Below are positions 1 to 64,000 of a stretch of 64,000 nt of DNA, piece by piece. Both the position numbers and the translations under genes were made by a program. How positions within the stretch are numbered: the first letter of the stretch is position 1; the number at the start of each line of letters is the position of its first letter. The notes beneath the pieces are model-generated. The model was not told where the DNA came from. It worked only from the letters and a program-made list of their open reading frames with translations, and ran no database searches. Source of the stretch: Deltaproteobacteria bacterium (GTDB lineage: Bacteria > Desulfobacterota > GWC2-55-46); the NCBI GenBank assembly GCA_016234935.1, contig JACRNL010000010.1:276589-340588 (forward strand). The letters are read 5' to 3'.

Positions 1-116
1 CCCTGCGAGGTCTCCTGCCCCTCATGCACCCATGACCCGAAATGCGGCAACGCCAACGACCCGCTCGATAAAAGAGGGGCCGTTATGATACTTGATGAAT
101 GGCTGAAGGAATTCTG
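1..116 (+). CDS. 3' end of a window-truncated ORF with a Cys-rich tail (…[37 protein letters not shown]), function unknown
   Basis: Open frame from window edge to TGA at 114-116. Followed by a GC palindrome (ACGCGCGCGGCGCGT). No recognisable family. Confidence 0.2.
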
Positions 117-180
117 ACGCGCGCGGCGCGTGAACGAATTATCTTTCTACCGCATAACGCGCCGCGGCTTTTCCTGCGGC

Positions 181-717
181 CTACGCCCCGCCCTTCAAAC
201 GCGCTATCTCCTCTTTGGCCTTTATGAGGTCTTCCGTGGTATGCCGGAGCCTCTTTGAAAGCATCTCTGAAAAGACGCGGTAAATGATGTAGAGCAAAGT
301 ATCTCTTTCCTTGGCAGGGAGCCTGTCCACGTAAGAGATGTCCATCTTCAGGCAGTTGCTCTCTTCAACGGCATAGACCGACGCTGAACGCGCGCCAGCG
401 TCGATTATGCACATCTCCCCGAAGACGTCGCCGGTGGAGCTCAGCGTGGCGATTTCCATCCCCTTTTTAACAATTTTAACCTTCCCGGTAAGAAGAAAGT
501 AAATGTGCTGGTCATAGCCGTCTTCCTCGAATATGTTTTCGCCCTCGTAGAAGTGGCTGAGCTTGCATAGACTGATAAGCCCGGTTACGAGATGATCCTC
601 AAGCGAGTCGATTATCGGCAGCATCCTCAGGCTCTGCACGATCACCCTGTTCTCTTTCAGAAAATCGGACTGTTCCACTATACCCGCCCCCCTGTTTTTA
701 TGCGGACATAGTAGCAC
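181..717 (-). CDS. stand-alone cyclic-nucleotide-binding (cNMP/CAP effector) domain protein, no HTH
   Basis: 178-aa ORF with a GTG start. Carries a cNMP-binding beta-roll signature (…TGDVFGEMCIIDAGARSASVYAVE…) and a C-terminal coiled coil, but no DNA-binding domain. Confidence 0.65.
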   Translation of the reverse strand: MLLCPHKNRGAGIVEQSDFLKENRVIVQSLRMLPIIDSLEDHLVTGLISLCKLSHFYEGENIFEEDGYDQHIYFLLTGKVKIVKKGMEIATLSSTGDVFGEMCIIDAGARSASVYAVEESNCLKMDISYVDRLPAKERDTLLYIIYRVFSEMLSKRLRHTTEDLIKAKEEIARLKGGA

Positions 718-1132
718 AAAACGGCAGAAGTTGGTAGGCTAAATTAACGCATGACGGGCTTTTTTGACGGGAAGACCCTTAATGAAAAAGGCATTGACAA
801 GCTGCCGGAAAAATATTAAAGTATACCCTCACAATTGAATATAGAACCTTCCGTGACTGACGGAATCAAGGTGGCAACCACCGGGGATCGGAAGGGTCGT
901 TTTAATGATAAACTGCATGACGGCGCCTGTAAAAGGCGCTGTGCGCGAAGAATAACATACGTGAAAATGCGCGTTCTATCAGCCCCCGCATGCCTGCCCT
1001 CGCACGTTTTAAGCGTGGGCATGAAGCGGGGGGTCAGCCGACCGTCTGGGCAATCGCATGATACCATTCATCGTGTGATTTCGCTCAGGCGGTTTTTTAT
1101 TTTCAACCTTTAAAAGCAGGAGTTCAAGCAAG

Positions 1133-1651
1133 ATGTCCTTCCGCAAGGAAACGGTAAACGTAATGATCGAAATACCCAAAGGCAGCAGGAATAAATACGA
1201 ATACGACAAGGAATCGGGGCATATAAAATTCGACCGCATGCTTTTTTCCTCCGTGCACTATCCGAGCGATTACGGCTTTATCTTCGACACCCTTGCCGAG
1301 GACGGAGACGCGCTCGACGCCCTGGTGCTCGTGTGGGAGCAGACCTTTCCGGGATGCGTCATAGAGGCCAAGCCCGTCGGTCTCTTTAAGATGTGGGATG
1401 AAAAGGGGCCTGACGCGAAGATACTGTGCGTGCCCGTCAAGGACCCGTTCTGGAACTATATAGAAAAGCTCTCCGACGTGCCGCCGCATCTGCTGAAGGA
1501 AATAGAGCATTTTTTCACCATCTACAAGGAACTGGAAGAAAAAAAGACCGGCGTTGAAGGCTGGGAAGACCGCGAACATGCCGTCAAGGTAATAAAAGAA
1601 TCCCGTGACCGTTACAAAAAATCCCTGACGTCGAAACGGAGGAAAAAATGA
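1133..1651 (+). CDS. ppa: inorganic pyrophosphatase (family I)
   Basis: 172 aa with PPase motifs (…EIPKGSRNKYEYDKESG…, DGDALDALVL). Its stop overlaps the pntAA start (ATGA). Confidence 0.9.
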   Translation: MSFRKETVNVMIEIPKGSRNKYEYDKESGHIKFDRMLFSSVHYPSDYGFIFDTLAEDGDALDALVLVWEQTFPGCVIEAKPVGLFKMWDEKGPDAKILCVPVKDPFWNYIEKLSDVPPHLLKEIEHFFTIYKELEEKKTGVEGWEDREHAVKVIKESRDRYKKSLTSKRRKK

Positions 1652-2772
1652 AGATTGCGGTATTAAAAGAGACGGCGCCTTACGAGAGAAGGGTTGCCGC
1701 CGTGCCGGAGACCATCGCAAAATTAGTCAAGTCAGGGGCGGAGGTGATAGTGGAATCCGGCGCCGGAAAAGAGTCTTTTATTGAAGACCAGGACTTCGAG
1801 GCCGTCGGTGCGCGGATTGAGCCCGGCACAAAGGCCGCCCTTGCCGGCGCTGACATCGTAATAAAAGTTAACAAACCCACGGACGCCGAGATCGACTCCA
1901 TGAAAAGCGGCGCCGTATTCATGGGCTTTATGAGCGCGTTTACAAGCCCCGATACGGTCAAAAGGCTGGCTGAGAAGAATATCACCTCGCTGGCGATGGA
2001 AATGGTCCCCCGCATAACAAGGGCGCAGAGGATGGACGCCCTTTCCACCATGAGCACCATTGCCGGATACAAGGCCGTCCTTATCGCGGCAACGGCCTGC
2101 GGAAGGTTCATGCCTATGCTCACCACCGCGGTAGGCACAGTCCCTCCGGCAAAGGCCATCGTCATCGGAGTGGGCGTTGCCGGACTCCAGGCCATCGCTA
2201 CGGCAAGGCGAATCGGCGCGGTCGTAACGGCCTTTGACACAAGGCCCGCCGCCGGAGAGCAGGCAAAAAGCCTCGGCGCGGACTTCGTGGCAATGGACGT
2301 TGACCACAGCCATGCCGAAGACGCCGGCGGATACGCCAGGGAGCAGAGCGCGGACTTCTACAAGCAGGAGCAGGAGCTTATCCGCAAATACTCGAAGGAC
2401 GCGGATATCATTATCACCACGGCCCTCATCCCTGGAAAGCCGGCGCCGGTGCTCATCACGGAGGAGATGGTCAAGGAGATGAAACCCGGCTCCGTCATAG
2501 TTGACCTGGCGGTGGAACAGGGCGGGAACTGCCCCATTTCAGAGGCCGGAAAGCAGGTTATCAAACACAGGGTCATACTCGTCGGGCAATTGAATCTTCC
2601 GAGCACGCTCCCTGTGCACGCGAGCCTTCTTTACGCGAAAAACATCCTCGCGTTCCTCAACCTCATACTGCCGGACGGAAAGACGCTTAAAGTAGACCCC
2701 GCCGACGATATAATAAAGGGTTCGATGATAACGCACGACGGGCAGATAACGCATCCTGCCCTGAAGAAATAA
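1648..2772 (+). CDS. pntAA: NAD(P) transhydrogenase subunit alpha part 1 (dI, AlaDH/PNT fold)
   Basis: 374 aa. N-terminus MKIAVLKETAPYERRVAAVPE plus a GVGVAGLQAIATARRIGA Rossmann motif. GGAGG RBS. Confidence 0.9.
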   Translation: MKIAVLKETAPYERRVAAVPETIAKLVKSGAEVIVESGAGKESFIEDQDFEAVGARIEPGTKAALAGADIVIKVNKPTDAEIDSMKSGAVFMGFMSAFTSPDTVKRLAEKNITSLAMEMVPRITRAQRMDALSTMSTIAGYKAVLIAATACGRFMPMLTTAVGTVPPAKAIVIGVGVAGLQAIATARRIGAVVTAFDTRPAAGEQAKSLGADFVAMDVDHSHAEDAGGYAREQSADFYKQEQELIRKYSKDADIIITTALIPGKPAPVLITEEMVKEMKPGSVIVDLAVEQGGNCPISEAGKQVIKHRVILVGQLNLPSTLPVHASLLYAKNILAFLNLILPDGKTLKVDPADDIIKGSMITHDGQITHPALKK

Positions 2773-2854
2773 TGCCTTTTTTAATAAAGCTGAAAGCGGG
2801 CTTGCCGCCCCGAAAGATTTTTTAAAGCAGCAGTAAAAAAGAAGGAGGCTACAT

Positions 2855-3148
2855 ATGGTTGGATATTCAACGTTAATGCCGGAGCTGTACGTCTTCATAC
2901 TTGCCGCATTCGTAGGCTATATGGTCATTACGCGGGTCCCTCCGCTCCTGCACACGCCGCTCATGTCGGCCACCAACGCGATTTCGGCCATATCGGTCGT
3001 AGGCGCGATATTGGTCGCCGGCAGCGCCAACAGCCTGGTAACAAAGATACTCGGCACCATTGCCGTGGCCGCGGCCATGTCAAACGTGGTTGGCGGATTC
3101 ATCCTCACCGACCGCATGCTTAAGATGTTTAAGAAGGAGAAACGTTAA
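2855..3148 (+). CDS. pntAB: NAD(P) transhydrogenase subunit alpha part 2 (membrane dII helices)
   Basis: 97-aa hydrophobic protein between pntAA and pntB. GGAGG RBS. Its stop overlaps the pntB ATG. Confidence 0.85.
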   Translation: MVGYSTLMPELYVFILAAFVGYMVITRVPPLLHTPLMSATNAISAISVVGAILVAGSANSLVTKILGTIAVAAAMSNVVGGFILTDRMLKMFKKEKR

Positions 3149-5172
3149 TGCTGCAAACATACTTCGTGGATGTTTCATACCTTGTAGCATCGGTTCTTTT
3201 CGTATTGTGCCTCAAGTTCCTGAACTCGCCTGAGACCGCCAGAAAGGGCGTCCTGCTCGGTGAAATAGGAATGGCCCTTGCCATCATAGGCACGCTTATC
3301 AACCATGAGATCATCACCTACGAGTGGATCATCATAGGCCTCTTTATCGGTTCCATCATAGGCATAGCCATAGCCGTATGGACGCCGATGACGCACATGC
3401 CCCAGCGGACGGCGCTTTCACACGCATTCGGCGCCCTGGCGGTGACCCTCGTCGGAATAGCGGAATTTTACAAACACGGCGCGGACCTCGGCACCATCAA
3501 GACCGCCGCGATAGGCTTTGAGTGCCTTCTCGGCGCGTTGACATTCACCGGCTCCATGCAGGCCTTTTTCAAACTGCAGGAGTGGATGCGCGGCGCGCCA
3601 ATCACCTTCAAGGGCCAGAACGCCCTGAATATGGCCATCCTTGCGGGCATGATCGGGCTTCTCGGCTACATCATCTACGACCCGACCGCTTCATGGGCCT
3701 TTTACCTGATGGTCGCCCTGGGCTTTGCCTTCGGCGTCCTCCTCGTCCTGCCGATAGGCGCGGCGGACATGCCGGTCGTTATTTCTCTTTTAAACTCCTA
3801 CGCGGGACTTGCCGGCTCCGCGACCGGATTCGTGCTTTCAAACAACGTCCTCATCATCGCCGGCGCGCTTGACGGGGCATCCGGAGTCATCCTTTCCATC
3901 ATCATGTGCAAGGCCATGAACAGGTCGATGGCCAACGTCCTTTTCGGCGCATTCGGCTCAAGCACGGCGGGAGCGGCGGCGCCCAAAGTGACTATGCCGT
4001 CTCCAGCCGCCGCATCAGCCGCTCAAGCAGCCCCAACAGGCCCGGTCATAAAGAAACTTACGCCTGAGCAGGCCGGTGGCCTTTTCAAGAACAGGTCCAA
4101 GTCCGTCATAGTCGTGCCCGGCTACGGCATGGCCGCCGCGCAGGCCCAGCACGCCGTCAGGGACCTCGGCGACCAGTTAAAGACCCTCGGCATATCCGTC
4201 AAATACGCCATACACCCCGTAGCGGGCAGGATGCCCGGCCACATGAACGTCCTTCTGGCCGAGGCTAACGTCCCATACACCGACCTCTTTGATATGGAGG
4301 ACATAAACGAGGAGTTCGAGCATACCGACGTAGCCCTTGTTATCGGCGCCAACGACGTCACGAACCCGGCGGCAAGGAACAACGAGCAGTCACCGATATA
4401 CGGTATGCCGATACTGAACGTGGACAAAGCCAGGACCGTCATCGTCTGCAAGCGCTCCATGAGCCCTGGCTTTGCCGGAATAGACAACGAGCTGTATCTC
4501 ATGCCGCAGACCTACATGCTCTTTGGCGACGCCAAGGGTTCCATCGGCAAGCTCGTTGACTCGATAAAGAGCGGCAACGTTGAAGACGTCCCGGTTGAAG
4601 CGCCCGCGGCGGCTGCCGTGACCGGCGGCGGCCCCGCCGTAAAACAGCTCAGCGCCGAACAGGCCTGCGAACTTTTCTCGAAGAAGGCCAAGCGCGTCAT
4701 CATAGTGCCCGGCTACGGCATGGCCGCGGCGCAGGCACAGCATGCGGTCAGGGACCTCGGCGATCTGCTCAAATCAATGGGCGTCAAGGTGAAGTACGCC
4801 ATCCACCCTGTCGCCGGCAGGATGCCCGGCCACATGAACGTACTTCTGGCCGAGGCCAACGTCCCCTACACCGACCTCTTTGACATGGAGGACATAAACG
4901 ACGAGTTCGGAGAAGCCGACGTGGCGCTCGTTGTCGGGGCAAACGACGTCACCAACCCGGCGGCGAAAACCAACCCGCAATCGCCCATCTACGGCATGCC
5001 CATACTCGACGTTGAGCTTGCAAAGACCGTCATCGTGTGCAAACGCTCCATGAAGCCCGGTTTCGCAGGCATTGACAACGACCTGTATCTGATGCCGCAG
5101 ACCTACATGTACTTCGGCGACGCAAAGACATCCATCGGCAAACTTGTTGACGCGATGAAGGCGGCAAAGTAG
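3148..5172 (+). CDS. pntB: NAD(P) transhydrogenase subunit beta with a tandemly duplicated C-terminal NADP(H)-binding dIII domain
   Basis: 674 aa against ~460 expected. The block VIVVPGYGMAAAQAQHAVRDLGD…YLMPQTYM.FGDAK.SIGKLVD occurs twice (aa ~300-470 and ~500-674), at ~85% nt identity between the two copies. Confidence 0.85.
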   Translation: MLQTYFVDVSYLVASVLFVLCLKFLNSPETARKGVLLGEIGMALAIIGTLINHEIITYEWIIIGLFIGSIIGIAIAVWTPMTHMPQRTALSHAFGALAVTLVGIAEFYKHGADLGTIKTAAIGFECLLGALTFTGSMQAFFKLQEWMRGAPITFKGQNALNMAILAGMIGLLGYIIYDPTASWAFYLMVALGFAFGVLLVLPIGAADMPVVISLLNSYAGLAGSATGFVLSNNVLIIAGALDGASGVILSIIMCKAMNRSMANVLFGAFGSSTAGAAAPKVTMPSPAAASAAQAAPTGPVIKKLTPEQAGGLFKNRSKSVIVVPGYGMAAAQAQHAVRDLGDQLKTLGISVKYAIHPVAGRMPGHMNVLLAEANVPYTDLFDMEDINEEFEHTDVALVIGANDVTNPAARNNEQSPIYGMPILNVDKARTVIVCKRSMSPGFAGIDNELYLMPQTYMLFGDAKGSIGKLVDSIKSGNVEDVPVEAPAAAAVTGGGPAVKQLSAEQACELFSKKAKRVIIVPGYGMAAAQAQHAVRDLGDLLKSMGVKVKYAIHPVAGRMPGHMNVLLAEANVPYTDLFDMEDINDEFGEADVALVVGANDVTNPAAKTNPQSPIYGMPILDVELAKTVIVCKRSMKPGFAGIDNDLYLMPQTYMYFGDAKTSIGKLVDAMKAAK

Positions 5173-5196
5173 CAAATTACTCTCAGACGCTTGAAA

Positions 5197-5235
5197 AACG
5201 CCCTACCCGCGGCTTCGCGGATAGGGCGTTTTTTT
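5197..5235. terminator. bidirectional intrinsic terminator between pntB (+) and the rhodanese gene (-)
   Basis: AAAAACGCCCTACCCGCGGCTTCGCGGATAGGGCGTTTTTTT: a 13-bp stem with A-run and T-run flanks. Confidence 0.55.
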
Positions 5236-5585
5236 CATTTCCCTGCAAGGGGATAACCGGCATTGACCCAGGCGTCAAGCCCGCCAATAAGCGCGCTTAC
5301 GGCCCTGAACCTTTTACCAAGAAGTATCCGCGCCGCACGGGCGCTGGAGTGTTCATCCATTCAGGTGCAGTAAGCTGCGACCTCTTTGTCCGGATCAAGC
5401 TCGCCCGCCCTCTTCTCCAGCTCGTCAAGCGGTATCCGCACGGCATTGATTATTTTCACCCGGCTTGCGGCATAATCCGCAGGGCTTCTTACGTCAAGCA
5501 AAACCACATCTTCGCCTGCGTCAAGCCTTCTTTTCAGCTCTTTTCCGGTGATCCTTGGGGCCTTCATGGAAATCACTCCTTTCAT
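5235..5585 (-). CDS. single-domain rhodanese-like sulfurtransferase with an in-frame TGA (candidate selenocysteine) at 5361-5363; alternatively a nonsense-disrupted gene
   Basis: The 74-aa ORF ends …EVAAYCT-TGA. Translation continues in-frame as MDEHSSARAARILLGKRFRAVSALIGGLDAWVNAGYPLAGK to TGA at 5235-5237. Aligned to GlpE (…[20 protein letters not shown]…GGFEAW), the TGA falls exactly on the catalytic Cys column. A hairpin CAGCGCC-CGUGC-GGCGCGG starts ~14 nt downstream of the UGA. Confidence 0.45.
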
Positions 5586-5586
5586 G

Positions 5587-6183
5587 TCACGTCTGCGCTG
5601 TTTTAAAGTCGCGCAGGGTTGCCGTTAGCGCGCCATTTTCGCGCATCGTTTCAATCGCACGGATGGAATCGCCGGGGGAAATGTCCACGCCTTTGACGGC
5701 GTCGGTAAGAAGACAGACTTCAAAGCCCTCACGGATGGCGTCAATGACGGTTTCCTTGACGCAGTAATCCGTCGCCAACCCGCCGACGAATATGCGCGTC
5801 ACCCCTTGGGCGCGAAGCGCCTCGGCAAGTCCCCTGCCGCCCGCGTCCTTGCCCTGAAACCCTGAATAGCTGTCCTCGTCCTTTCCAGCGCCCTTGGTAA
5901 TGATGACGGTATCGTGCGGGAGTTTTAACGCAGGATGAAACTTGGCGCCGTGCGTGCCCTGCACGCAGTGAGGAGGCCATTTACCGCCCTGCTCCCTGAA
6001 ATGAACGGTTTTCGAAGGATGCCAATCCCGCGTGGCGTATATCGCATGGCCGGCCTTTTTAAAGACCGAAATATACACGTTAAGCGCCGCCGCGACCTCG
6101 CCGCCGTCAGTCACCGGCAGCGACCCGCCGGGACAAAAATCGTTTTGCACGTCCACAATGACGAGCGCGCTCACTGTCTTCAT
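5587..6183 (-). CDS. pncA: isochorismatase-family hydrolase, nicotinamidase/pyrazinamidase-like
   Basis: MKTVSALVIVDVQNDFCPGGSLPV… carries the Asp-Lys-Cys triad motifs of PncA. Start taken at the ATG with an AGAGG RBS (the ORF track extends 53 codons further). Adjacent to and co-directional with the rhodanese gene. Confidence 0.8.
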   Translation of the reverse strand: MKTVSALVIVDVQNDFCPGGSLPVTDGGEVAAALNVYISVFKKAGHAIYATRDWHPSKTVHFREQGGKWPPHCVQGTHGAKFHPALKLPHDTVIITKGAGKDEDSYSGFQGKDAGGRGLAEALRAQGVTRIFVGGLATDYCVKETVIDAIREGFEVCLLTDAVKGVDISPGDSIRAIETMRENGALTATLRDFKTAQT

Positions 6184-6368
6184 TATCATCACCTCTGCTG
6201 CTTTAAGGCTATCATCTTTTGACGGCCTGTCAATTACGGCCGCAGCGGGACATGAAACAGGCCAAAATAGGAGAGGTAACGTCAAATATTTTGTGTCTGA
6301 TTGACGGTTGCAAAAATTACCGAGTTGGTTTATCTTATACAAATTAAAGCGTTTCGGAGGTTCGCATA

Positions 6369-9119
6369 ATGAACGGCTTGAGGAGCTTGGTCGTTTTCAT
6401 CGCAGCCCTGTTTTTTATTATCAATATCAACGCGGATGCGGCCCAGGCAAATAGAAAAAAGCTCGACCCTAAAGCAAAAGCCGCGATTACGCGTCTAAAG
6501 ACCGCCAGGCTGAACCCGCGCGCCAATGCGCCGAAAAAGCAAAACAAACAAGCCGCCGTTCAAAAAGGCGGCGCGTACAAAACAAAACTTCCAAACGGCC
6601 TGACGGTGATAATCGAAGAAAACCCATCGGCCCCCGTAGTGGCCATTGAGACGTGGGTGCGCGTCGGAAGCGCGGATGAAACCGAAGCTGAGGCAGGGCT
6701 TTCACACGTATTCGAGCATATGCTTTTTAAAGGCACATCAAAAAGAAAGGTCGGGGAAATAGCCGGGGTCATAGAGTCGCTCGGCGGCGGCATAAACGCC
6801 TTCACATCCTACGACAACACCGTCTATCACCTTACCGTGCCGTCGCGCCACTTCCTTACCGGGCTTGACGTCATGAGCGACGCCCTTCGGAACTCGTCCT
6901 TCGACCCGGCGGAGCTTGCCAGGGAGCTTCAGGTGGTGCTCGAAGAACTGCGCATGAACGAGGACAGCCCCGGCAGGAGCCTTTACAAAAACCTCTTTGA
7001 CGCGGCTTACCAAGCGCATCCTTACAAAAGACCGGTCATCGGATACGAAAAGGTCATACTCGGCCTCACGCGGGAGGAGATACTCGCCTTCTTCAAAAGA
7101 TGGTACGTCCCCAACAACATGACGCTCGTTGTCGCGGGCGACGTTGACAGGGACAGCGCTCTTGCCGCCATAAAAGAGGCGTTCAAGGAGTTTAAAAGCG
7201 GCCCTGACCAGCACAGGAAGCGGCCCGTCGAGCCGCCGCAAAACGGCGTAAAAACGCGGATAATCACACAGGACGTCATCGAGCCCCATCTGGGGATCGC
7301 TTACCACATACCTGAATTAAAAAACGCGGACACGTATGCTATTGACGTGGCCGCCGGCATACTCGGCGACGGCGCAAGCTCAAGGCTTTATGCCGATCTC
7401 CGCGCGCGGAAGGCGCTTGTCCACTCCATCTCGGCATACGCCATGACGCCTAAGGAACCGGGCCTGTTCTTCATTACGGCGACGCTTGACGCAAAGAACA
7501 TCGCCGAGGCCGCGCCGCGGATACTCTATGCCGTAAAACGGCTCGGCATCACGGGCCCAAGCCCTGACGAACTCGAAAAGGTGAAGACCAACCTTGAGAG
7601 CTCCTTTATCTACGGCAGGGAAACGATGGAGGGCATCGCGGACAAGCTCGGCTACTACGAGACCATCTCCGGCGACATGAACTACGAAAGAAAATACATC
7701 GAGAATATCCGCAAAGTCACCACCGAGGACGTCGCGCGCGTGGTCAATAAATATCTTGTCGACGGCAACATGACATTTGCGGCAATCCTTCCCAAAGCGA
7801 GCAAAGACGCGCTCACGCAGGAAGGCGTCTTAAGCTACGCAAAGCAGGCCAACGACATGGCCGCAAAAGAGGCCCTGCAGTTCAAGGAGACCGCCGCCGT
7901 TACGAAAGTGATCCTCGAAAACGGCGCGACGCTCATCGTGAAGGAAGTCCACTCAAATCCGACGGTCGCCGTTTACGCCACGTTCCCCGGCGGTCTCAGG
8001 CACGAGACGTCTTCCACCAACGGCATAGGCGCTTTCACGGCGCAGATGCTCACGCGCGGCACGAAGACAAGGACGAGAGAGACCCTGGCAAGGGAGCTTG
8101 ACGAACTGGCCGGCGGCGTGTCCGGCTTCTCCGGATGGAACACCACAGGCGCCTCAGGGAAGTTCCTGTCCTCCAGCTTCAACAGGGGCTTTGAGATATT
8201 CGCCGACGTCGTCATGAACCCTGCCTTCAGCGGCGATGAAATAGAAAAACTGAAAAGCGACGTCAATGCCGCAATCCTTGCGCAGGAGGACAATCTGCCG
8301 GCCTACACCTTCAAGCTCCTTTACAGGAGCCTCTTCAAAAAGCATCCTTACGGCATGCCGACGATTGGCTCGACCGAGACGGTCTCTTCGTTCAAGAGGG
8401 AGGATGCCATTAAGCATTATGAGGCATTCTTCGCGCCGGAGAGGATGGTCATAACCATCGTCGGCGACGTAAAAACCCCTTTTGTCATTGAAAAGGCGCG
8501 CTCGCTTTTCAAGGGGTTCAAAAGAAGCGGCGGGCTACTCATCAAGCCGCTCATCGAGGAGAGGCCGAATGGAATAAGCTTTACCGGCGCTACAAAACAA
8601 AAGGCGCAAATAAACATCGGCATCGGCTTTCAGGGGACATACATCGGCAGCGCGGACAGCTACCCGCTGGATGTCATGACGGAAGTCCTCGCGGGCCAGG
8701 GCGGACGGCTGTTTGTAAACCTGCGCGATAAAGAGAGTCTCGCCTATTCCGTCAGCGCGTTCTCAAAGAAAGGCGCTGACCCGGGCATAATCGGCTTTTA
8801 CATAGGCGCGGCCCCGTCCAAGAAGGACGCCGCCATCAAAGGCATCATGAACGAACTGACAAAGATACTCTCGGAAAAGGTCACGGACGCGGAACTCAGC
8901 AGGGCGAAAAACTCTCTGATAGGCGGCTACGAAATAGGCTTGCAGGAGGTGTCTGCTCAGTCCGCCGACATGGCCAATAATGAAATCTACGGCCTTGGCT
9001 ACGCATTCAGCAAGACATACCCTAAAAAGATAGAGGCCGTCACGGCGGACGACGTGCAGAGCGCCGCGAGAAAATACCTGATACTGGACGCCTACACAAT
9101 ATCCATCGTGGGGCCGTAG
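6369..9119 (+). CDS. secreted two-unit M16-family zinc metallopeptidase (pitrilysin-like)
   Basis: 916 aa with a signal peptide and the inverted zinc motif HVFEHMLFKGT. Two M16 / M16_C halves. GGAGG RBS. Confidence 0.85.
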   Translation: MNGLRSLVVFIAALFFIININADAAQANRKKLDPKAKAAITRLKTARLNPRANAPKKQNKQAAVQKGGAYKTKLPNGLTVIIEENPSAPVVAIETWVRVGSADETEAEAGLSHVFEHMLFKGTSKRKVGEIAGVIESLGGGINAFTSYDNTVYHLTVPSRHFLTGLDVMSDALRNSSFDPAELARELQVVLEELRMNEDSPGRSLYKNLFDAAYQAHPYKRPVIGYEKVILGLTREEILAFFKRWYVPNNMTLVVAGDVDRDSALAAIKEAFKEFKSGPDQHRKRPVEPPQNGVKTRIITQDVIEPHLGIAYHIPELKNADTYAIDVAAGILGDGASSRLYADLRARKALVHSISAYAMTPKEPGLFFITATLDAKNIAEAAPRILYAVKRLGITGPSPDELEKVKTNLESSFIYGRETMEGIADKLGYYETISGDMNYERKYIENIRKVTTEDVARVVNKYLVDGNMTFAAILPKASKDALTQEGVLSYAKQANDMAAKEALQFKETAAVTKVILENGATLIVKEVHSNPTVAVYATFPGGLRHETSSTNGIGAFTAQMLTRGTKTRTRETLARELDELAGGVSGFSGWNTTGASGKFLSSSFNRGFEIFADVVMNPAFSGDEIEKLKSDVNAAILAQEDNLPAYTFKLLYRSLFKKHPYGMPTIGSTETVSSFKREDAIKHYEAFFAPERMVITIVGDVKTPFVIEKARSLFKGFKRSGGLLIKPLIEERPNGISFTGATKQKAQINIGIGFQGTYIGSADSYPLDVMTEVLAGQGGRLFVNLRDKESLAYSVSAFSKKGADPGIIGFYIGAAPSKKDAAIKGIMNELTKILSEKVTDAELSRAKNSLIGGYEIGLQEVSAQSADMANNEIYGLGYAFSKTYPKKIEAVTADDVQSAARKYLILDAYTISIVGP

Positions 9120-9139
9120 GAAATTTTTCATCCGTCTTA

Positions 9140-9195
9140 AAAAAGCGGGCAGACGCCTTTGAACCTGCAGGGTGTCTGCCCGCGCTGTTTTGTGA
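9140..9195. terminator. bidirectional terminator between the convergent M16 and sppA genes
   Basis: GCGGGCAGACgcctttgaacctgcaggGTGTCTGCCCGC (10-bp stem) followed by GCTGTTTTGTG. Confidence 0.5.
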
Positions 9196-9213
9196 ATCGC
9201 ATCCTTTAAATAA

Positions 9214-10191
9214 TCACGGCGCCCACAAATACATAAAACGCATACCCAGGCGCTCGGATAGAAGCGAGCCGTCTATGTTTACAAGGTTGACCTGCGGCGC
9301 GGCTCCGGCGTCAAGGGTTTCGGCCATCGAATAGATGTTGTTCTTGTAGGCGCGGGGCGAAGAATATGCTATTACCCTCGCCTCTTTTACGCCGGCGGCC
9401 TCCTTTGCAAGCTCTATGGCGTCGTCCATATACCCTATCCTGTCAATCAGCTTCAATTTAAGCGCCTGCTCGGCGGTGTATATCCTGCCGTCGGCTATCT
9501 TCTTCAGCTCAGCCCTGTCGAGCTTGGCAAGCTCCGGCCTGCCGCCTGTTATGACGGTCAGAAACCTCTCGTACATCTCGTCAATAATCGACTGCATGAT
9601 CCGCCGGTCTTCTTCGGTCATGGGCCTCAGCGGCGAGCCGATGTCTTTTTTATTGCCGGACTTGATGGTCTGGTCCGAGATGCCTATCTTATCAAGAAGC
9701 CCGCTCGCGTTGAGGTTGTAAGCTATGACGCCGATGGACCCGGTGACGGTGGTCGGATGCGCGACTATCTTATCCGAGGCCGCCGCTATGTAGTAGCCGC
9801 CGGACGCGGCTATGTCCATAAACTCGGCGATTACCGGCAGGTTCCTCTTCTTTTTGAAAAGCGCCATCTCGTGGTTCATTATGTCGCACACGGTCACGGC
9901 GCCGCCGGGGCTGTTAATCCTCAGGATAACCGCCTTGATGTCCGTATCCTTCGCGGCAAGGTCAAGCTCCTCTTTTAAAAGCGCCAGCCTTCCGGGCTTT
10001 TGCCCGAAAAGCCAGCGGCCCCGCCCGCCGTCCTCGGTGATTATGCCTGAGAGGTCTATGACGAGTATCTTATCCGCCCCCCTGCCGCCGAGGGTCTTCT
10101 CCTCGAGAGGCACCTCTTTGGGAAGGCTTATAAAAACGCATCCGGTGAGAAGCAGGCACAGAAGACAAAGAATGGAAGATAATCTTTTCAT
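9214..10191 (-). CDS. sppA: signal peptide peptidase SppA (S49 family, 36K type), lipoprotein
   Basis: Start chosen at MKRLSSILCLLCLLLTGC (lipobox) with an AGGAG RBS. S49 motifs are present (…VAHPTTVTGSIGV…). Confidence 0.85.
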   Translation of the reverse strand: MKRLSSILCLLCLLLTGCVFISLPKEVPLEEKTLGGRGADKILVIDLSGIITEDGGRGRWLFGQKPGRLALLKEELDLAAKDTDIKAVILRINSPGGAVTVCDIMNHEMALFKKKRNLPVIAEFMDIAASGGYYIAAASDKIVAHPTTVTGSIGVIAYNLNASGLLDKIGISDQTIKSGNKKDIGSPLRPMTEEDRRIMQSIIDEMYERFLTVITGGRPELAKLDRAELKKIADGRIYTAEQALKLKLIDRIGYMDDAIELAKEAAGVKEARVIAYSSPRAYKNNIYSMAETLDAGAAPQVNLVNIDGSLLSERLGMRFMYLWAP

Positions 10192-10225
10192 ACGGCTCCT
10201 TAGTTTACAGGCGGCGCCGGGCGCC

Positions 10226-11299
10226 CTACGCCTCGCTGATAATCCGCCGTATCCTCTCCTGCGTCTCGGAAACGGTCTCAACGCCGGTATTGAGTATGTG
10301 GCAGGTGGCGGAATCGAACAGCTGTCTGAAAAACGCCTTTTGCACCTCCGGCCTTCTAACGAGAAGATATGGGTTGTAAAATGATTCGTATTTGAACTCT
10401 CCAACTTCTTTGCCCGCGCCGGCGAGGACCTGATACCTGCCCTCCTCAAGTATCCTTACCGCCGCGTCCTTCGACAGCTTCACCTCGGCCAAAGAGTCTT
10501 TGTCGCGCCTTAGAAGTATGACGGCCTTTACGACGGCCTCGTCAACGAACTTATCCGGCCCGGCGATCCAATCAGGGTCGAGGATGGCCCGGCTGTTGGC
10601 AAAGGCGGCAAAATCTCCGCCGTCGACATTTTCGCATTTGCACCTTTTAAGGAGCCGCTCGATATCGGGAAAACTCTTTACCATGTCCGTCCTGAGATAA
10701 AACTTCCTCTCGGAAATATCGGCCATTGTCAGGCCTTTTTTGTATTGCAGAAAAAGCCAATCGTCCGAATGTATCTTGCCGTCCGGCATCTGCATGAGGC
10801 CCCAGGTGTGCGTGGATTTGCCCGTGCCGGTGGGGGCTATTATCACAACGCCCTTGCCGCCTACTATGGCGCAGGAGCCGTGTATGGAATGAACGTTGTG
10901 CTGAGTTTCAAGTATGTCCGCGGCCATGCCGAGCGCCCAGGACTTGCACTGGCCGTAATATTCGGTATTGATGAAGACAGCCGTCTTTGTCTCGTGGTTG
11001 TAATAGGCGAAAGGCTTTTGCCCGGCAATGCCGGTTACCGCGTAGATGACCCCATGCGGCAGGATGTTGTGGCTTCTTGGCCCCGCATACCAGTTCTCAA
11101 CCCAGAAATCATACAGATGGGCGCTGTTTGTGACGAGCCTTACGACCACGCCGTGGATGTTTGCGTTCCAGTGGTATGCCTCGAAATTTTCAGACAGCTT
11201 TGCCTCCGCGAGCCTCACAAGCTCATCACGCTCGGCAACGCTTATGTCCTTTTTCGAATCAACGCGGCCCCGGACTTCGGTAATGTAGTTGGAGAGCAT
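10226..11299 (-). CDS. P-loop kinase of the PEPCK/HprK superfamily, function unknown
   Basis: Walker A GGKGVVIIAPTGTGKSTHTWGL followed by a GKIHSDDWLFL kinase-2-like motif. Start at MLSNY with an AAGGA RBS. Confidence 0.5.
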   Translation of the reverse strand: MLSNYITEVRGRVDSKKDISVAERDELVRLAEAKLSENFEAYHWNANIHGVVVRLVTNSAHLYDFWVENWYAGPRSHNILPHGVIYAVTGIAGQKPFAYYNHETKTAVFINTEYYGQCKSWALGMAADILETQHNVHSIHGSCAIVGGKGVVIIAPTGTGKSTHTWGLMQMPDGKIHSDDWLFLQYKKGLTMADISERKFYLRTDMVKSFPDIERLLKRCKCENVDGGDFAAFANSRAILDPDWIAGPDKFVDEAVVKAVILLRRDKDSLAEVKLSKDAAVRILEEGRYQVLAGAGKEVGEFKYESFYNPYLLVRRPEVQKAFFRQLFDSATCHILNTGVETVSETQERIRRIISEA

Positions 11300-11334
11300 A
11301 GGCATCCTTTCTGTTTTTCCATCAGGCCGCTCAA

Positions 11335-11480
11335 CGCAGCAAATGGGGCGCTTGAGGCAGCCTCTTAAGGGCAGGCTGCTCAAAAAGCCCCAGATGCAAG
11401 GAGTCGAGGAGTGAGGCGTGCTTTTTGGGCACGCCGCAGTGACGAATAACGAAGACAACGCCGCAGATGGGGCGCTTGAG
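11335..11480 (+). mobile_element. MITE-like ~125-bp TIR element, copy A, with an extra solo right-end fragment at its left
   Basis: AGGCTGCTCAAAAAGCCCC…GGCGTGCtttttggGCACGCC…GATGGGGCGCTTGAGGCAGCCT. It abuts the TAG stop of the RHH gene. Confidence 0.6.
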
Positions 11481-11488
11481 GCAGCCTG

Positions 11489-11698
11489 CTACGAAATCCT
11501 GCCCATCCTCGTCAGAAAGTCCCCCACGGCCACCCTGACCATCGCGCTTAGCGTCCATCTCTGTCCAAGCTTTTCCCTGTATTCAACAACAAGCGCCTTG
11601 AGGCTTTCGATCTGATCCTCTTCGAGCATCACGGTGAGCCTTTTCAACTCCTCGTGAGCGTCCTGCTTATGGGTTTTTTTCAGGGTCTTTTTAGCCAT
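11489..11698 (-). CDS. ribbon-helix-helix protein, ParD/CopG-like
   Basis: 69 aa with an RHH signature (…RLTVMLEEDQIESLKALVVEYREKLGQ…). Overlaps the LOG stop by 8 nt. Its stop codon is contiguous with MITE copy A. Confidence 0.55.
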   Translation of the reverse strand: MAKKTLKKTHKQDAHEELKRLTVMLEEDQIESLKALVVEYREKLGQRWTLSAMVRVAVGDFLTRMGRIS

Positions 11699-12422
11699 GT
11701 CCTTTTGCCCTCTTTTTCTTTCTTTTCGGGACGGCGGCGCGCTTCTCGCCGGCCTCCATGAATTGCGCCTGTTTGATCAACGTCTGTTTTCTGTCCCTGT
11801 GGGCGTTGATTATCTTCAAGACCTCTTTCGGGTCGTCGGTGAGGCTTATAAGTTTCATATCCTCCGGCGAGATGGTCTTGTGCCTCAGCATCGTGCTCCG
11901 CATGAAGTCCAGCAGGGGCTGCCAGTATTCCTTTCCGAAAAGTATCAGCGGGAAAGGATATATCTTATGCGTCTGGATGAGGGTCAACGCCTCGAAGAAC
12001 TCGTCCATCGTGCCAAAGCCGCCCGGCATGCAGACGTAGCCGATGGCGTATTTGACGAACATGACCTTCCTCGCGAAAAAGTAGCGGAAGTGCAGGGCCT
12101 TGTTCTGGTATTTATTGGCCTTTTGCTCATGCGGCAGGACGATATTGAGGCCGATGGAAAGCCCTCCGTTCAACGACGCGCCCCTGTTGGCCGCTTCCAT
12201 TATGCCGGGACCGCCGCCCGTGATGATATTGTAGCCGTTTCTTGAAAGGAGGTTTGACACCTCTACCGTCTTTTTGTAGTATTTATGCCCCTTGCCGATG
12301 CGCGCGGAGCCGAATATCGAAACCGCGGGAGCTATGTCCGAAAGCTCGTCAAAGCCTTCGATGAATTCGCTCATTATGCGGAACAGACGCCACGTTTCCC
12401 TGCCCTTCAGATCCTCTACCAT
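11691..12422 (-). CDS. LOG-family protein (cytokinin riboside 5'-monophosphate phosphoribohydrolase-like, TIGR00730)
   Basis: GGGPGIMEAANRGA and MPGGFGTMDEFFE are the canonical LOG PGGxGTxxE motifs. Confidence 0.85.
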   Translation of the reverse strand: MVEDLKGRETWRLFRIMSEFIEGFDELSDIAPAVSIFGSARIGKGHKYYKKTVEVSNLLSRNGYNIITGGGPGIMEAANRGASLNGGLSIGLNIVLPHEQKANKYQNKALHFRYFFARKVMFVKYAIGYVCMPGGFGTMDEFFEALTLIQTHKIYPFPLILFGKEYWQPLLDFMRSTMLRHKTISPEDMKLISLTDDPKEVLKIINAHRDRKQTLIKQAQFMEAGEKRAAVPKRKKKRAKGHG

Positions 12423-12475
12423 TTTTTAATTACCCCTCATAAGTTGCCCCTGCTTTGAAACATACCCGCGCCTGA

Positions 12476-14038
12476 TCACTCCCACTCTATTGTCGAAGGC
12501 GGCTTGGAGCTTATGTCATACACGACCCTGTTAACTCCCCTTACTTCGTTGATTATCCTCGTTGAGATGCGGGCAAGCGCGTCCGCAGGCATCCTATACC
12601 AGTCCGCCGTCATGCCGTCAACGCTCTCGACCGCGCGCACGGCCACCGTATTCTCATACGTCCTCTCGTCGCCCATGACGCCGACGGTCTTTATGGGCAA
12701 AAGCACGGCGAACGCCTGCCATATCTTTCCATAAAGACCCGCCTTTCTAATCTCCTCAATGACAATGGCATCGGCCTCGCGCAGAATTGCGCAGCGCTCC
12801 TTTGTCACCGGGCCGATTATCCTTATGGCAAGACCGGGGCCGGGAAACGGGTGGCGGTCTACGACTTCATCCTTCATTCCAAGCTCCCTGCCGAGCAGCC
12901 TGACCTCGTCCTTGAAAAGCTCCCGGAGCGGCTCGACGAGCCTCAGTTTCATCTTCTTTAAAAGCCCGCCGACATTGTGGTGGCTCTTGATGGTTGCCGA
13001 AGGACCTTTAAAGGAAACGCTTTCAATCACATCCGGATAAAGCGTGCCCTGCGCGAGGAATTTTACCCCTTTTATCTTCCTGGCCTCTTCTTCAAAGACA
13101 TGGATGAACTCGTTGCCTATTATCTTTCTCTTTCTCTCCGGGTCGCTCACGCCCCTCAGCCTTTCAAGGAAACGCTCCGATGCGTCAACGCAGCGTATGT
13201 TCATCTTAAAGTTTTTTCTAAGCGCAGCCTCGACCTTCGCGGCCTCGTCCCTGCGAAGGAGCCCGTTGTCAACGAAGATACAGGTCAGATTCTTCCCAAT
13301 GGCCCTGTGCACCAATGCCGCGGCGACGGCAGAGTCCACCCCGCCGCTTATGCCGCACACCACCCTGTCGCCACCGGCCTTTGCCCTTATACCGGCAACC
13401 GCAGTATCGACAAAAGACTTCATGGTCCAGGAGGGTTTTAATTTGCATATCCTGAATAGAAAGTTTTCAAGTATCTCATGGCCTTCGGGCGTGTGCGCGA
13501 CCTCCGGGTGGAACTGCACGCCGTAGATGCGCCTTCCTGTGCTGCTCATGGCGCATATGGCGGAGTTTGAACTGTGGGCGATGGACTTGAAACCAAAAGG
13601 CGCCTTCTCAACCCTGTCGCCGTGGCTCATCCAGACCAACAGTTTCCTGCCAAGACCGCTAAACAAATCGCCGGAGCCGTCGATTATCAAATCAGCCGGG
13701 CCGTACTCCCTGCGGCTTGACCTCTCGACCTTTCCGCCGAGGAGCCTGGCCATAAGCTGCATCCCGTAGCAGATGCCGAGGATTGGTATGCCGAGGTCAA
13801 AAATCTCCGGGGAAATAACAGGGGCCTTCCTGTCGTAGACGCTCGAAGGCGAGCCGGAGAGGATAATGGCCCTGGGTTTATACGCATTTACAAAATCAAT
13901 GCCCTTGTTGAACGGGTGTATCTCGCAGTAGACTCTTGCCTCGCGAACGCGCCTTGCGATGAGCTGGGTATACTGCGAGCCGAAGTCGAGGATTAAGACC
14001 TTCTCGGAATGAGGGTTGAACCCTTTCAAGACGTCCAT
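12476..14038 (-). CDS. guaA: GMP synthase (glutamine-hydrolysing)
   Basis: 520 aa with a GATase1 domain plus a PP-loop SGGVDS. Confidence 0.95.
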
Positions 14039-14044
14039 TTTATT

Positions 14045-15508
14045 TTATGATATTTCCAGTTTGTAATTTGGCGCTTCTTTGGTGATGGTCACGTCGTGCA
14101 CATGGCTTTCCTTAAGGCCCGCGGGGGTTATCCGTAAAAAACGCGCCTTTTTGTGAAGCTCGGAGATGGTCTTTGCCCCGCAGTAGCCCATGCCCGACCT
14201 GAGTCCGCCTATCATCTGGTAGATGCTCGATGAAAGAGGCCCGCGGTAAGGCACCCTGCCCTCTATGCCCTCAGGCACGAACTTCAGCTCGCTCTCGACG
14301 TCGTCCTGAAAATACCTGTCCTTGCTGCCCTTCATCATGGCCTCGATAGACCCCATGCCCCTGTAAACCTTGTAAGTCCTGCCCTGAAGAAGCACCGTCT
14401 CCCCGGGGCTTTCGTCGGTTCCGGCGAAAAGGCCGCCTATCATGACGCTGTCCGCCCCTGCCGCAAGGGCCTTTACAACGTCGCCGGAGAACTTTATGCC
14501 GCCGTCTGAAATGACCGGTATGTCTTTTTTCCTCAGCGCCTTCACGCAATCGGCAACGGCCGTTATCTGCGGAACGCCTATGCCCGTGACAACGCGCGTA
14601 GTGCAGATGGAGCCGGGCCCGACGCCGACCTTCACCGCGTGAACACCGGCCTTTACAAGGGCAAGGGCCGCCTCGGCGGTGGCGACGTTGCCTGCTATGA
14701 GCTGGCATTTGAAGTTCTTTCTCGTGGACCTCACGGCGTCTATCACGCCCTTGCTGTGGCCGTGCGCCGTGTCGATGATAATGCAATCGGCGCCGGCCTT
14801 GATGAGCGCGTCGACGCGCGCCTCCCTGTCAAACGACACCCCGACGGCCGCGCCCACGCGGAGCCTTCCGAGTCCGTCCTTGCACGAGTTCGGAAATTTT
14901 TCGCGCTTTTCAATGTCGGTTACCGTGATTAATCCCTTTAAACTGTTCTTCGCGTCGACGACGGGCAGTTTTTCTATCCTGTGCTTGTGGAGTATCTCCT
15001 TTGCCTTCTCGATGGGTATCCCGACGCGCGCCGTGACTACCTTCTTCGTCATTATTTCGGAAATGCGCCTGCCGGGGTTCGTCTCAAAACGCAGGTCCCT
15101 GTTTGTCAGGATGCCCACCAGAACGCCGTCCTTGACAATGGGAAAACCGGATATCTGCTCGGCCTTCATGATATCGAGGGCGTCGGCGACTTTTTGATCC
15201 GGATGCAGGGTCATTGGCTTTAATATCACGACCGATTCGTACTTCTTCACCTTGTCCACCATCGCGGCCTGCTCGTCAACGGTGATGTTTTTGTGGATTA
15301 TCCCGATGCCTCCCTCCTGCGCTATGGCTATGGCCATCCGCGCCTCGGTCACGGTGTCCATCGCGGCGCTCAGGAGCGGCACGTTAATACGTATCTCGTT
15401 CGTAAGCCGCGTCGTCACGTCGGCGTCTCTCGGCAGTATCCTCGATAAAGCCGGCTCAAGAAGCACGTCGTCAAAGGTAAGGGCCGTCCTGATCTTCAAA
15501 TTCTCCAT
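14045..15508 (-). CDS. guaB: IMP dehydrogenase
   Basis: 487 aa with CBS pair and IMPDH catalytic loop [11 protein letters not shown]. Confidence 0.95.
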
Positions 15509-15513
15509 ATGGT

Positions 15514-16536
15514 CTAAACCTCCGCTTTACGGGCCTTTGCCTCAACTTCCCTCTGAGAGGGTGCAACCCTGCCCGAATTTTTTTTGATGACTATGCCCTC
15601 CAGAAGCCCGGCGTCGCTGACTTTGATTTCCTCAAAACCGAACTCATCCATCGCGGCAATGGCGATAAGCGCGCCGGAGATGATCAGGTCTTCCCTGCCC
15701 TTTTCAAGGTTCAGCACCGTCTGCCTCTCCCTCAGCGTAAGGCCTACAAGATACCGGTAGAGGCGCTCCACCCTCGGCCTTGAAAGCGTGGCGTTGTTGA
15801 TGCGAGTCCTGTCGTAGACCTCAAGGCCCTGGTCAAGGGCCGCAAGGGTCGTAACCGTCCCCGCTGTCCCGACAAATACCGCGCCGCTTGCCATGCTGTA
15901 ATCCGCAGGATTAACGCCTGCGTTTGCCATGCCGGCCTTAAGCTCCCCCATCACAGCGCCTATCTCGCCACGCAGGGCTTTAATCTCCGCATCCTGCGGC
16001 GGGTCGCTCTTCAGGTGCGTCTCCGTAAGGTGCACCACTCCCATCTCCATTGACCACACGCCTCTTATGCCGCCGTCATCAGTGGCGATAAACTCCGTCG
16101 AGCCGCCGCCGATGTCCATGACAAGCCGCCTGCCCCGCGGGGTGTCACACCCTCTCGGGTCATTCAGGACCGACAGCACGCCGAGAAGGGACAGCCGCGC
16201 CTCTTCCTCGCCGGAGATGACCGACACGCTTATGCCGGTCTTCTTTTCGATCTCGCTTAAAAACCACTTTTTGTTCCCGGCCCGCCTGACCACGCTTGTC
16301 GCGGCGGCCTCGACCGACTCGACTCCCACCTCGTCGATCACCCTTTTAAACTCCTCAAGCGCGGCGAAGGTCCTCTGGGCGGACATGGGGTCTATTCCGG
16401 CGCTCTCGGTGTAGCTGCCCCCGAGGCGCGTTATCGCGCGCCTGTAAACAAGGGGGGACAGACGTCCGGATGAGTCAGCCTCGGCTATTAAAAGCCTTAA
16501 TGTATTCGTGCCGATGTCAATGGCCGCGTATTTCAT
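15514..16536 (-). CDS. ppx: Ppx/GppA-family phosphatase (exopolyphosphatase-like)
   Basis: N-terminus [19 protein letters not shown] with ASKHA-fold motifs. Confidence 0.8.
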
Positions 16537-16554
16537 TATTTAAAAAACCATCAC

Positions 16555-16650
16555 CCGGCACCACTTTGCGCTGCCAACGCCTGCCCTCGCATGTATGAAG
16601 CGGGGGTTTGTATTACGCATGAACTCTTAGCGACGGAAAGTGGTGCTGGG
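16555..16650 (+). repeat. hairpin-repeat family 2, copy 3 (CGGCACCACTTTGCG…CGGAAAGTGGTGCTGG), with a REP unit in its loop
   Basis: Inverted 13-15-nt arms. Lies ~19 nt upstream of the ppx start. Confidence 0.55.
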
Positions 16651-17055
16651 CGTTCCTGTTTGTTTTTTCTTCCTCTCGACCGCGATGGAGAGCTTTGCCG
16701 CCCCCGCCAGCTTTGCCGTATCAAGGACTTCCACAACAAGGCCGTGCCTGACGTTTGTATCGGCCTTTATAACGACCGTCTTTTCAGGGCTGTTTGCAAG
16801 GGCGGATTTAATAGCGTCATAAAGCGCGGCCCTCTGAGAGGGTTCAACCCTTGAGCTTGCCTTGCCGTTTATGCTTATATTGCCGCCCTCGCCTATCTCG
16901 ATGACCACACCCTTGCCAGGCTCCGCCCCGGCGCTGACGGCCTTCGGGAGCTTCACCTTGAAGGATTCGATCATGATAAGCGGCGTGGTGACCATGAAGA
17001 TAACGAGCAGGACGAGCATCACGTCCGTAAGGGGCGTGATGTTGATCTCGCTCAT
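16627..17055 (-). CDS. ExbD/TolR biopolymer transport protein
   Basis: MSEINITPLTDVMLVLLVIFMVTTP… is a typical ExbD/TolR N-terminus. The ORF track's first 12 codons lie in the repeat. Confidence 0.8.
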   Translation of the reverse strand: MSEINITPLTDVMLVLLVIFMVTTPLIMIESFKVKLPKAVSAGAEPGKGVVIEIGEGGNISINGKASSRVEPSQRAALYDAIKSALANSPEKTVVIKADTNVRHGLVVEVLDTAKLAGAAKLSIAVERKKKQTGTPSTTFRR

Positions 17056-17074
17056 GAGCCTGCCTTCGTCTCTT

Positions 17075-17728
17075 TTAAGGTTCCAGCCCACCTTTAACCT
17101 CTATCTTCTTCCCGGCTAAAAATGCCTCGGTGAATTCAGCGGCCTCGGTCTCAAGGGTCAGCGCATACCGCGACGTAGCGCGCACGAAGTAGTTATACGC
17201 CATGACCGCGGGCACGGCCACGAAAAGGCCTGTTGCCGTGGCGACCAATGCCTCGGCTATGCCGTCCGCCACGGCTGCGGGCGAAGCCCCCTGAGAGACG
17301 GCAAGGTCGGAAAACGCCCTGATTATGCCGATGACCGTTCCGAAAAGGCCGACAAACGGGGCGGTGGAGCCTATCGTGCCGAGGACTCCTAAAAACCTCT
17401 CCAGACCGGCGATCTCCGCCCTTCCGGCCAGCTCCATAGCCCTTTCTACGGCGTCCCTGCCCTTGGCCGTCTTCGCGTATCCGGCAAGATAGACCTTTGC
17501 GAGCGGCCCGCTCTCCTTTTCGCAGAGCGCGGCGGCAACGGCCGCGCCGCCCTCCTCCAGCGTGCGCGAGAGCCGTCCGTATGACTCTTTTATGCCGAGC
17601 CTGAACCTCCTGAACGCCCACGCCCTCTCAAGCATCACCGCAATGGAGATGAGCGAGAAGATAAGGAGGACTATGACCGTTACGCCGCCCTTTTGCAAAA
17701 GCCCTATGATTGTAAGGTCATTAAACAT
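17075..17728 (-). CDS. MotA/TolQ/ExbB proton-channel protein
   Basis: 217 aa with three TM helices, adjacent to the exbD-like gene. Confidence 0.8.
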
Positions 17729-17840
17729 TTTTTATTTTCCGGCGCGCCCGGTGCGCATTGAGGATTTCAACTTATCCCCTCTTTTCTAAACATGTCCCCG
17801 CATGTCTTAAGCGGGGAGAGGGGTTAGGGGAGATTATATT

Positions 17841-18350
17841 TTACCCCAGCCGGTAGCCCTTAACGTATCCAATGTAGTTTTCAGCGGACTGCGCTATGCG
17901 CGCCACCTCTTCATCTTTCAAGACCCTTACGACCTTGCCCGGTATGCCGAGGACGAGGCTTCGAGGCGGTATCCGCGCCCCTTCGGTAATGAGCGCGCCC
18001 GCGCCGATTATCGAATCCTCTCCAACCTCGGCGTGGTCAAGGAGGAGGGCCCCCATGCCGATAAGACACCTGTCCTTTATCACGCAGCCGTGGATGACGA
18101 CGTTGTGCCCCACGGTGACGTCGTCCCCCAGTATAGTCGGGCAGATGTCCTTTGTAACATGCACTGTGCAGTTGTCCTGTATGTTCGTCCTTTTCCCTAT
18201 CCTTATGTAATTCACGTCGCCGCGCACTACGGCGTTGAACCAGATGCTCGAATCCTCGCCTATTTCGACGTCGCCGATTATCTGCGCGCTCTCGACCGCG
18301 AAGACCGTCTCATGCAGCTTTGGCATTTTGCCTTTATATGATTTTATCAT
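17841..18350 (-). CDS. gamma-class carbonic anhydrase family protein (left-handed beta-helix, hexapeptide repeats)
   Basis: …IGEDSSIWFNAVVRGDVNYIRIGKRTNIQDNCTVHV…. Confidence 0.8.
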   Translation of the reverse strand: MIKSYKGKMPKLHETVFAVESAQIIGDVEIGEDSSIWFNAVVRGDVNYIRIGKRTNIQDNCTVHVTKDICPTILGDDVTVGHNVVIHGCVIKDRCLIGMGALLLDHAEVGEDSIIGAGALITEGARIPPRSLVLGIPGKVVRVLKDEEVARIAQSAENYIGYVKGYRLG

Positions 18351-18386
18351 CCCGCCGGCCCTTCCCTGGTAAATTAAATTACTATA

Positions 18387-19850
18387 TCAAATGTTTCCAA
18401 AAATCTCAATCCCGCCTTCTCGCCCGCCTTTCCGCCCGCCTGCCATTTCCAGCATCAATATCTTTTTTGTCAGCCGCGTGACCTTGAACCTGTCCGACTG
18501 CTTCAGCCCCGCCAGCCATATGATCTCGGTTCCGGCGTAAACAACCGGCACAAGCGGCCTGAGGCGGGCGGGTATCTTTTCTTCTATCAGTATCTCCTTG
18601 AGCTTTTTGTGTCCGTCCATGCCGAAAGGGATCATCCTGTCGCCTGGTTTGATTGTCCGCGCCCGCACCGGCCCCGGCAGCAAGGCATAATCAAAATAAG
18701 CCGCGCCCCGGCCGCCCGTAAAGCCCTTTGCCGGAGGTTTTTTCAAGACCGTCGCCGATATAGACAACCCCTTGAAGGGGTTCAGCCCCCTGAGGGGGTT
18801 CAATCCCGCATCCTTTATCAGCGTCTTGCCGGGCGTTTTAACGGCAACGTCGAAGGATGCAGGTTTACCGGCCTTTTCTCTGGAGATTATCAGGCTGTTG
18901 TAAACACGCCTGAGGATAAGCCCGCCAGGAAGCGCGCAGGAGGCCGAGGGGCTCGCGGCTTTTACGATGGCAACGTATGCGTCGGCATGCGCGCTGCATA
19001 TCTGCGCGTCCTTTTCCAGAGACCAGACGGCGTCTAAAAAAACCCTTTTTGAAATGGCCGGATGGAGGGCCGAGAGTTTGAGCCTGTCCATGGAGACAAA
19101 ACCTCTTTTGCGCAGGGTGGCGGCGTCTGAAAAAGCGGCGGCGGCCCGGGCGCGCATGAACTCGCCGTCCTCTCTCAATATTCCGGCGGTGCGCGCAAGC
19201 GTCTCGATTATGTTGGGGTTGTAGCGTTTCTTTATAAACGGCAGGAGCCTGAGCCTCACGTCATTCCTTAGATAATCCATGCCGAGGTTGGACGAGTCCG
19301 TTACGTATTTAATGCCTTGTTCCGCGGCGAAACGTTCTATCTCCGCCCTTTGGCAGGCTATCAGCGGGCGTATGAAACGGCCCCGCACGGGAGCCATTCC
19401 GGCAAGGCCGCGAAGCCCGCTGCCCTTTAAAAACCTCATTAGCACAGTCTCGGCCTGGTCGTCCGCGTTGTGTCCAAGGGCTATCCTGGCCGCCCCGAAC
19501 CTCTCGGCCGCCGCACTCAGAAACTCAAGGCGCCTGTCCCTTGCCAAGGCCTGCAAAGACTCTCCGCGCTTCTTAAGCTCTCCGCGCTTAAGCGTGACGC
19601 CGGCGAATTCAAGCCCGCCGGCGGCGGCGAGCTTTTTCACAAAAAGAAAATCCCTTTTCGACTCAGCCCCGCGCAGGTTGTGGTTTACGTGGGCGACCAT
19701 AAGGGTAAGGCCAAGCCGGTCTTTAAGAGCCGAGAGCGCGCGGAGCAGCACAACGGAGTCAACGCCGCCGGACACGGCGACGAGGACGGACTCCCCCTTT
19801 TTAAGCATACCGAATTTACTAACGGTCTTTTTTACCTTTTCAATCAGCAT
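18387..19850 (-). CDS. tilS: tRNA(Ile)-lysidine synthetase
   Basis: PP-loop VAVSGGVDSVVLL. Start at MLIEK (the ORF track extends 17 codons further). The gene contains an in-frame REP-derived insert (see 18770-18812). Confidence 0.8.
   Translation of the reverse strand: MLIEKVKKTVSKFGMLKKGESVLVAVSGGVDSVVLLRALSALKDRLGLTLMVAHVNHNLRGAESKRDFLFVKKLAAAGGLEFAGVTLKRGELKKRGESLQALARDRRLEFLSAAAERFGAARIALGHNADDQAETVLMRFLKGSGLRGLAGMAPVRGRFIRPLIACQRAEIERFAAEQGIKYVTDSSNLGMDYLRNDVRLRLLPFIKKRYNPNIIETLARTAGILREDGEFMRARAAAAFSDAATLRKRGFVSMDRLKLSALHPAISKRVFLDAVWSLEKDAQICSAHADAYVAIVKAASPSASCALPGGLILRRVYNSLIISREKAGKPASFDVAVKTPGKTLIKDAGLNPLRGLNPFKGLSISATVLKKPPAKGFTGGRGAAYFDYALLPGPVRARTIKPGDRMIPFGMDGHKKLKEILIEEKIPARLRPLVPVVYAGTEIIWLAGLKQSDRFKVTRLTKKILMLEMAGGRKGGREGGIEIFGNI
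18770..18812. repeat. two tandem REP-like GC palindromic units inserted in-frame in tilS
   Basis: CAACCCCTTGAAGGGGTTCAGCCCCCTGAGGGGGTTCAATCCC encodes GLNPLRGLNPFKGL on the minus strand. Confidence 0.6.
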
Positions 19851-19990
19851 CGCAGCCCCGAAGGTGAAGGAGATTTGAGAGCGCGATATAATCACGCGCA
19901 TACTTAAAAACGTTTGAAAGACAGCTATAATTTACCGCATGCCGGACAATAAGGCAAATGCAGTTTGAAGCGTAAATATGATGCCCGCAC

Positions 19991-20112
19991 AGGCTGCTCA
20001 AAAAGCCACAGATACAAGGCGTCGAGAAGCAAGGAATGAGGCGTACGTTGTATGTACGCCGCAGTGACGAGCTACGAAGACAACGCGGTAGATGGGGCTT
20101 TTTCAGCAGCCT
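19991..20112 (+). mobile_element. MITE-like TIR element, copy B
   Basis: AGGCTGCTCAAAAAGCCAC…GGCGTACgttgtatGTACGCC…GATGGGGCTTTTTCAGCAGCCTG. Confidence 0.6.
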
Positions 20113-20185
20113 GTTAAAATTATTTGACTCTGAGGGGGATTCTGCCGCATTATATCTGAATAACGCAGAGGAACGGAGAGCGCAA

Positions 20186-20800
20186 ATGACAGACGCTTTG
20201 ATGACTGAACAAGACCTGAAGGACTACCTCACTGAAATCCTCATCTTCATGAATTCCTCCGCGGACTCTTTCGACAACAGGTGCGTGGGCGAGGCAAGAC
20301 GCCTTGCGGCGTGCATACGCATACTTGCCGAGGACACCGCCCAGTCGCGCTCGCTCCTCGGACAGCTCGGGCTTACAAACCTTTTTTTCTATGACGACGC
20401 GCCGGATTACAACCCTGAGCTGGGCCTTCCGTTCAGCGGCCTTGCCGTTGTGACGCTTGGAGGCAAGACACACAAGTACGCGGCCCGGCTTGACAACAAC
20501 GTCAGGTCAAAAACCCGGAAGGTCTCTTTTGACCAATGGTGGCATAAGCCCGTCATCGTGGACGAAAAGAGAAAGATGAGCCTTACGCGCCGAGACGTCA
20601 CGCTGGCCGTGGCAAGCGCGAATATCGGCGAGATAAACCCAAAGCTCACGGGGGCATTTGAAGAACTCCTGCGCAAGGAGTCGCGCGGCTGGATCACCGA
20701 TTCCACCGTTGTCCCGCTTGACATGATCGAGATCGAATACGCCAGCCTGAGGCAGATAGCCTTCGAGCTTTTGAACTCGCTCGAAGACCAGCTGAAGTAA
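20186..20800 (+). CDS. hypothetical protein (204 aa), no recognisable domain
   Basis: Start at MTDALMTEQ with a GGAGAG RBS. The ORF track begins 50 codons earlier inside MITE copy B. Flanked by MITE copies B and C. Confidence 0.5.
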   Translation: MTDALMTEQDLKDYLTEILIFMNSSADSFDNRCVGEARRLAACIRILAEDTAQSRSLLGQLGLTNLFFYDDAPDYNPELGLPFSGLAVVTLGGKTHKYAARLDNNVRSKTRKVSFDQWWHKPVIVDEKRKMSLTRRDVTLAVASANIGEINPKLTGAFEELLRKESRGWITDSTVVPLDMIEIEYASLRQIAFELLNSLEDQLK

Positions 20801-20956
20801 CGCATTTGAACGCCATTACTCCCCTGTGAAGGGGCTGAGCCCCCTCACAGGGGGTCTACCCCTGATAAACCTTTCCATAAACATGGCAACGCATCTTTCC
20901 TTACGGCATGAGGCGCATCTTCACGCCGTAAGGGAACAGTTTCATGCCATCTCAAT

Positions 20957-21190
20957 TTATTCCAGTATCACGTTGGTGAGCGTCTTTTTGACGTGATTTA
21001 TCTTCTGTATCTTCGAGATGACTACGTCGCCGAGGACCTTGAAGTTCGACGCGGCCACGAGGGCGATGAGATCGTACGGGCCTGTGACCACCCTCGCTTC
21101 CTTCACGCCGGCCACCTTCAACAGCTTCTCAAGGACATCCCTTGATTTCGCGTGCTCACATTCTATGAGCACATAGGCTTCAACTGACAT
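20957..21190 (-). CDS. stand-alone Lrp/AsnC C-terminal (RAM) domain protein
   Basis: 77 aa (MSVEAYVLIECEHAKSRDVLEKLLKVAGVKEARVVTGPYDLIALV…) with a RAM-domain fold signature. Confidence 0.55.
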   Translation of the reverse strand: MSVEAYVLIECEHAKSRDVLEKLLKVAGVKEARVVTGPYDLIALVAASNFKVLGDVVISKIQKINHVKKTLTNVILE

Positions 21191-21215
21191 GGTTCCTCCT
21201 TGCTATCCGTAAAAC

Positions 21216-21297
21216 GTAGTGCGAGGCTTCAGCCTCGCTGTTTTTTTTGCGGTTCACTTGCCTGATTACAACAGGCGAGGCTGAAGCCTCGCACTAC
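21216..21297. repeat. inverted pair of GTAGTGCGAGGCTTCAGCCTCGC hairpin units (repeat family 3); left unit followed by T8
   Basis: ACGTAGTGCGAGGCTTCAGCCTCGCTGTTTTTTTT … GCGAGGCTGAAGCCTCGCACTACGT. Related units at ~53300-53395 and ~56696-56725. Confidence 0.5.
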
Positions 21298-21310
21298 GTA
21301 AAACAGAACG

Positions 21311-21457
21311 CGGCAGATGACGCGCTTGAGGCACAGGCTGCTCAAAAAGCCCCAGCTACTATGCGACGAGGAGCGAAGAACGAGGCGTAGTGTGTCCTAC
21401 GCCGCAGTGATGAGCGACGAAGGCAACGACGTAGATGGGGCTTTTTCAGCAGCCTGC
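21311..21457 (+). mobile_element. MITE-like TIR element, copy C, preceded by a partial right-end fragment
   Basis: …CAGGCTGCTCAAAAAGCCCCAG…GGCGTAGtgtgtcCTACGCC…GATGGGGCTTTTTCAGCAGCCTGCTCA. The napC-like TGA stop lies in the last 3 nt. Confidence 0.6.
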
Positions 21458-21961
21458 TCAGTGGAATATCCCCTGATGACAATCAACACAGGTAGCCTTG
21501 CCCTCGGCAAGGAGCGTCGCGTGCGCGGCCTTGCCGAATACTGAAGACGGCTTCGGGTCTTTGTGGCAGTCCCTGCACGGGGAGCTGTCCCAGCCCTTTA
21601 TCTGCTCCCTCGCCTTTCTTGCGAATTCGTCCTTATATTTGTCAAACTTCTCTTTCGTGCTTAAATCATGCGTGAAGCTGCTTACCACGTCCTTCATGCC
21701 GGTGACGACATGCACCTTTACCTTGCCGATGAAATCCGGCGGAAAGTGGCAATCGCGGCACTCAGGGTTTATCCCGCGCGAGCCCCAGTGCGCCGATTTC
21801 TTAAGCCCCTCGTAGGGATAGGTCATGGAGTGGCACGACATGCAAAATCCGGTCGAACTGAAAAACCTCTCGCCGCATATGAACGCGTAATTCAATGCCA
21901 GAGCGGCCACGGCGGTGATAACGACGAGCCTCCAGTTCTCAAGCAAGATCCTCTTTAGCAT
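21458..21961 (-). CDS. NapC/NirT/CymA-family membrane tetrahaem cytochrome c (quinol dehydrogenase)
   Basis: Four CxxCH motifs (CMSCH, CRDCH, CRDCH, CVDCH) and an N-terminal TM helix. Confidence 0.85.
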   Translation of the reverse strand: MLKRILLENWRLVVITAVAALALNYAFICGERFFSSTGFCMSCHSMTYPYEGLKKSAHWGSRGINPECRDCHFPPDFIGKVKVHVVTGMKDVVSSFTHDLSTKEKFDKYKDEFARKAREQIKGWDSSPCRDCHKDPKPSSVFGKAAHATLLAEGKATCVDCHQGIFH

Positions 21962-21992
21962 CTCCCACCTCTATGGTTGATATAAGCCCGCG

Positions 21993-24659
21993 TCACTCCA
22001 CGTCCCGCCAGTTAAGGCCGGACTTTACGTTTACCTTTATGGGGACGCTGAGCGTTATAACCCCTTCCATCTCGCGCCTCACCATGTCAATGATAGCCGT
22101 TTTTTCCTCCAGCGCAACCTCAAAGACAAGCTCGTCGTGTATCTGCAATATCATCTTTGAGCGCAGGCGCGCCCCGGCGGGCCCAAGCCTTTTGAAGATA
22201 TTTATCATCGCCGCCTTTATTATGTCCGCGGCGGACCCCTGAATGGGCGTATTTATGGCAAGGCGCTGTCCGAACCTGACCGTCGCGTCCACCGGACTCT
22301 TCAGCTCCGGTATAAAACGCCTCCTTCCGAAAAGCGTCTCTGTGTAGCCCTTTTCAGCCGCGTCTTTTATGGCGCCGTCAATGAACTCCCTGACCTTTTT
22401 GTAATGGGCGAAGTATCTGGAGATGTACTCCTCGGCTTCGGCAACGGGAATGCCAAGCTCGGTTGAAAGCCCGTAGGCGCCCATGCCGTAGACGATGCCG
22501 AAGTTTATGGCCTTTGCCCTCCGCCTTAACTCCGGCGTCACGTCCTTTTCGTCCTTTACGCCGAAGACGTCGCAAGCCGTGGCCGAATGTATGTCCTCGT
22601 CATTCAGAAATGCCTTTATGAGCGCCGGGTCCTGGGCCATGTGCGCGAGTATGCGAAGCTCTATCTGCGAATAATCCGCCGAGAAGAAAAAAAAGCCCTT
22701 TTCAGCGATAAACGCCTCCCGTATGCGCCCGGCGTAGTCGCCGCGAACCGGAATATTCTGGAGGTTCGGCCTTGAGCTCGACAGCCTCCCTGTGGCCGTG
22801 ACCGTCTGGTTGAACGACGTATGCACCCGGTTGGTAGACGGGTTTATCAGCCCTGCGACGGCGTCAACGTAGGTAGACTTCAGCTTCGAAAGCTGTCTGA
22901 AGCTGATTATCATCGCCGGCACTTCATGCCCGGCGGCAAGCTTTATCAAAACCTCTTCGTCCGTTGAAAAACCCGTCTTGGTCTTTTTAACGGGCTTTAG
23001 CTTCAGCCTTTCAAAAAGCAGCTGCGAAAGCTGTTTGGGCGAGCTTATATTGAACTCGCACCCGGCCGCGCGGTAGATTTCCTTTTCAATGTCAACGAGC
23101 TTGGACTCTATTTCTTTTGAGAGGTCTTTGAGGATGCCCGCGTCCACCTTTATGCCGCCGAGCTCCATGTCCGCGAGCACGGCGGTAAGCGGCAGTTCCA
23201 TCTCAAGATAAAGTTTTTTCAGATTTATCTCGTCAAGTTTCTTATCGAGGATATCCGCCACCCTGATCACATCCTGCGCCTTTTTGCAGGCAAGCGAAGC
23301 GGCCTTTTCCGGGTCGCGGAGGTCTTCTTTCCCTGCCTCCGGCTCTCCGAGATATTCATAGGCCAATTGCCCTATCGAATGTTCAGACTTCGATGGATTC
23401 ACGAGATACGACGCAACGGACGTGTCAATGCCGGGGTTCAATATGCCAATCTTCCTTGAAATGCAGTAGAGATAAAGCGCCTTGAAATTATCAGAATCCT
23501 TCCTGACGGCCGCATCCTCAAATATGGTCTTTAAAAAACCGTCAACCGCGTTAGTGTTGACGCCGCCGAAAAGCCCGCCTTGAAGAGGCTGATCCCCTGA
23601 AACAGGTATATAAAATGTCTCGCCCGCGGCTGCGGCAATGGCCAGCCCGATGGGCACAGCCGCCGGCCCCTCACCCGTAAGCAGCAATATCAAAGCGCAC
23701 CTGCCGCTTTTACGCGCCGCGTCAATAACACTGCCAAGCCCGGCCTCGCTGTCAACGACGCTAAACTCCGTCTTCTTCATTTCAACAGGCGCGGTTTCAA
23801 AGCCCATCTCTTTCAGGAGTTTGCCGAACTCAAGCTCCTTTAAAAGCGGGACGAGCCTTTCGATATCAGGCTTCCTGTACTGAAGCCCCTCGATAGTCCA
23901 CTCAAACGGCGCGTCGGCGTGAAGCGTGGCAAGCTCGCGCGAAAGAAATGCCGTCTCCCTGTGCGCCGTTAAATTCGCGCGGAGCTTGCCGCCCTTGACG
24001 CGGTCTATGTTTTCGTAAATTGCTTCAAGGCTGCCGAACTCCTTTATGAGCTTTGCCGCGGTCTTCAGGCCGATGCCGGCCACGCCGGGGATGCCGTCCG
24101 ATTGGTCTCCAGCCAGCGCGAGCAGGTCTCTTATGCGCTCCGGCCCGACGCCGAACTTTTCAAATACCTCCTTGACGCCAAGCTCCTTAGCCGCGATGTA
24201 ATCAAGTATAACGGTCTTGCCGTCAACCACAAGCTGCAGCATATCTTTATCGCCCGTGATGACGTCGATCTTGATGTCCGAGCCTTCAAGCCGTTTGACA
24301 ACGGTCGCGATAACGTCGTCGGCCTCAAACGACCGGCACTCAAGCACCGCGACGTTCATGGCGCGGAGCATCTTTTTTATGTACGGAATCTGCGGCGACA
24401 AAAGCTCCGGCATGGGCGGCCTCTGTGCCTTGTATTCGGCGAACTTCTCATGCCTGAACGTCGGCCCCTTGACGTCAAACGCCACCGCGATGTAATCAGG
24501 CCCAAAGTCCGCGATTACCTTCCGGAGGGTCTGCGTAAAACCGTAAACCGCGTTCGTCGTAAGCCCTGCGGAATTCGCAAGGGTCAGCGGTATCGCGTGA
24601 AAAGCGCGGTAAACGACTGAATTGCCGTCTATGATGATAAGTCTTTTTTCCATATCCAT
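21993..24659 (-). CDS. polA: DNA polymerase I
   Basis: 5'-nuclease N-terminus (MEKRLIIIDGNSVVYRAFHA), a 3'-5' exonuclease domain, and polymerase motifs (…RRAAKAINFGIVYG…, QIHDELVFE). Confidence 0.95.
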   Translation of the reverse strand: MDMEKRLIIIDGNSVVYRAFHAIPLTLANSAGLTTNAVYGFTQTLRKVIADFGPDYIAVAFDVKGPTFRHEKFAEYKAQRPPMPELLSPQIPYIKKMLRAMNVAVLECRSFEADDVIATVVKRLEGSDIKIDVITGDKDMLQLVVDGKTVILDYIAAKELGVKEVFEKFGVGPERIRDLLALAGDQSDGIPGVAGIGLKTAAKLIKEFGSLEAIYENIDRVKGGKLRANLTAHRETAFLSRELATLHADAPFEWTIEGLQYRKPDIERLVPLLKELEFGKLLKEMGFETAPVEMKKTEFSVVDSEAGLGSVIDAARKSGRCALILLLTGEGPAAVPIGLAIAAAAGETFYIPVSGDQPLQGGLFGGVNTNAVDGFLKTIFEDAAVRKDSDNFKALYLYCISRKIGILNPGIDTSVASYLVNPSKSEHSIGQLAYEYLGEPEAGKEDLRDPEKAASLACKKAQDVIRVADILDKKLDEINLKKLYLEMELPLTAVLADMELGGIKVDAGILKDLSKEIESKLVDIEKEIYRAAGCEFNISSPKQLSQLLFERLKLKPVKKTKTGFSTDEEVLIKLAAGHEVPAMIISFRQLSKLKSTYVDAVAGLINPSTNRVHTSFNQTVTATGRLSSSRPNLQNIPVRGDYAGRIREAFIAEKGFFFFSADYSQIELRILAHMAQDPALIKAFLNDEDIHSATACDVFGVKDEKDVTPELRRRAKAINFGIVYGMGAYGLSTELGIPVAEAEEYISRYFAHYKKVREFIDGAIKDAAEKGYTETLFGRRRFIPELKSPVDATVRFGQRLAINTPIQGSAADIIKAAMINIFKRLGPAGARLRSKMILQIHDELVFEVALEEKTAIIDMVRREMEGVITLSVPIKVNVKSGLNWRDVE

Positions 24660-24697
24660 TAATTGACAGTTTGACGCAGGTTTTATATACTTCAGGT

Positions 24698-25222
24698 ATG
24701 ATAAAAACATACCTGCCGTTTACCGCGCTCTTCCTGCTGCTGCTCTGCGTGCCCGTTCATGCCGAGCGAGGCGCCATAGGCGCATCCATAAGAGCCGTAG
24801 ATGAATTCTATAACGAAACACAAAATTTGACAAAGGATTTAGCGGACAGTCCAGCGGTAAAAGAGATGCGCGCCGCGTCACTTGAACAAAAAGACGCGGC
24901 CGTTAAGAATCTTGAAAACCTTAACCGCGTTGACAGGCCGGGTAAAAAGCGCTTTAAACAGGCCTACGGCATAGCCGCCTCCTATATGGACGCGCGAATC
25001 GAGGCCGTAAAAGCCCTTCCTCAAGCCTCCCCTGAAGACAAGGCGCGCATCGGCGGCATCGCAAAAACCCTGCTTGCCCTGAAAGCGGAAAAGCTCAACG
25101 CAATTAGCGAGACCGAAAAATTTGAACGAACAGATGAAAAGAAAATAAAACCCGTGCCAAGCATAGACCGCTCCCCCTACGAAAACAGCCCTGAAGGGGA
25201 TAAAGGGATATGGGAGAGGTGA
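24698..25222 (+). CDS. hypothetical secreted alpha-helical protein
   Basis: Signal peptide MIKTYLPFTALFLLLLCVPVHA. No recognisable domain. Confidence 0.45.
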   Translation: MIKTYLPFTALFLLLLCVPVHAERGAIGASIRAVDEFYNETQNLTKDLADSPAVKEMRAASLEQKDAAVKNLENLNRVDRPGKKRFKQAYGIAASYMDARIEAVKALPQASPEDKARIGGIAKTLLALKAEKLNAISETEKFERTDEKKIKPVPSIDRSPYENSPEGDKGIWER

Positions 25223-25289
25223 ACGGGGATTGAATTTGTTTCAGCGCGGGCGAGGCCGGGGAGCATAGGGACTTTTTGATTAACGGGGT

Positions 25290-25325
25290 TCCGGCGCGGA
25301 GACAGACCGGAACAAAAAGAGTTCG
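25290..25325 (-). terminator. intrinsic terminator downstream of the REC-PilZ gene
   Basis: Minus strand reads GGTTCCGGTCTGTCTCCGCGCCGGAACC with a T-run. Confidence 0.45.
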
Positions 25326-25350
25326 GGAGTTCTCCCCGCCGCTTTAAATC

Positions 25351-26091
25351 TCAAACGGTTCTTTTGCCGGGCACAGCCCGCCCATGCATAAAAGCCATTT
25401 CCGCCCGCGGCTCGGCCCACTGCAGGCCGGTCATCCAGCCCCCTTCCTTCAAAGGAATTGACCACATGACATTTGCGCGGGCGTTAAAGGACAGCCCGGA
25501 GGCGCTTACGGCGACGTTTACGGACGAATGCGGCTCTAAAGGACTTTCTTCATCGTATTCTATGCCGACCCCGTCGTTTGAAAAGTCCCTTGTTTTCGCC
25601 AGGAGGGTACTTGCTTCCCGCCTCTGGCCGCCTGCGTCCATGCAGTCGTGAAGGACGCATTTAACCTTGCGCCTCTGCCTTTGCGCCTTCCTTCTTTCCG
25701 CGTCCTCATGGACCGTCTTTGCCAATGCGCGCTTCATGAGCTTGTCAGCCGCGGCCATAAGCTCGGCAAGCCTGAAGGGCTTGGCGAGACACTTGACCTT
25801 GAGCCGGGAAAGCTCCGCCCTCTCCATGAACTTGCCTGTGATGAACAGAAACCTGTCGTTGAGGTAAGGATATTCCTCTCTGACGGCGTCATAGAGCGCT
25901 ATGCCGCCCATCCCCGGCATACAAACGTCCGAGATAACAAGGCTCCACCTGGAACGCCTCAGCATCTCCAGGGCCTGCTCGCCGCTGGCGGCGCATTCCA
26001 CATGATACCCCTTCAGGGCAAGCGCCTCGAAATAAAGGAGCCTCAACGCCTCTTCGTCATCCACCAGCAGTATCTTGCCCGCTTTGTTCAT
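25351..26091 (-). CDS. response regulator with receiver domain plus C-terminal PilZ (c-di-GMP-binding) domain
   Basis: REC N-terminus MNKAGKILLVDDEE…DVCMPGMGG. PilZ motifs RRKAQRQRR (RxxxR) and DFSNDG (DxSxxG). Confidence 0.65.
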   Translation of the reverse strand: MNKAGKILLVDDEEALRLLYFEALALKGYHVECAASGEQALEMLRRSRWSLVISDVCMPGMGGIALYDAVREEYPYLNDRFLFITGKFMERAELSRLKVKCLAKPFRLAELMAAADKLMKRALAKTVHEDAERRKAQRQRRKVKCVLHDCMDAGGQRREASTLLAKTRDFSNDGVGIEYDEESPLEPHSSVNVAVSASGLSFNARANVMWSIPLKEGGWMTGLQWAEPRAEMAFMHGRAVPGKRTV

Positions 26092-26254
26092 CGACAAAGA
26101 AATACCCCACAACGTTTTTATTGTCAACAGCAAAAGCTCCGCGGCCACAGCCGCCTTAAGGGCCGTTTGTCCCCGTGTGTCTAAAGCGGGGACTTGAATA
26201 TTGTCCGGAGGTGAATTTCAGGGTGTCCGCCGCTAAAAAAAACGCAAAGATGAT

Positions 26255-27007
26255 TTATGCGCCGCTGAGCCTTGAAGCGGCGTCCTGATCGACTATCCAC
26301 GTCACAGAGCCTTTTGCGAATCTTGCGAACTGGGCCGGAGTCTCCTCCGGGGCAAAGCTCCCTTCGAGACACTTAAAGAGCGCCTCCGCCTTGTCCTTGC
26401 CGCTGACGAGGAATATTATGTTCTTCGCGTTCATGACCACCGGCGGCGTCAACGTAATACGCACCGCATTGAGGCCTTCGACGTAAACGGCGACGGCTAT
26501 CCTGTTTTTTTCGTTGACCGCGCCGCTTTTGGGAAAGATTGACGCCGTGTGACCGTCGGCCCCCATGCCGAGGAGCATCAGAGCAAATTCAGGGAATGCG
26601 TCCGGCCTGAGCTTGAAAAAACCGGCCACATCTTTTTCATAGTCCAGGGCCGCCATGGCGCCATTTTCCCCTTTTATCCTGTGGATGTTCGACGCCGGCA
26701 TCTTCAGCTTTTCAAGCAAGGCCTCGCTGCACATGCGGTAGTTGCTCTCCCTGCTCCGCGGGCCTGCCGCCCTTTCATCCCCCCAGAAGAAGTGCACCTT
26801 CTCCCAGTTGACCTTCCCGATGTATTTATCCGTGGAAAGGAGCCTGTAAAGCCCCTCCGGGGTCTTGCCGCCGGAAAGGGCGACCGTAAAGACGCCGCCC
26901 GCCGCAAGGCATTCTCCGGCTATGTTCACGAAGGCCTCGGCGGCCCTTTCGTTCATCTCATCAATGCCCGCGCACACTACGACGCTCGGCGGCCTTTGCG
27001 CGCTCAC
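26255..27007 (-). CDS. pgl: 6-phosphogluconolactonase (DevB type)
   Basis: …VALSGGKTP… and …GMGADGHTASIFP… motifs. The GTG start overlaps the zwf stop (GTGA). Confidence 0.75.
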   Translation of the reverse strand: MSAQRPPSVVVCAGIDEMNERAAEAFVNIAGECLAAGGVFTVALSGGKTPEGLYRLLSTDKYIGKVNWEKVHFFWGDERAAGPRSRESNYRMCSEALLEKLKMPASNIHRIKGENGAMAALDYEKDVAGFFKLRPDAFPEFALMLLGMGADGHTASIFPKSGAVNEKNRIAVAVYVEGLNAVRITLTPPVVMNAKNIIFLVSGKDKAEALFKCLEGSFAPEETPAQFARFAKGSVTWIVDQDAASRLSGA

Positions 27008-28500
27008 TCGTTTCTCCAGACCTTGCCGTCCTTTGCGAGAAGGGCGTCCGATTCCCTCGGCCCCCATGACCCTGCGCTGTAATTCGGAAACTTGGACGGC
27101 TGCTGATTTTCCCAGCCGTCGAGTATCCTGGTGATGAACTCCCACGACGCCTCTATCCCGGCCTTGTGCGGGAAGAGCGTGGAATCTCCAAGCATGCAGT
27201 CGAGAATAAGCCTTTCGTAGGCCTCCGGAAGGTCGGCCTTGAAGGCGTTTTTGTATGAAAAATCCATCGTCACCTTTTCCATGTGCTTGGCGCTGCCGGG
27301 CAGCTTCACGTTGAACTGGAAGGCTATGCCCTCGTCGGGCTGTATCTTGAGAATAAGGACGTTGGACTCCGGGCCCGCTAAAATCGTCTTCGTGAAAAGG
27401 CTTATGGGCACCTGCTTGAAGTGGACGGCTATCTCCGTGAGATTTTTCTTCAGCCTCTTTCCAGTCCTCAGATAAAAGGGCACTCCGGCCCATCTCCAGT
27501 TGTCCACCATGACCTTCAAAGCCACGAAGGTCTCGGCCTGCGAATCATTTGACACGTCCTTCTCGGCCCGGTATTCGGCAACGCTCTCGGCGTTTACGAT
27601 CCCCGCGCCGTATTGCCCGCGCACGGTAAGCTCCGGCGTGTCCTCGGCCTCTATCGGCCTGAGCGCGCGCAAAAGCTCAAGCTTCTTCCAGCGTATAGTA
27701 TCAGCGTCCATGTTTATCGGCGGCTCCATAGCGACGAGCGAGAGGAGCTGGAGGATGTGGTTTTGCACCATGTCGCGAAGCGTCCCCGCCTCTTCGAAGT
27801 ATTTGCCCCTGTCCTCGACGCCGATTACCTCGGCGGCGGTTATCTGCACGTGATCGATGTATCTCCTGTTCCAGATAGGCTCGTATATGCCGTTGGAAAA
27901 CCGGAAATAGAGGATATTCTGGACGGTCTCCTTTCCGAGATAGTGGTCGATCCTGTAAACCTGCTCCTCGTCGAAATCCTTCAACACGAGTTCGTTCAAA
28001 GCGCAGGCGGACTCCCTGTCCGTGCCGAACGGCTTTTCAATGATGATCTTCGGCAGGCCGTTTGCCGTCTTTGCGGAAAGCCCGGAAGCGCGCAGCTTTT
28101 CGATTATAACGGGAAAAAAGCTCGGAGGGGTCGCCAGGTAAAACAGCCTTGAACACGGCGCGCCCACGGCCCTGTCAATTTCATCAAGCCGCGCCGCGAG
28201 CGCCCCGTAACCGTCCGTATCGTCAAAAGCCGAGGAGATGAACCAGACGTTATTAAGAAGCTCGCCGACAATGCCGTTGTCTACCGCAACGCGGCAATGC
28301 TTCCTGACCGCCTCGTCCGCATACGCCCTGTATGCCGCGTCGTCAAGGCGCCTCGTCGCCATGCCGACGATGCTGAATACGTGGGGCAGGAGTTTTAAGG
28401 ATTTAAGCCTGTATATCGCGGGCAGGAGCTTTTTCTTTGCCAGGTCCCCCGTGGCGCCGAATATTATAAGTATCGTTGGTTCCGGTTTATTGCTGAACAT
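27004..28500 (-). CDS. zwf: glucose-6-phosphate 1-dehydrogenase
   Basis: LIIFGATGDLAKKKL plus the RIDHYLGKE active-site motif. ATG with a GAAGG RBS (the ORF track starts 4 codons earlier at TTG). Confidence 0.9.
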   Translation of the reverse strand: MFSNKPEPTILIIFGATGDLAKKKLLPAIYRLKSLKLLPHVFSIVGMATRRLDDAAYRAYADEAVRKHCRVAVDNGIVGELLNNVWFISSAFDDTDGYGALAARLDEIDRAVGAPCSRLFYLATPPSFFPVIIEKLRASGLSAKTANGLPKIIIEKPFGTDRESACALNELVLKDFDEEQVYRIDHYLGKETVQNILYFRFSNGIYEPIWNRRYIDHVQITAAEVIGVEDRGKYFEEAGTLRDMVQNHILQLLSLVAMEPPINMDADTIRWKKLELLRALRPIEAEDTPELTVRGQYGAGIVNAESVAEYRAEKDVSNDSQAETFVALKVMVDNWRWAGVPFYLRTGKRLKKNLTEIAVHFKQVPISLFTKTILAGPESNVLILKIQPDEGIAFQFNVKLPGSAKHMEKVTMDFSYKNAFKADLPEAYERLILDCMLGDSTLFPHKAGIEASWEFITRILDGWENQQPSKFPNYSAGSWGPRESDALLAKDGKVWRNE

Positions 28501-28564
28501 GGCCGCCTTCAAGGCTTAAAATCCTTCATTTTACCGCCTTATGCCCGCCGAGGCTTAAAAACCT

Positions 28565-29461
28565 TCATTTTAACACCCTGTGCCCGCCGAACTCATGCCT
28601 TAATGCCGCGATGACCTTTGCGGAAAAGGCGTCGCCGCCCTGCCTGGACTGAAACCTCTGCAAAAGCGAAAGCGTTATCACCGGACACGGCACGTCCTTG
28701 TCCAGACTGTCAAGAACCGTCCAACGCCCCTCGCCTGAGTCTTCCACGTATGCCTTTACACCGTCGAGGGATGGATTTTCCTCGAACACGCGCCGGGCAA
28801 GCTCAAGTATCCACGAACGCACGACGCTCCCGCGGTTCCAGAGCTTTGAAACCCTTTCAAGGTCGAGCTTGAAGTCGGACGCGTGCATGAGGGCGAAGCC
28901 CTCGGCGTATGCCTCGATCATGCCGTATTCGATGCCGTTGTGTATCATCTTCACATAATGGCCCGCCCCGCTCGGCCCCATGAGGGCAAAGCCGTTTTCA
29001 GGGGCCAGAGTTTTAAACACGGGGGAGAGAGAGTCGAAGACCTTTTTTTCGCCGCCCGCCATTATGCAGTAGCCCTCGGTAAGCCCCCAGACGCCGCCCG
29101 ACGTGCCGACGTCAAGGAAGTTGACGCCCTTTTCACGAAGTGACGCGGCCCTTCGCATGGAATCTTTATACATGGAGTTGCCGCCGTCGACGATCGTGTC
29201 GTCCTTTGAAAGAAGCGGGGCGAGCCTTTCTATGGTCTCATCAACTGGCGCGCCCGAAGGGATCATTATCCACACCGCCCTCGGCCGGGCCAACTTTCCG
29301 GCAAGCTCTTCGATGGAGGACGCGCCTTGCGCCCCCTTTTCCACGGCCGCGGCTACGGCCGCGGCGCTGCGGTCATATGCGGCAACGGCGTGGCCGCCGA
29401 GGCAAAGCCTTGTGACCATGCTGAGTCCCATCCTGCCAAGCCCTATAAAGCCGAGTTCCAT
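28565..29461 (-). CDS. gnd: 6-phosphogluconate dehydrogenase (decarboxylating), short ~300-aa form
   Basis: MELGFIGLGRMGLSMV Rossmann N-terminus with an AAGGAGG RBS. The ORF track's N-terminal 43 codons lie in repeats. Confidence 0.85.
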   Translation of the reverse strand: MELGFIGLGRMGLSMVTRLCLGGHAVAAYDRSAAAVAAAVEKGAQGASSIEELAGKLARPRAVWIMIPSGAPVDETIERLAPLLSKDDTIVDGGNSMYKDSMRRAASLREKGVNFLDVGTSGGVWGLTEGYCIMAGGEKKVFDSLSPVFKTLAPENGFALMGPSGAGHYVKMIHNGIEYGMIEAYAEGFALMHASDFKLDLERVSKLWNRGSVVRSWILELARRVFEENPSLDGVKAYVEDSGEGRWTVLDSLDKDVPCPVITLSLLQRFQSRQGGDAFSAKVIAALRHEFGGHRVLK

Positions 29462-29480
29462 GACGCAAGCCTCCTTTATC

Positions 29481-29577
29481 GCCTGCCCTTTGAAAGGGTT
29501 CAACCCTCCCCAGCGCCACTTTCCGGCGCCGACATTTTTATTAGATACATATGCTGATAACGGAAAGTGGCGCTGGG
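29481..29577 (+). repeat. REP unit plus hairpin-repeat family 2 copy 1 (CCAGCGCCACTTTCCG-[AT-rich 33 nt]-CGGAAAGTGGCGCTGG)
   Basis: Lies directly upstream of the gnd start. Near-identical copy at 30813-30908. Confidence 0.6.
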
Positions 29578-29712
29578 CTGCCCATCCCATGAAGAGGATT
29601 TAAAAACAACGTAAAATTCCGCAAAGCTCAATTGATTAATAGCTTAAAGATAGCAGAGAAGGCGAGGAAAGGCAACTGCGCAAGGACGTTTTCCCGCCCT
29701 CGGCGCATGGGA

Positions 29713-30735
29713 TTAAAATTGCAGATTAGGCCTGAGGATGATCTGGAAGTTGTCGCGATTTTCCCTATCCTCAAGAACGCCCGTGTATTTTAACGCACCC
29801 TCCCAGATAAAGCCCACGGCCATGGAAAAGGCAATCTTTTTTTCATTGTAAGGCCACTTCTTGTCGACCGTGAAGTAGTGCCGCACTGGTTTTAACGTCC
29901 TGTTATCCATGTCAAAGATATATTCAAAGCCGGCGTTCTTAAAAAAGGTGTCGGGCGAACCCTCATAGTCCACAAAGCTCCTTCTGAGCGCTATGTAAAT
30001 GACGTCCTTTATGTCACGGTTCGAATGGAGCTTTTCCCCCACGCGAAAGCTCCAGCTAAGCGTATGGGTGGGGAACTTCCTGTCCCCCTTAATCTTCCAC
30101 TCCAGCTCTACCGAACTGTCCTTGATGAGCCTGTTGTCCTTTATGTGCTGGTCGCCTATGCTGACGAGATACCCCATGTAGCCGAAGTTGCCGCTCCTGT
30201 GCTTTTCGCCGGGGCTCGTGAAACTGACGACGTTGCCCATGAAAAACGAAAGGGCATAGGGCTCTTCAAAGCCTGCGGTCACGGCCTTTATCAGGTTGAG
30301 GTTGTCTGAGACCTTCGCGCCCCTGTATACGTCATTCGCGTTGCTTCTGGCGGCAACGCCCGCGACAGGCATGGGGAATACCGCCGCTTCAACGACAAGA
30401 TATCTGGGGATGTAGGAGCTTAAAAACAGGTCTCTGTATATCTGAAACTCAGGCTTTGTGCCTGCGTCTGGAATCGGCTGGTCGGTGAGATTTACGATAA
30501 TCGAGGCGTTAGTGTAATACGGGTCAAGCTCGTATTCAAAACTATAACCCTTTTCTTCCTTGCCGGCCGTCACGGCCTTTTCCTGCCCTCGCGTGTTTAA
30601 AGCGGGGGTCTGAGGCATTGCCTCATCTTTTGAGACTAAAACAGCCTCCTGGGCGTAGGCGCACGGCTGTCCAACGCACACGAGGACAAAAAGCGAAACC
30701 GCACAAAGAATCCTGCAATGGAAAGAATCCCTCAT
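29713..30735 (-). CDS. hypothetical outer-membrane protein (signal peptide, C-terminal …LRPNLQF beta-barrel signature)
   Basis: Start at MRDSFHCRILCAVSLFVLVCVGQPCAYA. Terminal aromatic residue typical of OMPs. Confidence 0.45.
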   Translation of the reverse strand: MRDSFHCRILCAVSLFVLVCVGQPCAYAQEAVLVSKDEAMPQTPALNTRGQEKAVTAGKEEKGYSFEYELDPYYTNASIIVNLTDQPIPDAGTKPEFQIYRDLFLSSYIPRYLVVEAAVFPMPVAGVAARSNANDVYRGAKVSDNLNLIKAVTAGFEEPYALSFFMGNVVSFTSPGEKHRSGNFGYMGYLVSIGDQHIKDNRLIKDSSVELEWKIKGDRKFPTHTLSWSFRVGEKLHSNRDIKDVIYIALRRSFVDYEGSPDTFFKNAGFEYIFDMDNRTLKPVRHYFTVDKKWPYNEKKIAFSMAVGFIWEGALKYTGVLEDRENRDNFQIILRPNLQF

Positions 30736-30812
30736 GATGTAACGAATTCTCTCCGCCAGACCTGTGTGATAAATCATACCGCCTAAAGGGCCAGCCATAA
30801 CTGCCTCTCAAG

Positions 30813-31015
30813 CCTGCCCTTTGAAAGGGTTCAGCCCTCCCAAGCGCCACTTTCCGGCGCCAACATTTTTATTAGATACATATGCTGATAACGGAAAGTG
30901 GCGCCGGGCTGCCCTCGCATGTCCCCCGCTTAAAACCCCCGCTTTAGACCTGCGAGGGCAGGCGTGCGGGGGTTGAACCCCTTCAAGGGGCAGGCTGAAG
31001 CGGGGGTTTAAAACC
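30813..31015 (+). repeat. cluster of REP-like units (CCTGCCCTCGCATG / CCCCCGCTTAAAA / GGGTTGAACCCCTTCAAGGGG) plus family-2 hairpin copy 2
   Basis: Direct reading shows several inverted GC palindromes without the regular spacing of a CRISPR array. Confidence 0.6.
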
Positions 31016-31104
31016 GGCAGGCCAGTCCTTCTTATATCATCACATCAACCTCTTGTAAAGCCTCAAAAGCTTGAATTGCCTGATGTTTTTTAAAGATCAA
31101 CTAT

Positions 31105-31160
31105 GACATAAAAAAACGCGGCCCCGTCATCCTGTAACCGGATAAGGGGACCGCGTTTAA
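31105..31160 (-). terminator. intrinsic terminator after the PA-repeat protein gene
   Basis: Minus strand reads AAACGCGGTCCCCTTATCCGGTTACAGGATGACGGGGCCGCGTTTTTTT. Confidence 0.55.
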
Positions 31161-31227
31161 TTATGGCTTAAGCCTGGCGGCTTTTGCCGCCGTTATCGGG
31201 ATATCCGCTGCTCCATCCTCACGGAAC

Positions 31228-31707
31228 TTATAGAGGTGTCGGCGCTGGAGCCGGTGTCGGCGCCGGCGCCGGCGCCGGAGTTGGAGCTGGAGCCGGAACA
31301 GGCGCAGGCGCTGGTTTTTCACCCATTACCGTTATCTCAAGCTGGCATTCCTTGCATGATTCGACCTCTACCTCAAGCTCGTTATCCGCCTTGAGCGTCA
31401 CGTTGTAGCTCAGCGTGTCGACCTTCTTGCTGAAGTCCTTTTGCCGCGCCACCTTCACGTCGTTCAACTCTATTGTCGCGCTCGATACCCTGAAAGACTT
31501 GCCTGATTCGCCGCCGTTCTTCACGACTATGACCCCGCTGCCTGCTACCGGGGCCGTGAAGTGGAAGGTCGTCTTCTTGTCATGCTTGGAATGTTCGCGC
31601 TTTACAACGTAGACAGGCCCGTAGATCGTGCCCATCTCGGCAAGCGCCGCGCCCGCCGACGCGAGGGTTAAAGCAACTACCGATGCCAGCAAGAATAATC
31701 TTTTCAT
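31228..31707 (-). CDS. secreted protein ending in a (Pro-Ala)n/Thr/Val repeat tail
   Basis: Signal peptide MKRLFLLASVVALTLASAGAALA with an AAGGAGG RBS. C-terminus PAPAPVPAPAPTPAPAPAPTPAPAPTPL, encoded by a GCNCCN microsatellite at ~31235-31320. Confidence 0.55.
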   Translation of the reverse strand: MKRLFLLASVVALTLASAGAALAEMGTIYGPVYVVKREHSKHDKKTTFHFTAPVAGSGVIVVKNGGESGKSFRVSSATIELNDVKVARQKDFSKKVDTLSYNVTLKADNELEVEVESCKECQLEITVMGEKPAPAPVPAPAPTPAPAPAPTPAPAPTPL

Positions 31708-32115
31708 ACGAAATTCCTCCTTACTAAGGTTTTTTATTCTCAAGCTGTGTATATATCGCGGATGACGCCACATGCATATTATAGCTGATTTATAGCATGA
31801 GGCCGGATTTCACACAGTGACTAAAGCTACCAAACGAATTTAATTTTCCTGCAAGGGGATTTTCACGCCTGCCCTCGCGTGTCCCCCGATAGAAACATTC
31901 GAGGGCAAGCTAAAGCGGGGGGTGGAATAAATCCCGCGAAATTGCCGCCCGGACATTGCCGGGCCGGTCATGAGACGCGAAAAACCTGAACTTTAACAGA
32001 CCTTGACAAACCTTGACCTGCTGATATTCTTTGAATAGTCAGCATCCCGCGCCATACAGCCCGGCACACCCCCTTGCCCCCACGACCAAATACACCGGAC
32101 AGACAAACGGTAAAT

Positions 32116-32862
32116 ATGGAAAAGAAACGTCACATCTATTCTTCCCCGGCAAGGCTTTTTCTTATCATCGCAGTCTCTGTTTTTCTTATAGAGGCCATGA
32201 TAATGATCATACTGCCGCACCTGCCGGTTTTGTCCGCAACCACGACGGTTCTGCTCGACACGTTGGCGCTGGTCTTGCTGCTCACGCCTGTTCTCTACTT
32301 CTTCTTTTTCCGTCCGCTCATTCAGCATATCAACGAACGCACGGCAAATGAAGAAAGACTCCGGATCATCAACGACAACGCCGCCGACGCGATCGTTTGC
32401 GCGAATGACGATGATAAAATCTACGCATGGAACAAAAAGGCCCATGAGATATTCGGCTATACCGCCGAAGAGGCAAAAGGAAAGCCGATTCACAGCCTCA
32501 TTGTGCCGGAAAGGCACCGTGAAAAGGCGGCTAAGGGCCTTAAGCTTTTTTTTAAGACCGGAACCGGCCCGGTAATCGGCAAGACGCTGGAATTAGCCGC
32601 TCTCCGCAAAGGCGGCACAGAATTCCCTGTCGAGCTTTCGGTGGCGGCCATGAACATCCGCGGCCATTGGCACGCGACCGCCATCATCAGGGACATTACC
32701 GCGCGCAAGAAGATGGAAGACGAACTCAAGTCTCGGCTTGAGCAATTTGAGCGGCTTAATAAGCTCATGGTAGGCAGGGAACTGCGCATGGAAGAGCTTA
32801 AAAAAGAGATACAGTCGCTTGAAAATAGCCTTATGAAGCTCCGGGGGACTGATGGGCGTTGA
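32116..32862 (+). CDS. membrane-anchored PAS-domain protein with C-terminal coiled coil
   Basis: TM segment LFLIIAVSVFLIEAMIMIIL, then a PAS fold (…DAIVCANDDDKIYAWNKKAHEIFGYTAEEAKGKPI…). Overlaps the next gene by 11 nt. Confidence 0.6.
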   Translation: MEKKRHIYSSPARLFLIIAVSVFLIEAMIMIILPHLPVLSATTTVLLDTLALVLLLTPVLYFFFFRPLIQHINERTANEERLRIINDNAADAIVCANDDDKIYAWNKKAHEIFGYTAEEAKGKPIHSLIVPERHREKAAKGLKLFFKTGTGPVIGKTLELAALRKGGTEFPVELSVAAMNIRGHWHATAIIRDITARKKMEDELKSRLEQFERLNKLMVGRELRMEELKKEIQSLENSLMKLRGTDGR

Positions 32863-35050
32863 ATCTGAAGATCTCATTAAAAAAATAGAAGCGTTTAAAA
32901 CAGAGCTTGCAAAAAAGCAAGCCGAGCTTGAGAAGGCATGGGCGCAGGAAAAGGAACTCAAAGATACCTCGCGCGCGATGCTCAACCTCCTTGACGACCT
33001 GAACAAATCCTCCGCTAACATGGAGGCGGCGAAAAAGGACTGGGAGACGACCTTTGACGCGATGCTTGACCCGGTATTCATCCACGACAGCCGGTTCAGG
33101 GTAGTCCGGGCCAACAGGGCCTATCAGGAGGCGGCGGGGCTTGCATTTCACGACATTATAGGCATGCCCTATTACGAAGTATTTCCGAAAACTCAGAGCG
33201 GCCCTTGCAAGGGCTGCTTAAAGGCCATCGAACCCGGAATCGAGGAAAAGGAAGAGATTTACATCCCTCAGACGGGCAAGACATTCAAGATGCTGTTTTA
33301 TGCCATGAAAGACGCTGCCGGCAAGCAACTATGCGGGCTGCACGTCATGGAGAACATAACGGACGTAAAGAAGGCCGAAGATGCGATGCGGCGGGAATTG
33401 GAGATTATAAGGCATCTGCTTATGATATCCAACGCCGCCGCCCGTACCACGGATATAGACAGGCTTATGGAGCAGGTGGTCTCCTGCCTGAACACAATCA
33501 TGTCGAGCGATATCGCATTGTCCTATCTCTGGGACGGGGAAGGCGGCGCATTCCTGCCAAGCCATGCAACAGGACTGTCCCACGAACAGACGTCGCTGTT
33601 TTTGACGGAGCATATCGGCGGCAATGACGCCGTTGTTAAAAAGGCATTCAATGGACACGCGGCGATAATCGGAAAAGAAACCCTGACGGCCGAGGGGCCG
33701 GGGACAGACGCGCTCAAAAGGCTTTTTTCGCGGGAAACACGGCTTGAATCGCTGGCCGTGATACCTCTTTACGGCAGGCTCGGCCCCCTCGGCCTTTTAA
33801 TATGCGCGTATACGGGACTCAATCCGAAAGGCGCCGAGGCGTTGGAACGGATGCCGGAAGAACTGATGAACGGCATCGGCTCTCAGGTGTCAACCGCGCT
33901 CGACGAGGCGCGGGTATACAGGGAGTCAACCAACAAATCAATGGAGCTCTCCCACAAGATAGAAACCATAAAGATCATGCACGAAATAGACAAACATGTG
34001 CTTTCCACCCTGGAACCGCAGGAGATACTCGACACGGCCGTGCTGATGATCTCAAAGATAATACCGTGCGACAGGGTAACGGTGGTTCTCGTTGACAGGG
34101 CCAGGGGCGGCTTTTCACTAATCGCCGGATTCGGCACTAAAAACAGGTTCGCGCCGTTTGAAGATACAAACGCATCCGAGATATTGAAGACCGGACGGCT
34201 GCAATACGCGGCGGACCTGCGCGAAATCGGGGATATCAAGCCTCTTGAAAAAAGCCTCCTTGACGAAGGCTTCATATCGCATATCAGGATGCCCCTTACC
34301 GTAAAGGGCGAGATATCGGGGATTTTGACCGTGGGGTCAAGGCACGCCTCGGCGTATACGCCTGAAGACCTTTCAACCATGGAAAAGCTCGCGTCCCAGA
34401 TAAGCGTGGCGCTTGAGAACGCGCGGCTCGTTAAAGACCTCGAAGAGCTTTTCATCGGGATAGTGAGGACGCTGTCAAAGGTCATAGACACGAAAAGCCC
34501 CTGGACGCAGGGCCATTCGGAGCGGGTCACCGAATACGCGCTTGAAATAGGCCGAGCCATGGGCATGGGCAAAACGCAGCTCAAGCGGTTAGAGCTTGCC
34601 GGCCTGCTTCACGACATCGGCAAGATAGGGACTTACGAAGCCATACTCGACAAGCCCGGCAGGCTGAGCGACGAAGAGCTTGAAATAATGAAGCGGCATC
34701 CGTCCGCAGGCGCTGAAATACTCCAGCCCATAAAGCAGCTTGCGGACGTAGTCTCCGTAATAAAATGCCACCATGAATTTTACGACGGAAGCGGATATCC
34801 GGACGGGATCAAAGGCGAGAGCATCCCGTTGATGGCGCGTATGCTCACCGTGGCCGACGCGGTCGACGCGATGAGCGCGGACAGGCCTTACAGAAAAGGC
34901 AAGCCCGCAAGCGCCATCATGCAGGAGCTTAAAAGATGCTCCGGCACGCAATTCGACCCGGCCGTGGCCAAGACATTCCTCTCCATCATTGAGGCCAAAT
35001 GGCAAGGGGCTGCGCCCCCTCAGGGGGCCGAACCCCCTCAGGGGGCGTGA
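32852..35050 (+). CDS. PAS-GAF-GAF-HD-GYP protein (c-di-GMP phosphodiesterase family)
   Basis: HD motif LLHDIGKI and HHEFYDGSGYP (HD-GYP). The C-terminal tail QGAAPPQGAEPPQGA is encoded by REP palindromes. Confidence 0.85.
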   Translation: MGVESEDLIKKIEAFKTELAKKQAELEKAWAQEKELKDTSRAMLNLLDDLNKSSANMEAAKKDWETTFDAMLDPVFIHDSRFRVVRANRAYQEAAGLAFHDIIGMPYYEVFPKTQSGPCKGCLKAIEPGIEEKEEIYIPQTGKTFKMLFYAMKDAAGKQLCGLHVMENITDVKKAEDAMRRELEIIRHLLMISNAAARTTDIDRLMEQVVSCLNTIMSSDIALSYLWDGEGGAFLPSHATGLSHEQTSLFLTEHIGGNDAVVKKAFNGHAAIIGKETLTAEGPGTDALKRLFSRETRLESLAVIPLYGRLGPLGLLICAYTGLNPKGAEALERMPEELMNGIGSQVSTALDEARVYRESTNKSMELSHKIETIKIMHEIDKHVLSTLEPQEILDTAVLMISKIIPCDRVTVVLVDRARGGFSLIAGFGTKNRFAPFEDTNASEILKTGRLQYAADLREIGDIKPLEKSLLDEGFISHIRMPLTVKGEISGILTVGSRHASAYTPEDLSTMEKLASQISVALENARLVKDLEELFIGIVRTLSKVIDTKSPWTQGHSERVTEYALEIGRAMGMGKTQLKRLELAGLLHDIGKIGTYEAILDKPGRLSDEELEIMKRHPSAGAEILQPIKQLADVVSVIKCHHEFYDGSGYPDGIKGESIPLMARMLTVADAVDAMSADRPYRKGKPASAIMQELKRCSGTQFDPAVAKTFLSIIEAKWQGAAPPQGAEPPQGA
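35005..35050. repeat. REP-like palindromes forming the 3' end of the HD-GYP gene
   Basis: GGGGCTGCGCCCCCTCAGGGGGCCGAACCCCCTCAGGGGGCGTGA. Confidence 0.55.
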
Positions 35051-35428
35051 TGCTGTCCTTCTTTCAACCGTTATTGACCCAAAACTTCCCAAACAAGGCT
35101 TGACGCCCCCGCGATACTCAATCCGGCGGAGCGCCCTTGTCTCCGGGCTTCACTTGGCTTGGCGGACAGCTTTTTCCGTTTTCTCCTTGATAAAAGGCGC
35201 AAAAATACTGTTACAGTAACCAGTGGGATTGATAGGGATTTGGTTTTGGTATTTTCTTTGGTAATATGTCGCGCATAGGTAGTTCGTTATGGTATTTTTT
35301 ATGCTGTAGATTTCAGCGCGTCTTGTATAAAGTCTCTACGGATTCCCATCTTGTAAAAAGGAGTTCCCGCAGACCATGACACAAACCTGATTGACGGACA
35401 ATTTCAAAGATAATCTACAATTGTCAAG

Positions 35429-35457
35429 TTGACCGTATATTGCAGCTGAAGTATAAT
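35429..35457 (+). promoter_or_regulatory. consensus sigma70 promoter (TTGACC-N17-TATAAT) in the AT-rich ygiQ leader
   Basis: Sequence ttgaccgtatattgcagctgaagtataat, ~40 nt upstream of the ygiQ ATG. The surrounding ~300 bp are markedly AT-rich. Confidence 0.6.
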
Positions 35458-35494
35458 GATTTTCGACGGTTAATATATTATAGGAAAAAGACCG

Positions 35495-37336
35495 ATGTTT
35501 CTGCCGACGACAAAAGAGGAGATCGAGGGGCTTGGCTGGAAGGGCCTCGATATAATACTGGTAACGGGCGACAGTTATATTGACTCGCCCTACGTCGGAG
35601 TGGCCGTAATCGGAAAGATCCTCCTTGACTCCGGGTACAAGGTCGGAGTTATCGGTCAACCGGAAACAAGTTCTGACGTCGACATCAGGCGCCTCGGCGA
35701 GCCTCGGCTCTTCTGGGGCGTTACGGGCGGCTGCATCGACTCCATGGTCGCCAACCGCACGGCTACAGGCCGCAGACGTAACCGCGACGACTATACCCCC
35801 GGCGGCGTAAACAACCGGCGTCCTGACAGGGCCGCCATCGCCTACACCAATCTCATCAAAAGATATTATAAAAAAGATACCCGCCCTATTGTCCTGGGAG
35901 GTATCGAAGCAAGTCTGCGCCGGACAGCCCATTATGATTTCTGGACAGACACTATAAGAAGGTCAATCCTCTTTGACACGAAAGCCGATTATCTTCTTTA
36001 TGGGATGGCGGAGCGCTCCGCTGTCGAACTCGCCGGATGTATAAAGGACGGGAAAGACCCCCGGAGTGTGCGCGGACTTTGCTATATCTCCAAAGATATT
36101 CCTGATGGCTGTCTGGAACTCCCTTCATTCCAGGAATCTGCGCAGGACAAGGACGCTTTCACAAGGTCATTCCACACAGTCTACAATAACAACGATCCGG
36201 CGACGGCCGTGGCATTGGCTCAAAGACAGGACACCCGTTATCTCATCCAGAACCCTCCGGCGCCCTATCTCTCTCAGAAGGAACTTGACAGGGTATACGG
36301 CCTGGGATATGAACGGGACGCTCACCCCTACCACCGTAAGGATGGCGAGGTAAAGGTCCTTGAGACGATCCGCTTCTCCATTTCCTCGCACCGCGGATGT
36401 TACGGTGAATGCAGTTTTTGCGCCATCGCCGTCCATGAAGGCCGCCGCGTGAGGAGCAGAAGCAAGGCCTCTATCCTTGCCGAGGCAAAGGAGATGACGC
36501 GGCACCCCCTTTTCAAGGGAAGGATAAATGATGTGGGCGGGCCATCGGCCAATATGTACGGCACAGGTTGTGAGAGGATGGAAAAACAGGGCTGCTGCCC
36601 GAAAAAGAGCTGCATCTCCCCGCAAGTCTGTCCCAGGCTCAATTTTGGCCACGCAGAGCAGTTATCGCTCCTTAAGGCGCTGCGCGGCGTCGATGGAGTC
36701 CAAAAGGTTGTCGTTGCGTCGGGACTGAGACACGACCTGGTACTGGCGGATAAAAACGAGGGAGAGCGGTACCTTAAGGAGCTTGTCCTCCACCACGTCT
36801 CCGGACAGATGAAGATAGCCCCCGAACACTCGGAGGCAAGCGTGCTTCGGCAGATGGGCAAGCCTAACTGCGACCAGAACGCCCTTATAAAGTTCAAGGA
36901 GCTCTTTTACAAATTTACGAAGGAGGCAGGGTTGAGCCAGTTTTTAACCTACTACCTGATGGCCGCCCATCCCGGCTGCGGCGAGGACGATATGGCAAGG
37001 CTGAGGTCATTTGCTTTGAAAGAGCTGGGCAGACTGCCGGAGCAGGTACAGGTATTTACGCCCACCCCGTCGACATATTCCACCCTGAGCTACTGGACCG
37101 GGTGCGACCCCTTTACCGGCAAGCCCTGTTTTGTGGAAAAGAGCGCCAGAGGCAGGGAAGCGCAGAAGTCCATACTAACAGGCCCATGTATCAAGAAAGA
37201 GAAGAAAGAAGCGTTTGACCCTAAAAGGTTGCTGAAAAACTCAAAATTTGTTCAGGCTCTCAAATCTTCCCATTGCAATAATAAGGACGCAATGGGAACC
37301 CAGCCAGATGCGAGGCGTCGAGGAAGCGACGAATGA
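35495..37336 (+). CDS. ygiQ: YgiQ-family radical SAM protein (UPF0313)
   Basis: MFLPTTKEEIEGLGWKGLDIILVTGDSYIDSPY… matches the YgiQ N-terminal domain. CYGECSFC is a Cx3Cx2C motif. The last ~12 codons (…TQPDARRRGSDE*) are supplied by MITE copy D. Confidence 0.85.
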   Translation: MFLPTTKEEIEGLGWKGLDIILVTGDSYIDSPYVGVAVIGKILLDSGYKVGVIGQPETSSDVDIRRLGEPRLFWGVTGGCIDSMVANRTATGRRRNRDDYTPGGVNNRRPDRAAIAYTNLIKRYYKKDTRPIVLGGIEASLRRTAHYDFWTDTIRRSILFDTKADYLLYGMAERSAVELAGCIKDGKDPRSVRGLCYISKDIPDGCLELPSFQESAQDKDAFTRSFHTVYNNNDPATAVALAQRQDTRYLIQNPPAPYLSQKELDRVYGLGYERDAHPYHRKDGEVKVLETIRFSISSHRGCYGECSFCAIAVHEGRRVRSRSKASILAEAKEMTRHPLFKGRINDVGGPSANMYGTGCERMEKQGCCPKKSCISPQVCPRLNFGHAEQLSLLKALRGVDGVQKVVVASGLRHDLVLADKNEGERYLKELVLHHVSGQMKIAPEHSEASVLRQMGKPNCDQNALIKFKELFYKFTKEAGLSQFLTYYLMAAHPGCGEDDMARLRSFALKELGRLPEQVQVFTPTPSTYSTLSYWTGCDPFTGKPCFVEKSARGREAQKSILTGPCIKKEKKEAFDPKRLLKNSKFVQALKSSHCNNKDAMGTQPDARRRGSDE

Positions 37337-37413
37337 GGCGCACTTTGTTGTGCGCCGTTCGTTCCGAGTGACGACGACAACGAAGCAGATGGGCGTTTTT
37401 CAGCAGCCTGCTG
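37300..37413 (+). mobile_element. MITE-like element, copy D (left TIR missing)
   Basis: …CCAGATGCGAGGCGTCGAGGAAGCGACGAATGAGGCGCACtttgttgGTGCGCC…GATGGGCGTTTTTCAGCAGCCTG. Confidence 0.55.
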
Positions 37414-37478
37414 AAAGACATGTCCTTAAAAGGGCCCAATTCAGGGTAAAGGGGAGATAAAACAAGAGGACGGCATCT

Positions 37479-38237
37479 TCATATCCGCCTCTTCCTCATC
37501 TCCGCCATGGAAGAGTAGTTCGTCATATCGAGGTGCAGCGGGGTTATGGAGATGTAGTTTTCGCTGATGGCGTGGAAGTCGGCCTCTTTGCCGCCCTCCC
37601 ACCTGACCATGTTGCCGCCTATCCAGTAGTACTTCCTGCCGCGCGGGTCTGTCTTTTCGATGACCGTGTCTGAGAAATAACGCTTGCCCTGTTTGGTTAT
37701 CCGGTAGCCCTTGATGTTTTTGACAGACGGGACGTTGACGTTAAGGAGCGTGTCTTTGGGCAGGCCGTGCCTTAGTATATGCCTTGCGATGCGCGCGGAA
37801 AACTGCGCCGCGACGGTAAAATCAAAACCCTCGCGCGCCACGAGGGAGACGGCTATGGACGGGATGTCAAGGAGCGTTCCTTCCATCGCGGCGGATACGG
37901 TGCCGGAATATGAAACGTCCTCGCCGAGGTTTCCGCCTTTGTTTATGCCGGATACGACGATGTCCGGCTTTGCCGGAAGGATTTTATTAACGGCGATGGT
38001 CACGCAGTCCGTCGGCGTGCCGTCTATCGCGTAGGTGTTCTTTCCGACCTCCGCAACGCGCAGCGGCCTGTGCATGGTGAGAGAATGGCTTACCGCGCTC
38101 TGCTCCCTGTCGGGCGCGACGACGTAGACCTCCCCCGCCCTTCTTAAAGCGGAGGCGAGTTTCCTCAGCCCCTCCGAATGTATGCCGTCGTCGTTGCAGA
38201 CGAGGATCAGCTTTCTTGCTTTTTTCAAGACCGGCAT
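37479..38237 (-). CDS. surE: 5'/3'-nucleotidase SurE
   Basis: LILVCNDDGIHSEGL…YVVAPDREQSAVSHSLTMH is the SurE N-terminal motif. Confidence 0.85.
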   Translation of the reverse strand: MPVLKKARKLILVCNDDGIHSEGLRKLASALRRAGEVYVVAPDREQSAVSHSLTMHRPLRVAEVGKNTYAIDGTPTDCVTIAVNKILPAKPDIVVSGINKGGNLGEDVSYSGTVSAAMEGTLLDIPSIAVSLVAREGFDFTVAAQFSARIARHILRHGLPKDTLLNVNVPSVKNIKGYRITKQGKRYFSDTVIEKTDPRGRKYYWIGGNMVRWEGGKEADFHAISENYISITPLHLDMTNYSSMAEMRKRRI

Positions 38238-38262
38238 GATGTTTGCTCCGACATTTTTAAAA

Positions 38263-39324
38263 TTATTCAAAATAAAAGTCCACCGTCACTGTCATTCCGG
38301 GCTTTAAGAAACCGTTACCTTCGGCTATTGCCGCCTTTACGCGAAACGACTTTATGTCCTGTCTGCCTCTGGTGACGTCTTTGAGGGTGGCGAACTCCCC
38401 GACGTTGCCGGCCTCCGTGACAATTGCCTTGAATACCTTACCCGGCAAACCCGGCGCAAGCACCCGGGCCTCGGCGCCGAGCTTTATCCTCGCGGCGTCA
38501 GTCTCCTGGACGTCGGCCCTCACCCAGATATTTTTAAGGTCATACACCGTATAGACAGATGATGCGGCAGGCACGACCTCTCCCTGCTCGAAGGCCTTGT
38601 GCACGACAACGCCGTCAATGGGCGAGGCCGCTTCCATGTCGGAGAGCCGCGTCATCAAGACCTTCACATTGGCCTCGGCCTCGGCCTTTTTAGCGGCGGC
38701 CCAGCCGATGCGCGCATCTGCGGCCTTTATGTTGACGCTGGACACGCGCACAAGGCTGTCCGCGCTCTTCCTGCGCGCCTCGGCTGAGCTTAAAAGCGCT
38801 TTGTTTGAATGTTGCAGCGTCTCGGCGGCGTCAAGGTCGCGCTTTGCCATATAGCCGTCCTTGAAAAGCCCCCTCGCGCGCGCGAGATTTTCCTGCGAAT
38901 CCCTAGTTATGGCCCTGACCCTTGCAACCTCGGATTTAACCGAATCGGCCTCGTATCCGGCGGACTCATGGGCCGCGCGCGCGCTGCCAAGGAGTATCAC
39001 CGCCTCTTTGTATGATTCATCCGAGCTTGCCGCCGCGGCCTTTGCCTCGTCTATCCTCGCCATAAGCTCCCTGCTGTCGAGCCTGAAGGCGGTCTGTCCG
39101 GCCTTGATGCCGTCGCCCTCCTTGCAGCACATCCACACGAGCGTACCGCCGGTCTTTGGCGATATTTCAACCTCCGTGGCCTCGATAACGCCTGTCGTCC
39201 GGATTGAATTTCCGGCCTTTTGCTCCCGCGTAAAAACAAGATACGCGGCTGCGATAATTAAGACAACGACAACGCTTAAAACCGCTATGGATTTAATCCG
39301 TGTTTTCTTTACGTCAGCCATCAT
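38263..39324 (-). CDS. HlyD-family membrane fusion protein
   Basis: N-terminal TM helix, coiled coil and beta-barrel motifs. No cognate ABC or RND pump in the window. Confidence 0.7.
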   Translation of the reverse strand: MMADVKKTRIKSIAVLSVVVVLIIAAAYLVFTREQKAGNSIRTTGVIEATEVEISPKTGGTLVWMCCKEGDGIKAGQTAFRLDSRELMARIDEAKAAAASSDESYKEAVILLGSARAAHESAGYEADSVKSEVARVRAITRDSQENLARARGLFKDGYMAKRDLDAAETLQHSNKALLSSAEARRKSADSLVRVSSVNIKAADARIGWAAAKKAEAEANVKVLMTRLSDMEAASPIDGVVVHKAFEQGEVVPAASSVYTVYDLKNIWVRADVQETDAARIKLGAEARVLAPGLPGKVFKAIVTEAGNVGEFATLKDVTRGRQDIKSFRVKAAIAEGNGFLKPGMTVTVDFYFE

Positions 39325-39445
39325 AGGTGCCCTTAAATGTGCCGCATTTTTTTAAGCATGGCAGAAGGCCGTCAGGCTGCGCGCATAAAAGACTGCCGCC
39401 GCCATTTGGCGGCGGCAGTCCGCGCAGGCCGGTGCGCCGGTCCCG

Positions 39446-41116
39446 TTAAATCCCCGTATACACTCCCCTGACCTTGAAGTTGAAGTCCGCGTTCATGATA
39501 TACGACCAGTCTATGCCGCTTGCGGTGGAACGCGCGTCATCAAGGCCGCCGTACTGGTTGCCGGGCGTGTAGAACCAGTTCACGACGGCGTCTTTGGAAT
39601 GGCGCAGGACTATCCAGTATTTTCCGGGTTTAAGCTCAGGCTGGTCTGACGGGTCGCTGAAGAATTTAAAGTCAAACCACTTGTACCCCGGGACGTAGCT
39701 CACGGTGTCGAGGTTTAAGGGCATACTCCTTATGCCCTGCATTCCCGGCTTGCCGTTTTCGTCGTTTACAACGTCCATCCACAGGCTTCCTATCCTGCCG
39801 CCGAACTTGTGCATGGCAAGGGATATCGTCTCAAGTCTTAATCCCTTATCAACCGTAAACGCCTGCGCATAGGCAGCCGGGCCGGTGACGTATTCAGCCG
39901 TCTCCTTGTCAAAAGTCTTTTGTCCCGTGTCGCCCTTTGCCTTCACGTAAAAATCCATGAGTGACGCGAAATCGAGGTTGCCGAACTCCACAACGCCGCC
40001 GGGTTTAACCTCCGGGGGCTTTTCAGGGGGCCTCGCCATGATAACCGGAGGGGCCGCAGGCGCGAGCCTCGCGGCGGTGATGGAGCTTGTCATCACGTAA
40101 TTGGCCGGGCCTGCTATCGTTTCCTTCAGGATCAGCGCGATCTCTTCTTTCTTATATTCGGCTGAAATGTCCTCCCTGAAGTCCGGCAGCACCGGCGCGG
40201 TGCGCCAGGAATCGTTGATGTCGTTGGAGTCGAGCCCCGCTGTCTGCTTTATGTGGCGGGGGCCTACGAAGAGATGGCTCTGCTGAGCGTCATACGGGAC
40301 CCAGCCTATGTCCTGATACCAGACCTCCATCCACGCGTGGCCGCCCTGTCCGATGCTCTGCAAGAGCGCCCCGTCCTTAAGCGGAACCTTCCAGCTTTTG
40401 CCCAGGGCTATGCCGCCGACGATGCGCGCCGGTATGCCCCTTGCCCGAAGAAGCGCTATGGCAAGATGCGCGTAGTTCTGACAGTTGCCGTGGCCGGTGG
40501 TCAAAGTCCACACGGCGTCATAGTTCGGTATAGGCGTCTTGTATTTGATATTGTCAATGACCCAGTTCAGGACGGCGGTCACAGCCGCGTGCTCGGTGTC
40601 CGCGCCGTTGGTCAATTTGGCGGCAAGGTCTTTGATCCCCGGGTCGTCCGACTGAACAAGCGGCGTCGGCTTTAAATACACGGCCGCGTCCGCCGGGATG
40701 TCTTTGACCGGCAGGGGGAACGGCGCGCTGCTCTTTAAATCTTTAAGGTTTATTAGAAGCTCTGCGTCAAAAGACTCCTTAACGGCAGCGTTGCCCCTGA
40801 GGTTCGTCCATGTGACGATAGTGTAAACGTTGCCGAAGGAGTCCTTTTCCGCGGTTATGGAATCAGGCTTTGGATTATAGTCTATCTTATGGTTTGAAAG
40901 CCTCTGCGTAAGCACGGCGTTACTGAACTCCGCCGGGCTCGTGAAGCGGAAGACGAGCTTTTTAATGCCTTCCGGCGCCGCGCCAAAGACCCTCTCCTGC
41001 GAGACCTCCACCACGCCGTCTATCTTCCCTTCGAGGATCAGCGTCTTTGCCCCGGAGCTTTCCGGCAGTAACACGGCAAGAAAAACCAACGCAAAAACCA
41101 AAATCATCTTCTTCAT
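39446..41116 (-). CDS. secreted transglutaminase-like (Cys-His-Asp) domain protein
   Basis: Signal peptide. …GHGNCQNYAHLAIALLRARGIPARIV…GGHAWMEVW…YDAQ fits the TGase-core triad. Confidence 0.7.
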   Translation of the reverse strand: MKKMILVFALVFLAVLLPESSGAKTLILEGKIDGVVEVSQERVFGAAPEGIKKLVFRFTSPAEFSNAVLTQRLSNHKIDYNPKPDSITAEKDSFGNVYTIVTWTNLRGNAAVKESFDAELLINLKDLKSSAPFPLPVKDIPADAAVYLKPTPLVQSDDPGIKDLAAKLTNGADTEHAAVTAVLNWVIDNIKYKTPIPNYDAVWTLTTGHGNCQNYAHLAIALLRARGIPARIVGGIALGKSWKVPLKDGALLQSIGQGGHAWMEVWYQDIGWVPYDAQQSHLFVGPRHIKQTAGLDSNDINDSWRTAPVLPDFREDISAEYKKEEIALILKETIAGPANYVMTSSITAARLAPAAPPVIMARPPEKPPEVKPGGVVEFGNLDFASLMDFYVKAKGDTGQKTFDKETAEYVTGPAAYAQAFTVDKGLRLETISLAMHKFGGRIGSLWMDVVNDENGKPGMQGIRSMPLNLDTVSYVPGYKWFDFKFFSDPSDQPELKPGKYWIVLRHSKDAVVNWFYTPGNQYGGLDDARSTASGIDWSYIMNADFNFKVRGVYTGI

Positions 41117-41172
41117 GAATGCCTCGCTTTGTTAGATGAATTGGGGCTGAGCCCCTTCAACATGTCTGTTTT

Positions 41173-43314
41173 TCACTTTGTCTTTGCCACGTATACCCCG
41201 TCCCAGTCCTGGGGCGGCGCGGATGCCATGTAGTCGGAACATCTCTGGATGTATAACTTTGACGGGCCGTCGTTCGGATGTCCCTGGAGTATTGCCTCCA
41301 GCGCCTTCCTTGCATCCTCGAACCTGCGCGCCTTATAGACACCGAGCGCGGCGGAAAAATCGTTTACAAGGGCGGCCGCGCCATTATCGTCCTTTTTACC
41401 CGCAAGATTGTAAATGACTATTGGCTTAAGTTTGCCCTTTACGCGAACAAAATCAAGCTCCCTGAAAAGGAAATCGTCCTTGACGTGATTATAGGTGAAT
41501 TCGCTGACGATGATGTGCGTGCCGTAGAGCTTGTTCATCCCCTCAAGGCGGGAGGCGAGGTTGACTGTGTCGCCTATGGCCGTGTAGTCGAAACGAAGCT
41601 CGGCGCCCATGTTCCCAACAACGGCCTCGCCGGTGTTTATGCCGACCCCTATGTCAAGGCTCGGTATGCCCTTTGCCCTCCAGCCTTCGTTCAGCTTATT
41701 GAGGCCTTCTATCATCCTGACAGCCGTAGAGCATGCCTTGCGCGGATGGTTTGCGATAGCGACCGGCGCGTTGAAAACGGCCATTATGGCGTCGCCGATG
41801 TATTTATCGAGCGTGCCTTCTTCGTCAAGGACGATGCTCGTCATTGGGTTCAGATATTCGTTCAAAAGGGCGACAAGCTCAACAGGCGTGAGCCGCTCCG
41901 AAAGCGTCGTAAAGCCGCGTATGTCGGAAAAAAGCACGCTTATCTCCCTCTTCTCTCCGCCGAGCTTCAGGCTGTCCGGGTTCTTGCTTATCTCGGCCAC
42001 GAGCTGGGGCGAGACGTATGTTGAAAATGCCTTTCTTAAAAACCTGCTCTTTTTTTCAACGACGATGGTTCGGAAGGCCTCGGTCGAAATATAGGTCAGA
42101 CAGAGCGACAGGACGGGATAGACCACGCCCGGCCTTATGTTGTATGCGGCAAACAGATGGAAGTCCAAAAAGACAAGCCCCGCGATAAGGCCGCCGAATA
42201 TGAGCAGGCTCAAAAAAGTGGAGCTGACGAAGGCGATGATGGCCGACAACACCACGGCCATGATGACGATCATCGCGAAGTCGAAGATGACGACCCTCGT
42301 GTCGTGAATCAGGAACCTGTTGTCTATGACGTTGCCCGCGACGGTCGCCAGTATCTCTACCCCCGGAAAGAGCGCGTCAACCGGCGTGGGCCTTATGTCG
42401 TAGATGCCCTTTTCCGTGACGCCTACGAATACGAGCTTGTCCTTGAAGGTGTCCGGCGAGACCTTGCCGTTTATGACGTCAACCGCTGAATAGGTCTTGA
42501 ACGAGCCGCCGGGGCCGTAAAAATTAAGCTGAAAGGCCCCCTCTTCGTCGAGCGGAATGGTCTTATCATTTATCTCAAGGCTGTCTATGCCGTATGGCGC
42601 GGTGTAAAGGATGACGTCTCCTTCATAGAACTTTTTTAAAGCGGACACGGGAAGCGTTGGATAGAGATCTCCCTCGTAAAGATAGACGAGGTTTGAGACG
42701 CGGTATGTGCCGTCTTCCTGCGGGATTATGTTGAAAACGCCGAGGCCTGCGGCAGCGGCGCCTATCCGCGGGATGTTCGTCTCGACGCCGCCGAATTCCA
42801 CCACTGGAAGCGTCTGGCCCCCTGCCTGGGCCTCGTCCGCGCCGACAGTGCGGATAAGGCCTATCTTAGACCGCCTTACCTGCCCAAGCTCCGCCTCGCC
42901 GTGCGCCTTGGTGGAGTCGTCGCGGAAAAAAAAGCCCAGCACCACGTTGCCGGCGTCCTTGACGGCCCTTGCAAGGGCCTCGTCAGCCTCTTTGTTCTCA
43001 GGTTCAGAATAGACGATATCAACCGCTACGGCCTTCGCAGACTTCAGATTCTTGAAAATGCCGGCGGTCTTCACCCTCGTCCACGGCCACCTGCCGAGTT
43101 CGTTGACGCTTTTTTCGTCAACGGCGACTATCACGACGTCCTTTGGCGGAGTTACGGGCTTTCTCAGCATGAACATCGTATCAAGCGCCTTCATGTCGAT
43201 TCCGACAAGAAAACGGGGCTTGGACCAATATGCGTAGATGATTACCAGCGAGGACGCCAGGCCCAGCAGGATGAAGACCATCCAATCGGCTGGCTTTAAG
43301 GATTTAAGCCGCAT
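41173..43314 (-). CDS. CHASE2-sensor class III adenylate/guanylate cyclase
   Basis: Periplasmic CHASE2 domain (…GRWPWTR…), multiple TM helices, and a cyclase domain (FSDIRGFTTLSE…GDAIMAVF…). Start at MRLKSL with a GAGGGG RBS. Confidence 0.85.
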   Translation of the reverse strand: MRLKSLKPADWMVFILLGLASSLVIIYAYWSKPRFLVGIDMKALDTMFMLRKPVTPPKDVVIVAVDEKSVNELGRWPWTRVKTAGIFKNLKSAKAVAVDIVYSEPENKEADEALARAVKDAGNVVLGFFFRDDSTKAHGEAELGQVRRSKIGLIRTVGADEAQAGGQTLPVVEFGGVETNIPRIGAAAAGLGVFNIIPQEDGTYRVSNLVYLYEGDLYPTLPVSALKKFYEGDVILYTAPYGIDSLEINDKTIPLDEEGAFQLNFYGPGGSFKTYSAVDVINGKVSPDTFKDKLVFVGVTEKGIYDIRPTPVDALFPGVEILATVAGNVIDNRFLIHDTRVVIFDFAMIVIMAVVLSAIIAFVSSTFLSLLIFGGLIAGLVFLDFHLFAAYNIRPGVVYPVLSLCLTYISTEAFRTIVVEKKSRFLRKAFSTYVSPQLVAEISKNPDSLKLGGEKREISVLFSDIRGFTTLSERLTPVELVALLNEYLNPMTSIVLDEEGTLDKYIGDAIMAVFNAPVAIANHPRKACSTAVRMIEGLNKLNEGWRAKGIPSLDIGVGINTGEAVVGNMGAELRFDYTAIGDTVNLASRLEGMNKLYGTHIIVSEFTYNHVKDDFLFRELDFVRVKGKLKPIVIYNLAGKKDDNGAAALVNDFSAALGVYKARRFEDARKALEAILQGHPNDGPSKLYIQRCSDYMASAPPQDWDGVYVAKTK

Positions 43315-43460
43315 CAAATCCCCTCTAATGTCCGATAGTGTAGTGCGGCGCCCCCGCTTCAGACCTGCGAGGGCAGGCTTTAGCGCCGCCGAACGAGACG
43401 CTGGAGCGTCCAAGGCTGCTTTCCCATGCCGGAGCGTGGGAAAGATAAAAGAAAGGATGA

Positions 43461-44525
43461 CTACATCTCCTTCATGAGGTTTTCGACGGTCTCCTTATGG
43501 CGGCCATTGGGATACTCGTTTAGATACCTCTCGAAGAGCTTCTTTGCGTTTTCCTTGTCGCCGAGTTCCCTGTTAATCATGCCTGCCGAGAAGATGGCGT
43601 TTTCCAGGTACTGCGGCTCAGGATATTTTTCAATGACAATCATGTATTCGGCAAGTGCGCGCTGAGGCTCATTCATGTTCCTTGAAAGGAGCGTGCCTCT
43701 TTCAAGGTAGGCTTCGGCGCGTATCTCCATTTTTTCGGTGAGGTCAACGGAAATCTGAAAGACGTCAAGGGCGTCAGCAAAGCGTTTGCTCTCGGCAAGG
43801 TAGCGGCCGTAGTTGATGTTCCAGCGCGCGAGTATCAGGGGGAGCTGTCCGGCCTTTTCCCACTCGACAGGGGCATCCACGTTCGTCACGGTCTCAAGCT
43901 GCGCCCTGACGTCGGCAAGCGGCGTGCCCGGCTCGACCTTTTCAGGATGTATGGGCGCGGTGCCCCTGGTGTTCTCAGTCATGGTGTTGGGCTTGATGAC
44001 TACAGGCCTGCCGTTGTCGCCGCTGACCTGGACATTGCTCTCCTCGCCGAATATGATATTGGCGTCGCCCTGGTTCATGACGATAAAATCAGTGCCCTTG
44101 ACTCCTGACACGCTCGTGGGGGTCTTCACCTTTATGTCGGTCCTGCCGCTGAACTTGCCCACGGCGGCCCGCAGTTTTCCGGTCGAAACGGAATAGACCG
44201 CGCTGCGTGAGCCTTTTTTGAGGAGGAATTCGGTTATCTCAAGCTCGGTGTCATTCCCAAGGGTAATGTTGGAATTGTCTTTGAACCGGAGGGCCGCCCT
44301 GCCGTCGCTTCCTGTCTTTATGCGGTCGCCGGCGTCAAGCCGGACACCCTTTGCCGCAACGGCCCATTTGGCGGCGTCCCTGGGCTTGAAATAAACCGTC
44401 CCGCTCATGCCGGCAATCGAGCCAATGGATGCCTGCGTGGCGGGCGCAGGCGCAGCCTGCGTGGTTGGCACAGCCCACCCTGCGGCAACGAGGACAGCCG
44501 CCATCAGGAAAACAAGCGCTTTCAT
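43461..44525 (-). CDS. FecR-domain protein with C-terminal TPR-like helices
   Basis: Signal peptide and FecR fold (…GVKGTDFIV…). Start taken at the ATG overlapping the upstream stop (TAATG). Confidence 0.65.
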   Translation of the reverse strand: MKALVFLMAAVLVAAGWAVPTTQAAPAPATQASIGSIAGMSGTVYFKPRDAAKWAVAAKGVRLDAGDRIKTGSDGRAALRFKDNSNITLGNDTELEITEFLLKKGSRSAVYSVSTGKLRAAVGKFSGRTDIKVKTPTSVSGVKGTDFIVMNQGDANIIFGEESNVQVSGDNGRPVVIKPNTMTENTRGTAPIHPEKVEPGTPLADVRAQLETVTNVDAPVEWEKAGQLPLILARWNINYGRYLAESKRFADALDVFQISVDLTEKMEIRAEAYLERGTLLSRNMNEPQRALAEYMIVIEKYPEPQYLENAIFSAGMINRELGDKENAKKLFERYLNEYPNGRHKETVENLMKEM

Positions 44526-45214
44526 TATTTTTTCAGCCGCCATATTATTTCACCTTTACCCAGAATGCCGGTTACGGTAAGTTTCAGAAATTTTGATTCC
44601 TTACCGGGAATACTCTCATCGCCTTGGGCGGAATACTTCGGAAACCTGACCGTATATACCAGGCTCCACGGGTCTACATAAGGGAAGAACTCGCGGATGA
44701 AAGGGTCGCCCTTTTCAACCCTTTTAACGGAAATGGGTATAAGGCGTCTGCCGGTGTCGTCCTCGAGAAAAAGCCTCCATACGGAATCCTTCGAATCAAG
44801 GTCATTCCACCTTTCCTCCGGCGTGTAGACGGACAGGAAGAACTCATTTGAGTCGTCGGCAGCCGCCCTTTCACGTTCTATAAGCGACTTTTTGTAGTCA
44901 TCGTCGATCTGGTAGCTTTTGGCATAGCGTTCAATGTATGCCTTTCTGAAGGAAAAGTCCTTATAGGTGGCGGTGGCGATGAGCCTTGTCTCTATGCCTT
45001 CGTATACCTTTGCGCCCGCAGTCCACGCATTAAGGACTTCGTCGTAACCGGGTCTTTGAGGCTCTTTTGCCGCTTTTAACGGCTTGGCGGCAACCGGCGC
45101 GGCCTCTTTCTTTACCGCTTTTCCGGAGGCGCAGCCGCCCGCGAGAAAAGCGGCGGCGGCAATAACGCAAACCACGGCAATCTTGAAAACTGTTTTGTCT
45201 GAGCTTTTATCCAA
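44525..45214 (-). CDS. hypothetical lipoprotein
   Basis: Lipobox LAGGC. Start codon uncertain (TTG in the ORF track). Confidence 0.4.
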   Translation of the reverse strand: MDKSSDKTVFKIAVVCVIAAAAFLAGGCASGKAVKKEAAPVAAKPLKAAKEPQRPGYDEVLNAWTAGAKVYEGIETRLIATATYKDFSFRKAYIERYAKSYQIDDDYKKSLIERERAAADDSNEFFLSVYTPEERWNDLDSKDSVWRLFLEDDTGRRLIPISVKRVEKGDPFIREFFPYVDPWSLVYTVRFPKYSAQGDESIPGKESKFLKLTVTGILGKGEIIWRLKK

Positions 45215-45269
45215 TGAGGAGAAAACCTCTCGTTACGTTTTATGCGGCAAACGCCGCGTCCGGCACCAC

Positions 45270-45338
45270 CCAGCACCACTTTCCATTGCCAATGCCTGTA
45301 TTATGCAAAAACTCTCGGTGATGGAAAGTGGTGCCTGG
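45270..45338 (+). repeat. hairpin-repeat family 2, copy 4 (CCAGCACCACTTTCCAT…ATGGAAAGTGGTGCCTGG)
   Basis: Arms carry compensatory changes relative to copies 1-3. Lies ~56 nt upstream of the lipoprotein gene start. Confidence 0.55.
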
Positions 45339-45357
45339 TGGCGCCGGGCCTTTAACG

Positions 45358-46257
45358 TCACTCGGCGATACGGAAGCCTACGTTTTTCATGCTCTTATCA
45401 GACTCAAGGGCGTAGCGGTAAGTGGTGCGAGTCCTTATGGCGTCGTCGAGGAACGAGCCGCCGCGCAAGGTGCGCCACAATGCAGTGACAGGGCCAAGAG
45501 GTTGTTTCCTTGGGCTTGTCTTGTAATAATCGAAATCAAAATAGTCTTCAACCCATTCCCATGCATTGCCGCTCATGTCGTAAATACCCAGGCTGTTCGG
45601 CTTTTTCTTTTTGACGTGATGCAGCGCGGAGTCGGAATTTTCCTCAACCCATGCGTAGTCCCCTATCGCGTTTTCATCGTCCGTGCCTGCCCACTTTATC
45701 TTCTTTCCACCTTCCCTCGCGGCATACTCCCACTCGGCCTCGCTTGGGAGCCTGTAATACCTCTTTTGAAGCTTGTTCAACGCTACGATGAACTTCGACA
45801 TAAACAGGAATGACATTTCAACGACAGGCTTGTCCGGATCGTAGGGGGTATTGAACTGGTATCCCATTACCGCGAGCCAGAGCGCCTGCGTAACCTCGGA
45901 ATCGGCAATATAAAAGTCCGACACGCAGACCTCATGAACCGGCAGCTCATCGTCATCGCCCATGCCGGAGAAGTCCCCCATCTCATAACATCCGCCTTTT
46001 ACGTAGACCATACGCAGCTGTTTGTCTATGTCTTTCAGCTGTTTTTCCTTAAAAGCGGCAATCTCGGCAGGGGTAAGTTTTTTCCTGTCTTTTGCCGCTT
46101 CGTCTTTTGCCGGAACTGCTTCGTCTTTTTTCGGAACCACAGCCTCTTTGGCAGCGGGCGCGGCGGTCTGCGCCTCTTTCGCGTCGGCGGCATAAACGCC
46201 TGCGGCAACAAAGGATATTATGAGAAGAACAGTAAGAACTGCGCACGTCCTTTTCAC
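45358..46257 (-). CDS. formylglycine-generating-enzyme (SUMF1/FGE-sulfatase) domain protein, secreted
   Basis: GTG start with an AAGGAGG RBS. …RLPSEAEWEYAARGG…GNAWEWVEDYF… are FGE-domain motifs. Confidence 0.8.
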   Translation of the reverse strand: MKRTCAVLTVLLIISFVAAGVYAADAKEAQTAAPAAKEAVVPKKDEAVPAKDEAAKDRKKLTPAEIAAFKEKQLKDIDKQLRMVYVKGGCYEMGDFSGMGDDDELPVHEVCVSDFYIADSEVTQALWLAVMGYQFNTPYDPDKPVVEMSFLFMSKFIVALNKLQKRYYRLPSEAEWEYAAREGGKKIKWAGTDDENAIGDYAWVEENSDSALHHVKKKKPNSLGIYDMSGNAWEWVEDYFDFDYYKTSPRKQPLGPVTALWRTLRGGSFLDDAIRTRTTYRYALESDKSMKNVGFRIAE

Positions 46258-46287
46258 GGCAAACCTCCTTGATCGTTCTTACAACCT

Positions 46288-46336
46288 CACCCCCACCCTG
46301 CCCTCCCCCGTGGAGGGGGATGAGAAATGGAAGGGG
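46288..46336. repeat. G-rich 50-nt leader motif CACCCTGCCCTCCCCCGTGGAGGGGGATGAGAAATGGAAGGGGTCAT, second copy at 56520-56570
   Basis: Two near-identical copies, each in the 5' leader of a minus-strand gene (the FGE-like gene and yebC). Confidence 0.45.
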
Positions 46337-46456
46337 TCATTTGCCTGTTCCGGACAACTTTTAAACCCGCACCCCCCGCATTCAACGAACCTTAAAAAAA
46401 GCGGGCCGCGCAAGCCGGCAAGCCCCGGTGAGCCGGACTTGGCAATTATACCTTGA

Positions 46457-47875
46457 CTACTTGAAAAGCGCAAGCTGCGGCGCGCCCGCGGCTGAGGACG
46501 CATCCACAGGGTAATTCCCGGTGAAGCACGCGTCGCAAAAGGTCCTGCCTCCGTCTTCGCCCACTGCGCGGTAGAGCCCTTCGATGCTGAGATACCCAAG
46601 CGTGTCGGACGTCACGAACTCGCGGATCTCCTCAAGCGTGTGTTTCGCCGCGATAAGCTCCTCTCTCCTCGGGGTGTCTATGCCGTAAAAGCACGGACAG
46701 ACGGTCGGGGGGGAGCTTATGCGCAGGTGCAGCTCCTTGGCCCCGGCGCTGCGTATCATTTTTATTATCTTCCTGCTCGTCGTGCCGCGCACGACGGAAT
46801 CATCCACCACCACGACACGCCTGCCTCGAATGACGTCCTTGACGGCGTTCAGCTTTATCTTGACGCCGAAGTGGCGGATGGAATCTTTCGGCTCGATGAA
46901 CGTCCTGCCGACGTAATGATTCCTGACAAGGCCCAGCTCGAACGGCAGGCCGGACTCCTCCGCGTAGCCTATGGCGGCGGGCACGCCGGAATCAGGCACG
47001 GGTATGACGATGTCGGCTCGAACGCCATGCTCCCTTGCCAGCATGGCGCCGAGCTTTTTCCTGATATTATAGACGTTAGCGCCGAATATCGTGGAATCGG
47101 GCCTTGCGAAATAAATGAACTCAAAAACGCAGGGCGTGTAAGGCTGGGACGCAAACGGCTTGTAAGACGCCATGCCGTCCTTGTTGATGACGACTATCTC
47201 GCCGGGTTCTATCTCCCTGACGTATTCAGCCTCGATAAGGTCGAACGCGCAGGTCTCTGAAGCCGCCACCCACGCGCCCTTGTGGCGGCCAAGGCACAAG
47301 GGCCTGAAGCCGCTTGGGTCGCGCGCCGCGACCATCGTATCTTCCGTCAGGAATAAGAGCGAATACGACCCCTTCAAGCGCCTGAGCGCGTAAGTTATCC
47401 TGTCAAGGAGGGACCTGTCCTTGCACGAGGCAATCAGATGAACGATGACCTCCGTGTCCATGCTCGATTGAAAAAGCGCGCCGTACGCCTCGAACTCGGC
47501 GCGCAGCAGCTGAGCGTTCACGATGTTGCCGTTGTGCGCCACCGCGATGTTGCCGCGCGAGTATTCTATGACAAAGGGCTGTGCGTTCCTTATGTGGGAT
47601 TCGCCTGTGGTCGAATACCTTACGTGCCCGATGGCCGCGGAGCCGGGAAGCCTGTGTATGTAATCCTCTGAAAACACGTCGGCGACGATGCCCATGCCCT
47701 TGTGCGAATAAAGCCGGCTCCCGTCGGAGGAGACTATCCCCGCGCTCTCCTGCCCTCTGTGCTGAAGGGCGTAAAGGCCGAGATAGGCCATGTTCGCGGC
47801 CTCGGGGTTGCCGAATATCCCGAATACGCCGCACTCATCGTTGAAACGGTCGTCTTTAAAATGAGAATCTATCAT
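46457..47875 (-). CDS. purF: amidophosphoribosyltransferase (B. subtilis type, with propeptide)
   Basis: MIDSHFKDDRFNDECGVFGIFG… leads into the Ntn Cys. PRTase motif present. Confidence 0.95.
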   Translation of the reverse strand: MIDSHFKDDRFNDECGVFGIFGNPEAANMAYLGLYALQHRGQESAGIVSSDGSRLYSHKGMGIVADVFSEDYIHRLPGSAAIGHVRYSTTGESHIRNAQPFVIEYSRGNIAVAHNGNIVNAQLLRAEFEAYGALFQSSMDTEVIVHLIASCKDRSLLDRITYALRRLKGSYSLLFLTEDTMVAARDPSGFRPLCLGRHKGAWVAASETCAFDLIEAEYVREIEPGEIVVINKDGMASYKPFASQPYTPCVFEFIYFARPDSTIFGANVYNIRKKLGAMLAREHGVRADIVIPVPDSGVPAAIGYAEESGLPFELGLVRNHYVGRTFIEPKDSIRHFGVKIKLNAVKDVIRGRRVVVVDDSVVRGTTSRKIIKMIRSAGAKELHLRISSPPTVCPCFYGIDTPRREELIAAKHTLEEIREFVTSDTLGYLSIEGLYRAVGEDGGRTFCDACFTGNYPVDASSAAGAPQLALFK

Positions 47876-47884
47876 GATATTTGC

Positions 47885-50113
47885 CTATAACCCCGCATGT
47901 AACATCCTCTCAAGCGAGCCGCTCCATGCGTCCTTCAACCTTTCCACATCCATTTCGATGAACTTCCATTTTCTGAGGTTCCATACCCTTAAACAGGGGG
48001 TAGACGTGACCGCTCCAATGGCCTTCGCCGGCGCGCCCGCCTTCACGCATATATCCCGAAGCCGCGCGATATCGCCCATCCTGAGGCTTACGATTATCCT
48101 CGACTGGGCCTCGCCGAAAAGGGCCTCGTCTATCCGCAGCCCCTGAATGTCCACGTCAAGCTCGGCCCCCAAAAGGCCGTCCGGGTTAAAACAGGCCTCG
48201 GCAACGGCAACGGCAAGTCCGCCTTCGGAGACGTCATGCGCGCTTCTTATTATACCAGCCTTAATGGCGGTTAAACAAGCCTCTTGAACGCTTTTTTCTC
48301 TCTTTAAATCGAGGCGCGGAGGAAGCCCCTTTTCAAGGCCGTGGATTGTCTTCAAATATTCGCTCCCTCCCAAACCCTCCCCTCCGGTTCCGATGAGGTA
48401 AATCACGTCCTTGGCCTCTTTAAACCACTGTGTCTGGTGGTGTTTGATGTCGTCTATCAGCCCGACCATGCCGATGGCAGGCGTCGGGTGGATGGCCTTG
48501 CCTGAGGTCTCGTTGTAAAGGCTTACGTTGCCGCCTATGACCGGGATGCCCAGTTCAAGGCAGGCCTCCCTTATGCCCATGACGGCCTCCTTGAACTGCC
48601 ACATGACCTCCGGCCTTTCGGGCGAGCCGAAATTAAGGCAGTCCGTGAGGGCAAGCGGGCGCGCGCCGCTTGCGGCGAGGTTTCTCGCGGCCTCTGCCAC
48701 GGCAATGGCACCGCCGGTAAAAGGATCAAGAAAGCAGTAGGTCGGGTTGCAGTCCACGGTCATAGCAAGCCCCGTGTCCGTGCCCTTTAACCTTATGACC
48801 GCCGCGTCGGAGCCCGGACAAACGACCGTGTCCGTCCGCACCATGTGGTCATATTGCGTATAGATGAACTCCTTGCTGGCGATGTTGCCGGAGGAGATCA
48901 GCTTTAAAAGAACATCGTTGTAATCCCTTGGCAGGGGGACGTCCTTCATGTTTAAACTGTTGACGCCGTCCTGCCAGTCCGGCCTCTGCATCGGCCTTTC
49001 GTAGACCGGCGCGTCGTCGGTGAGGGCGGCCACCGGTATCTCGGCGGCCAGCTTGCCGCCTTCCAATATCCGCACCTTTTTCCCGTCTATGACCCTGCCG
49101 ATTACTTGGACGTCGAGATCCCACTTCCTGAATATCTTTGCCACGTCTTCCTCGGCGCCCTTCCTTGCGACCAGGAGCATCCTTTCCTGCGATTCAGACA
49201 GCATCACTTCGTATCCGCTCATGCCGTCCTCGCGCCTCGGCACGAGGTCAACGTCTATCTCTATGCCTGTCCCTCCCCTTCCGGCCATCTCAACGCTTGA
49301 TGAAGTCAGCCCGGCCGCGCCCATGTCCTGAATGCCGACTACATAGTCGGTCTTGAAAAGCTCAAGGCACGCCTCAAGGAGGAGCTTTTCGGCGAACGGA
49401 TCGCCGACCTGCACGGTCGGACGCCTTTCCTCGCCGCCCTCGCCGAATACGTCGGAGGCCATTGTCGCGCCGTGTATGCCGTCGCGTCCGGTCTTTGAGC
49501 CGACGTAGATGACGGGGTTGCCGATGCCAGAGGCGTTGCCCTTGAATATCCTGTCCTTCTTGACGATGCCCACCGTCATGGCGTTAACGAGGCAATTGCC
49601 GTTGTAGCAGTCGTTGAAATAAACCTCGCCGCCTACCGTCGGCACGCCCATGCAGTTGCCGTAGCCCGCTATCCCCGCGGCCACGCCCTGGACGAGAAAG
49701 GCGGTCTTGGGGTTATCAAGCGAACCGAAACGGAGCGAATTCAGGTTGGCAACGGGCCTTGCGCCCATTGTAAAGACGTCCCTCAATATGCCGCCCACGC
49801 CGGTTGCCGCGCCCTGATAAGGCTCTATGAACGACGGGTGGTTGTGGCTTTCCATCTTGAAGACGACCGCGAGGCCGCCGCCTATGTCAACGACGCCGGC
49901 ATTCTCGCCGGGCCCCTGCAGGACGGCCGGGCCTTTGGTGGGAAAGTTCCTGAGGTGCACCCTTGAGGACTTATACGAGCAGTGCTCGCTCCACATGACG
50001 GAAAATATGCCAAGCTCTAGGAGGTTCGGCTCCCGGCCGAGCATGTCGACAATCCTTGAGAATTCTCCCTTCGCAAGGCCATGCTCTTTTATTACGGCAT
50101 CTGTTATCTTCAT
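47885..50113 (-). CDS. purL: phosphoribosylformylglycinamidine synthase subunit II
   Basis: 742 aa with duplicated PurM-like domains. Confidence 0.95.
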
Positions 50114-50158
50114 ATTCGCGGGTTGACCTTTCTTCCTAATAGATTCAGGCTGCCGGCA

Positions 50159-50638
50159 TTAACGGCGCGTATTTTTGGGTATGTATCCAAGCTCCCTGAG
50201 CGCCTTCCTTGCCTTTCTGATGATATCCTTTTCGTCGTCAAACTTCATCAACTTTATTGCTTCGTTAATGGGAAACCACCGGCAGTCTGTCACCTCTTCG
50301 TCGTGGTGCCTGACGTCGCCTCCGGTGTATTCCATAAGGAAGAAATAGACTATCTTAAAAACCCTCTTAAACCCTTGCAGGGTGTCACACCCTTCATCCT
50401 CGCGGAGCTGAAAAAAATAACCGACGCGGCCGAGCATCTTCAATATCTTTCCGTCAAGGCCGGTCTCCTCCCTGACCTCCCTGTAGGCAGTCCTGGCGAT
50501 GCCCTCTCCCTTTTCAACAAGCCCCTTTGGAAGGCCCCACCTTTTGCCCGGGCTGACTGAGATGAGCGCAACCTCGGCGCCGCCGCCGGCTATTCTGAAA
50601 ATAACGCCGCCGGCGGAGACCATGCGCCCGGCCGTCAT
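50159..50638 (-). CDS. NUDIX hydrolase
   Basis: Nudix box GLPKGLVEKGEGIARTAYREVREETG. Confidence 0.8.
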   Translation of the reverse strand: MTAGRMVSAGGVIFRIAGGGAEVALISVSPGKRWGLPKGLVEKGEGIARTAYREVREETGLDGKILKMLGRVGYFFQLREDEGCDTLQGFKRVFKIVYFFLMEYTGGDVRHHDEEVTDCRWFPINEAIKLMKFDDEKDIIRKARKALRELGYIPKNTRR

Positions 50639-51006
50639 TGCCGCTTTTCATGCCCGCTCGCGCATTTAACGCAAAACAGGGCGAACGGCACGGCCTTCAG
50701 CCGCTCTTCGTCTATATGTTCCTCACACTCGGAGCACATGCCGTATGTCCCCTCATCGAGCTTAAGGAGCGCCTCGTCCAGTTCTTCAAGCTCTTTACGC
50801 CTGATATCCGCCACGGCTATGCCCGTGTCCTCTATGACGTCCATGAGGGACAGGTCCTCGATGTCGTGCGGTATCTCGAACTGTTCGCTGTAATCCCTGC
50901 CGAGCTTTCTGAAAAGCTCGTCACGCAGGTCGGTCCACATCTTCCGCTTCATGTCTAAAAGCATCTTCTTGAGTCTTGTAGAACGCTGCAGCTTTTCGGT
51001 CATCAA
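50635..51006 (-). CDS. DksA/TraR-family C4 zinc-finger protein
   Basis: C-terminal CSECEEHIDEERL…CVKC four-Cys finger. Overlaps the NUDIX start by 4 nt. Confidence 0.8.
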   Translation of the reverse strand: MMTEKLQRSTRLKKMLLDMKRKMWTDLRDELFRKLGRDYSEQFEIPHDIEDLSLMDVIEDTGIAVADIRRKELEELDEALLKLDEGTYGMCSECEEHIDEERLKAVPFALFCVKCASGHEKRQ

Positions 51007-51075
51007 AAACCTCCTTGCCGGTTATCAGTTATCCGTTATATGTATCGGCAAAAACACCGTTCAAACAACGCCTTT

Positions 51076-52284
51076 TCAGCAGACAGGGTGCTCTCCCCTT
51101 GAAAGCTCGCCTGTGAACGCGCCGAGGCCGGACATGAACTCTTCAATTATCAATGCAACGGCTTTGCCGGCGGTCTTTTTGTTAAAACGCCTTCCCTGTA
51201 TTATCTTTACATATATCCTCTTTGGCCTGTCAATGGGCGAGCCTATCTGGCTTAAAAGCCACACATAAACTTCCCTTATGCCGTCTACGCGCTCATAGAG
51301 CTCCGCCGCCATGCGGTGAGAAAGGACTGTGTAAATCTTGCCCACGTGGCTGACCGGGTTTTTTCCTGCGGCCGCCTCCGTGCCCATGGGCCTGTTAAGG
51401 GAGATGACGCCGTTCACCCTGTTTCCCCTGCCGACCTCGCCGGAATCAGCGTCCTCGGCGGACGTGCCTGTCAGCGTCAGATAGACCCCGCTTGCGCCGA
51501 TTCCTTTTTTGTCAAGGGCATTGAAATTAACCGTGACCTTTTTGAAAGGCGTCTCATTAAGGAACACGGCAAGCGCGGATTTTACGGCGGCCTTTCTTTG
51601 AAAATATTCCTTCTCATTCCTTACAAGAGACGCGTAAAGAGGGCAGGCGACGGTTATGTCAAGGCCCTTGCCTGTCCGTATGCCCATCACCTTCACGTCC
51701 TCCCCGCTTTCAGGGAAGCGGAGCTTGAAGGCCGGGGAGTTCAAAAACCTTTCCGTTTCAAAGACCGTCTTTTCAGTTGTGGTAAGCGGGGCATAACCCA
51801 CAGACGCCGACGTGTCGTTCGCGCCAAGGAGTCTGCCTTTCCTGTTGAATATCGCCGTAAGCTCCGCGGAGCCGGGCGCAAGGGCGATGCGCGTTCTTAA
51901 ACTTTTATCTATGTCAACGTGCCGGAGATTTTCCTTGAACCAGCCGCCAACGGCGTCGTTGACTATCTCCTCAACGGGTATTTTTACCCTGCCGGCCTTG
52001 AAAACAGCCCTGTCGCCGATGGTGAACTCCATTGGCCTTACCACCCTGCCGCCGCCGAAACCTTTTTTCACGGATCCGGCTGATAAAAGCCCCTTGTCTA
52101 TGTTGTGGTGCAGGACGCGCCCGAACCTCTTTATGTATTCCCTGCTCAGGGCAACGGAAATCCTGTCCGTCACCGCGTCACAGATATAGTCCGGGTGGCC
52201 GACGCCCTTTCTCTCGACTATCTCGACCGCGCAGTCGCTGATTGGAAGGTCATTTACAACTTCTATCGTCAGCCTTTGCGCCAT
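51076..52284 (-). CDS. archaeal-type S-adenosylmethionine synthetase (MAT, PF01941)
   Basis: ERKGVGHPDYICDAV…ANDTSASVGYAPLTTTEKTVFETERFLNS…YLTLTGTSAEDADSGEVGRGNRVNGVISLNRPMGTEAAAGKNPVSHVGKIY aligns block-for-block with M. jannaschii MAT as I recall it. Start at MAQRL with an AGAAGG RBS contributed by the MITE E flank. Confidence 0.85.
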   Translation of the reverse strand: MAQRLTIEVVNDLPISDCAVEIVERKGVGHPDYICDAVTDRISVALSREYIKRFGRVLHHNIDKGLLSAGSVKKGFGGGRVVRPMEFTIGDRAVFKAGRVKIPVEEIVNDAVGGWFKENLRHVDIDKSLRTRIALAPGSAELTAIFNRKGRLLGANDTSASVGYAPLTTTEKTVFETERFLNSPAFKLRFPESGEDVKVMGIRTGKGLDITVACPLYASLVRNEKEYFQRKAAVKSALAVFLNETPFKKVTVNFNALDKKGIGASGVYLTLTGTSAEDADSGEVGRGNRVNGVISLNRPMGTEAAAGKNPVSHVGKIYTVLSHRMAAELYERVDGIREVYVWLLSQIGSPIDRPKRIYVKIIQGRRFNKKTAGKAVALIIEEFMSGLGAFTGELSRGEHPVC

Positions 52285-52298
52285 TAGCCGCCTTCTTA

Positions 52299-52433
52299 GC
52301 AGACTGCTGAAAAAGCCCCATCTACCGCGTTGTCTTCGTCGTTCGTCACTGCGGCGCACCCAAAAGTGCGCCTCACTCCTCACTCCTCGACGCCTTGTGT
52401 CTGGGGCTTTTTGAGCAGCCTGCCGGTTTCAGC
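52299..52433 (-). mobile_element. MITE-like TIR element, copy E (inverted orientation)
   Basis: The reverse complement matches the consensus, with hairpin GGCGCACttttggGTGCGCC. Lies between the MAT start and the queH 3' end. Confidence 0.6.
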
Positions 52434-52999
52434 AACCTCTTAGAGTATCTTTCTATTTTACTGTAAATACAGCCGCAATACTTCTGCCTGTAAAGCCCCA
52501 TCTCCTTTGACGCGTCTATGCCTGCCTGCCAACCGCCGCGGTAGTCCGCGTAGAAAAAAGGAATGCCATACTTCCGGGAAAGTGTAAGCCCAATGGCCTT
52601 TATCCCGTCATGGTTCTGGTATCTGCTGTATAAAAGGGAAGAAGAAAAACCGTCAAAACCGTTTGCGAGGGCCGTCTTCGCGGTCTCCTCAAGCCTTGAT
52701 GAGTAGCAATAGCCGCAGCGGCCGTCTTTCTCGGGAAGGCCTTTTTTTCCGCTAAATTTTGCGGCTTCCTTAACGCCTTTTATAAAGGCCGTCGGCCTAT
52801 ACACCTCGTCGAATATGACGTTTACGCCAAGAAGCGCAGCGAGCCTTTTTGCCGCATCAAGCCTTTTTTTGAATTCGGAAAACGGATGGATGTTCGGATT
52901 ATGAAAAAACCCCCAGACGTCAGGCCGAGAGGCGCCGTGGCCGTGGCCGAGCATGGCCTTAATCGGAATGATGGAACACGGCCCGCAGCACATATGCAC
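52373..52999 (-). CDS. queH: epoxyqueuosine reductase QueH (DUF208)
   Basis: …LVHMCCGPCS…FFHNPNIHPFSEF…LYRQKYCGCIYS… are QueH motifs. Start uncertain (GTG/ATG near HMCC), since the upstream ORF-track residues lie in a REP repeat. The last ~20 codons and the stop lie inside MITE copy E. Confidence 0.7.
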   Translation of the reverse strand: MHMCCGPCSIIPIKAMLGHGHGASRPDVWGFFHNPNIHPFSEFKKRLDAAKRLAALLGVNVIFDEVYRPTAFIKGVKEAAKFSGKKGLPEKDGRCGYCYSSRLEETAKTALANGFDGFSSSLLYSRYQNHDGIKAIGLTLSRKYGIPFFYADYRGGWQAGIDASKEMGLYRQKYCGCIYSKIERYSKRLLKPAGCSKSPRHKASRSEE

Positions 53000-53019
53000 A
53001 AGGACGCGGCCCGCCCCCG

Positions 53020-53095
53020 CTTCAGCCTGCCCTCGCGTGTTTTTAGCGGGGGACACGCGAGGGTTGAACCCTTTCAAAGGGCAGGCAAAGACGAC
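53020..53095. repeat. REP-like units (GCCTGCCCTCGCGTG…AGCGGGGGACACGCGAGGGTTGAACCCTTTCAAAGGGCAGGC)
   Basis: Same palindrome family as at 975-1040, 17775-17830, 30905-31015, 31860-31925 and 43335-43385. Confidence 0.55.
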
Positions 53096-53401
53096 TCCGC
53101 CCGTGTTATCCGCGTTGGCCGGTCCTGACAGCGGCGTTATTATGGAAAGGTCTTTATTCACCGTAAAAACGCACCCGTAAAACGACGGCACGCATGTATT
53201 AACATTAGCTCAGAAATCCGTGATTGTATAGCCACATCCGGTAAAAGCAACTTAAAATTTTTAACGGGAAGATTCCAGCCTGACAAGCCGTTTATGGTTT
53301 ATCGTCCCCGTAGTGCGACACTTCAGTGTCGCCTTGTCGTTGAAACAACAGCTCGGTAGAAGCCTCGCACTACAATCTTTCTAATAACCGGCAAGCCGCC
53401 T

Positions 53402-54433
53402 TCAAAACATCTTTTCCTGTTTGTCGTCGGCTTCTCTTTCCTTGAACAGCCTGCCGGTATACTCATAGGCGGCCTTTGTGGCGACGCGCCCCCTTGGGGT
53501 TCGGTTTAAAAAACCTTCCTGTATGAGATACGGCTCGTAGAGGTCTTCGATGGCGTCCCTTTCTTCGTGAAGGGCCGAGGCAATGGCCTCTATTCCGACC
53601 GGGCCGCCGCTGAATTTGTCTATTATCGTCGTCAGTATGCGCCTGTCCATCTTATCAAAGCCCCTTGCGTCTATCTCAAGCATGGTCAGGGCTTTTGAGG
53701 CGACCTCTTTGGTGATAACGCCCTCTGCCTTGACCTCGGCAAAGTCGCGCACCCTCCTTAAAAGGCGGTTTGCCACGCGGGGCGTGCCGCGCGACCTTCC
53801 GGCAACCTCGGCCGCGCCGTCGCCGGTTATCTCTATGCCGAGGATGGACGCTGACCTCTTGACAACGATAGTAACCTCTTCAGGCGTATAAAAGTCAAAG
53901 CGCAGTATTACGCCGAAACGGTCTCTAAGCGGCGACGTTAGAAGGCCCGCCCTCGTGGTGGCTCCTATGAGGGTGAATTTGGGTATCTCAAGCCTTACAG
54001 ACCTTGCCGAAGGCCCCTGTCCGATGATGATGTCTATGTGGTAGTCTTCCATCGCCGGGTAGAGCAGTTCCTCCACCACGGTTCCGAGCCTGTGTATCTC
54101 GTCTATGAAAAGCACGTCCTTTGCCTCAAGGTTCGTAAGTATGGCGGCAAGGTCGCCTGTCTTGTCAATGGCCGGGCCTGAGGTGACGCGAATCCTGCTT
54201 GAAAGTTCCGTCGCGATGATATTGGCCATCGTGGTCTTGCCAAGCCCGGGCGGGCCGTAAAAGAGCACATGGTCAAGCGCCTCTCCCCTTGCCTTTGCGG
54301 CCTCGATGAAGACCTTGAGGTTTTCCTTCAGTTTTTCCTGCCCGATAAAGGCGTCAAGCGACGACGGTCTGAGATTATTCTCAAACCCCTCGTCCTCAGG
54401 AAGCTTCATCGGAACTATGTCGCGGTCGTCCAT
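53402..54433 (-). CDS. ruvB: Holliday junction branch migration ATPase RuvB
   Basis: Walker [10 protein letters not shown] and RuvB C-terminal motifs. Confidence 0.95.
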
Positions 54434-54446
54434 GGCAATTATCCGT

Positions 54447-55052
54447 TTATCTCTTTGACAGGAGCCTCAGCGTTTCCTTAAACAGCCGCTCAAAGGCAGC
54501 CTCCGCGCCCAATGACTCTCTTACCTTCCTGAGGGCGTCTTCTGCCTGGCCGCTCTTATAGCCAAGGTTGTCAAGGGCGGAGATAACGTCGTTGCCGACA
54601 GCGTCCTTTGAAGGCATTGCGCCCGCGGCCTTCCCATAGGCGGCGGCAAGCTCCCTGACCTTGTCCTTAAGCTCAAGAATGAGCCTTTCAGCGGATTTTG
54701 CGCCTATGCCGGGTATGGCGGCAAGGCGCGCCCTGTTGCCGCCGGATATCGCGGCCACAAGGTCGGCAACGGCTATGCCGGAGAGGATGTTCCTCGCAAG
54801 CTTCGGCCCAACGCCCGTCACGCTGATAAGGAGTTTAAAGACCTGCTTTTCTTCATGCGTAAGGAAACCGTATAATTGTATCGCGTCTTCTTTTAAATGC
54901 GTATGGATGTTGAGGGCAACGATTTCAAACGGCTCAGGAAGCACATAGAAGGTGGACAGGGGGATAAAGACCTCGTAGCCTACGCCGCCGACGTCGACAA
55001 CGACCGATTCCGGGGACTTGAATATAAGTTTACCGCTGACATGGGCTATCAT
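54447..55052 (-). CDS. ruvA: Holliday junction DNA helicase RuvA
   Basis: [28 protein letters not shown]. Start at the first ATG (the ORF track begins 4 codons earlier on a non-ATG codon). Confidence 0.9.
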
Positions 55053-55075
55053 ATGTCGTGCCAACCCCTGGGGTT

Positions 55076-55702
55076 TTATGCGCCGGTCTTCGTGCTGCCT
55101 GTGACATGCGCGGCCTTTTGGCCGGCGATGACCCCTTCCTTATCTCCTCCCCCGCACCACTCGCTCGTACGGCTCTTTGCGTTTAGTGATGCGTCTGTAT
55201 CGGCGAGTGGTGCGGGGTGAGGAACTCTGACGGGCCTGACATGGTGTATGTGGCAAATGGCCGCCGCAAGCGCATCCGCGGCATCAGCCCCGGCGGGCTT
55301 GCCGGTCTTCAGGAGGAGTTTGACCATCTTCTGAATCTGTCCCTTTGCCGCGTTGCCGTAGCCGGTGACGGCGAGCTTTATGGCCCTCGGCGCGTATTCA
55401 AATACCGGCAGCCCTCTTGATGCCGCCGACTGGAGGATAACGCCCCTTGCGTGGCCGAGCATTATGGCGCTTTTAGCGTTCTTTGCGAAAAAGATTGATT
55501 CAACCGCCACGGCGTCCGGCCCGCACCCTTCGATGATGCCGTCAATGGCCTCGCGTATTGCCACAAGACGGTCCGGCAGAGACATGGCCGGGTCTGTCTT
55601 TACGCATCCATCAAGCAGATGGATGAGCAAGCCGCCCTTTCCCCTGTCCACAACGCCGTATCCCGTCACCCGCGTGCCCGGGTCTATTCCAAGAACCCTC
55701 AA
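55076..55702 (-). CDS. ruvC: crossover junction endodeoxyribonuclease RuvC with a ~45-aa low-complexity C-terminal extension
   Basis: (M)RVLGIDPGTRVTGYGVV… is the RuvC N-terminus. Probable TTG start with an AAGGAGG RBS, so the start is uncertain. Confidence 0.75.
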   Translation of the reverse strand: MRVLGIDPGTRVTGYGVVDRGKGGLLIHLLDGCVKTDPAMSLPDRLVAIREAIDGIIEGCGPDAVAVESIFFAKNAKSAIMLGHARGVILQSAASRGLPVFEYAPRAIKLAVTGYGNAAKGQIQKMVKLLLKTGKPAGADAADALAAAICHIHHVRPVRVPHPAPLADTDASLNAKSRTSEWCGGGDKEGVIAGQKAAHVTGSTKTGA

Positions 55703-55751
55703 AAGGGCCTCCTTTTGTTCGTTCCCGTAGTACGACACCCCGCGCACCGCC

Positions 55752-56504
55752 CTACGCCATCCCGGCCAGTTCCTCTTGCGGCATATCGAAGTTGGCGTGC
55801 ACGGACTGCACGTCGTCAAGGTCTTCAAGCTCCTCCAGAAGGTGCAAGACCTGCTGCGCCTGCTTGCCCTCGACCCTGACGGTGTTTTTGGGTATCATCG
55901 TTATCTCGGAGCTTGCGTATTTAAGGCCTGCCGAGTCAAACGATGTTTTTACCTTATGGAAGTCCGCCGGGTCGGTGTAGACCTCAAAGACGTTGTCTTC
56001 GGCATTAGTTCTGACGTCGTCCGCTCCGGCGTTGATGGCGGCGTCCATGAGCCTGTCTTCGTTTATGGATGACACATCAAAGGTGAAAAAGCCCTTCTTC
56101 TCGAATATCCACGCCACGGAGCCGCCTGTGCCGAGGCTGCCGCCTGAGCGCGTAAAGGCAAACCTGACCTCGGAGGCTGTCCTGTTTTTATTGTCGGTCA
56201 TGTAGTTGACTATGATAGCCACTCCGCCCGGGCCGTACCCCTCATAGACGCCCTCTTCGTAGTTTACGCCCTGCAGCTCGCCCGCGCCTTTTTTTATGGC
56301 GCGTTCGATATTATCAGCCGGAAGGTTCACGGCCTTGGCGTTGTCTATCGCCGCGCGAAGCCTTGGGTTTCCGCCCGGGTCGCTTCCGCCGACCTTGGCC
56401 GCGACCATTATTTCCCTTACAAGCTTTGTAAAGACCTTTCCCTTTTTCGCGTCGGTCTTTGCCTTCTTGTGCTTTATGTTAGCCCATTTGGAATGTCCGG
56501 ACAT
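55752..56504 (-). CDS. yebC: YebC/PmpR-family transcriptional regulatory protein
   Basis: MSGHSKWANIKHKKAKTDAKKGKVFTKL…. Confidence 0.9.
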   Translation of the reverse strand: MSGHSKWANIKHKKAKTDAKKGKVFTKLVREIMVAAKVGGSDPGGNPRLRAAIDNAKAVNLPADNIERAIKKGAGELQGVNYEEGVYEGYGPGGVAIIVNYMTDNKNRTASEVRFAFTRSGGSLGTGGSVAWIFEKKGFFTFDVSSINEDRLMDAAINAGADDVRTNAEDNVFEVYTDPADFHKVKTSFDSAGLKYASSEITMIPKNTVRVEGKQAQQVLHLLEELEDLDDVQSVHANFDMPQEELAGMA

Positions 56505-56818
56505 CCTCGCCCCCTGCCGCCCCCACCCTGCCCTCCCCCGTAAAGGGGGAGGATAAATGGAAGTGACCATCTCCCGCCGCGCAACTGCCGGAAATATCAT
56601 TAATATTTCAAACATCAGATACATAACACAAAACAGGCGAATTTGCAATTTGCAAATTCGCCTGCGCAAGGTTTTCAAGACGGCTGTCAGCAAAACTCGC
56701 AAGGCGAGGCTGAAGCCTCGCACTACATTCATGGAATTGTGTCATTCCCCTTTTAAAAAAAAGCGGGGACAATTACCGCGTGTGAACATCTTCATAATTC
56801 CCTGAAGGGAATGCCGCT

Positions 56819-57025
56819 TTATTTGTTATTCGTTGTTTTTTTAATTTTATCTAATTTTTTAACTTCTCTTTTTTCAATCCCTTCATTAATCATTTTTCTT
56901 ACCAAGTAGCCAACACTTCTGTCCTCTGACTCAGCATGATATTTAAGTTTTTTATAAACTTCAGGTTCAACACGTATGCAAACTTGAGCGCTCTTTTTAT
57001 CGGTCATCGTCAAACTATAATTCAT
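56819..57025 (-). CDS. CopG/Arc/MetJ-type ribbon-helix-helix protein in an AT-rich (~30% GC) island
   Basis: MNYSLTMTDKKSAQVCIRVEPEVYKKLKYHAESEDRSVGYLVRKMINEGI… is RHH-like. GAGGAG RBS. Coding GC is far below the genome background. Confidence 0.55.
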   Translation of the reverse strand: MNYSLTMTDKKSAQVCIRVEPEVYKKLKYHAESEDRSVGYLVRKMINEGIEKREVKKLDKIKKTTNNK

Positions 57026-57054
57026 ATTTTGATGCTCCTCAATCAAAAAAATGC

Positions 57055-57083
57055 TTGACATTGCGTTGCAATGCAATTATAAT
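57055..57083 (+). promoter_or_regulatory. perfect sigma70 consensus promoter TTGACA-N17-TATAAT, divergent from the RHH gene; spacer contains TTGCAA/ATTGCAAT palindromes
   Basis: Sequence ttgacattgcgttgcaatgcaattataat. No convincing ORF downstream (the 36-codon MRINPETL… ORF lacks an RBS). Would read antisense into the 3' end of the sigma54-regulator gene. Confidence 0.5.
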
Positions 57084-57250
57084 GTCTACATAACACAACG
57101 AAAGATAAAAACACAGGCCGTGTCAATGCGGATTAATCCCGAAACCCTTCAGGTTGTCGAATTTACTGCGCAGAAGGTAAAACGCGCCGTATCCGCCATT
57201 GCAGGGATTATAAATAGACAAAAGGATTTTAAATGATATGGATTTAATTG

Positions 57251-58630
57251 CTAAGCGTTTTTAATCGGCTGCTTGATTCCAAGCGACTTCATTTTCATAA
57301 GAAGGGTGTTCCTGTGGATATTGAGATGCCTTGCGGCCTTTGACTTGTTCCAGTTGGTCTTATTCAATACCTCGACGATGTAATGCCTCTCAAAGCAGAT
57401 CAGGGCCTCATGGAAGTCCTTTGCCTCGTCGATGGAACCGCGCTTTATTCCGGGGCAGAACATATTGACAGGCAGGTCTTTGTAGGTAATGCCGGCGCCG
57501 TCTCTGGCTATGACTACAAGCCTTTCCATGAGGTTTTCAAGCTCCCTTACGTTGCCAGGCCATTCATATTCACAGAGCGCGTCCATCGCATCCTTTGCAA
57601 TGCCTTTGATGGCCTTCCTGCATTTCGCGCAGTGCTTTTTAAGAAAGTGCTCGGCAAGAAGGGGGATGTCCTCTTTCCTCTCGCGAAGCGGAGGAAGCTC
57701 TATGGGCACGACCTTCAGCCTGTAATAGAGGTCTTCCCTGAACCTGCCCTTTTTGACCTCCTGTTCAAGGTCGACGTTCGTCGCGGCAATAACCCTTATG
57801 TCGACCTTTATAGGCACGTTGCCGCCTACCCGTTCAAAGGTCTTCTCCTGCAAGGCGCGAAGGAGCTTTATCTGAAGGTGCATGGGAAGGGTAGCCACCT
57901 CGTCGAAAAATATGGTGCCGCCGTCCGCGTATTCGAACTTGCCGATCTTCCTTGCTATGGCCCCGGTGAAGGCCCCCCTTTCATGGCCGAACAGCTCGCT
58001 TTCCATTAATTCCGACGGGACCGCTCCGCAGTTGACGGCGACAAAAGGCTTGTCCTTCCTTTCGCCCATCGAATAAATGGCCCTTGCGACAAGTTCTTTG
58101 CCGGTTCCGCTTTCGCCGGTTATCAGGACGTTGGAAGAGGTTTTTATGACCGATTCGATGTGCTCCAGCACCTCTTTCATCTTGGGCGAAGCGCTGAGTA
58201 TCTCGCCGTAATACGTGAACTCCTTGAACATCTCTTCCTTAAGGTAGTCCACCTCGTTTTTAAGGTTCACCCTGTCCACATACCTTTTCAGGGTCATCAG
58301 AAGATCATCGCTGTCAAAGGGCTTGGTAACGTAGTCATACGCGCCCTTTTTCAAGGCGGAGACCGCGGTCTTCGCGTTGTCGCTGGCGGAAAGCATGATC
58401 ACGCCGGCTTCGCCGTCAATGGATTTTATCTTTTCAAGCGTTTTAAGCCCGTCCATGCCGGGCAGGTTTACGTCCATCAGGATGATGTCAAAGTGCCTTG
58501 CGCGCACGGCTTCGAGCGACTCGGCGCCGTCCTTTGCGGCGCATATCTCGTAGACGTCCTTTAAAATAAGCTCAAGGCTTTTCCTGACGGAACTATCATC
58601 GTCTACTATCAAAACGGCAAGTTTTTTCAT
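57251..58630 (-). CDS. sigma-54-dependent response regulator (REC-AAA+-Fis HTH, NtrC family)
   Basis: MKKLAVLIVDDD…, GESGTGKELVARAIY, GAFTGA, and a C-terminal HTH. An alternative start lies 19 codons upstream. Confidence 0.85.
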   Translation of the reverse strand: MKKLAVLIVDDDSSVRKSLELILKDVYEICAAKDGAESLEAVRARHFDIILMDVNLPGMDGLKTLEKIKSIDGEAGVIMLSASDNAKTAVSALKKGAYDYVTKPFDSDDLLMTLKRYVDRVNLKNEVDYLKEEMFKEFTYYGEILSASPKMKEVLEHIESVIKTSSNVLITGESGTGKELVARAIYSMGERKDKPFVAVNCGAVPSELMESELFGHERGAFTGAIARKIGKFEYADGGTIFFDEVATLPMHLQIKLLRALQEKTFERVGGNVPIKVDIRVIAATNVDLEQEVKKGRFREDLYYRLKVVPIELPPLRERKEDIPLLAEHFLKKHCAKCRKAIKGIAKDAMDALCEYEWPGNVRELENLMERLVVIARDGAGITYKDLPVNMFCPGIKRGSIDEAKDFHEALICFERHYIVEVLNKTNWNKSKAARHLNIHRNTLLMKMKSLGIKQPIKNA

Positions 58631-58758
58631 TGTGCGCCCGCTGCTCCCGTATTTTCGCTGCATGTCTTTGAGACCTATCGTCATTGATAAACCCCCTGGC
58701 GGGCAATACAAAAACAACACGCATTATTTATTGTAAATAAACAGTTTAACTATTGTGC

Positions 58759-58787
58759 ATTATACGCACATAAACAAACCAAGTCAA
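58759..58787 (-). promoter_or_regulatory. sigma70-like promoter (TTGACT-N17-TATAAT on minus strand) in the AT-rich leader of the sigma54 regulator gene
   Basis: Minus strand reads ttgacttggtttgtttatgtgcgtataat. A second TGcTATAAT extended -10 lies ~80 nt further upstream. Confidence 0.45.
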
Positions 58788-58896
58788 TACTTGTTTAAAA
58801 ATTTTCCTTCAAATGCTTTAAGTTGGCATTATAGCAGAGATTATTGACGCTGCTACAAGAGTTGCAGCTTTTTCAGATGATGGATGTTCCGTGCGG

Positions 58897-60267
58897 TTAC
58901 GTCAACTCTTCGTTTTCTATTCCGTAGCTTTTTATCTTCCTGTAAAGGTGGCTCCTTTCAAGCCCTATGGCCTCCGCCGTCTTTGCGATATTGCCGCCGT
59001 GCTCCCTGAGCTTCCTTAGGATAAACTCCCTTTCAAAATCCCTTCTGGCCTCCTTTATGAGCGCGCTTTTAAAGACGTTGCCGATGGGATGAGCCGACTG
59101 CGCGCCGCGGATGTAAGGCGGGACGTCGTCCGGCATGATAACGTTAGTGGGCGTCATTATGACAAGACGCTCGATGATGTTTTTAAGCTCCCTGACGTTG
59201 CCCGGCCAGCCGTATTTCATCAGTATCCGGACGGCCTCCGGACTTATCGTGAACGCATCCCTTGACGTCTCGCGCGAGAACTCCTTTAAAAAATAGTCGA
59301 TAAAAAGAGGAATATCCTCAGCCCTCTCGCGCAGGGGCGGCACCGCGAACGGGATGACGTTAAGCCGGTAGTATAGGTCCTCCCTGAACGCGCCTTTTAT
59401 TATCTCTTCCCTCAGGTTCTTGTTCGTCGCCGCGATGACCCTTACGTCCACGCTTACGCGCTCGGTCCCGCCCACGCGTTCAAATGTCTGCTCCTGAAGT
59501 ATGCGCAGGACCTTTGCCTGCGTCTTGAGGCTCATGTCGCCAATCTCGTCAAGAAAGATGGTGCCCTTGTCCGCGAGGTCGAACTTGCCCTTCTTCTGCG
59601 CCGCGGCGCCTGTGAAGGCCCCCTTTTCATGGCCGAACAGCTCGCTCTCGATAAGCTCCTCCGGAATGGCGGCGCAGTTGACTTCGACAAAGGGCCTGCC
59701 GCTCCTCAGGGAAAGAAGGTGGATGTTCCTTGCCACGAACTCCTTGCCTGTCCCGTTCTCTCCGGTGATGAGGGCCGTTGAATTGGACGGCGCGGCGCGC
59801 CTTATGGCGCCCACCATGTCTTCAACGGCCTTTGTCTTTCCGATTATTTCATACCTTGCGAGAGCCTTTGCGCGCAGCTCGTTGTTTTCCTCGACAAGAC
59901 GCTTTTGCTCAAGGGCGTGCTCCACGGTGAGTATTACCTTGTCAAGGGAGAGGGGCTTTTCGATGAAGTCATAAGCGCCGAGCTTGGTGGCCTTCACGGC
60001 GGTCTCGATGTTGGCGTGCCCTGAGATCATTATGACCGGCAGGGCGGGGTATTTTTTCTTTATCTCCTTAAGCGCGTCAATGCCGTCCATGCCCGGCAGC
60101 CAGATGTCAAGCAGGACTATCTCAGGGATGCGGCTGTCTAACTTTTTAAGCGCCTCCTCCGCCGAGCCTGCGCTCGCGACCGCATAACCCTCGTCCCTGA
60201 AGACGCCGCCGAGCGCCTCTCTTATGTCTATCTCATCGTCAACTACCATTATATTTTTCACTGTCAA
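58897..60267 (-). CDS. ntrX: sigma-54-dependent response regulator NtrX-like
   Basis: MTVKNIMVVDDEIDIRE…, GENGTGKEFVARNIH, GAFTGA, C-terminal HTH. Immediately downstream of ntrY. Confidence 0.85.
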   Translation of the reverse strand: MTVKNIMVVDDEIDIREALGGVFRDEGYAVASAGSAEEALKKLDSRIPEIVLLDIWLPGMDGIDALKEIKKKYPALPVIMISGHANIETAVKATKLGAYDFIEKPLSLDKVILTVEHALEQKRLVEENNELRAKALARYEIIGKTKAVEDMVGAIRRAAPSNSTALITGENGTGKEFVARNIHLLSLRSGRPFVEVNCAAIPEELIESELFGHEKGAFTGAAAQKKGKFDLADKGTIFLDEIGDMSLKTQAKVLRILQEQTFERVGGTERVSVDVRVIAATNKNLREEIIKGAFREDLYYRLNVIPFAVPPLRERAEDIPLFIDYFLKEFSRETSRDAFTISPEAVRILMKYGWPGNVRELKNIIERLVIMTPTNVIMPDDVPPYIRGAQSAHPIGNVFKSALIKEARRDFEREFILRKLREHGGNIAKTAEAIGLERSHLYRKIKSYGIENEELT

Positions 60268-60356
60268 CCCTGTCCTGTCGCTGCGTTTGCCGCCTGCCTC
60301 GCGAGAAGCGCGGGGGCTGGAGCCCCTTCAAGGGGCTCGGCCCCTTCAAGCGGATG

Positions 60357-62582
60357 TTATATCGCTGCCGCCTTTACAGGCAGTTCGATTATGAAGCGCG
60401 TGCCCCTCGGCACGTTGTCCTTTACCCTTATGTACCCGTTATGGTCGGCTATGATGTTGCTGACGATGGCCAGCCCCAGTCCCGTGCCGGTCTTCTTTGT
60501 GGAGAAGTAGGGCTCGAAAAGCTTTGACTTTATCTCCGCCGGGATGCCGGTGCCGTTGTCCGCCACCTCCAGACGCGCCGCCTGCATGCCCTCGTCAAAA
60601 TGCGTCTCGACGCGGATGGTCCCGTCATCTTCAACGGCCGAGACCGCGTTGTCGATAAGGTTTATCAAAACCCGTTTTATCTGGTCCCTGTCTATGTCCA
60701 GCGCCGGAAGCCTCTGGTCGACGAGCGCCTCGAAGGTGATCCGCCTCGCGCCGGCCTTGTAGAGGGCCACGGTCTCCCTTACTATCTCGTTCAGGTCGTT
60801 AGAGCTTGGGTTGGACGCCGGCATGCGCGCGAAACTGGAAAACTCGTTGACGAGCGTCTTTAATTCGTCAACCTGCTTGATGATGGTAGTGGTGCACTCG
60901 TCAAAGACGTTTCCGTCGCCCTCGAACCTGTCAAGGTACTTTTTCCGTATCCTCTGCGCCGAAAGTTTTATCGGCGTCAGGGGGTTTTTAATCTCATGGG
61001 CTATCCTCCTGGCCACCTCTTTCCATGCAAACATCCTCTGCGTTTTAAGAAGGTGCGTCAGGTCGTCAAGCACGGCGACCATGCCGATATAGTTGCCGCT
61101 CTCGTCGCGCAGGGCGTTGAGGTTGACCAGGACCGTCATGTGGTTGCCCCTCACGTCGAGACGCATCTGCTTTTCCATTGACTCCACGCCCAGCTCGTTC
61201 ATCTCCCGTATCATATCACGGAATATCTCCCTGTCCTCCTCGCGCAGCACGTCCCTGTAGTTCTTTCCGAACGCGGAATTCTCCTCCGTGCCCAGCAGTT
61301 CGGCGCCGACCCTGTTTATCGAGGTGATGCGTCCGGTCTTGTCTATTGAAACGACGCCGGCGGGGACGTTGCTGAGGACTATCTCTATGTAGCGCCTTCT
61401 TCTTTCAAGCTCGGCGTTAGTGCCGCGCAGATCAAGATTAGCCTCCTCAAGCTGGCCCTTGCCGGCCTTTAAATCCTCGGTCATCCTGTTAAAGGACTTG
61501 ACCAGAAGGCCGATCTCGTCGTCAGACTCTATGTTTATCTTGTATTCGAGGTTCCCGCTCGCCACGGCGTGAGTGCCCTCGGCGAGCTGATGTATGGGGA
61601 TGGTGATCTCCCGCGCCATGTAGCGGCCTATCCATATCGAGAAAAAGACTATAAGGAGAGTGATGACCAGAAGTATCGTGAAGTAGCTGGCCTTCACCGG
61701 GAAGTTAAGGAGTTTGAGCTGCCTGTAACCCTCGAAGGCGGCGGATATCTCCTTCATCTTGTCAAGAAGGCTTCTGGGCACATAGTAGCTCACGACCACG
61801 ACGGCATTGACCTGTTTCGGGTCGGCCTGCGACAGGACAGGGTAGATGCCCCTGACAACGTCGCTCTTGTCAAAGGTCTCCATGACGCTCGACGCCTCTC
61901 CCTGCATCGCCTTTGCCACGTGCTCCATGCCCACGAGCGGGACCATGTTCTGAGTTACGGCATTGGATATCGCGTAACCGGCCATGCCGCCGTCCGGGGT
62001 GTAGACCTCTATCGCGGAAAAGTCATTCTCCTTCATCTTTGTTTCAATGATGCGGCTGAGCGCCTGGGCGTCCGCCGGCTCAAACGAGGCGTCAACGCTT
62101 CCGGCGAGCGTCCTTGAGCCGGAGACAACCCTGTCCGTCAGGTCCCTGTAATAGTTCTGTCCAAGCTCAAGGGACTCCTGAAGGGAATCTTCGACTTTTA
62201 TGGCGAACCAGCCGTCTATGCTTTTATTTATAAAGCCTATGACAACGAAGAAAAGGACGAACGTGGGGACTATCGTGAGGGCGACAAAGGCCGTAATGAG
62301 CTTGGTCATGAGCCTGGAGCCCATTACCTTCCTCTTTCTTTCAAAGAAAAGCTTGACCGTGTTCCTGATGACAAGGAATATGAGCAGCACTATCAGGATG
62401 ATGTTGATATTGATGAGGCCGAGGAACAGGATGTTCGTCGGCAGCGGCACGTTTTCGCTTACGAGCGAAATGTGAGATTCTACGTATGTTAAAAAAAGGA
62501 CAGCCGCGATGACAAGGAGTATTATGTAAAACTCCCTGCGCCTTCTTTTGTGTTCCGCCTCTGTTCTCTGGTTATTTTCCAT
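60357..62582 (-). CDS. ntrY: sensor histidine kinase NtrY-like (TM-HAMP-PAS-HisKA-HATPase)
   Basis: H-box RRIAHEIKNPLTPI, N/G1/G2 boxes, N-terminal multi-TM region. Confidence 0.85.
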   Translation of the reverse strand: MENNQRTEAEHKRRRREFYIILLVIAAVLFLTYVESHISLVSENVPLPTNILFLGLININIILIVLLIFLVIRNTVKLFFERKRKVMGSRLMTKLITAFVALTIVPTFVLFFVVIGFINKSIDGWFAIKVEDSLQESLELGQNYYRDLTDRVVSGSRTLAGSVDASFEPADAQALSRIIETKMKENDFSAIEVYTPDGGMAGYAISNAVTQNMVPLVGMEHVAKAMQGEASSVMETFDKSDVVRGIYPVLSQADPKQVNAVVVVSYYVPRSLLDKMKEISAAFEGYRQLKLLNFPVKASYFTILLVITLLIVFFSIWIGRYMAREITIPIHQLAEGTHAVASGNLEYKINIESDDEIGLLVKSFNRMTEDLKAGKGQLEEANLDLRGTNAELERRRRYIEIVLSNVPAGVVSIDKTGRITSINRVGAELLGTEENSAFGKNYRDVLREEDREIFRDMIREMNELGVESMEKQMRLDVRGNHMTVLVNLNALRDESGNYIGMVAVLDDLTHLLKTQRMFAWKEVARRIAHEIKNPLTPIKLSAQRIRKKYLDRFEGDGNVFDECTTTIIKQVDELKTLVNEFSSFARMPASNPSSNDLNEIVRETVALYKAGARRITFEALVDQRLPALDIDRDQIKRVLINLIDNAVSAVEDDGTIRVETHFDEGMQAARLEVADNGTGIPAEIKSKLFEPYFSTKKTGTGLGLAIVSNIIADHNGYIRVKDNVPRGTRFIIELPVKAAAI

Positions 62583-62591
62583 ACGCCGCGG

Positions 62592-63143
62592 CTATTTTAT
62601 GCGAAAATTGTACGCATACCAGTCCGTCTCAAAATCCCAGTACCTTACGAAAAAAAACATATAGTTGAGCAAAAACGGAAGTTTTACCGTGCGCAGTTCA
62701 GCCTTTATCTTCAACTCGTAATCCTGTCCCGCGGCGGCCGGCGCCGCGTAATCAAGCGTGACGGCGCTGCCGGTGGACATGATCTTCTTCATCTCGCCGA
62801 ACTCCTTCGTCCTTACGACATCCGCCTCGTCGCGCGTTATTTCGTATTCCTCCTTCAGGGTGTCATACTTGACCGTATGCCTGAACTGCCATTTGCCGAC
62901 GCCCTCGTTAAACCAGTGGCTTTTGACGCGGGCCAACTCCATGAAAAAGGTGAAGGACGTGGGCACGCCGCTCCTGATGGCCTCTTCGATCTCCTTTGTA
63001 AACGCGTTCATTACCGTAAAGGAAACCCTGATGTCCGCGCCGCTTTCAACCCTGACCCCGTCAATGGCCGGCTCGAAACAATGACCCTGCCCTGCAATGG
63101 CAAGCAGTGAAAAAAAGGTTAAACCTGCGATGAACTTCTTCAT
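62592..63143 (-). CDS. DUF4390-domain periplasmic protein (typical ntrY-upstream partner)
   Basis: Signal peptide MKKFIAGLTFFSLLAIAG. Its stop is 10 nt from the ntrY start. Confidence 0.65.
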   Translation of the reverse strand: MKKFIAGLTFFSLLAIAGQGHCFEPAIDGVRVESGADIRVSFTVMNAFTKEIEEAIRSGVPTSFTFFMELARVKSHWFNEGVGKWQFRHTVKYDTLKEEYEITRDEADVVRTKEFGEMKKIMSTGSAVTLDYAAPAAAGQDYELKIKAELRTVKLPFLLNYMFFFVRYWDFETDWYAYNFRIK

Positions 63144-63306
63144 TATTATAAATGAATTAACCCTAAAAGGTTTCTCTAAAATTTTTTGTGATTTCAGCCT
63201 TGACGATATAATATAACCAATTCAAGGTTAAATTGCAATAGACCGCCTTTATAACCTCGCTGTTTTTCAGCTTAAAGACAGGCGGGGCCAAAGCCCCGCG
63301 CCGCTT

Positions 63307-63936
63307 TTATTTCCCGTTGTTCAGGATGGCTTCCATGAATCTTGAACTTTCCGGCGCGTCCGCGTTCTTATCAAGCAGGCGCAGATACTCCGGCGTGTCA
63401 ATGTCATTCCAGGGCTTCAGGAGCTTAAAGCTCATCGCGCTTGAGCGCAAATTTTCAATCGTCATCTCAAGCGCCTTTTCAATGCTCCACGGTATCATCC
63501 GGAAGGGGATGGCGCTCGGCGCGTCCATGGCGATAAGGTAATACCCGCCGTCCATTGCAGGACCGAGGACAACGTCTGTCAGGCCGTCAAGAAGCGCAAA
63601 GGCTTCTTCTACATATGAACGCGGCAGGTCAGGGCTGTCGCTTCCGATTATTGAAACTTTTTCATACCCTTTTTTAAACAACGCGTCGAAAACGTTAAAC
63701 ATTCTGCGGCCAATATTATCGCCGCGCTGAAAAAATAGCGTTACTCCTTCAGGCACTATCCCTATCAACGGCTCGCAGCCGTTTTCAAGGCCCTCAGGGG
63801 CGCAGGCGGCGTAAAGGTCTACGCCGCCCAGCCGGCTTGCCATATTGAATGTATCACGGATAAAGCATGCGTAAAGTCCGGCGGCTTGAATGGGGGTAAG
63901 CGGCGGCGTCAGCCTTGTTTTCACCAGGCCCGGCAA
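63307..63936 (-). CDS. DUF2064-family (TIGR04282-like) glycosyltransferase-fold protein, N-terminus apparently truncated
   Basis: …PGLVKTRLTPPLTPIQAAGLYACFIRDT… Only a TTG start 2 codons before the conserved VKTRL, with an in-frame stop just upstream. Window ends at 64000. Confidence 0.5.
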   Translation of the reverse strand: MPGLVKTRLTPPLTPIQAAGLYACFIRDTFNMASRLGGVDLYAACAPEGLENGCEPLIGIVPEGVTLFFQRGDNIGRRMFNVFDALFKKGYEKVSIIGSDSPDLPRSYVEEAFALLDGLTDVVLGPAMDGGYYLIAMDAPSAIPFRMIPWSIEKALEMTIENLRSSAMSFKLLKPWNDIDTPEYLRLLDKNADAPESSRFMEAILNNGK

Positions 63937-64000
63937 GGGCGTTTGCGTGTTGCACGATAAGTCCCTCTATATGCTTCTATTATCCAAAAAAGCAACGCAA

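Follow-up and report, generated by a model that had tools for sequence, protein, structure and literature searches.

Several selenocysteine (Sec)-containing forms of rhodanese have been described in bacteria: form 1 with the motif UxxS, forms 2 and 4 with UxxG (Sargasso Sea, GOS) and TsoB with UxxxxU (PMC13188914), besides a UxU variant from Olavius symbionts (PMC1976440). A further form, CxU, was predicted by the bSECISearch study, and this family is still 'predicted', without an experimentally established function or selenium incorporation (PMC13188914, PMC9312934). The gene analysed here, located in a 64-kb stretch of DNA (the window, meaning the whole stretch that was analysed), encodes a candidate of the latter type. 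Like the other Sec rhodaneses, it combines a rhodanese domain with a predicted Sec in the active-site region and putative bacterial SECIS decoding, whereas its Sec-flanking motif and its subfamily set it apart from forms 1, 2 and 4 and from TsoB. Compared by motif description, the Olavius UxU variant comes closest to the C-x-U of the window gene in motif spacing. A first-pass annotation, made from the sequence alone, had pointed to rhodanese selenoproteins from marine metagenomes; these indeed exist (PMC1088965, PMC2398784), but they represent other forms than the CxU form of the window gene.

The best NCBIfam match of the read-through product, ahead by about 50 bits, was NF041203 (rhodanese_LYCAU, 'rhodanese-related (seleno)protein'), which aligned over profile positions 17-125 of 126 and scored 97.5 bits with Sec replaced by Cys and 90.6 bits with Sec masked as X. 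Because 97.5 bits lies below the curated cutoff of 115, the gene is not a formal equivalog member; judged by profile scores, it is a divergent or sister lineage of this predicted selenoprotein family. Distant Sec-type relatives (see below) scored 116.5 (L072, above the cutoff), 104.9 (L004), 102.9 (L005) and 75-85 bits (the others). The window protein shares with rhodanese_LYCAU a single rhodanese domain and, where the central strand ends, an aromatic-Cys-x-Sec motif (AYCTU here, LYCAU there). Unlike NF041203-type relatives, it has Met in place of the usual Pro after Sec, and it differs from several Sec relatives in having neither a signal peptide or other leader nor a DedA fusion.

An in-frame TGA in a small rhodanese gene

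The gene and its flanks comprise the following features (positions are those of the window):

5235-5585, minus strand: full extent of the predicted rhodanese selenoprotein gene if translation begins at the first ATG and ends at the true stop; 116 codons, one of them for Sec
5576-5582, minus strand: Shine-Dalgarno sequence AAAGGAG, read from the sequence, with a spacing of 8 nt to the second ATG at 5565-5567
5367-5369, minus strand: TGC codon for Cys73, first residue of the C-x-U motif, invariant in 26 of 26 family members in the alignment
5361-5363, minus strand: in-frame TGA, predicted to be read as Sec (residue 75 of the 116-aa form); Cys in 70 homologues, TGA in nine distant and three close relatives
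5327-5348, minus strand: putative bacterial SECIS hairpin with a 5-bp G+C upper stem, a bulged A and a 3-bp lower stem
5235-5237, minus strand: predicted true stop codon TGA, its position kept, as TAA, in a close variant
5194-5233, minus strand: intrinsic terminator that immediately follows the true stop and separates the convergent pntB and rhodanese genes, an 18-bp stem followed by a U run
5587-6183, minus strand: nicotinamidase/isochorismatase-family gene, the upstream neighbour (Pfam PF00857; NCBI MBI5888561.1, 'nicotinamidase')

The minus-strand ORF at 5361-5585 runs for 74 codons from its ATG and ends in DKEVAAYCT followed by the TGA at 5361-5363, past which the frame continues for 41 further codons (MDEHSSARAARILLGKRFRAVSALIGGLDAWVNAGYPLAGK) until a second TGA at 5235-5237. 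The read-through product matched the Pfam Rhodanese domain (PF00581) over residues 15-108 (E 2.7e-14, 53.8 bits, gathering threshold 22.2). Profile coverage by the 74-aa fragment is limited to positions 3-68 of 102, or two thirds, so that a full rhodanese domain needs read-through; the shorter piece lacks the final third of the fold with its GGxxAW strand and helix. The first-pass annotation had described the same ORF, read-through frame, second stop and 116-aa single-domain rhodanese, and every one of its coordinates proved accurate when compared to the ORF anatomy and the Pfam match. NCBI annotates 5361-5585 only, as the 74-aa 'rhodanese-like domain-containing protein' MBI5888560.1, which is very probably a product truncated at the Sec codon. 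Because the Shine-Dalgarno sequence sits 8 nt before the second ATG, the real product probably comprises 110 aa, and we regard this ATG, also picked by one independent gene caller (giving the 68-aa protein P0001), as the more probable start on sequence grounds.

With 1 nt between its stop codon and the first rhodanese ATG, the nicotinamidase gene is the probable operon partner of the rhodanese gene. The pair is conserved in the close-relative loci L001-L003; among the distant Sec relatives, synteny revealed no conserved neighbour, and the nicotinamidase pairing is limited to close relatives. On the other side, the terminator at 5194-5233 had a stability of -32.1 kcal/mol (z = -6.07), reached by 0 of 200 shuffled sequences. 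A and U runs stand on either side of this hairpin, which is probably a bidirectional terminator for both pntB and the rhodanese gene. The convergent PntB ORF (NAD(P) transhydrogenase beta; 3148-5172, plus strand, 674 aa) carries the C-terminal NADP(H)-binding domain III twice in tandem, with 78% identity between the copies over 180 aa. A single copy is the norm for PntB, and the second one may reflect a true duplication or a fault of assembly.

Elsewhere in the window, the S-adenosylmethionine synthetase (51076-52383, minus strand) is of the archaeal type (PF01941, E 6e-150) and not the usual bacterial MetK, in a metagenome-assembled genome (MAG) labelled Deltaproteobacteria. Two minus-strand ORFs within 9214-11458 overlap by 224 nt as listed, namely a peptidase S49/NfeD-like ORF (9214-10449) and a 410-aa ORF (10226-11458) with no Pfam match and no recognisable domain; the downstream ORF of the pair probably starts later than listed. 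No credible ORF, tRNA or Rfam match was found in the intergenic gaps at 20801-21457, 24711-25350 and 56733-57250 (520-660 bp).

A tRNA-Sec was not found in the 64-kb window by ARAGORN or Rfam, and the window had no match to any Rfam RNA family either; to our knowledge, Rfam is not expected to hold coding-region SECIS elements of this kind. Pfam annotation of the 51 window ORFs revealed no selA, selB or selD, the only AIRS-domain protein being PurL, and no other selenoprotein. Apart from the rhodanese gene, the intergenic gaps of the window contained no credible pair of ORFs joined by a TGA. Because the source MAG is labelled Deltaproteobacteria, reportedly the most selenoprotein-rich bacterial group (PMC1794560), the prior for Sec machinery in this genome is raised.

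Cys and TGA forms in related loci

Relatives were collected by a pattern scan with one genome per species, which yielded 80 related loci that were then translated. The comparison comprised 83 loci, 70 with C-x-C and 13 with C-x-TGA. Whereas the C-x-C loci come mostly from Steroidobacteraceae and other Gamma- and Betaproteobacteria, plus Nitrospirota, the TGA loci include one identical to the window (L003), a close variant (L001/L002) and nine distant relatives. The latter are from Terriglobales, other Acidobacteriota including Thermoanaerobaculia, three Anaerolineae (Chloroflexota) and one unclassified MAG.

Among full-length homologues, the nearest ones (P0003-P0007, at 41-44% identity) have REIVAYCTCPNEASAAQVAKLL opposite KEVAAYCT-UGA-MDEHSSARAARILL of the window gene without a gap, and their motif region AYCTCPNEASAA pairs, again ungapped, with AYCT-UGA-MDEHSSARAA. 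Because these homologues align ungapped, the UGA column is the second Cys of the invariant family C-x-C motif: where the window gene has Y-C-T-TGA, its closest Cys homologues have Y-C-x-C, and all 70 homologues of the TGY type carry Cys in this column. Together with the TGA found there in the nine distant relatives, this supports the Cys/Sec replacement that had been proposed from the window sequence. Across the whole set of Cys-type Y-C-x-C-P-N-E-A-S rhodaneses (P0003-P0007 and L006-L083), identity to the window protein is 36-46%, the motif is gapless, and conservation extends to the two motif positions, the Glu of the loop and the GGLDAW..AGY tail. These proteins differ from the window gene in having Cys (TGY) in the Sec column and no fixed-register SECIS hairpin (0 of 70).

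In the nine distant relatives, the stop in the motif column is always TGA (TAA or TAG, 0 of 9), and 39-48 more in-frame codons lead through S-A-x-x-A...GG(L/F)xAW..AG[YLF] to a normal stop. The window locus itself, with its TGA, is present in three independently assembled public read sets, of which SRR12113407 carries an identical copy, and SRR22388311 and SRR22387972 carry the variant with 89% amino acid identity. In this variant (L001), the final stop lies at the same codon. For the 39 codons after the TGA, Nei-Gojobori dN/dS ranged from 0.07 to 0.31 in six pairs of Sec forms, similar to or below the values for the 60 codons before the TGA. The tail downstream of the TGA is under purifying selection.

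Several Sec-type relatives are extended at the N-terminus. Three C-x-U rhodaneses of Acidobacteriota (Thermoanaerobaculia and others; L022:2401-3339, L039:964-1896 and L081:2398-3324) are fused to an N-terminal DedA/VTT membrane domain (PF09335) and would represent membrane-anchored selenoproteins of roughly 310 aa. Four others, from Chloroflexota and the unclassified MAG (L016:1190-1762, L068:2791-3264, L072:2770-3321 and L074:80-586), have N-terminal hydrophobic leaders, some with a lipobox-like Cys, which suggests exported forms. Because of these DedA/VTT fusions and export leaders, the C-x-(C/U) rhodanese family appears to occupy several cellular locations.

A hairpin behind the UGA and the reading of the codon

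The first-pass annotation had also pointed to a stem-loop about 14 nt 3' of the UGA. Such a hairpin is present at 5327-5348 (UCC-A-GCGCC [CGUGC] GGCGC-GGA); its first base lies 12-14 nt behind the UGA, and the apical loop CGUGC (5335-5339) begins at a distance of 21 nt from the codon. In the published bSECIS model, the apical loop has 3-9 nt with a G within its first two positions, as a rule followed by G or U, the upper stem has 4 bp or more, the distance from the UGA is 16-37 nt, and the MFE is -7.5 kcal/mol or lower (PMC13188914, Fig. 2 legend). The window hairpin, with a local MFE of -12.5 kcal/mol, lies within all four limits. Compared to shuffled sequence, its stability was not exceptional (z 0 to -1.3), and hairpins within the bSECIS limits followed 7.6% of ordinary codons in the window as background. 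The hairpin is therefore informative only by comparison of homologues, and its stability, not significant against shuffles, was discarded as evidence in favour of a comparison of Sec and Cys forms.

In this comparison, hairpins within the bSECIS criteria were found in 12 of 13 Sec-form loci versus 13 of 70 Cys-form loci (Fisher p = 5.6e-6 when calculated from non-redundant counts). When the register was fixed and a stem of at least 4 bp with an N-G-[U/G]-N-N loop was required, the hairpin was present in 13/13 Sec forms versus 0/70 Cys forms. Lax criteria alone matched 26% (contiguous stems) or 19% (strict criteria) of Cys forms, and the bSECIS criteria thus discriminate Sec from Cys forms only if register and G[G/U] loop are required. 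In the 11 distinct Sec forms, 92.7% of stem cells were paired, and hairpin sequence and offset were the same in the relative L072. Covariation support is thin: one stem pair is compensatory (C-G to G-C in L039 and G-U in L081), and three of the five stem pairs never vary among Sec forms. Part of the stem conservation is at the protein level, as the S-A-R-A-A peptide, itself conserved, is encoded there.

The Cys homologues, the nine TGA relatives, the purifying selection on the tail, the Sec-specific hairpin and the NF041203 CxU model are all in line with the Sec-containing rhodanese, with its Cys/Sec pair and SECIS-like hairpin, that had been put forward at first pass. We consider it highly likely from these sequence comparisons that the in-frame UGA encodes selenocysteine in a Cys-x-Sec motif of a small rhodanese-family enzyme. 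During translation, the UGA at 5361-5363 would not be read as a stop. The GC hairpin with the CGUGC loop 21 nt downstream would act as a bacterial SECIS element and recruit SelB-GTP-Sec-tRNA(Sec), selenocysteine would be inserted, and translation would cover a further 41 codons before ending at the real stop (5235-5237), which the strong terminator closely follows. The predicted product, about 110 aa and about 12 kDa in size, is a cytoplasmic selenoprotein with a single rhodanese-fold domain and the motif Tyr-Cys-Thr-Sec, in which Cys73 and Sec75 would lie where the central beta-strand ends and the next helix begins. While frame, Cys/Sec pairing, recurrence of the TGA, selection on the tail and specificity of the hairpin were observed directly, we infer the SelB/SECIS mechanism, the chemistry and the residue inserted at the UGA.

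The comparative data show that the tail is translated and are silent on the inserted residue, and would also fit a UGA that is recoded without Sec, either by near-cognate Trp or Cys or by Cys on tRNA(Sec), resulting in a full-length protein without selenium. We regard such recoding as unlikely, as the column is strictly Cys in the TGY forms (70/70), a classic Cys/Sec pair, loop sequence and spacing of the hairpin fit the SelB-type SECIS model, NF041203 is curated as a selenoprotein family, and TGA serves other ORFs of the window as a normal stop. A global reassignment of TGA was rejected because TGA is the ordinary stop of 20 of the 51 window ORFs, including the rhodanese gene itself.

Alternatively, the UGA could be a functional stop that yields a half-rhodanese of 68-74 aa, perhaps together with a separate 41-aa peptide initiated at the ATG that directly follows the TGA in the window. 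This ATG is ACG in the close variant L001 and CCG, GAA or CGG, and thus never a start codon, in the distant Sec forms, which leaves the tail without a separate start codon, and no Shine-Dalgarno sequence precedes the ATG in the window. In addition, the 74-aa piece would be left without the last third of the fold, and the terminator comes only after the second stop: a simple terminator scan found no terminator-like site just after the first TGA, its only in-gene site (5328-5340) being the GC hairpin region about 20 nt downstream. Functional termination at the UGA is therefore very unlikely.

The first-pass annotation had named a nonsense mutation and a sequencing error as alternatives. One base change turns TGY into TGA, and a recent mutation of this kind in a Cys-type rhodanese, with a decaying tail, would agree with the 74-aa product listed by NCBI. 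Such a pseudogene is extremely improbable and effectively refuted by conservation, since nine distant lineages and a variant with 13% amino acid divergence have the same TGA, neither the frame nor the stop position is disrupted, downstream dN/dS is 0.07-0.31, TAA or TAG occurs in no lineage, and the hairpin is specific to the TGA forms. Although the window comes from a metagenome-assembled genome, a single-base sequencing or assembly error in a real TGC or TGT codon has next to no probability given the TGA in three separately assembled read sets and nine unrelated MAGs.

Active-site placement and probable chemistry

With UGA read as Sec, the next question is which of the two motif residues corresponds to the canonical rhodanese nucleophile. 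The first-pass annotation had placed the TGA at the catalytic Cys by alignment to E. coli GlpE. Alignment of the family profile to canonical single-Cys rhodaneses including GlpE by hhalign supported this register, with the Sec column on the canonical Cys (Cys65 of GlpE) and a normal loop length. In contrast, MAFFT placed the upstream Cys73 on the canonical Cys, with a 2-residue insertion before the helix. AlphaFold models fit Sec75 or Cys73 as the canonical position alike: the Cys homologue P0005 (pLDDT 90.7) shows strand(IVAY)-C-T-C-helix(15 residues), and the canonical rhodanese P0019 (pLDDT 91.2) strand(IVAH)-C-R-S-G-helix(12 residues), so that the helix of P0005 extends three residues further on its N-terminal side. 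In Foldseek, the P0005 model matched Alr3790 and other rhodanese structures with a TM of about 0.7 (0.74) and an rmsd of about 2 Å. Whichever placement applies, both motif residues would, according to these models, sit in the active-site connection of a normal rhodanese fold. Because Cys73 and Sec75 are two residues apart, a selenenylsulfide between them would be allowed.

The window protein is predicted to share the rhodanese fold with E. coli GlpE and PspE and other canonical single-domain thiosulfate sulfurtransferases (PDB 1GMX), but identity is only about 25%. The GlpE and PspE models scored far below their cutoffs (NF001195 for GlpE, 29 bits versus 102). The canonical signature of these proteins, a single catalytic Cys with a 5-residue basic/Gly-rich loop (C-x-x-G-x-R/S-S), is replaced by U-M-D-E-H-S-S with an extra Cys two residues upstream of Sec (position -2). 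Whereas GlpE and PspE have a G-x-R/S anion cradle, the loop after Sec is acidic, M-D-E-H here and P-N-E-A in most relatives, with an invariant family Glu and no Arg or Lys. The label 'sulfurtransferase', under which the gene had first been proposed, is doubtful for this reason. Because of the acidic loop without Arg or Lys and the low GlpE/PspE scores, a redox or chalcogen-transfer cycle via a selenenylsulfide or Se-persulfide, and not classical thiosulfate:cyanide sulfurtransfer, is most likely the activity, as far as sequence features can indicate.

More tentatively, and with considerable doubt, the C-x-(C/U) rhodaneses may not be sulfurtransferases at all but a distinct redox-active branch, in which Sec or Cys would N-cap the extended helix beside a resolving Cys and the invariant Glu and run through a selenenylsulfide cycle. 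Such a motif would resemble a thioredoxin-type CxxU centre grafted on a rhodanese scaffold. If this were true, the DedA/VTT fusions and export signals of relatives would point to chalcogen or metalloid handling at the membrane.

The window gene very probably belongs to an already described kind of selenoprotein, the CxU rhodanese, of which the public record truncates this copy. The result thus has annotation value, MBI5888560.1 ending at the predicted Sec codon. As NF041203 misses the gene by 18 bits, such relatives are probably recognised too rarely in MAGs. With its 70 Cys forms and 11 distinct Sec forms, the latter all with the hairpin in one register, the comparison set offers a clear case from nature in which a switch from Cys to Sec coincides with the gain of a SECIS inside the coding sequence. 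The acidic C-x-U loop suggests a chemistry unlike that of textbook rhodaneses, which would make the family a reasonable, though not urgent, target for biochemistry.

Follow-up and report, generated by a model that had tools for sequence, protein, structure and literature searches.

RPE-1-type elements are about 100-150 bp long and are not known outside Rickettsia. The cyanobacterial SDR are reportedly repeats of 21-27 nt, too small for a transposase of their own, and some of them are said to form hairpins, to be nested in one another and to occur in tandem mixed arrays. Intragenic REPs have already been documented, as the RPEs of Rickettsia and in Opitutus (PMC3733652), so a first-pass annotation of the DNA studied here overstated the case in holding REPs to be normally strictly extragenic. 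As summarized in PMC3733652 and PMC3184786, the RPEs of Ogata et al. (2000) are palindromic inserts lying in frame in many housekeeping genes, where surface peptides are added and the protein is preserved.

The window analyzed here, a 64-kb stretch that forms part of a 354-kb MAG contig ("Deltaproteobacteria bacterium"), very probably holds a family of very small palindromic DNA repeats that are REP-like and specific to the lineage. These repeats are real and active, and they are located both between genes and in frame inside housekeeping genes. The 18-nt module consists of a G-run, a YTGAA spacer and a 13-nt perfect palindrome, CCCYY-TCA-RRGGG. Its stem comes in four subtypes (CCCCT/AGGGG, CCCCC/GGGGG, CCCTC/GAGGG and CCCTT/AAGGG), each with perfect symmetry. 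The flank consensus reads GGGG-YTGAA upstream, is lacking downstream, and contains no GTAG or CGTC tag.

Modules occur singly or in head-to-tail ladders with an 18-nt period. Adjacent cores were 18 nt apart in 9 of 12 coding cases and in 21 of 24 others, and the period is thus intrinsic to the element. Direct ladders (tilS, HD-GYP and exbD in relative L018) and inverted neighbors both keep the 18-nt spacing; because the reverse complement of a unit is almost the unit itself, only the center bases tell these arrangements apart.

The sequence GAACCCCYTCARGGGG was found exactly four times in the window against an expectation of 0.00, and 17 times with up to three mismatches against 2.1 expected, a number reached by none of 100 shuffles, which bears out the earlier claim that dispersed repeats pervade this DNA. 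Similarly, CCTGCCCTCGCRTGT with up to two mismatches was present nine times (0.39 expected). Eleven sites in the 64 kb carry the 18-nt unit, seven of them intergenic and four coding. Independent assemblies from NCBI, Logan, ENA and JGI contain the same elements. A scan for GGGNYYGAACCCCYTCARGGGG across 185,579 species-representative genomes, among which the source genome is not included, returned 12 singleton matches in unrelated taxa, which is about chance level. No tRNA genes hinting at an integration site were found.

A second module is a hairpin of about 27 nt, CCCCCGC-TTTAGACA-GCGGGGG, also seen as CCTGCCCTCGC...GCGGGGG, and it often stands together with the 18-nt module in BIME-like mosaics. 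The first-pass annotation had treated all motifs as one set of relatives. Each of the intervals that it listed does contain one of the motifs, but at least two distinct modules had been pooled, the 18-nt unit (G-run, YTGAA, CCCYYTCARRGGG) and the hairpin of about 27 nt. The copies in the window are as follows.

979..1032, plus strand: cluster of 27-nt-type modules in a divergent intergenic region.
15549..15570, minus strand: one unit (GGGTTGCACCCTCTCAGAGGG) in the C-terminal tail, itself lineage-specific, of a Ppx/GppA phosphatase; also present in L018.
16568..16609, plus strand: 27-nt-type module (CCTGCCCTCGCATGTATGAAGCGGGGG) in the exbD-ppx interval, contained in a longer inverted-repeat element.
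16830..16851, minus strand: single 18-nt unit in frame inside exbD, adding RVEPSQ, with an AGGG run on both sides.
17790..17816, minus strand: 27-nt hairpin module within the loop of another, older hairpin, in the region that separates a hexapeptide-transferase gene from exbB.
18768..18803, minus strand: two tandem 18-nt units in frame in tilS, adding LNPLRGLNPFKG after the substrate-binding region and ahead of the TilS_C domain.
20821..20868, no strand assigned: two 19-nt variant units in the gap where a pair of convergent genes end, folding as one long hairpin (RNA fold z = -4.3).
26169..26193, no strand assigned: single intergenic hairpin, GTCCCCGTGTGTCTAAAGCGGGGAC.
29481..29508, minus strand: unit variant GAGGGTTGAACCCTTTCAAAGGGCAGGC within a 103-nt repeat, about 20 nt upstream of the start of a 6PGDH-like gene (Pfam domain from residue 46 of the long ORF).
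30582..30616, minus strand: 27-nt-type module in a hypothetical secreted protein, directly past the signal peptide (PQTPALNTRGQ), a candidate insertion.
30812..30839, minus strand: second copy of unit variant GAGGGTTGAACCCTTTCAAAGGGCAGGC, preceding the next gene start by 14 nt.
30905..31015, plus strand: intergenic mosaic of 27-nt hairpin modules and one 18-nt unit (30966-30995), with fold z = -2.3 on one strand and -2.9 on the other.
31868..31921, no strand assigned: pair of 27-nt-type modules in a divergent intergenic region.
35006..35050, plus strand: two units that, with the stop codon, make up the C-terminal tail in a PAS-GAF-HD-GYP protein (QGAAPPQGAEPPQGA, then stop), in a frame different from that of the tilS copy.
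41140..41160, plus strand: single partial intergenic unit, GGGGCTGAGCCCCTTCAAC, a motif match.
43351..43389, minus strand: 27-nt-type module upstream of a CHASE2-cyclase gene, inside its over-long ORF call (CHASE2 domain from residue 56).
53006..53090, plus strand: mosaic of a 27-nt module and an 18-nt unit (53057-53086) between ruvB and queH (QueH domain from residue 63 of the long ORF; fold z = -3.2).
60311..60357, plus strand: two units that follow the stop codon of a histidine kinase gene and precede the start of the next gene, a sigma-54 response regulator (fold z = -3.3).

For most intergenic copies the flanking genes run in the same direction or converge, and the copies adjoin 3′ ends. 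Single units in coding sequence fold no better than shuffled sequence (z about 0), and any hairpin formed by single copies is putative. Three positions that had appeared to be within ORFs (29481, 43351 and 53006) are upstream of the true start codon, as judged from where the Pfam domains start. At the 17790..17816 site, the 27-nt module is absent from relative L019, present once in the window and present as two nested copies in L018. Separate MITE-like elements were also seen in the window. In L019, a 36-nt dimer of 18-nt units lies inside another repeat, and 18-nt units are inserted into G-runs of GTAG-bearing elements in L019, L071 and L085.

The in-frame copies were previously put at two, in tilS and in the final 45 nt of the HD-GYP gene. 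Both stand, with the peptides described for them, and the tilS unit pair occupies 18768-18803; two more had been missed, in exbD (16830-16851) and in the ppx tail (15549-15570). At the tilS site the plus strand reads CCCCTTGAAGGGGTTCAGCCCCCTGAGGGGGTTCAA and the gene, on the minus strand, encodes G-LNPLRGLNPFKG-L. The 12-residue segment is missing from all 17 aligned homologues, including the closest two (75% and 70% identity), and DNA alignment with L001 and L003 leaves a clean 36-nt gap at the insert, which has Pfam domains on either side. The orthologue alignment therefore supports a lineage-specific in-frame insert. In the AlphaFold model of TilS, the insert is the only internal stretch with pLDDT below 50 (residues 367-377) and forms a loop between strands 358-362 and 379-386, in agreement with the earlier suggestion of a tolerated linker. 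The alignment with PDB 3a2k gaps at the same position. A separate and clearly local 12-nt slippage event is found at the tilS C-terminus.

The HD-GYP gene spans 32852..35050 and terminates in the two-unit tail. Relative L004, at 92% nucleotide identity, has one unit, a difference of exactly 18 nt that supports insertion at this gene as well. Distant HD-GYP homologues stop shortly past ...FLK, with some 1 to 20 residues of unrelated tail. At window position 33717, the L004 gene holds an in-frame insert of a further, separate 18-nt palindrome. ExbD proteins contain no unit in P0242, P0244 and 13 others, one in the window and two in P0243. When exbD DNA was aligned with L017-L020 and L071, the closest relative, L017 (93.9% nucleotide identity), was empty, and the more distant L018 (85.7%) had two units. 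For Ppx, nearly all of the 150 representative homologues listed cease aligning near residue 318 of 340, and the ppx gene of L018 has an additional 18-nt hairpin in frame.

A related population, represented by one JGI metagenome with 86-90% nucleotide identity to the window, contained 103 repeat sites; the census as a whole covered the 64 kb of the window and about 200 kb of metagenome contigs picked because they contain the motif, rather than a whole genome. At least 18 of the 103 are inside Pfam-supported genes, a count that excludes ORFs lacking Pfam support (L047, L049 2-1135, L052 and L032), and nine of those are within domain envelopes. The domains include RmlA-like, CheY-like and PTS-IIB proteins. 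The RmlA and CheY inserts face gaps of exactly 18 and 6 residues when compared to solved structures, and the comparison of PTS-IIB between L069 and L045 gave inserts of 54 nt and 18 nt. For the L046 glucokinase insert, the PDB alignment begins downstream of the insert. The sequence GLNPLKG in a radical-SAM/DUF3362 protein (L025, a contig from another sample) was rejected as an insertion, as the Pfam profile is continuous with no gap. Across relatives 86-94% identical, the presence or absence of units at the same sites varies, and modules are gained and lost at the DNA level between close relatives.

The first-pass annotation had proposed that the coding insertions could mark the activity of a RAYT, as for classical REPs mobilized by such an enzyme. 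A RAYT-like gene with a HUH motif is in fact present in the related population (L085 2318..2791; Y1_Tnp, PF01797, 33 bits versus a cut-off of 23), inverted GTAG REP doublets of a distinct family occur in the window at 21216-21297, and the hairpin tip of the REPs beside the L085 gene (GGGCTTCAGCCC) resembles GGGGTTCAGCCCC of the 18-nt unit. From searches with transposase queries (E. coli RAYT, IS200 and IS608), only the L085 match was used, after Pfam confirmation. However, the L085 gene is flanked by GTAGGGCRGGGCTTCAGCCCTGC arrays, which are GTAG REPs of the other family, and not by 18-nt units; the units lack the GTAG/CGTC tag that defines the described REP superfamilies (PMC3733652); and no Y1 transposase was present among the approximately 60 ORFs of the window. 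A RAYT gene flanked by the same REP, as in a REPtron, was found neither in the 64-kb window nor in the L085 flanks, nor was a mobilizing enzyme linked to the 18-nt units found in the window or in L085. RAYT activity is thus unsupported for these units, and mobilization of this type is rather unlikely. Functional nucleic-acid elements under selection (terminators, mRNA stabilizers or protein-binding sites), with the coding copies as by-products, are a somewhat less likely explanation still. The position of most intergenic copies near 3′ ends, which is typical of REPs thought to be active in RNA (PMC3733652), would fit such a role, as would compensatory changes in the stems and the folding of clusters, which is significantly better than that of shuffled sequence (z -2.3 to -4.3). 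This explanation sits poorly with the filling or emptying of the same sites between relatives 86-94% identical, the mixed orientation relative to transcription, hairpins with no T-run behind them, and the lack of any Rfam family match at gathering thresholds, while the symmetry of the palindrome is equally expected if the propagation mechanism requires it.

Ordinary local tandem-repeat (VNTR) expansions, arising independently in each gene by slippage and not belonging to a dispersed family, would produce copy-number changes in 18-nt steps, and the 12-nt event at the tilS C-terminus demonstrates that local slippage does take place here. Nevertheless, loci that are otherwise unrelated share the YTGAA spacer, TCA loop and stems, in differing reading frames as well as outside coding sequence, and slippage cannot produce an initial copy where a site is empty, as in exbD. 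This dispersal and the appearance of units at empty sites mean that slippage alone is an insufficient explanation, and it is very improbable as the whole account. The least credible proposal, hardly to be entertained, is that the hexapeptide repeats are selected protein modules acting as flexible linkers, with the palindromic DNA incidental. Loops, linkers and tails do house the inserts, in which Gly, Pro and Asn are abundant. However, identical unit DNA is read in all four stop-free frames (GLNPLR/GLNPFK, xEPxQG, PxEGVQ and PLKGFx) to give unrelated peptides, a frame usage that contradicts the proposal and indicates a DNA repeat rather than a peptide motif, with selection not acting on the peptide. 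Furthermore, the majority of copies are non-coding, and close relatives free of the insert function.

A dispersed DNA repeat that enters both intergenic and coding sequence is the reading that we favor. New copies adjoin an existing G-run (GG becoming GGGG), so that a G-run is then found on both sides, an arrangement that may be compatible both with target duplication and with an element end. Copy number per site changes in 18-nt steps. Seeding at a new site could occur by trans-mobilization by an enzyme encoded elsewhere, or by transposase-free template switching primed by G-run microhomology. Arrays would then grow and shrink via slipped-strand mispairing, and their loss would be precise, between flanking G-runs. 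The persistence of coding copies would follow from a period of exactly six codons, from the absence of stops in four of the six frames and from the suitability of Gly/Pro/Asn-rich hexapeptides for surface loops; these copies are probably tolerated passengers rather than functional modules. As a tentative proposal, possible though on balance doubtful, the 18-nt module may be a minimal palindrome that propagates itself with no dedicated transposase, through G-run-primed template switching followed by slippage.

The repeat family is new and lineage-specific, of a kind, intragenic palindromic repeats, that is already known. With it, a free-living, uncultured deltaproteobacterial (Thermodesulfobacteriota-like) lineage joins the small number of cases, such as Rickettsia and Opitutus, in which palindromic repeats are routinely found in working genes, and the unit is unusually small here. 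Such inserts present a hazard for annotation, as gene callers and homology tools will take them for strange loops of low complexity, N-termini that are too long or novel C-terminal tails. For example, the longest-ORF calls of the CHASE2-cyclase and QueH-like genes and the tails of ExbD and RuvC are affected. Differences of 0, 1 or 2 units between relatives 86-94% identical are useful as strain markers. The natural insertion sites suggest that loops of TilS, ExbD, RmlA, CheY and PTS-IIB tolerate 6-18 extra residues. Spread independent of a transposase, if true, would bear on the origin of REP-like repeats. In that case, the six-codon period and stop-free frames would have led to coding sequence being colonized unusually often, at about one site in five, and the result would amount to a natural peptide-insertion scan of the housekeeping enzymes of an uncultured lineage.

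Compared to known systems, the inserts of 18, 36 or 54 nt have no separate terminal inverted repeats, and differ from MITEs, which are 70-300 bp long with terminal inverted repeats and target-site duplication. Like VNTRs, they change copy number in 18-nt steps, yet the same unit is found at many unrelated loci and at previously empty sites. With RPEs they share in-frame palindromic insertion into functional genes (tilS, exbD and the HD-GYP tail, and RmlA-like, CheY-like and PTS-IIB genes in the relative); they are set apart by description, as the unit is 18 nt and not of RPE length, the host is free-living, uncultured and deltaproteobacterial, and the arrays vary in copy number. The resemblance to cyanobacterial SDR (small dispersed repeats; Elhai et al. 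2008, Genome Res 18:1484, as cited in PMC3116915), which is a likeness only, lies in a size below 30 nt, no coding capacity, the nested 27-nt hairpin, the dimer within a repeat in L019 and mixed mosaics, whereas phylum and sequence are different. The lineage does hold a textbook case of REPINs and REPtrons (Bertels & Rainey 2011, PMC3116915) in its GTAG doublets at 21216-21297 and the REP-flanked RAYT-like gene of L085, but the 18-nt units are a family separate from these GTAG REPs. They are also unlike described REPs (Di Nocera et al. 2013, PMC3733652) in having a unit of just 18 nt with a 13-nt palindrome, no GTAG/CGTC tag and a strict 18-nt ladder period, in not flanking a RAYT gene of their own lineage, and in their high coding share (4 of 11 window sites, and 18 or more of the relative's 103). 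In general terms they are nevertheless REP/BIME-like, being short dispersed palindromes that are mostly extragenic and form mosaics. As in REP/BIME systems (Di Nocera et al. 2013, PMC3733652), these are GC-rich, occur in many copies and vary between strains; most stand between genes that run the same way or converge, they are grouped into mosaics and into direct or inverted pairs, and a minority are found in frame within genes, often as dimers or groups, including genes for tRNA modification and DNA repair.

A family of small, REP-like palindromic DNA repeats recurs throughout the window, which has a G+C content of about 55%, lies within a contig of 354,468 bp from the metagenome-assembled genome of a "Deltaproteobacteria bacterium", and encodes signalling proteins as well as housekeeping functions (including guaA, guaB, ppx, exbBD, tilS, polA, zwf, ruvABC, purL and metK). 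The unit is 18 nt long and consists of a G-run, a YTGAA spacer and a 13-nt perfect palindrome, CCCYY-TCA-RRGGG. Its stems come in four subtypes (CCCCT/AGGGG, CCCCC/GGGGG, CCCTC/GAGGG and CCCTT/AAGGG), all of them perfectly symmetrical. In the window, GAACCCCYTCARGGGG occurs in four exact copies (0 expected) and in 17 copies with up to three mismatches (2.1 expected), and CCTGCCCTCGCRTGT occurs nine times (0.39 expected). Every interval in which the first-pass annotation had listed recurring motifs holds them. Flanking sequence follows a strong consensus, GGGG-YTGAA, on the upstream side and none on the downstream side.

Some units lie within genes. The copy in tilS is a dimer:

18768-18803, two adjacent 18-nt units in tilS, plus strand CCCCTTGAAGGGGTTCAGCCCCCTGAGGGGGTTCAA

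On the tilS strand this reads TTGAACCCCCTCAGGGGG-CTGAACCCCTTCAAGGGG and encodes LNPLRG-LNPFKG. An in-frame insertion had been proposed here, to be checked by orthologue alignment, and the alignment confirms it: the 12 residues are missing from all 17 aligned homologues of the window TilS (identical to MBI5888573.1), the closest being 75% and 70% identical, and a codon-level alignment with the DNA of these two relatives (L003 and L001) gives a clean 36-nt gap. The PP-loop/substrate region and TilS_C flank the insert, and the alignment with Geobacillus TilS (PDB 3a2k) also has a gap here. In the AlphaFold model (mean pLDDT 83.5) the insert forms the loop joining strands 358-362 and 379-386, and residues 367-377 are the only internal stretch below 50 pLDDT. 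A second lineage-specific indel in tilS, near the C-terminus (18411-18440), adds 24 nt absent from L001 and L003; these are 12-nt tandem copies of AGGCGGGCGRRA coding GGRKGGREGG (pLDDT <50), and look like simple slippage with no relation to the hairpin units.

The HD-GYP gene (product identical to MBI5888586.1) ends in GGGGCTGCGCCCCCTCAGGGGGCCGAACCCCCTCAGGGGGCGTGA, encoding QGAAPPQGAEPPQGA and then a stop. The tail insertion claimed here was also upheld, with two units in the window versus one in relative L004 (92% DNA identity). In L004 the repeats downstream of the tail unit differ from those of the window, and another in-frame 18-nt palindrome, AAGGGCGCGGCGCCCTTC, is present at the match of window 33717. 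Two in-gene units had been overlooked, in exbD and ppx. The exbD unit, AGGG-TTGAACCCTCTCAG-AGGG, codes RVEPSQ; the site is empty (AGGG) in the closest relative, L017 (93.9% nucleotide identity), and in L019, L020 and L071, but doubled in L018 (85.7%), which means that the site was hit repeatedly or that units were lost precisely. The ppx unit, GGGTTGCACCCTCTCAGAGGG, lies in a C-terminal tail missing from nearly all of the 150 representative homologues listed, and the L018 tail has one further in-frame 18-nt hairpin.

The unit DNA is translated as AAC-CCC-CTC-AGG in the tilS frame, and the identical DNA as GAA-CCC-CCT-CAG in that of the HD-GYP gene, so the repeat exists at the level of DNA and is not a peptide motif. 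TGA occurs in one frame per strand, and all four of the remaining open frames are used (GLNPLR/GLNPFK, xEPxQG, PxEGVQ and PLKGFx). In related contigs as well as the window, a spacing of 18 nt between adjacent cores prevails both inside verified genes (9 of 12) and elsewhere (21 of 24); the six-codon period thus belongs to the element itself rather than reflecting a coding-sequence filter. Repeat clusters fold better than shuffled sequence (z -2.3 to -4.3), and single in-gene units show no such gain (z ~0).

The family has a narrow distribution: in a scan of GTDB representative genomes, the only matches were 12 singletons from unrelated taxa. In JGI metagenomes 70 contigs matched, 57 of them from sample Ga0315281; at the exbBD and ruvBAC loci, the population in that sample shares 86-90% identity with the window. 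At least 18 of the 103 repeat sites on these contigs lie well inside Pfam-supported ORFs, and four more within the last ten codons. Nine sites fall inside a Pfam domain envelope (PyrK-like NAD-binding domain, glucokinase, GT9 heptosyltransferase, HemD, enoyl-CoA hydratase, PTS-IIB, CheY-like receiver, methyltransferase and RmlA-like nucleotidyltransferase); linker or tail sites occur in GlnD, SelB, DnaX, RuvC, an HdrD-like protein and PSP1. Against solved structures, the RmlA-like protein shows a gap of exactly 18 residues (6n0u) and the CheY-like protein one of exactly 6 (4h60), and PTS-IIB orthologues differ by inserts of 54 nt and 18 nt. The RuvC C-terminal tail varies between relatives: L044 (1363-1527) has two-plus-one 18-nt units, ending ERDQPPEGDQPPSRGRHDI before the stop, where the compared stretch of the window (55076-55250) contains an inverted-repeat element; both keep the ruvC stop codon adjoining the ruvA start.

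A second module is a hairpin of ~27 nt, CCCCCGC-TTTAGACA-GCGGGGG (variant CCTGCCCTCGC...GCGGGGG), often found beside 18-nt units in mosaics:

30905-31015, mosaic
53006-53090, mosaic

Between the hexapeptide-transferase gene and exbB, L019 lacks this hairpin, the window has one copy and L018 has two, the second nested in the loop of the first. A hairpin of this type at 30582-30616, right behind the predicted signal peptide of a hypothetical protein (29713..30798, minus strand; PQTPALNTRGQ), may be another in-frame insertion. In L019, a 36-nt dimer identical to that of tilS is embedded in another repeat, at the position of that repeat's CCCC run. Two longer elements also recur:

11332-11495, 19987-20117, 21306-21461, 37325-37413, 52293-52424, REPIN- or MITE-like element of ~128 nt with inverted GTAG-containing ends CAGGCTGCTCAAAAAGCCCCAGCTAC ... 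GTAGATGGGGCTTTTTCAGCAGCCTG
16555-16649, 29509-29577, 30840-30908, 45273-45334, 55150-55217, element of 60-95 nt with inverted ends GCACCACTTTC...GAAAGTGGTGC

One ~128-nt copy overlaps the called start of ORF 20036..20800, and in L019, L071 and L085 18-nt units are inserted into the GGGG run of this element. The shorter element overlaps the exbD stop at 16555-16649, giving a new ExbD tail (STTFRR, then stop) relative to L017 and L018, and at 55150-55217 lies inside the long RuvC tail. Two neighbouring same-strand genes, one 6PGDH-like and the other for a hypothetical secreted protein, are each directly preceded by a 103-nt repeat (29481-29583 and 30812-30914, 96% identity), possibly a promoter or 5' leader common to both or else a mobile element. 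A 56-nt repeat (46290-46345 and 56520-56575, 84% identity) with hairpin CCCCCGTGGAGGGGG lies just upstream of unrelated FGE-sulfatase-like and YebC-like genes. GC-rich repeats in tandem, with periods of 12 and 18 nt (GGTGTCGGCGCYGGAGCCGG...), occupy 31235-31314 within ORF 31228..31773 (minus strand), whose low-complexity product has no Pfam match. The 674-codon pntB (3148-5172), whose Pfam PNTB match is split into two stretches, contains an internal 300-nt duplication (4039-4338 and 4630-4929, 79% identity).

Activity of a REP-associated tyrosine transposase (RAYT) had been suggested as one possible source of the insertions. No transposase match was found among the ~60 window ORFs scanned. An approximate E. 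coli RAYT query matched one contig of a relative, L085, where a Y1_Tnp protein of 157 residues that carries an HUH motif (Pfam-confirmed) is encoded between arrays of GTAG-tagged REPs, GTAGGGCRGGGCTTCAGCCCTGC and GTAGGGCAAGGCTTTAGCCTTGC (L085 2050-2940); this is a classical REPtron, a RAYT-like gene with its own flanking REPs. Repeats of the same GTAG-tagged type, GTAGTGCGAGGCTTCAGCCTCGC, a family separate from the 18-nt units, are present in the window as well:

21216-21297, inverted doublet
56704-56726, single copy
53351-53373, single copy

Because the 18-nt units lack the GTAG tag and are not the REPs flanking the L085 gene, their mobilisation by a RAYT is not supported, though a likeness between their hairpin tips and those of the GTAG REPs means that such a link may still exist. 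The 18-nt units are gained and lost at the DNA level, in 18-nt steps beside G-runs; they are dispersed over many loci, irrespective of frame. New sites would be seeded by a trans-acting enzyme or by G-run-primed template switching, and slippage could then grow or shrink the arrays and excise them precisely. Coding copies are placed in loops, linkers and tails and are probably tolerated passengers, a reading that goes with the six-codon period, the four open frames and Gly/Pro/Asn-rich peptides.

Intragenic GTAG and CGTC REPs, frequently in dimers or groups, have been described, with notable cases in Opitutus terrae and Rickettsia conorii, the latter being Rickettsia palindromic elements (RPEs) (Di Nocera et al. 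2013, PMC3733652), and repeats joined in frame to ORFs have been reviewed (Delihas 2011). The 18-nt family is like these intragenic REPs and RPEs in its way of working, and its unit is far smaller than RPEs. It lacks two defining features of the described REP superfamilies, having neither a GTAG nor a CGTC tag and not flanking the RAYT-like gene of L085. In size and nesting it resembles the cyanobacterial small dispersed repeats. Intragenic palindromic repeats are already known; what is new here is a lineage-specific family whose unit is notably small and a large fraction of whose sites are coding.

Follow-up and report, generated by a model that had tools for sequence, protein, structure and literature searches.

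A foldback repeat with IS5-family termini, probably a non-autonomous MITE, in a deltaproteobacterial genome and in other phyla

Scattered among housekeeping genes in the 64,000-nt stretch of deltaproteobacterial DNA analysed here (the window) are five copies of a short repeat that folds back upon itself. Two questions arise from this locus: what kind of entity are these repeats, and how does their hairpin stay paired while its sequence changes from copy to copy?

Anatomy of the element

The first-pass annotation had described five copies of about 125 bp, and both a reading of each place and a scan of the whole window with a covariance model (R1, built from 32 family members; filters off) bear out their number and, essentially, their positions (Table 1). 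A sixth copy was sought over the whole window by the same scan and none was found, all remaining scores being 17 bits or less – the level of generic hairpins. The five copies, whose units range from 117 to 186 nt, align with a mean column identity of 79% (MAFFT). Their terminal 19-mer, with up to three mismatches allowed, matches eight times in the window against an expectation of 0.05, a count that none of 100 dinucleotide-preserving shuffles reached.

Table 1. Features of the five copies (A to E) in the window, with strand, sequence and supporting observations.
Feature	Position	Strand	Sequence	Observation
Direct copy (32 nt) of copy A right end	11332-11363	+		94% identical; 124 nt upstream of that end
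Copy A foldback, 117 nt, variant right end	11372-11488	+	GGGGCGCTTGAGGCAGCCTG	R1 101.4 bits
Copy B, 124-nt foldback alone	19990-20113	+		R1 127.0 bits
Partial right-end fragment joined directly to copy C left arm	21306-21333	+	variant ...GATGACGCGCTTGAGGCA	
Copy C foldback, 123 nt	21334-21456	+		R1 122.2 bits
Copy D, complete but rearranged putative MITE	37225-37410	+		sequence; exact outer-IR match
Copy D flanks	37221-37224 and 37411-37414		CTAA and CTGA	3/4 match
Copy D outer IR	37225-37242	+	AAGGTTGCTGAAAAACTC	
Copy D hairpin unit	37253-37410	+		R1 match at 37283-37410, 57.1 bits
Copy D inner (left) arm	from 37253	+	CAGGCTCTCAAA	split by nested palindrome
Palindromic 30-nt module in copy D left-arm A-tract	37268-37297	+	TCCCATTGC...GCAATGGGA	
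Copy D true end	finishes at 37410	+	...TTTTTCAGCAGCCTG	
Copy E, sole complete putative MITE of the window without rearrangement	52300-52439	-		sequence; R1 match
Copy E true end	52300	-	CAGACTGCTGAAAAAGCCCC	
Copy E foldback, 123 nt	52300-52422	-		sequence; R1 127.6 bits; DNA fold z = -4.66
Copy E outer IR, shortened	52427-52439	-	GAGGTTGCTGAAA on element strand	4-nt spacer between foldback and outer IR
Copy E target-site duplication	52296-52299 and 52440-52443 (left and right on + strand)		TTAG	identical, 4/4

The arrangement is asymmetric. An intact element measures about 150 nt and comprises an outer left IR (about CAGGTTGCTGAAAAACTC), a spacer of 10-14 nt and a foldback of about 124 nt; the 3′ arm of the foldback is the right IR (GGGGCTTTTTCAGCAGCCTG), which the 5′ arm repeats internally in inverted orientation, and the outer left boundary of the element sits about 28 nt to the left of the hairpin. 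The right arm (TTTTTCAGCAGCCTG) is followed by YTAR: right flanks of 64 copies (among the matches listed) include CTAA 13 times, CTAG 8, CTAC 5, TTAG 5 and TTAA 5. The left arm, which nearly always carries C at position 10 (CAGGCTGCTCAAAAAG) and usually differs there from the right IR, has no YTAR before it. Rather, a short outer IR of the IS type (e.g. CAGGTTGCTGAAAAACTC) often lies 10-14 nt further to the left, and it is this that YTAR precedes. The right IR (CAGGCTGCTGAAAAAGCCCC when read on the complement) is the pairing partner of the outer IR in copies E and D and in 30 of 64 family copies.

Around the 30 copies with an outer IR (among the matches listed) the flanking 4 nt are identical in 10 and agree at three or more of the four positions in 21, figures somewhat inflated by the independent preference for YTAR at each flank; a control shifted by 5 nt gave none identical and one agreeing at three or more. 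Target preference alone does not account for the signal, because one locus (L017) carries the non-YTAR duplication TTGG/TTGG. Copies that lack the outer IR show no duplication around the inner arm. The arms of the hairpin are an internal foldback, of which the right arm alone is a transposon end; the outer IR and the YTAR duplications at the outer boundary define the transposable unit as outer IR, spacer and the foldback that holds the other IR. The first-pass annotation had taken the ends of about 19 nt as terminal inverted repeats, a view that is correct for the right arm but not for the left, which is an internal inverted copy.

Copy D had been thought to lack its left end. The arm is present, split by a palindromic module of 30 nt that forms a 10-bp hairpin of its own; this module recurs within the elements of seven related loci, its position in the element varying, and copy D is 78% identical to an element of the same variant in locus L002. 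Copies A, B and C have neither outer IR nor target duplication, which counts against the MITE explanation (copy B has no recognisable outer IR and is flanked by CGCA on the left and TTAA on the right, without duplication). They are foldback-only relics or rearranged copies and are probably no longer mobile. Directly ahead of the foldbacks of A and C the partial right-end fragments noted earlier are indeed present: each is a direct copy, 28-32 nt long, of a variant right end (GCGCTTGAGGCAGCCT) that was not found in other loci among the matches listed, and in copy A CTTAAGGG lies between fragment and left arm. The simplest reading of these fragments is tandem insertion followed by deletion.

The ends and the transposase to which they point

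A search with GGGGCTTTTTSAGCAGCCTG, taking one genome per species, returned at least 97 stretches. In three Acetobacteraceae MAGs (L011, L051 and L083) the 20-mer bounds, in inverted orientation, elements of 1303-1309 bp: it is identical to both ends in L083, while in L011 and L051 one end is exact and the other lies within two mismatches. The ORF of these elements encodes an IS5-family transposase (NCBIfam transpos_IS5_4, 260 bits; Pfam DUF772 + DDE_Tnp_1), and among named elements they come nearest to ISAzs10 of Azospirillum sp. B510, which has the ends CAGGCCGCGGAAAAAGGGC / CAGGACGCGGAAAAAGGCT and TTAG on both sides. A scan of metagenomes with an alignment of six transposases gave over 585 relatives, from which 80 loci were kept; an IS of 1.25-1.35 kb could be delimited in 65 of these, with ends CAGGCTGCTGAAAAA... 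/ ...TTTTTCAGCAGCCTG or close variants and with CTAG or another YTAR beside nearly all of them. The IS with matching ends that the first-pass annotation had envisaged does exist, in other genomes and in metagenomes, and it belongs to the IS5 family (ISAzs10-like), not among the IS630 or IS200/IS605 partners then suggested. The terminal 16-20 nt of the repeat (CAGGCTGCTGAAAAAG...) are thus the standard ends of an IS5 subgroup (ISAzs10-like) that is very widespread, and this is why the exact 20-mer recurs across phyla.

These terminal 16-20 nt and the 4-bp CTAG/YTAR duplication are what the repeat has in common with the ISAzs10-like ISs (transpos_IS5_4; DUF772 + DDE_Tnp_1); the ISs are 1.25-1.35 kb long and encode their transposase, whereas the repeat encodes none. 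In keeping with the earlier account of a multicopy, non-coding and non-autonomous MITE, tblastn with the cognate transposase found no related transposase in the 64-kb window. No autonomous parent was found by tblastn among the at least 97 loci, deltaproteobacterial loci included, and no recurrent transposase-like ORF adjoins the foldbacks at loci among the matches listed. Similarity between repeat and ISs ends after about 16-20 nt, with none beyond the IR in the approximately 70 IS copies examined. An origin as a deletion derivative finds no counterpart in these same copies, the interior of the repeat matching no IS interior among them, though the parent may lie outside the sample, and the foldback is absent from all 80 metagenomic IS copies sampled. 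Derivation of the foldback from a leader hairpin of a parent IS, formed by pairing of the IR with the GLFSYV codons about 100 nt inside the transposase gene, is likewise unsupported: the IS ends fold no better than shuffles (z = -0.3 to +0.8), and the inner arm and spacer show, taken together, no significant resemblance to the 5′ coding part of the IS (p mostly 0.01-0.5).

The explanation that we hold with considerable confidence is that the repeats are a non-autonomous MITE using the machinery of the ISAzs10-like IS5 subgroup (DDE transposase, DUF772 N-terminal domain, transpos_IS5_4). In its favour stand the termini, the duplications, the non-coding multicopy form, the placement beside genes and the example of MITEPsy1; against it count the failure to find an autonomous partner in the window or among the deltaproteobacterial loci sampled, the lack of the foldback in all 80 metagenomic ISs, and the one orthologous site, which is occupied in both genomes. 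Mobilisation would occur in trans: an IS5-type transposase supplied from elsewhere would bind the two outer IRs, and insertion at YTAR tetranucleotides would duplicate 4 bp. Since TAA and TAG lie inside YTAR, such an element would often land on or beside the stop codons at the 3′ ends of genes.

Elements of this kind are known (IS5-family MITEs); the particular family is unnamed and has no description in Rfam or in the literature searched. Rfam gave no gathering-score match in the window and nothing on the element at E-values up to 10 in 19900-21600, and a search of the literature for the terminal sequence returned only unrelated primers and no description of the family. E. coli IS5, a member of the same transposon family, also duplicates 4 bp at YTAR; its IRs differ (GGAAGGTGCGAATAAG). 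The statement in the first-pass annotation that this is not a named family stands for the exact family, but a relative has been characterised. This is MITEPsy1 of Pseudomonas syringae, 100 nt long with 18-nt TIRs (IR GGAAGGTCTGAAAAAGCC) and attributed to the IS5-family ISPsy2 (PMC3189936). MITEPsy1 makes a 4-nt duplication at CTAG/YTAA and was trapped experimentally while transposing; its insertion near gene 3′ ends changes protein C-termini, and it ranges over one P. syringae genomospecies and scattered gammaproteobacterial relatives (PMC3189936). Compared by IR and by description, it is the closest characterised relative, and the only one with experimental mobility. Its IR agrees exactly with that of the window element over the inner 11 nt (CTGAAAAAGCC), and target type and small non-coding form are common to both; its outermost bases, however, are GGAAGGT and not CAGGCTG, and its 100 nt with simple TIRs contrast with the roughly 150 nt, the asymmetric build (short outer IR plus 124-nt foldback) and the many phyla of the window family.

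Chunjie, found in Geobacter uraniireducens, is likewise a deltaproteobacterial MITE with a stable hairpin; its length is 178-235 bp, and it has A+T-richness, 21-bp TIRs and 9-bp direct repeats (PMC3184786). The 9-bp direct repeats and the AT-richness rule out identity, and the length of the duplication points to a different transposase family.

Breadth of the family and upkeep of its hairpin

About half of the listed stretches with the terminal sequence come from groundwater 'Deltaproteobacteria' MAGs, and the others from Nitrospirota, NC10, Binatia, Acidobacteriota, Polyangiaceae, Firmicutes (Sedimentibacter), Desulfovibrio, Planctomycetota, Omnitrophota and Alphaproteobacteria. Over the at least 97 loci, R1 gave at least 114 matches – many loci matching on both strands – and at least 50 distinct copies, several per MAG. 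Matches that score well on one strand occur in 'Deltaproteobacteria' MAGs, in Nitrospirota (L009, L058, L084, L050, L040, L003), Acidobacteriota (L032), NC10 (L042, L052), Binatia (L007) and Desulfovibrio (L096); well-scoring matches in Firmicutes are those of L064 (Sedimentibacter hydroxybenzoicus DSM 7310), L020, L024, L031, L075 and L082. Across phyla the foldback is mostly 121-126 nt long and the interior is held in common: CCAGATGCAAGGC, a central GCGTAC-loop-GTACGC hairpin and AACGNNGCAGATGGGG. Additional small hairpin modules bring the length of some copies to as much as about 285 nt. Because arms and interior sequences are both in common, the foldbacks are homologous and not convergent. 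A plasmid collection queried with copy E (blastn, distant mode) gave no match.

The usual range of a MITE family in bacteria is one species or genus. That a homologous foldback has identical termini across phyla suggests an IS5 transposase specificity that is very widely shared, and the cross-phylum occurrence of the foldback points to repeated horizontal spread. It is this spread, together with the asymmetric build of the foldback and a hairpin conserved through compensated changes, that is out of the ordinary.

Every copy forms a single hairpin along its whole length. As RNA, copy B reaches -58.3 kcal/mol, with z = -7.2 on one strand and -7.6 on the other; with DNA parameters, z lies between -4.6 and -5.3 for copies A, C and E. 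The four variants of the central stem had been read correctly by the first-pass annotation, and all of them pair: GGCGTGC/GCACGCC (A), GGCGTAC/GTACGCC (B), GGCGTAG/CTACGCC (C) and GGCGCAC/GTGCGCC (D, E). In an alignment of 32 sequences, 95% of the cells of the 33 consensus pairs are standard pairs, and double changes occur in 13 of the 33 pairs against 5.1 +/- 1.4 in shuffles (0/500), a test applied here to related copies that are not independent; partners slid by 1 to 3 columns give far lower scores. Pairing is actively maintained through compensatory changes. The annotation had gone on to read such changes as selection for structure: the maintenance of pairing holds (13 against 5.1), but selection on RNA is not thereby shown, gene-relative orientation being without significant bias.

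Two further observations bear on the pairing. Of 50 copies, 40 have the stabler fold on the forward strand (inner arm 5′, true end 3′; mean -5.6 kcal/mol, Wilcoxon p = 6.5e-6), which has 162 G-U pairs against 95 on the complement, a strand difference seen in several phyla. In four of the 32 aligned copies (L022, L058, L063 and L097) the right IR carries the position-10 variant of the inner arm (TTTTTGAGCAG), which suggests that information passes from arm to arm. The deep conservation of the foldback, its covariation and its stabler forward strand exceed the strict needs of a decaying selfish element, and to that extent speak against the MITE explanation.

How, then, might the hairpin be kept? 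The compensatory changes could be mechanical: as the palindrome extrudes, or folds in replication, mismatches may be corrected from one arm to the other or the template may be switched between them, such that the hairpin perpetuates itself. Arm-to-arm correction is a known mechanism for inverted repeats, and three observations here agree with it: the four right IRs look converted from the inner arm at position 10, the central-stem variants in the window are fully compensated with no uncompensated intermediate among the five copies, and orientation bias is absent. Nonetheless, G-U states remain numerous in the family and a few A-C states remain too, which argues that correction is not efficient, and the C-C mismatch at position 10 is kept in most copies, against thorough homogenisation; we give such an origin somewhat less than an even chance. 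A functional structured RNA – a 3′-UTR stabiliser, a processing site or a small RNA, with selection on RNA pairing keeping the hairpin and the transposon ends serving as vehicle – could likewise account for the double changes, for the stabler forward strand with its excess of G-U pairs, for the length of about 122-125 nt and the central CGTAC...GTACG hairpin kept across phyla, and for the many copies directly behind stop codons. That the foldback is, or is also, such an RNA nevertheless seems improbable. Both neighbours are antisense to the better-folding strand in 21 of 60 copies and sense in 13, a bias that is not significant, and in the window upstream genes enter the copies both ways (A and C from the true end, in reverse; D and E from the outer IR, forward). 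No Rfam family matches and no U-tract follows the hairpin. The G-U excess, moreover, falls mostly in a few columns where T in the left arm stands opposite the G-run of the right IR, and selection on RNA is unnecessary to explain it: the strand asymmetry follows if transposase binding constrains the right IR alone and transitions arise in the C-run of the left arm.

The hairpin also invites comparison with REPINs and BIMEs, the REP doublets mobilised by RAYTs, which are likewise hairpins of about 100 nt made of two inverted copies of a short sequence, intergenic and high in copy number. Were the repeat a REP or REPIN moved as a single-stranded hairpin by a RAYT (an IS200/IS605-like Y1 transposase), or some other palindrome-associated element of the IS200/IS605 type beside a fixed tetranucleotide, then the long hairpin built from two inverted copies of a conserved 20-mer or so would be accounted for, and YTAR beside one hairpin arm only has at first the look of one-sided target recognition. 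Once the outer IR is counted, however, YTAR and matching 4-nt duplications stand at both ends, and REPINs and IS200/IS605 elements make no target duplications. The element ends as DDE-type IS5 elements do, with termini that start with CAGG and not with the GTAG or CGTC heads of REPs; REPINs, for their part, have no IS5-type IRs, are usually species-specific and are linked to a RAYT gene. We consider a relationship of this kind exceedingly improbable.

An integron attC site was rejected as a candidate: no RYYYAAC stands beside the left arm, many right flanks read GCTAG and not GTTRRRY, and the copies are dispersed among housekeeping genes and not in cassette arrays.

For the IS5-dependent MITE that we favour, our preference is for a hairpin kept at the level of DNA, by arm-to-arm correction or by a need of propagation, over one kept for a host RNA function. 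It is conceivable, if rather unlikely, that the foldback is a conserved functional module carried between at least six phyla and not a passive by-product: it might be a structure for propagation (for example in presenting or protecting the right end) or an RNA or DNA hairpin behind stop codons that the host exploits. Should this be true, the combination of outer IR, foldback and position-10 mismatch would amount to a new MITE architecture with a mechanistic role. The family provides a natural data set for asking whether compensatory changes in palindromic DNA repeats are selected or mechanically generated.

Copies beside genes

The placement is typical of MITEs: of 60 copies (among the matches listed), 17 lie between convergent and 3 between divergent genes, and 22 of 62 true ends with a following YTA adjoin the stop codon of an open frame of at least 80 codons. 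The window offers examples of several placements. The minus-strand ORF 11489..11698 has its TAG stop in the CTA that flanks copy A (11489-11491), and copy C ends one base (21457) from the TGA stop (21458-21460) of a minus-strand NapC/NirT cytochrome gene. Copy B stands between two divergent genes, tilS (start 19901, minus strand) and one on the plus strand (ATG 20186); the true end of copy E precedes an archaeal-type SAM synthetase gene, 15 nt upstream of its start codon. Two genes run into elements, in both cases in the frame ...KRLLK...: the last 37 or so codons of a radical-SAM gene are sequence of copy D, and the last 22 or so of queH are sequence of copy E. Such element-encoded tails are as expected of insertion within the last dozen or so codons.

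A MAG (L004) whose genes have about 70% nucleotide identity to, and are syntenic with, those of the window at 5.6-12.3 kb carries an element at the same spot as copy A, directly after the stop codon of a small ORF orthologous to 11489..11698. The site may mark either an old insertion common to both genomes or a hot spot. It was the single orthologous site available, and, being occupied in both genomes, it yielded no empty-site polymorphism.

The family is abundant in uncultured bacteria of groundwater and sediment, with consequences for the annotation of their genomes: it creates spurious ORFs and changes the 3′ ends of real genes, as in queH and the radical-SAM gene. It also breaks assemblies; a 1.8-kb Logan contig ends inside copy B.

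Elements sharing the MITE termini

The terminal 20-mer of the MITE, by which loci from other genomes (L-numbers) were gathered, is also the end of other multicopy sequences, in a Polyangiaceae MAG (L021, L029, L041, L059, L069 and L073) and in a Roseovarius MAG (L033 and L074). The interior of these sequences is very different from that of the MITE (for example ...GGTGAAATGGCGGCCATGTGCCTTCGAAATGGCAGTCGGGGGCTTTTTCAGCAGCCTG), and they are probably separate MITE families using the same IS5 termini. Within the window, a variant right end – GGGGCGCTTGAGGCAGCCT replacing GGGGCTTTTTCAGCAGCCT – was found three times. It may represent a sister element's terminus; a search for exact matches to GGGGCGCTTGAGGCAGCCT in 99 loci returned none.

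The ISAzs10-like elements, IS5-family insertion sequences that share the outermost 16-20 nt of the MITE, encode a conserved N-terminal motif, GLFSYV, approximately 100 nt inside the left inverted repeat (left ends of L083, 4490-4633, L011, L051 and L098). The codons concerned (GGNCTTTTCAGCTACGTG) are partly complementary to the left inverted repeat, and it is this pairing that the minimum-energy fold of the L051 left end uses; compared with shuffled sequences the IS left-end folds were no better.

Genes and hairpins at the MITE copies

Two genes run into MITE copies, and both read the element in one shared frame (...KRLLK...). Both end within the MITE, and therefore the last ~37 codons of the radical-SAM gene and the last ~22 of queH are element-encoded. 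Beside copy A, the syntenic MAG contig L004 is without the 357-aa gene of the window, whose product had no match in a Pfam search: the difference between window and L004 is a one-gene indel directly adjoining the MITE.

Nested in copy D is a palindromic module of ~30 nt that recurs in other loci, its position within the MITE varying between elements: in copy D and L002 it lies in the A-tract of the left arm (the internal inverted copy of the right end), and in L015, L057 and L088 it adjoins the central stem. The module may be an even smaller insertion-prone hairpin element. One arm of the hairpin beside copy C recurs at 53343-53373; the hairpin's only Rfam matches are sub-threshold and miRNA-precursor-like, the behaviour of a generic hairpin.

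Other repeats in the window

A second short repeat family is unrelated to the MITE. Some of its copies form close inverted pairs (30582-30616 with 30928-30962, for example), and it has the appearance of a separate REP- or MITE-like hairpin family. A third family often adjoins it, as at ~30.9 kb and ~53.0 kb. Inverted-repeat arms are present within the 103-nt direct repeat, and the GC-rich repeat is presumably a low-complexity coding repeat.

Repeats, hairpins and genes (window positions unless a locus is named)
Feature	Position	Strand	Remarks
Variant right end	11346-11363, 11470-11487, 21320-21333		
Radical-SAM (Radical_SAM_N) gene	35495-37336	+	
queH	52373-53191	-	
357-aa gene	10226-11299	-	between copy A and next conserved gene; compared with L004 812-1275
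Module, TCCCATTGC...GCAATGGGA	37268-37297; L002 1680-1709; L015 634-663, 3942-3971; L049 5109-5138; L057 7103-7132; L065 359-388; L079 2583-2612; L088 5843-5872		
Hairpin, GTAGTGCGAGGCTTCAGCCTCGC ... GCGAGGCTGAAGCCTCGCACTAC	21213-21302		~90 nt, near-perfect; directly upstream of copy C
Second family, core CCTGCCCTCGCGTGTTTAAAGCGGGGG	979-1032, 16560-16614, 30562-30616, 30923-30976, 31872-31921, 43351-43389, 53006-53063	both	
Third family, GGGGTTGAACCCCTTCAAGGGGC-type palindromes	18755-18807, 30966-31003, 35006-35050, 53057-53086, 60311-60340		
103-nt direct repeat	29481-29583, 30812-30914		two copies, 96% identity, 1331 nt apart
Tandem pair	28512-28589		39-nt units; separate from direct repeat
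GC-rich repeat, GGTGTCGGCGCTGGAGCC...	31235-31314		period 6, 12 or 18 nt

Follow-up and report, generated by a model that had tools for sequence, protein, structure and literature searches.

Five copies (A to E) of a MITE were detected in the 64-kb window, by which the whole stretch of DNA analysed here is meant. The copies are multicopy, non-coding and 124-186 nt in length, and their 18-nt end motif was matched eight times in the window, against 0.16 matches expected from shuffled sequence. Copies A and C abut an RHH-like gene and a NapC/NirT-like cytochrome gene, respectively, copy B lies beside tilS, and copies D and E are located in ygiQ and queH.

In a full copy of about 150 nt, the outer left end (CAGGTTGCTGAAAAAC) is separated by about 12 nt from a long imperfect palindrome, the right arm of which is closed by the right end GGGGCTTTTTCAGCAGCCTG. 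Upon insertion, a 4-bp YTAR target (CTAA, CTAG, TTAG or TTAA) is duplicated. Perfect YTAR duplications were found in seven pairs, around copy E and around copies in L043, L091, L012, L026, L022 and L005, and YTAR was present at 15 of 27 right flanks, against 0.4 expected. A 7-bp duplication (CTAAAAG/CTGAAAG, CTAAGAG/CTAAGAA) was dropped in favour of 4 bp, because the outer end CAGGTTGCTG adjoins YTAR directly in other genomes.

Copy A (11323..11488, + strand; nhmmer match) is a composite of 166 nt, in which an additional right-end-like piece (GGGGCGCTTGAGGCAGCC, 11345-11362) is placed between the outer left end (CAGGCCGCTCAACGCAGC) and the core. Its outer boundary is common to the relative L147, reading GAGCGGCCTG followed by ATGG in the window and GAGCGGTCTG followed by ATAG in L147. 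The right end of the copy abuts the 4-bp flank CTAC, which contains the native TAG stop (11489-11491) of a small RHH-like gene (11489..11698, - strand). The earlier note had regarded this stop as donated by the element; the two do adjoin, but all RHH homologues terminate at the same residue, which identifies the TAG as native and as the former target site. An element end also follows directly after the RHH TAG in both L146 and L147. Copy B (core, 19990..20113, + strand; nhmmer match) occupies the divergent intergenic region between tilS and the gene at 20186-20800 and has the right flank TTAA (20114-20117). Copy C (core, 21334..21456, + strand; nhmmer match) carries a right-end-like remnant at about 21302-21333, and its right flank, CTCA (21457-21460), is not YTAR. 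As proposed before, the stop of the NapC/NirT-like gene (21458..21961, - strand) adjoins the end of this copy, the TGA being situated within the 4-bp flank, and it is possibly a native target site. At the last residue of the NapC-like protein, the Pfam match has come to position 169 of the 174 in the profile; in distant relatives the last haem motif is followed by anything between 4 and over 30 residues. For an empty site of copy C, a metagenome scan with the NapC-like protein gave only relatives of 31-34% identity. Copies A, B and C are without a clear outer left end or matching duplications. A right-end-like piece of the GCGCTTGAGGCA variant is present in the left halves of all three; when all fetched loci were searched, neither this variant of the end nor a tandem junction of right end and left end turned up outside the window.

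Insertion of copies D and E into ygiQ and queH

Copy D (37225..37410, + strand; 186 nt) was matched by nhmmer and is missing from the orthologous ygiQ loci L120 and L118. In terms of element structure, it comprises on the + strand the outer left end AAGGTTGCTGAAAAAC (37225-37240), the inner left repeat CAGGCTCTCAAA (from 37253), a subfamily hairpin (37269-37296) and the right end GTTTTTCAGCAGCCTG (up to 37410); the central hairpin of the copy is GGCGCAC...GTGCGCC. Its left 128 nt showed 90.6% identity to a copy in another MAG (L012). A start at about 37290 had been assumed before, which left out the outer left end and had to be corrected to 37225; the boundaries of E, which has an outer left end as well, had likewise been set too narrowly. 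The left target-site duplication, CTAA (37221..37224, + strand), corresponds to the empty site CCCTAAAAGACATGG in L120, and its right partner, CTGA (37411-37414), has one mismatch to CTAA, so it is not YTAR. The chimeric ygiQ (35495..37336, + strand; Pfam Radical_SAM_N) encodes 613 aa and is identical to the public protein P0001. Its last 35 or so residues (LLKNSKFVQALKSSHCNNKDAMGTQPDARRRGSDE) and its TGA stop (37334-37336) are encoded by copy D; the stop internal to the element had been recognised, but only eight residues of the tail had been attributed to it. Based on the orthologous loci, D was inserted within the coding region, 14 codons upstream of the native stop. The orphaned native 3' end (…HVLKRAQFRVKGR*; 37415..37460, + strand) aligns to the 3' ends of L120 and L118 and is brought back in frame by in-silico excision of D, giving 591 aa, the length of P0006.

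Copy E (52300..52439, - strand; 140 nt), which has lost part of its outer left end (GAGGTTGCTGAAA followed by CCG), is flanked by perfect CTAA duplications (52440-52443 and 52296-52299) and is missing from the orthologous queH-MAT locus L123. The chimeric queH (52373..52993, - strand) is publicly annotated with 206 aa (P0121, 100% identical), and the Pfam QueH domain stops at residue 246 of the 272-aa ORF. About 20 residues at its C-terminus (LLKPAGCSKSPRHKASRSEE), together with the TGA stop (52373-52375), are encoded by copy E. Orthologous loci place the insertion point within queH, again 14 codons upstream of the native stop. The orphaned native 3' end (…KAANGAKADDRSCK*; 52250..52295, - strand) matches L123 and overlaps the start codon of MAT, and excision of E in silico gives a 199-aa QueH with an orthologue-like C-terminus. 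MAT (51076..52284, - strand) encodes an archaeal-type S-adenosylmethionine synthetase (Pfam AdoMet_Synthase, E = 4.5e-150). In the uninterrupted locus L123, queH and MAT share 35 nt, and this overlapping pair is uncoupled by the insertion of E. The MAT start codon lies 15 nt past the right end of E, the distance given in the earlier note, but the ribosome-binding site is not supplied by the element as had been suggested: AAGAAGG sits in the orphaned queH 3' end and is native, since it is also found in the uninterrupted orthologous locus.

Both ygiQ and queH enter the left end of the element in the same frame (AGG TTG CTG AAA = RLLK). Owing to indels the two tails are out of register mid-way, and their last three codons (SDE*/SEE*) with the homologous element TGA are common to both. 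The claim that queH runs into the same end of the element and stops at the homologous TGA was retained, but with 20 element-encoded residues in place of seven. Neither copy sits exactly at a gene end, as had been stated; both are inserted in coding sequence. As anticipated, comparison with uninterrupted loci provided the native C-termini and target duplications for ygiQ and queH, and excision restored orthologue-like ends. Filled and empty orthologous sites for ygiQ (L120, L118) and queH-MAT (L123) record past mobility; the view of the repeats as MITE-like mobile elements was upheld by the empty sites and the target duplications. The mobility of the element, its boundaries, its target duplication, the related autonomous insertion sequences and the chimeric tails can be regarded as established.

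After an insertion into a gene tail, as in ygiQ and queH, the reading frame continues within the element up to the first stop codon that it meets; an element tail takes the place of the native one, the coding remnant of which stays downstream. The public YgiQ (613 aa) and QueH (206 aa) records from this MAG carry transposon-derived C-terminal tails, and the ancestral ends of both genes are now found in 'intergenic' DNA. Such chimeras are taken in silently by annotation pipelines and family alignments.

Relation to IS5-type insertion sequences and other small repeats

The repeats are very probably non-autonomous MITEs that are moved in trans by a DDE transposase belonging to the ISAzs10-like group of the IS5 family. 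Their ends, CAGGCTGCTGAAAAAGCC, recur without change in insertion sequences of about 1.3 kb that carry a transposase, in Rhodopila and Planctomycetota MAGs. The related autonomous insertion sequences are 1269-1391 bp long, have the same 18-19 nt ends with CTAA, TTAG or CTAG duplications, and encode a transposase with the domains DUF772 and DDE_Tnp_1. This transposase scored 261.9 bits on the NCBIfam model NF033581 (IS5 family; cut-off 140) and showed 69% identity to an annotated ISAzs10-family transposase. A copy of ISAzs10 itself reads CAGGCCGCGGAAAAAGG…CCTTTTTCCGCGTCCTG between two TTAG sites, and YTAR is the target reported for IS5 (PMC5009759). The MITE shares with the ISAzs10-like insertion sequences the ends (those of ISAzs10, CAGGCCGCGGAAAAAGG, being close to CAGGCTGCTGAAAAAGCC) and the 4-bp YTAR duplication. 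Unlike them, it has no transposase and measures 124-186 nt, and its interior consists of a long palindrome, which looks like the right arm folded back, together with a second, outer left end, a layout not present in the autonomous insertion sequences. No ISAzs10-like transposase as partner could be found by tblastn in the 64-kb window (of the 354-kb contig) or in the fetched deltaproteobacterial loci.

The same ends are carried by relatives in MAGs of Deltaproteobacteria/Thermodesulfobacteriota, Nitrospirota, Binatia, Omnitrophota, Eisenbacteria and Acidobacteriota, and the shared end motif could serve to find or mask small repeats across several bacterial phyla. A full-text literature search for the end sequences gave no relevant paper; the MITE family is apparently undescribed so far, while the kind of element is already known.

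Correia elements, with which the repeats had been compared, show a general resemblance: they are small, have inverted-repeat ends, are scattered beside genes, can overlap the ends of ORFs and form long RNA hairpins, and a role in termination and in mRNA processing has been suggested for them. To our knowledge, they are restricted to Neisseria and have no link to an IS5 transposase. Correia elements (CREE/NEMIS) are known generally, and also from PMC10969869, to duplicate TA and to have 26-bp inverted repeats of their own. Membership in that family was rejected, as the present element has a 4-bp YTAR duplication and the IS5-type ends CAGGYTGCTGAAAAA, in contrast to TA and Correia ends.

In Coxiella burnetii, QMITE1 and QMITE2 are described as inserted at the 3' end in every functional gene affected, with C-terminal overlaps of 1-50 bp, and 33 C-terminal residues of EnhC in the Dugway strain are derived from a QMITE (the portion of PMC5896051 drawn on here). 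These elements belong to another sequence family and another host, and their duplications are of a different length (direct repeats of 7-9 bp in QMITE2); orphaned native 3' ends, unlike in ygiQ and queH, are not reported in that portion of the account. The insertion of a MITE at a gene end is a well-known kind of event and not a new mechanism. Dispersed small repeats folding like intrinsic terminators (the relevant parts of PMC10969869 and PMC3184786) are similar in that fold, but they are unrelated in sequence and no transposase partner is mentioned in those parts, whereas the U-tract here belongs to an IS5-type end. Chunjie of Geobacter was ruled out as a relative by its 9-bp direct repeats. 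In-frame insertion of the Rickettsia palindromic element type was rejected as well, both host frames stopping in the element with their native 3' ends orphaned. REP/BIME are short extragenic palindromes without inverted-repeat ends or target duplication and are tied to a RAYT gene; this RAYT-mobilised type was excluded by the inverted-repeat ends and 4-bp duplications of the present element and by its two intragenic copies.

It is very improbable that the repeats are non-mobile and lie downstream of genes by chance, either as a gene for a conserved structured RNA or as a REP-like extragenic palindrome. They do contain a stable, conserved hairpin, and a permissive Rfam scan gave a weak match to Yfr1 within E (26 bits, below the gathering score of 38), which was taken as chance; at the gathering threshold no Rfam family was matched in the whole window. 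Against a non-mobile origin stand the target duplications around the repeats, ends shared exactly with insertion sequences that carry a transposase and the location of two copies within coding sequence, and it is effectively refuted by the clean empty sites in the orthologues of ygiQ and queH-MAT.

Position at gene ends

Four of the five copies are located at stop codons or in the last 20 codons, in agreement with the clustering at gene 3' ends noted before; two interrupt the final 14 codons of a gene, and at least one falls on a stop codon. In genomes other than this one, long open frames stop within the duplication (L043, L078, L035) or at an element-end TGA (L078, L083). This enrichment refers to a sample of five copies in the window and about 11 elsewhere, with mechanically called ORFs. 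As YTAR holds TAA or TAG on both strands, many true stop codons would be targets, and the stop would be regenerated by insertion. YTAR may also be met out of frame in the Lys/Arg-rich codons of gene tails, e.g. CCT-AAA-AG and TCT-AAG-AA. Insertions elsewhere in genes would be purged by selection, with survivors at stops and in dispensable C-terminal tails.

The window contains 342 YTAR sites, 8 of them on stop codons, 15 in the last 20 codons and 79 in intergenic DNA. A preference for YTAR alone, or an extra preference for A/G-rich or terminator-proximal DNA, could place the copies at gene ends without selection, and the intragenic targets of D and E do have the context CTAA(A/G)A(G/A) in common. 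The position of four out of five copies at 3' ends is also unexpected even in relation to intergenic YTAR (79 sites versus 23 at stops or in the last 20 codons; binomial p of about 0.01). Coding interiors hold 74% of the YTAR sites and none of these is occupied, for which selection is required; the small sample of copies also counts against an explanation by target preference alone, which is unlikely. We infer that selection is the cause of the 3'-end bias. The window offers an unusually clean case in which YTAR targeting and purifying selection concentrate MITEs on stops and dispensable basic tails. Its significance is modest, and the current understanding of MITEs is left unchanged by these copies.

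Hairpin, U-tract and transcription termination

The U-tract and GGGGC of the GGGGCUUUUU motif belong to the ends of the autonomous insertion sequences as well. Judged from sequence, the motif is inherited from the transposase-binding end and a terminator function of the elements is plausible, but the presence of a U-tract is by itself no evidence of selection for termination because it belongs to the transposase-recognised end. The occurrence of GGGGCTTTTT at both ends, as described before, applies to B, C and E, but not to the right ends of D (GGGCGTTTTT) and of A (GGGGCGCTTGAGG, without T-tract). Any effect of the elements on RNA is one that we infer.

The elements might instead be mobile bidirectional intrinsic terminators, similar to Correia and SPRITE, for which there are precedents (PMC10969869), and be kept for supplying stops, tails, terminators and a ribosome-binding site. 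Folding of whole elements gave hairpins of -55 to -77 kcal/mol with z-scores of -5 to -6.7, and the palindrome is retained in divergent copies, several pairs occurring with 3-6 pair types. The geometry of a bidirectional terminator is also recognisable, with U5 after a GC-rich stem base at most ends and an A5 tract on the opposite arm, and a consensus terminator scan flagged one element end, the left end of E. That scan covered all copies and missed nearly all ends; as it accepts loops of 3-8 nt only, it argues neither for nor against termination. The GGGGC stem base and U5 belong, however, to a hairpin that spans the whole element (about 120 nt, with an irregular interior of about 90 nt), and the U-tract pairs with the A-tract. 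U-tract and GGGGC are explained as the end sequence of the autonomous elements without selection for termination, and the right end of A has no U-tract at all. Copy E lies 15 nt upstream of MAT, which is presumably co-transcribed with queH (the genes overlap in a relative); an efficient terminator at E would silence the presumably essential MAT, which counts against a terminator role. No promoter-like site was found near E by a consensus promoter scan, and neither the RHH stop nor the MAT ribosome-binding site is supplied by an element. On balance, the maintenance of the elements as terminators is conceivable but doubtful.

Rather improbable is the more far-reaching proposal that a pan-phylum lineage of IS5-type MITEs acts as a self-propagating, stop-codon-seeking, bidirectional terminator module. 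In that case, YTAR would steer the element onto TAA/TAG, and the whole-length palindrome, maintained by compensatory changes, would be under selection for terminating or insulating transcription in both directions. The suggestion that the duplicated left end permits alternative pairings with the U-tract arm is similarly improbable. For an IS5-type MITE mobilised in trans, the reading preferred here, the hairpin and U-tract would be by-products of two complementary transposase-binding ends, which may attenuate transcription.

Repeat family and its relationship to IS5-type elements

A palindromic repeat of ~125 nt is present in five copies in the window, with first-pass extents of 11371-11490 (A), 19988-20115 (B), 21332-21458 (C), 37304-37412 (D) and 52298-52423 (E, inverted). 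The copies have in common an 18-nt end motif, CAGGCTGCTSAAAAAGCC, for which eight matches with at most three mismatches were found in the window versus a mean of 0.16 in dinucleotide-preserving shuffles, so the repeat family claimed in the earlier note is real. The observation made there was largely correct; its interpretation was partly right and required three corrections, concerning the element boundaries, the intragenic position of D and E, and the native origin of the RHH stop codon and the MAT ribosome-binding site.

Copies elsewhere were identified by a genome scan followed by nhmmer, and their flanks were compared. Units of 1269-1391 bp carry the same 18-mer at each end, are flanked by CTAA, TTAG or CTAG and encode a protein of 360 aa in which DUF772 and DDE_Tnp_1 domains were recognised and which scores 261.9 bits against the NCBIfam model NF033581 'IS5 family transposase' (cut-off 140). 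This protein is 69% identical to the annotated 'IS5-like element ISAzs10 family transposase' of an Azospirillum plasmid, where the ISAzs10 copy runs from CAGGCCGCGGAAAAAGG… to …CCTTTTTCCGCGTCCTG between two TTAG flanks. The 4-bp target YTAR is also duplicated by IS5 itself (PMC5009759). Because their ends and YTAR flanks are common to these transposase-encoding units, the window repeats can be assigned, by sequence, as MITEs of an ISAzs10-like IS5-family lineage. No transposase was found in the 64-kb window.

Full relatives of the window element were found by nhmmer in Nitrospira, Binatia, Omnitrophota, Syntrophales and Eisenbacteria MAGs, and the same end motif bounds small repeats with other interiors in Acidobacteriota, Bryobacteraceae, Nitrospirota and Binatia MAGs. 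Such repeats, with terminal CAGGCTGCTGAAAAAGCC, include L010/L016/L108 (fetched loci of an Acidobacteriota MAG), L019/L033/L114 (Bryobacteraceae), L008/L048/L088/L100 (Nitrospirota) and L004/L052/L077/L084 (Binatia and others), and in many cases a contig ends ~100 nt away. The pattern points to a broad MITE superfamily tied to ISAzs10-like IS5 transposases, which also breaks assemblies. A full-text literature search found no paper containing the element end sequences. The window element is apparently a so far undescribed IS5-family MITE, while the kinds of effect it has on adjacent genes are known ones. The resemblance to Correia elements suggested in the earlier note holds for behaviour, both being small, with inverted-repeat ends, ORF-end overlap and hairpin RNA. 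Correia elements are defined by a TA duplication and their own inverted repeats, and the window element has neither. Among known elements, QMITE1/2 of Coxiella (PMC5896051) come closest as regards 3'-end overlaps and a C-terminus encoded by a MITE, and SPRITE offers a parallel for terminator-like repeats (PMC10969869); Chunjie of Geobacter, with 9-bp repeats, differs from the window element.

The full element consists, in order, of a 4-bp YTAR flank, the outer left end CAGGTTGCTGAAAAAC, a spacer of ~12 nt, the inner repeat CAGGCTGCTCAAAAAGCCCC, a core, the right end GGGGCTTTTTCAGCAGCCTG and the identical 4-bp flank. Perfect target duplications were seen at L043 and L005 (CTAG), L091, L012 and L026 (CTAA), L022 (TTAG) and window copy E (CTAA); copy D has CTAA and CTGA. 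Over all copies compared, YTAR was present at 15 of 27 right flanks, with 0.4 expected. The boundaries first drawn were too narrow, and the revised extents are 37225-37410 for D and 52300-52439 for E. The D start previously placed at 37290 was ~65 nt too far right: a copy from another MAG matches the first 128 nt of D, in which a subfamily-specific hairpin lies, at 90.6% identity.

Copies A, B and C are without the canonical outer left end and instead carry a right-end-like piece in direct orientation upstream of the inner repeat (…AACGCNGCARATGGGGCGCTTGAGGCA). This end variant, GGGGCGCTTGAGGCAGCC, is without the T-tract, occurs at three sites in the window (11345-11362, 11469-11486 and 21318-21333) and gave no matches in ~145 fetched loci. 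The odd left halves could possibly have arisen by recombination between copies, or else represent a mini-element beside a full element with a common TTAA; in A, the extra left piece duplicates that copy's own unusual right end.

Insertions in ygiQ and queH

Pfam analysis identified 35495-37336 as a YgiQ-type radical SAM protein. Its closest homologues (83-88% identity) have 580-598 aa and a short basic tail such as …DPKRHGLKKTHFRGRGR, while the window protein has 613 aa and departs from them past …DPKR. The orthologous loci L120 and L118 align to the window DNA on both sides of one 190-column gap, and the native 3' coding end ACATGTCCTTAAAAGGGCCCAATTCAGGGTAAAGGGGAGATAA persists at 37418-37460, downstream of D. 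In the ORF 52373-53191, the Pfam QueH domain ends 26 residues short of the stop; homologues terminate in …IER(Y/F)SKK plus a short tail, as in P0123 (83% identity; …SKKKAVNGAKADDRSRG). In L123, the contig of P0123, the end of queH and the start of MAT have 35 nt in common, and the window aligns on both sides of a single 141-column gap. In-silico excision of the element with one duplication copy restored a 591-aa YgiQ ending in …DPKRHVLKRAQFRVKGR and a 199-aa QueH ending in …YSKKAANGAKADDRSCK; therefore D and E each entered their gene 14 codons ahead of its native stop. Rather than sitting exactly at gene ends, as was proposed, they lie within genes and have left the native ends orphaned.

The element-encoded tails were recognised in the earlier note, as was their ending at the same homologous element TGA, but their lengths were understated: they comprise 35 residues in ygiQ (LLKNSKFVQALKSSHCNNKDAMGTQPDARRRGSDE) and 20 in queH (LLKPAGCSKSPRHKASRSEE). 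The frame of entry into the element is identical in the two genes, the outer left end AGG TTG CTG AAA being read as RLLK, and the tails lose register mid-element because of extra sequence in D and a deletion in E. The archaeal-type SAM synthetase (MAT; Pfam PF01941) is encoded at 51076-52284, with a counterpart at 783-1724 of L123. Its ribosome-binding site, AAGAAGG, attributed previously to E, is already present in the uninterrupted locus, where it reads as native queH coding sequence.

Stop codons and positions at gene ends

The small 'RHH' gene had no Pfam match. All its homologues end at one residue, …FLTRMGK(I/L/M)(S/A/T), so the TAG, which lies within the 4-bp flank (CTAC on the + strand), is native; it was the target and not donated by the element. 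In the relatives L146 and L147 an element end directly follows the same TAG, and L147 and the window have in common the far boundary, next to the ribosome-binding site of the downstream gene. By this comparison, the site is read as an ancestral insertion onto a stop codon, with the outer boundary of A at 11323. The TGA of the napC-like gene (21458-21961, NapC/NirT-type cytochrome by Pfam) lies within the C flank CTCA; no close relative was found when an empty site for C was sought, and distant ones have variable tails. Among the copies in other genomes, long open frames run up to the TAG within the duplication (L043, L078, L035) or to the TGA that lies 8 nt into the element, in its end …GCTGAAAAA (L078, L083), so the element can by sequence donate a stop codon, though not at RHH.

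With mechanical gene calls, 342 YTAR sites were located in the window: 254 in coding interiors (15 of them in the last 20 codons), 79 intergenic and 8 on stop codons. Four of the five copies lie on a stop or inside the last 14 codons, and none deeper in genes. The simplest account would be that the target itself contains TAA/TAG and that selection then removes disruptive insertions. The native YgiQ and QueH tails, in which D and E landed, are basic, variable in sequence and evidently dispensable, and out-of-frame CTAA occurs in them because their Lys/Arg codons create it. An extra local preference of the transposase may also shape the bias towards gene ends.

Hairpins, putative termination and other repeats

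Each copy is predicted to fold end to end into a single long hairpin (-55 to -77 kcal/mol, z-scores -5 to -6.7), and pairing is preserved in 20 divergent copies, with three to six pair types at several positions. The copies could possibly act as intrinsic terminators. However, the U-tract after the GGGGC stem base is itself base-paired to the A-tract in the opposite arm, the terminator 'loop' is an irregular helix of ~90 nt, and a simple terminator scan flagged a single end, one of E's. GGGGC plus T5 belongs to the ends of the autonomous insertion sequences and so needs no selection for termination; it is absent from the right end of A. An efficient terminator at E would also be costly, as E separates queH from MAT and, given their overlap in the relative, the two genes are presumably co-transcribed. 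A scan found no promoter-like site near E. Putative termination at the copies is thus probably leaky, at least in the queH to MAT orientation of E. Within E, 52354-52410 (+) matched the Rfam model of Yfr1, a cyanobacterial sRNA, below threshold (26 bits versus a gathering threshold of 38, E = 0.0015); this match is driven by CUCACUCCUCAC between two hairpins and probably due to chance.

Several other repeats were observed. The interval separating copy C from the start of the AsnC-type gene holds an inverted pair, with the arm GTAAAACGTAGTGCGAGGCTTCAGCCTCGC… at 21209-21242 and the complementary arm at 21270-21304. Both arms contain a perfect 7-bp hairpin; the first arm, which precedes a T8 run, has a terminator-like score on both strands. 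The pair may be a further small palindromic element or may serve as a bidirectional terminator. A second dispersed family (…GCCTGCCCTCGCGTGTTTWAAGCGGGGG…), REP-like in appearance and unrelated to the MITE, occurs in both orientations at 979-1032, 16560-16606, 30562-30608, 30923-30976, 31872-31921 and 53006-53063. The two copies of a third repeat (CCCCCACCCTGCCCTCCCCCGTGGAGGGGGA…; 46290-46345 and 56520-56575) are 84% identical, and a similar G/C-rich hairpin is found at ~720-790 of L147, in the element after the RHH gene. Direct repeats of 103 nt (29481-29583 and 30812-30914, 96% identity), partly self-complementary, lie on either side of the gene 29713-30798, and the gene 3148-5172 contains an internal 300-nt repeat (4039-4338 and 4630-4929, 79% identity). 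Two adjacent genes, 57251-58720 and 58897-60267, share a 162-nt repeat (57899-58060 and 59545-59706, 76% identity) and are likely paralogues.
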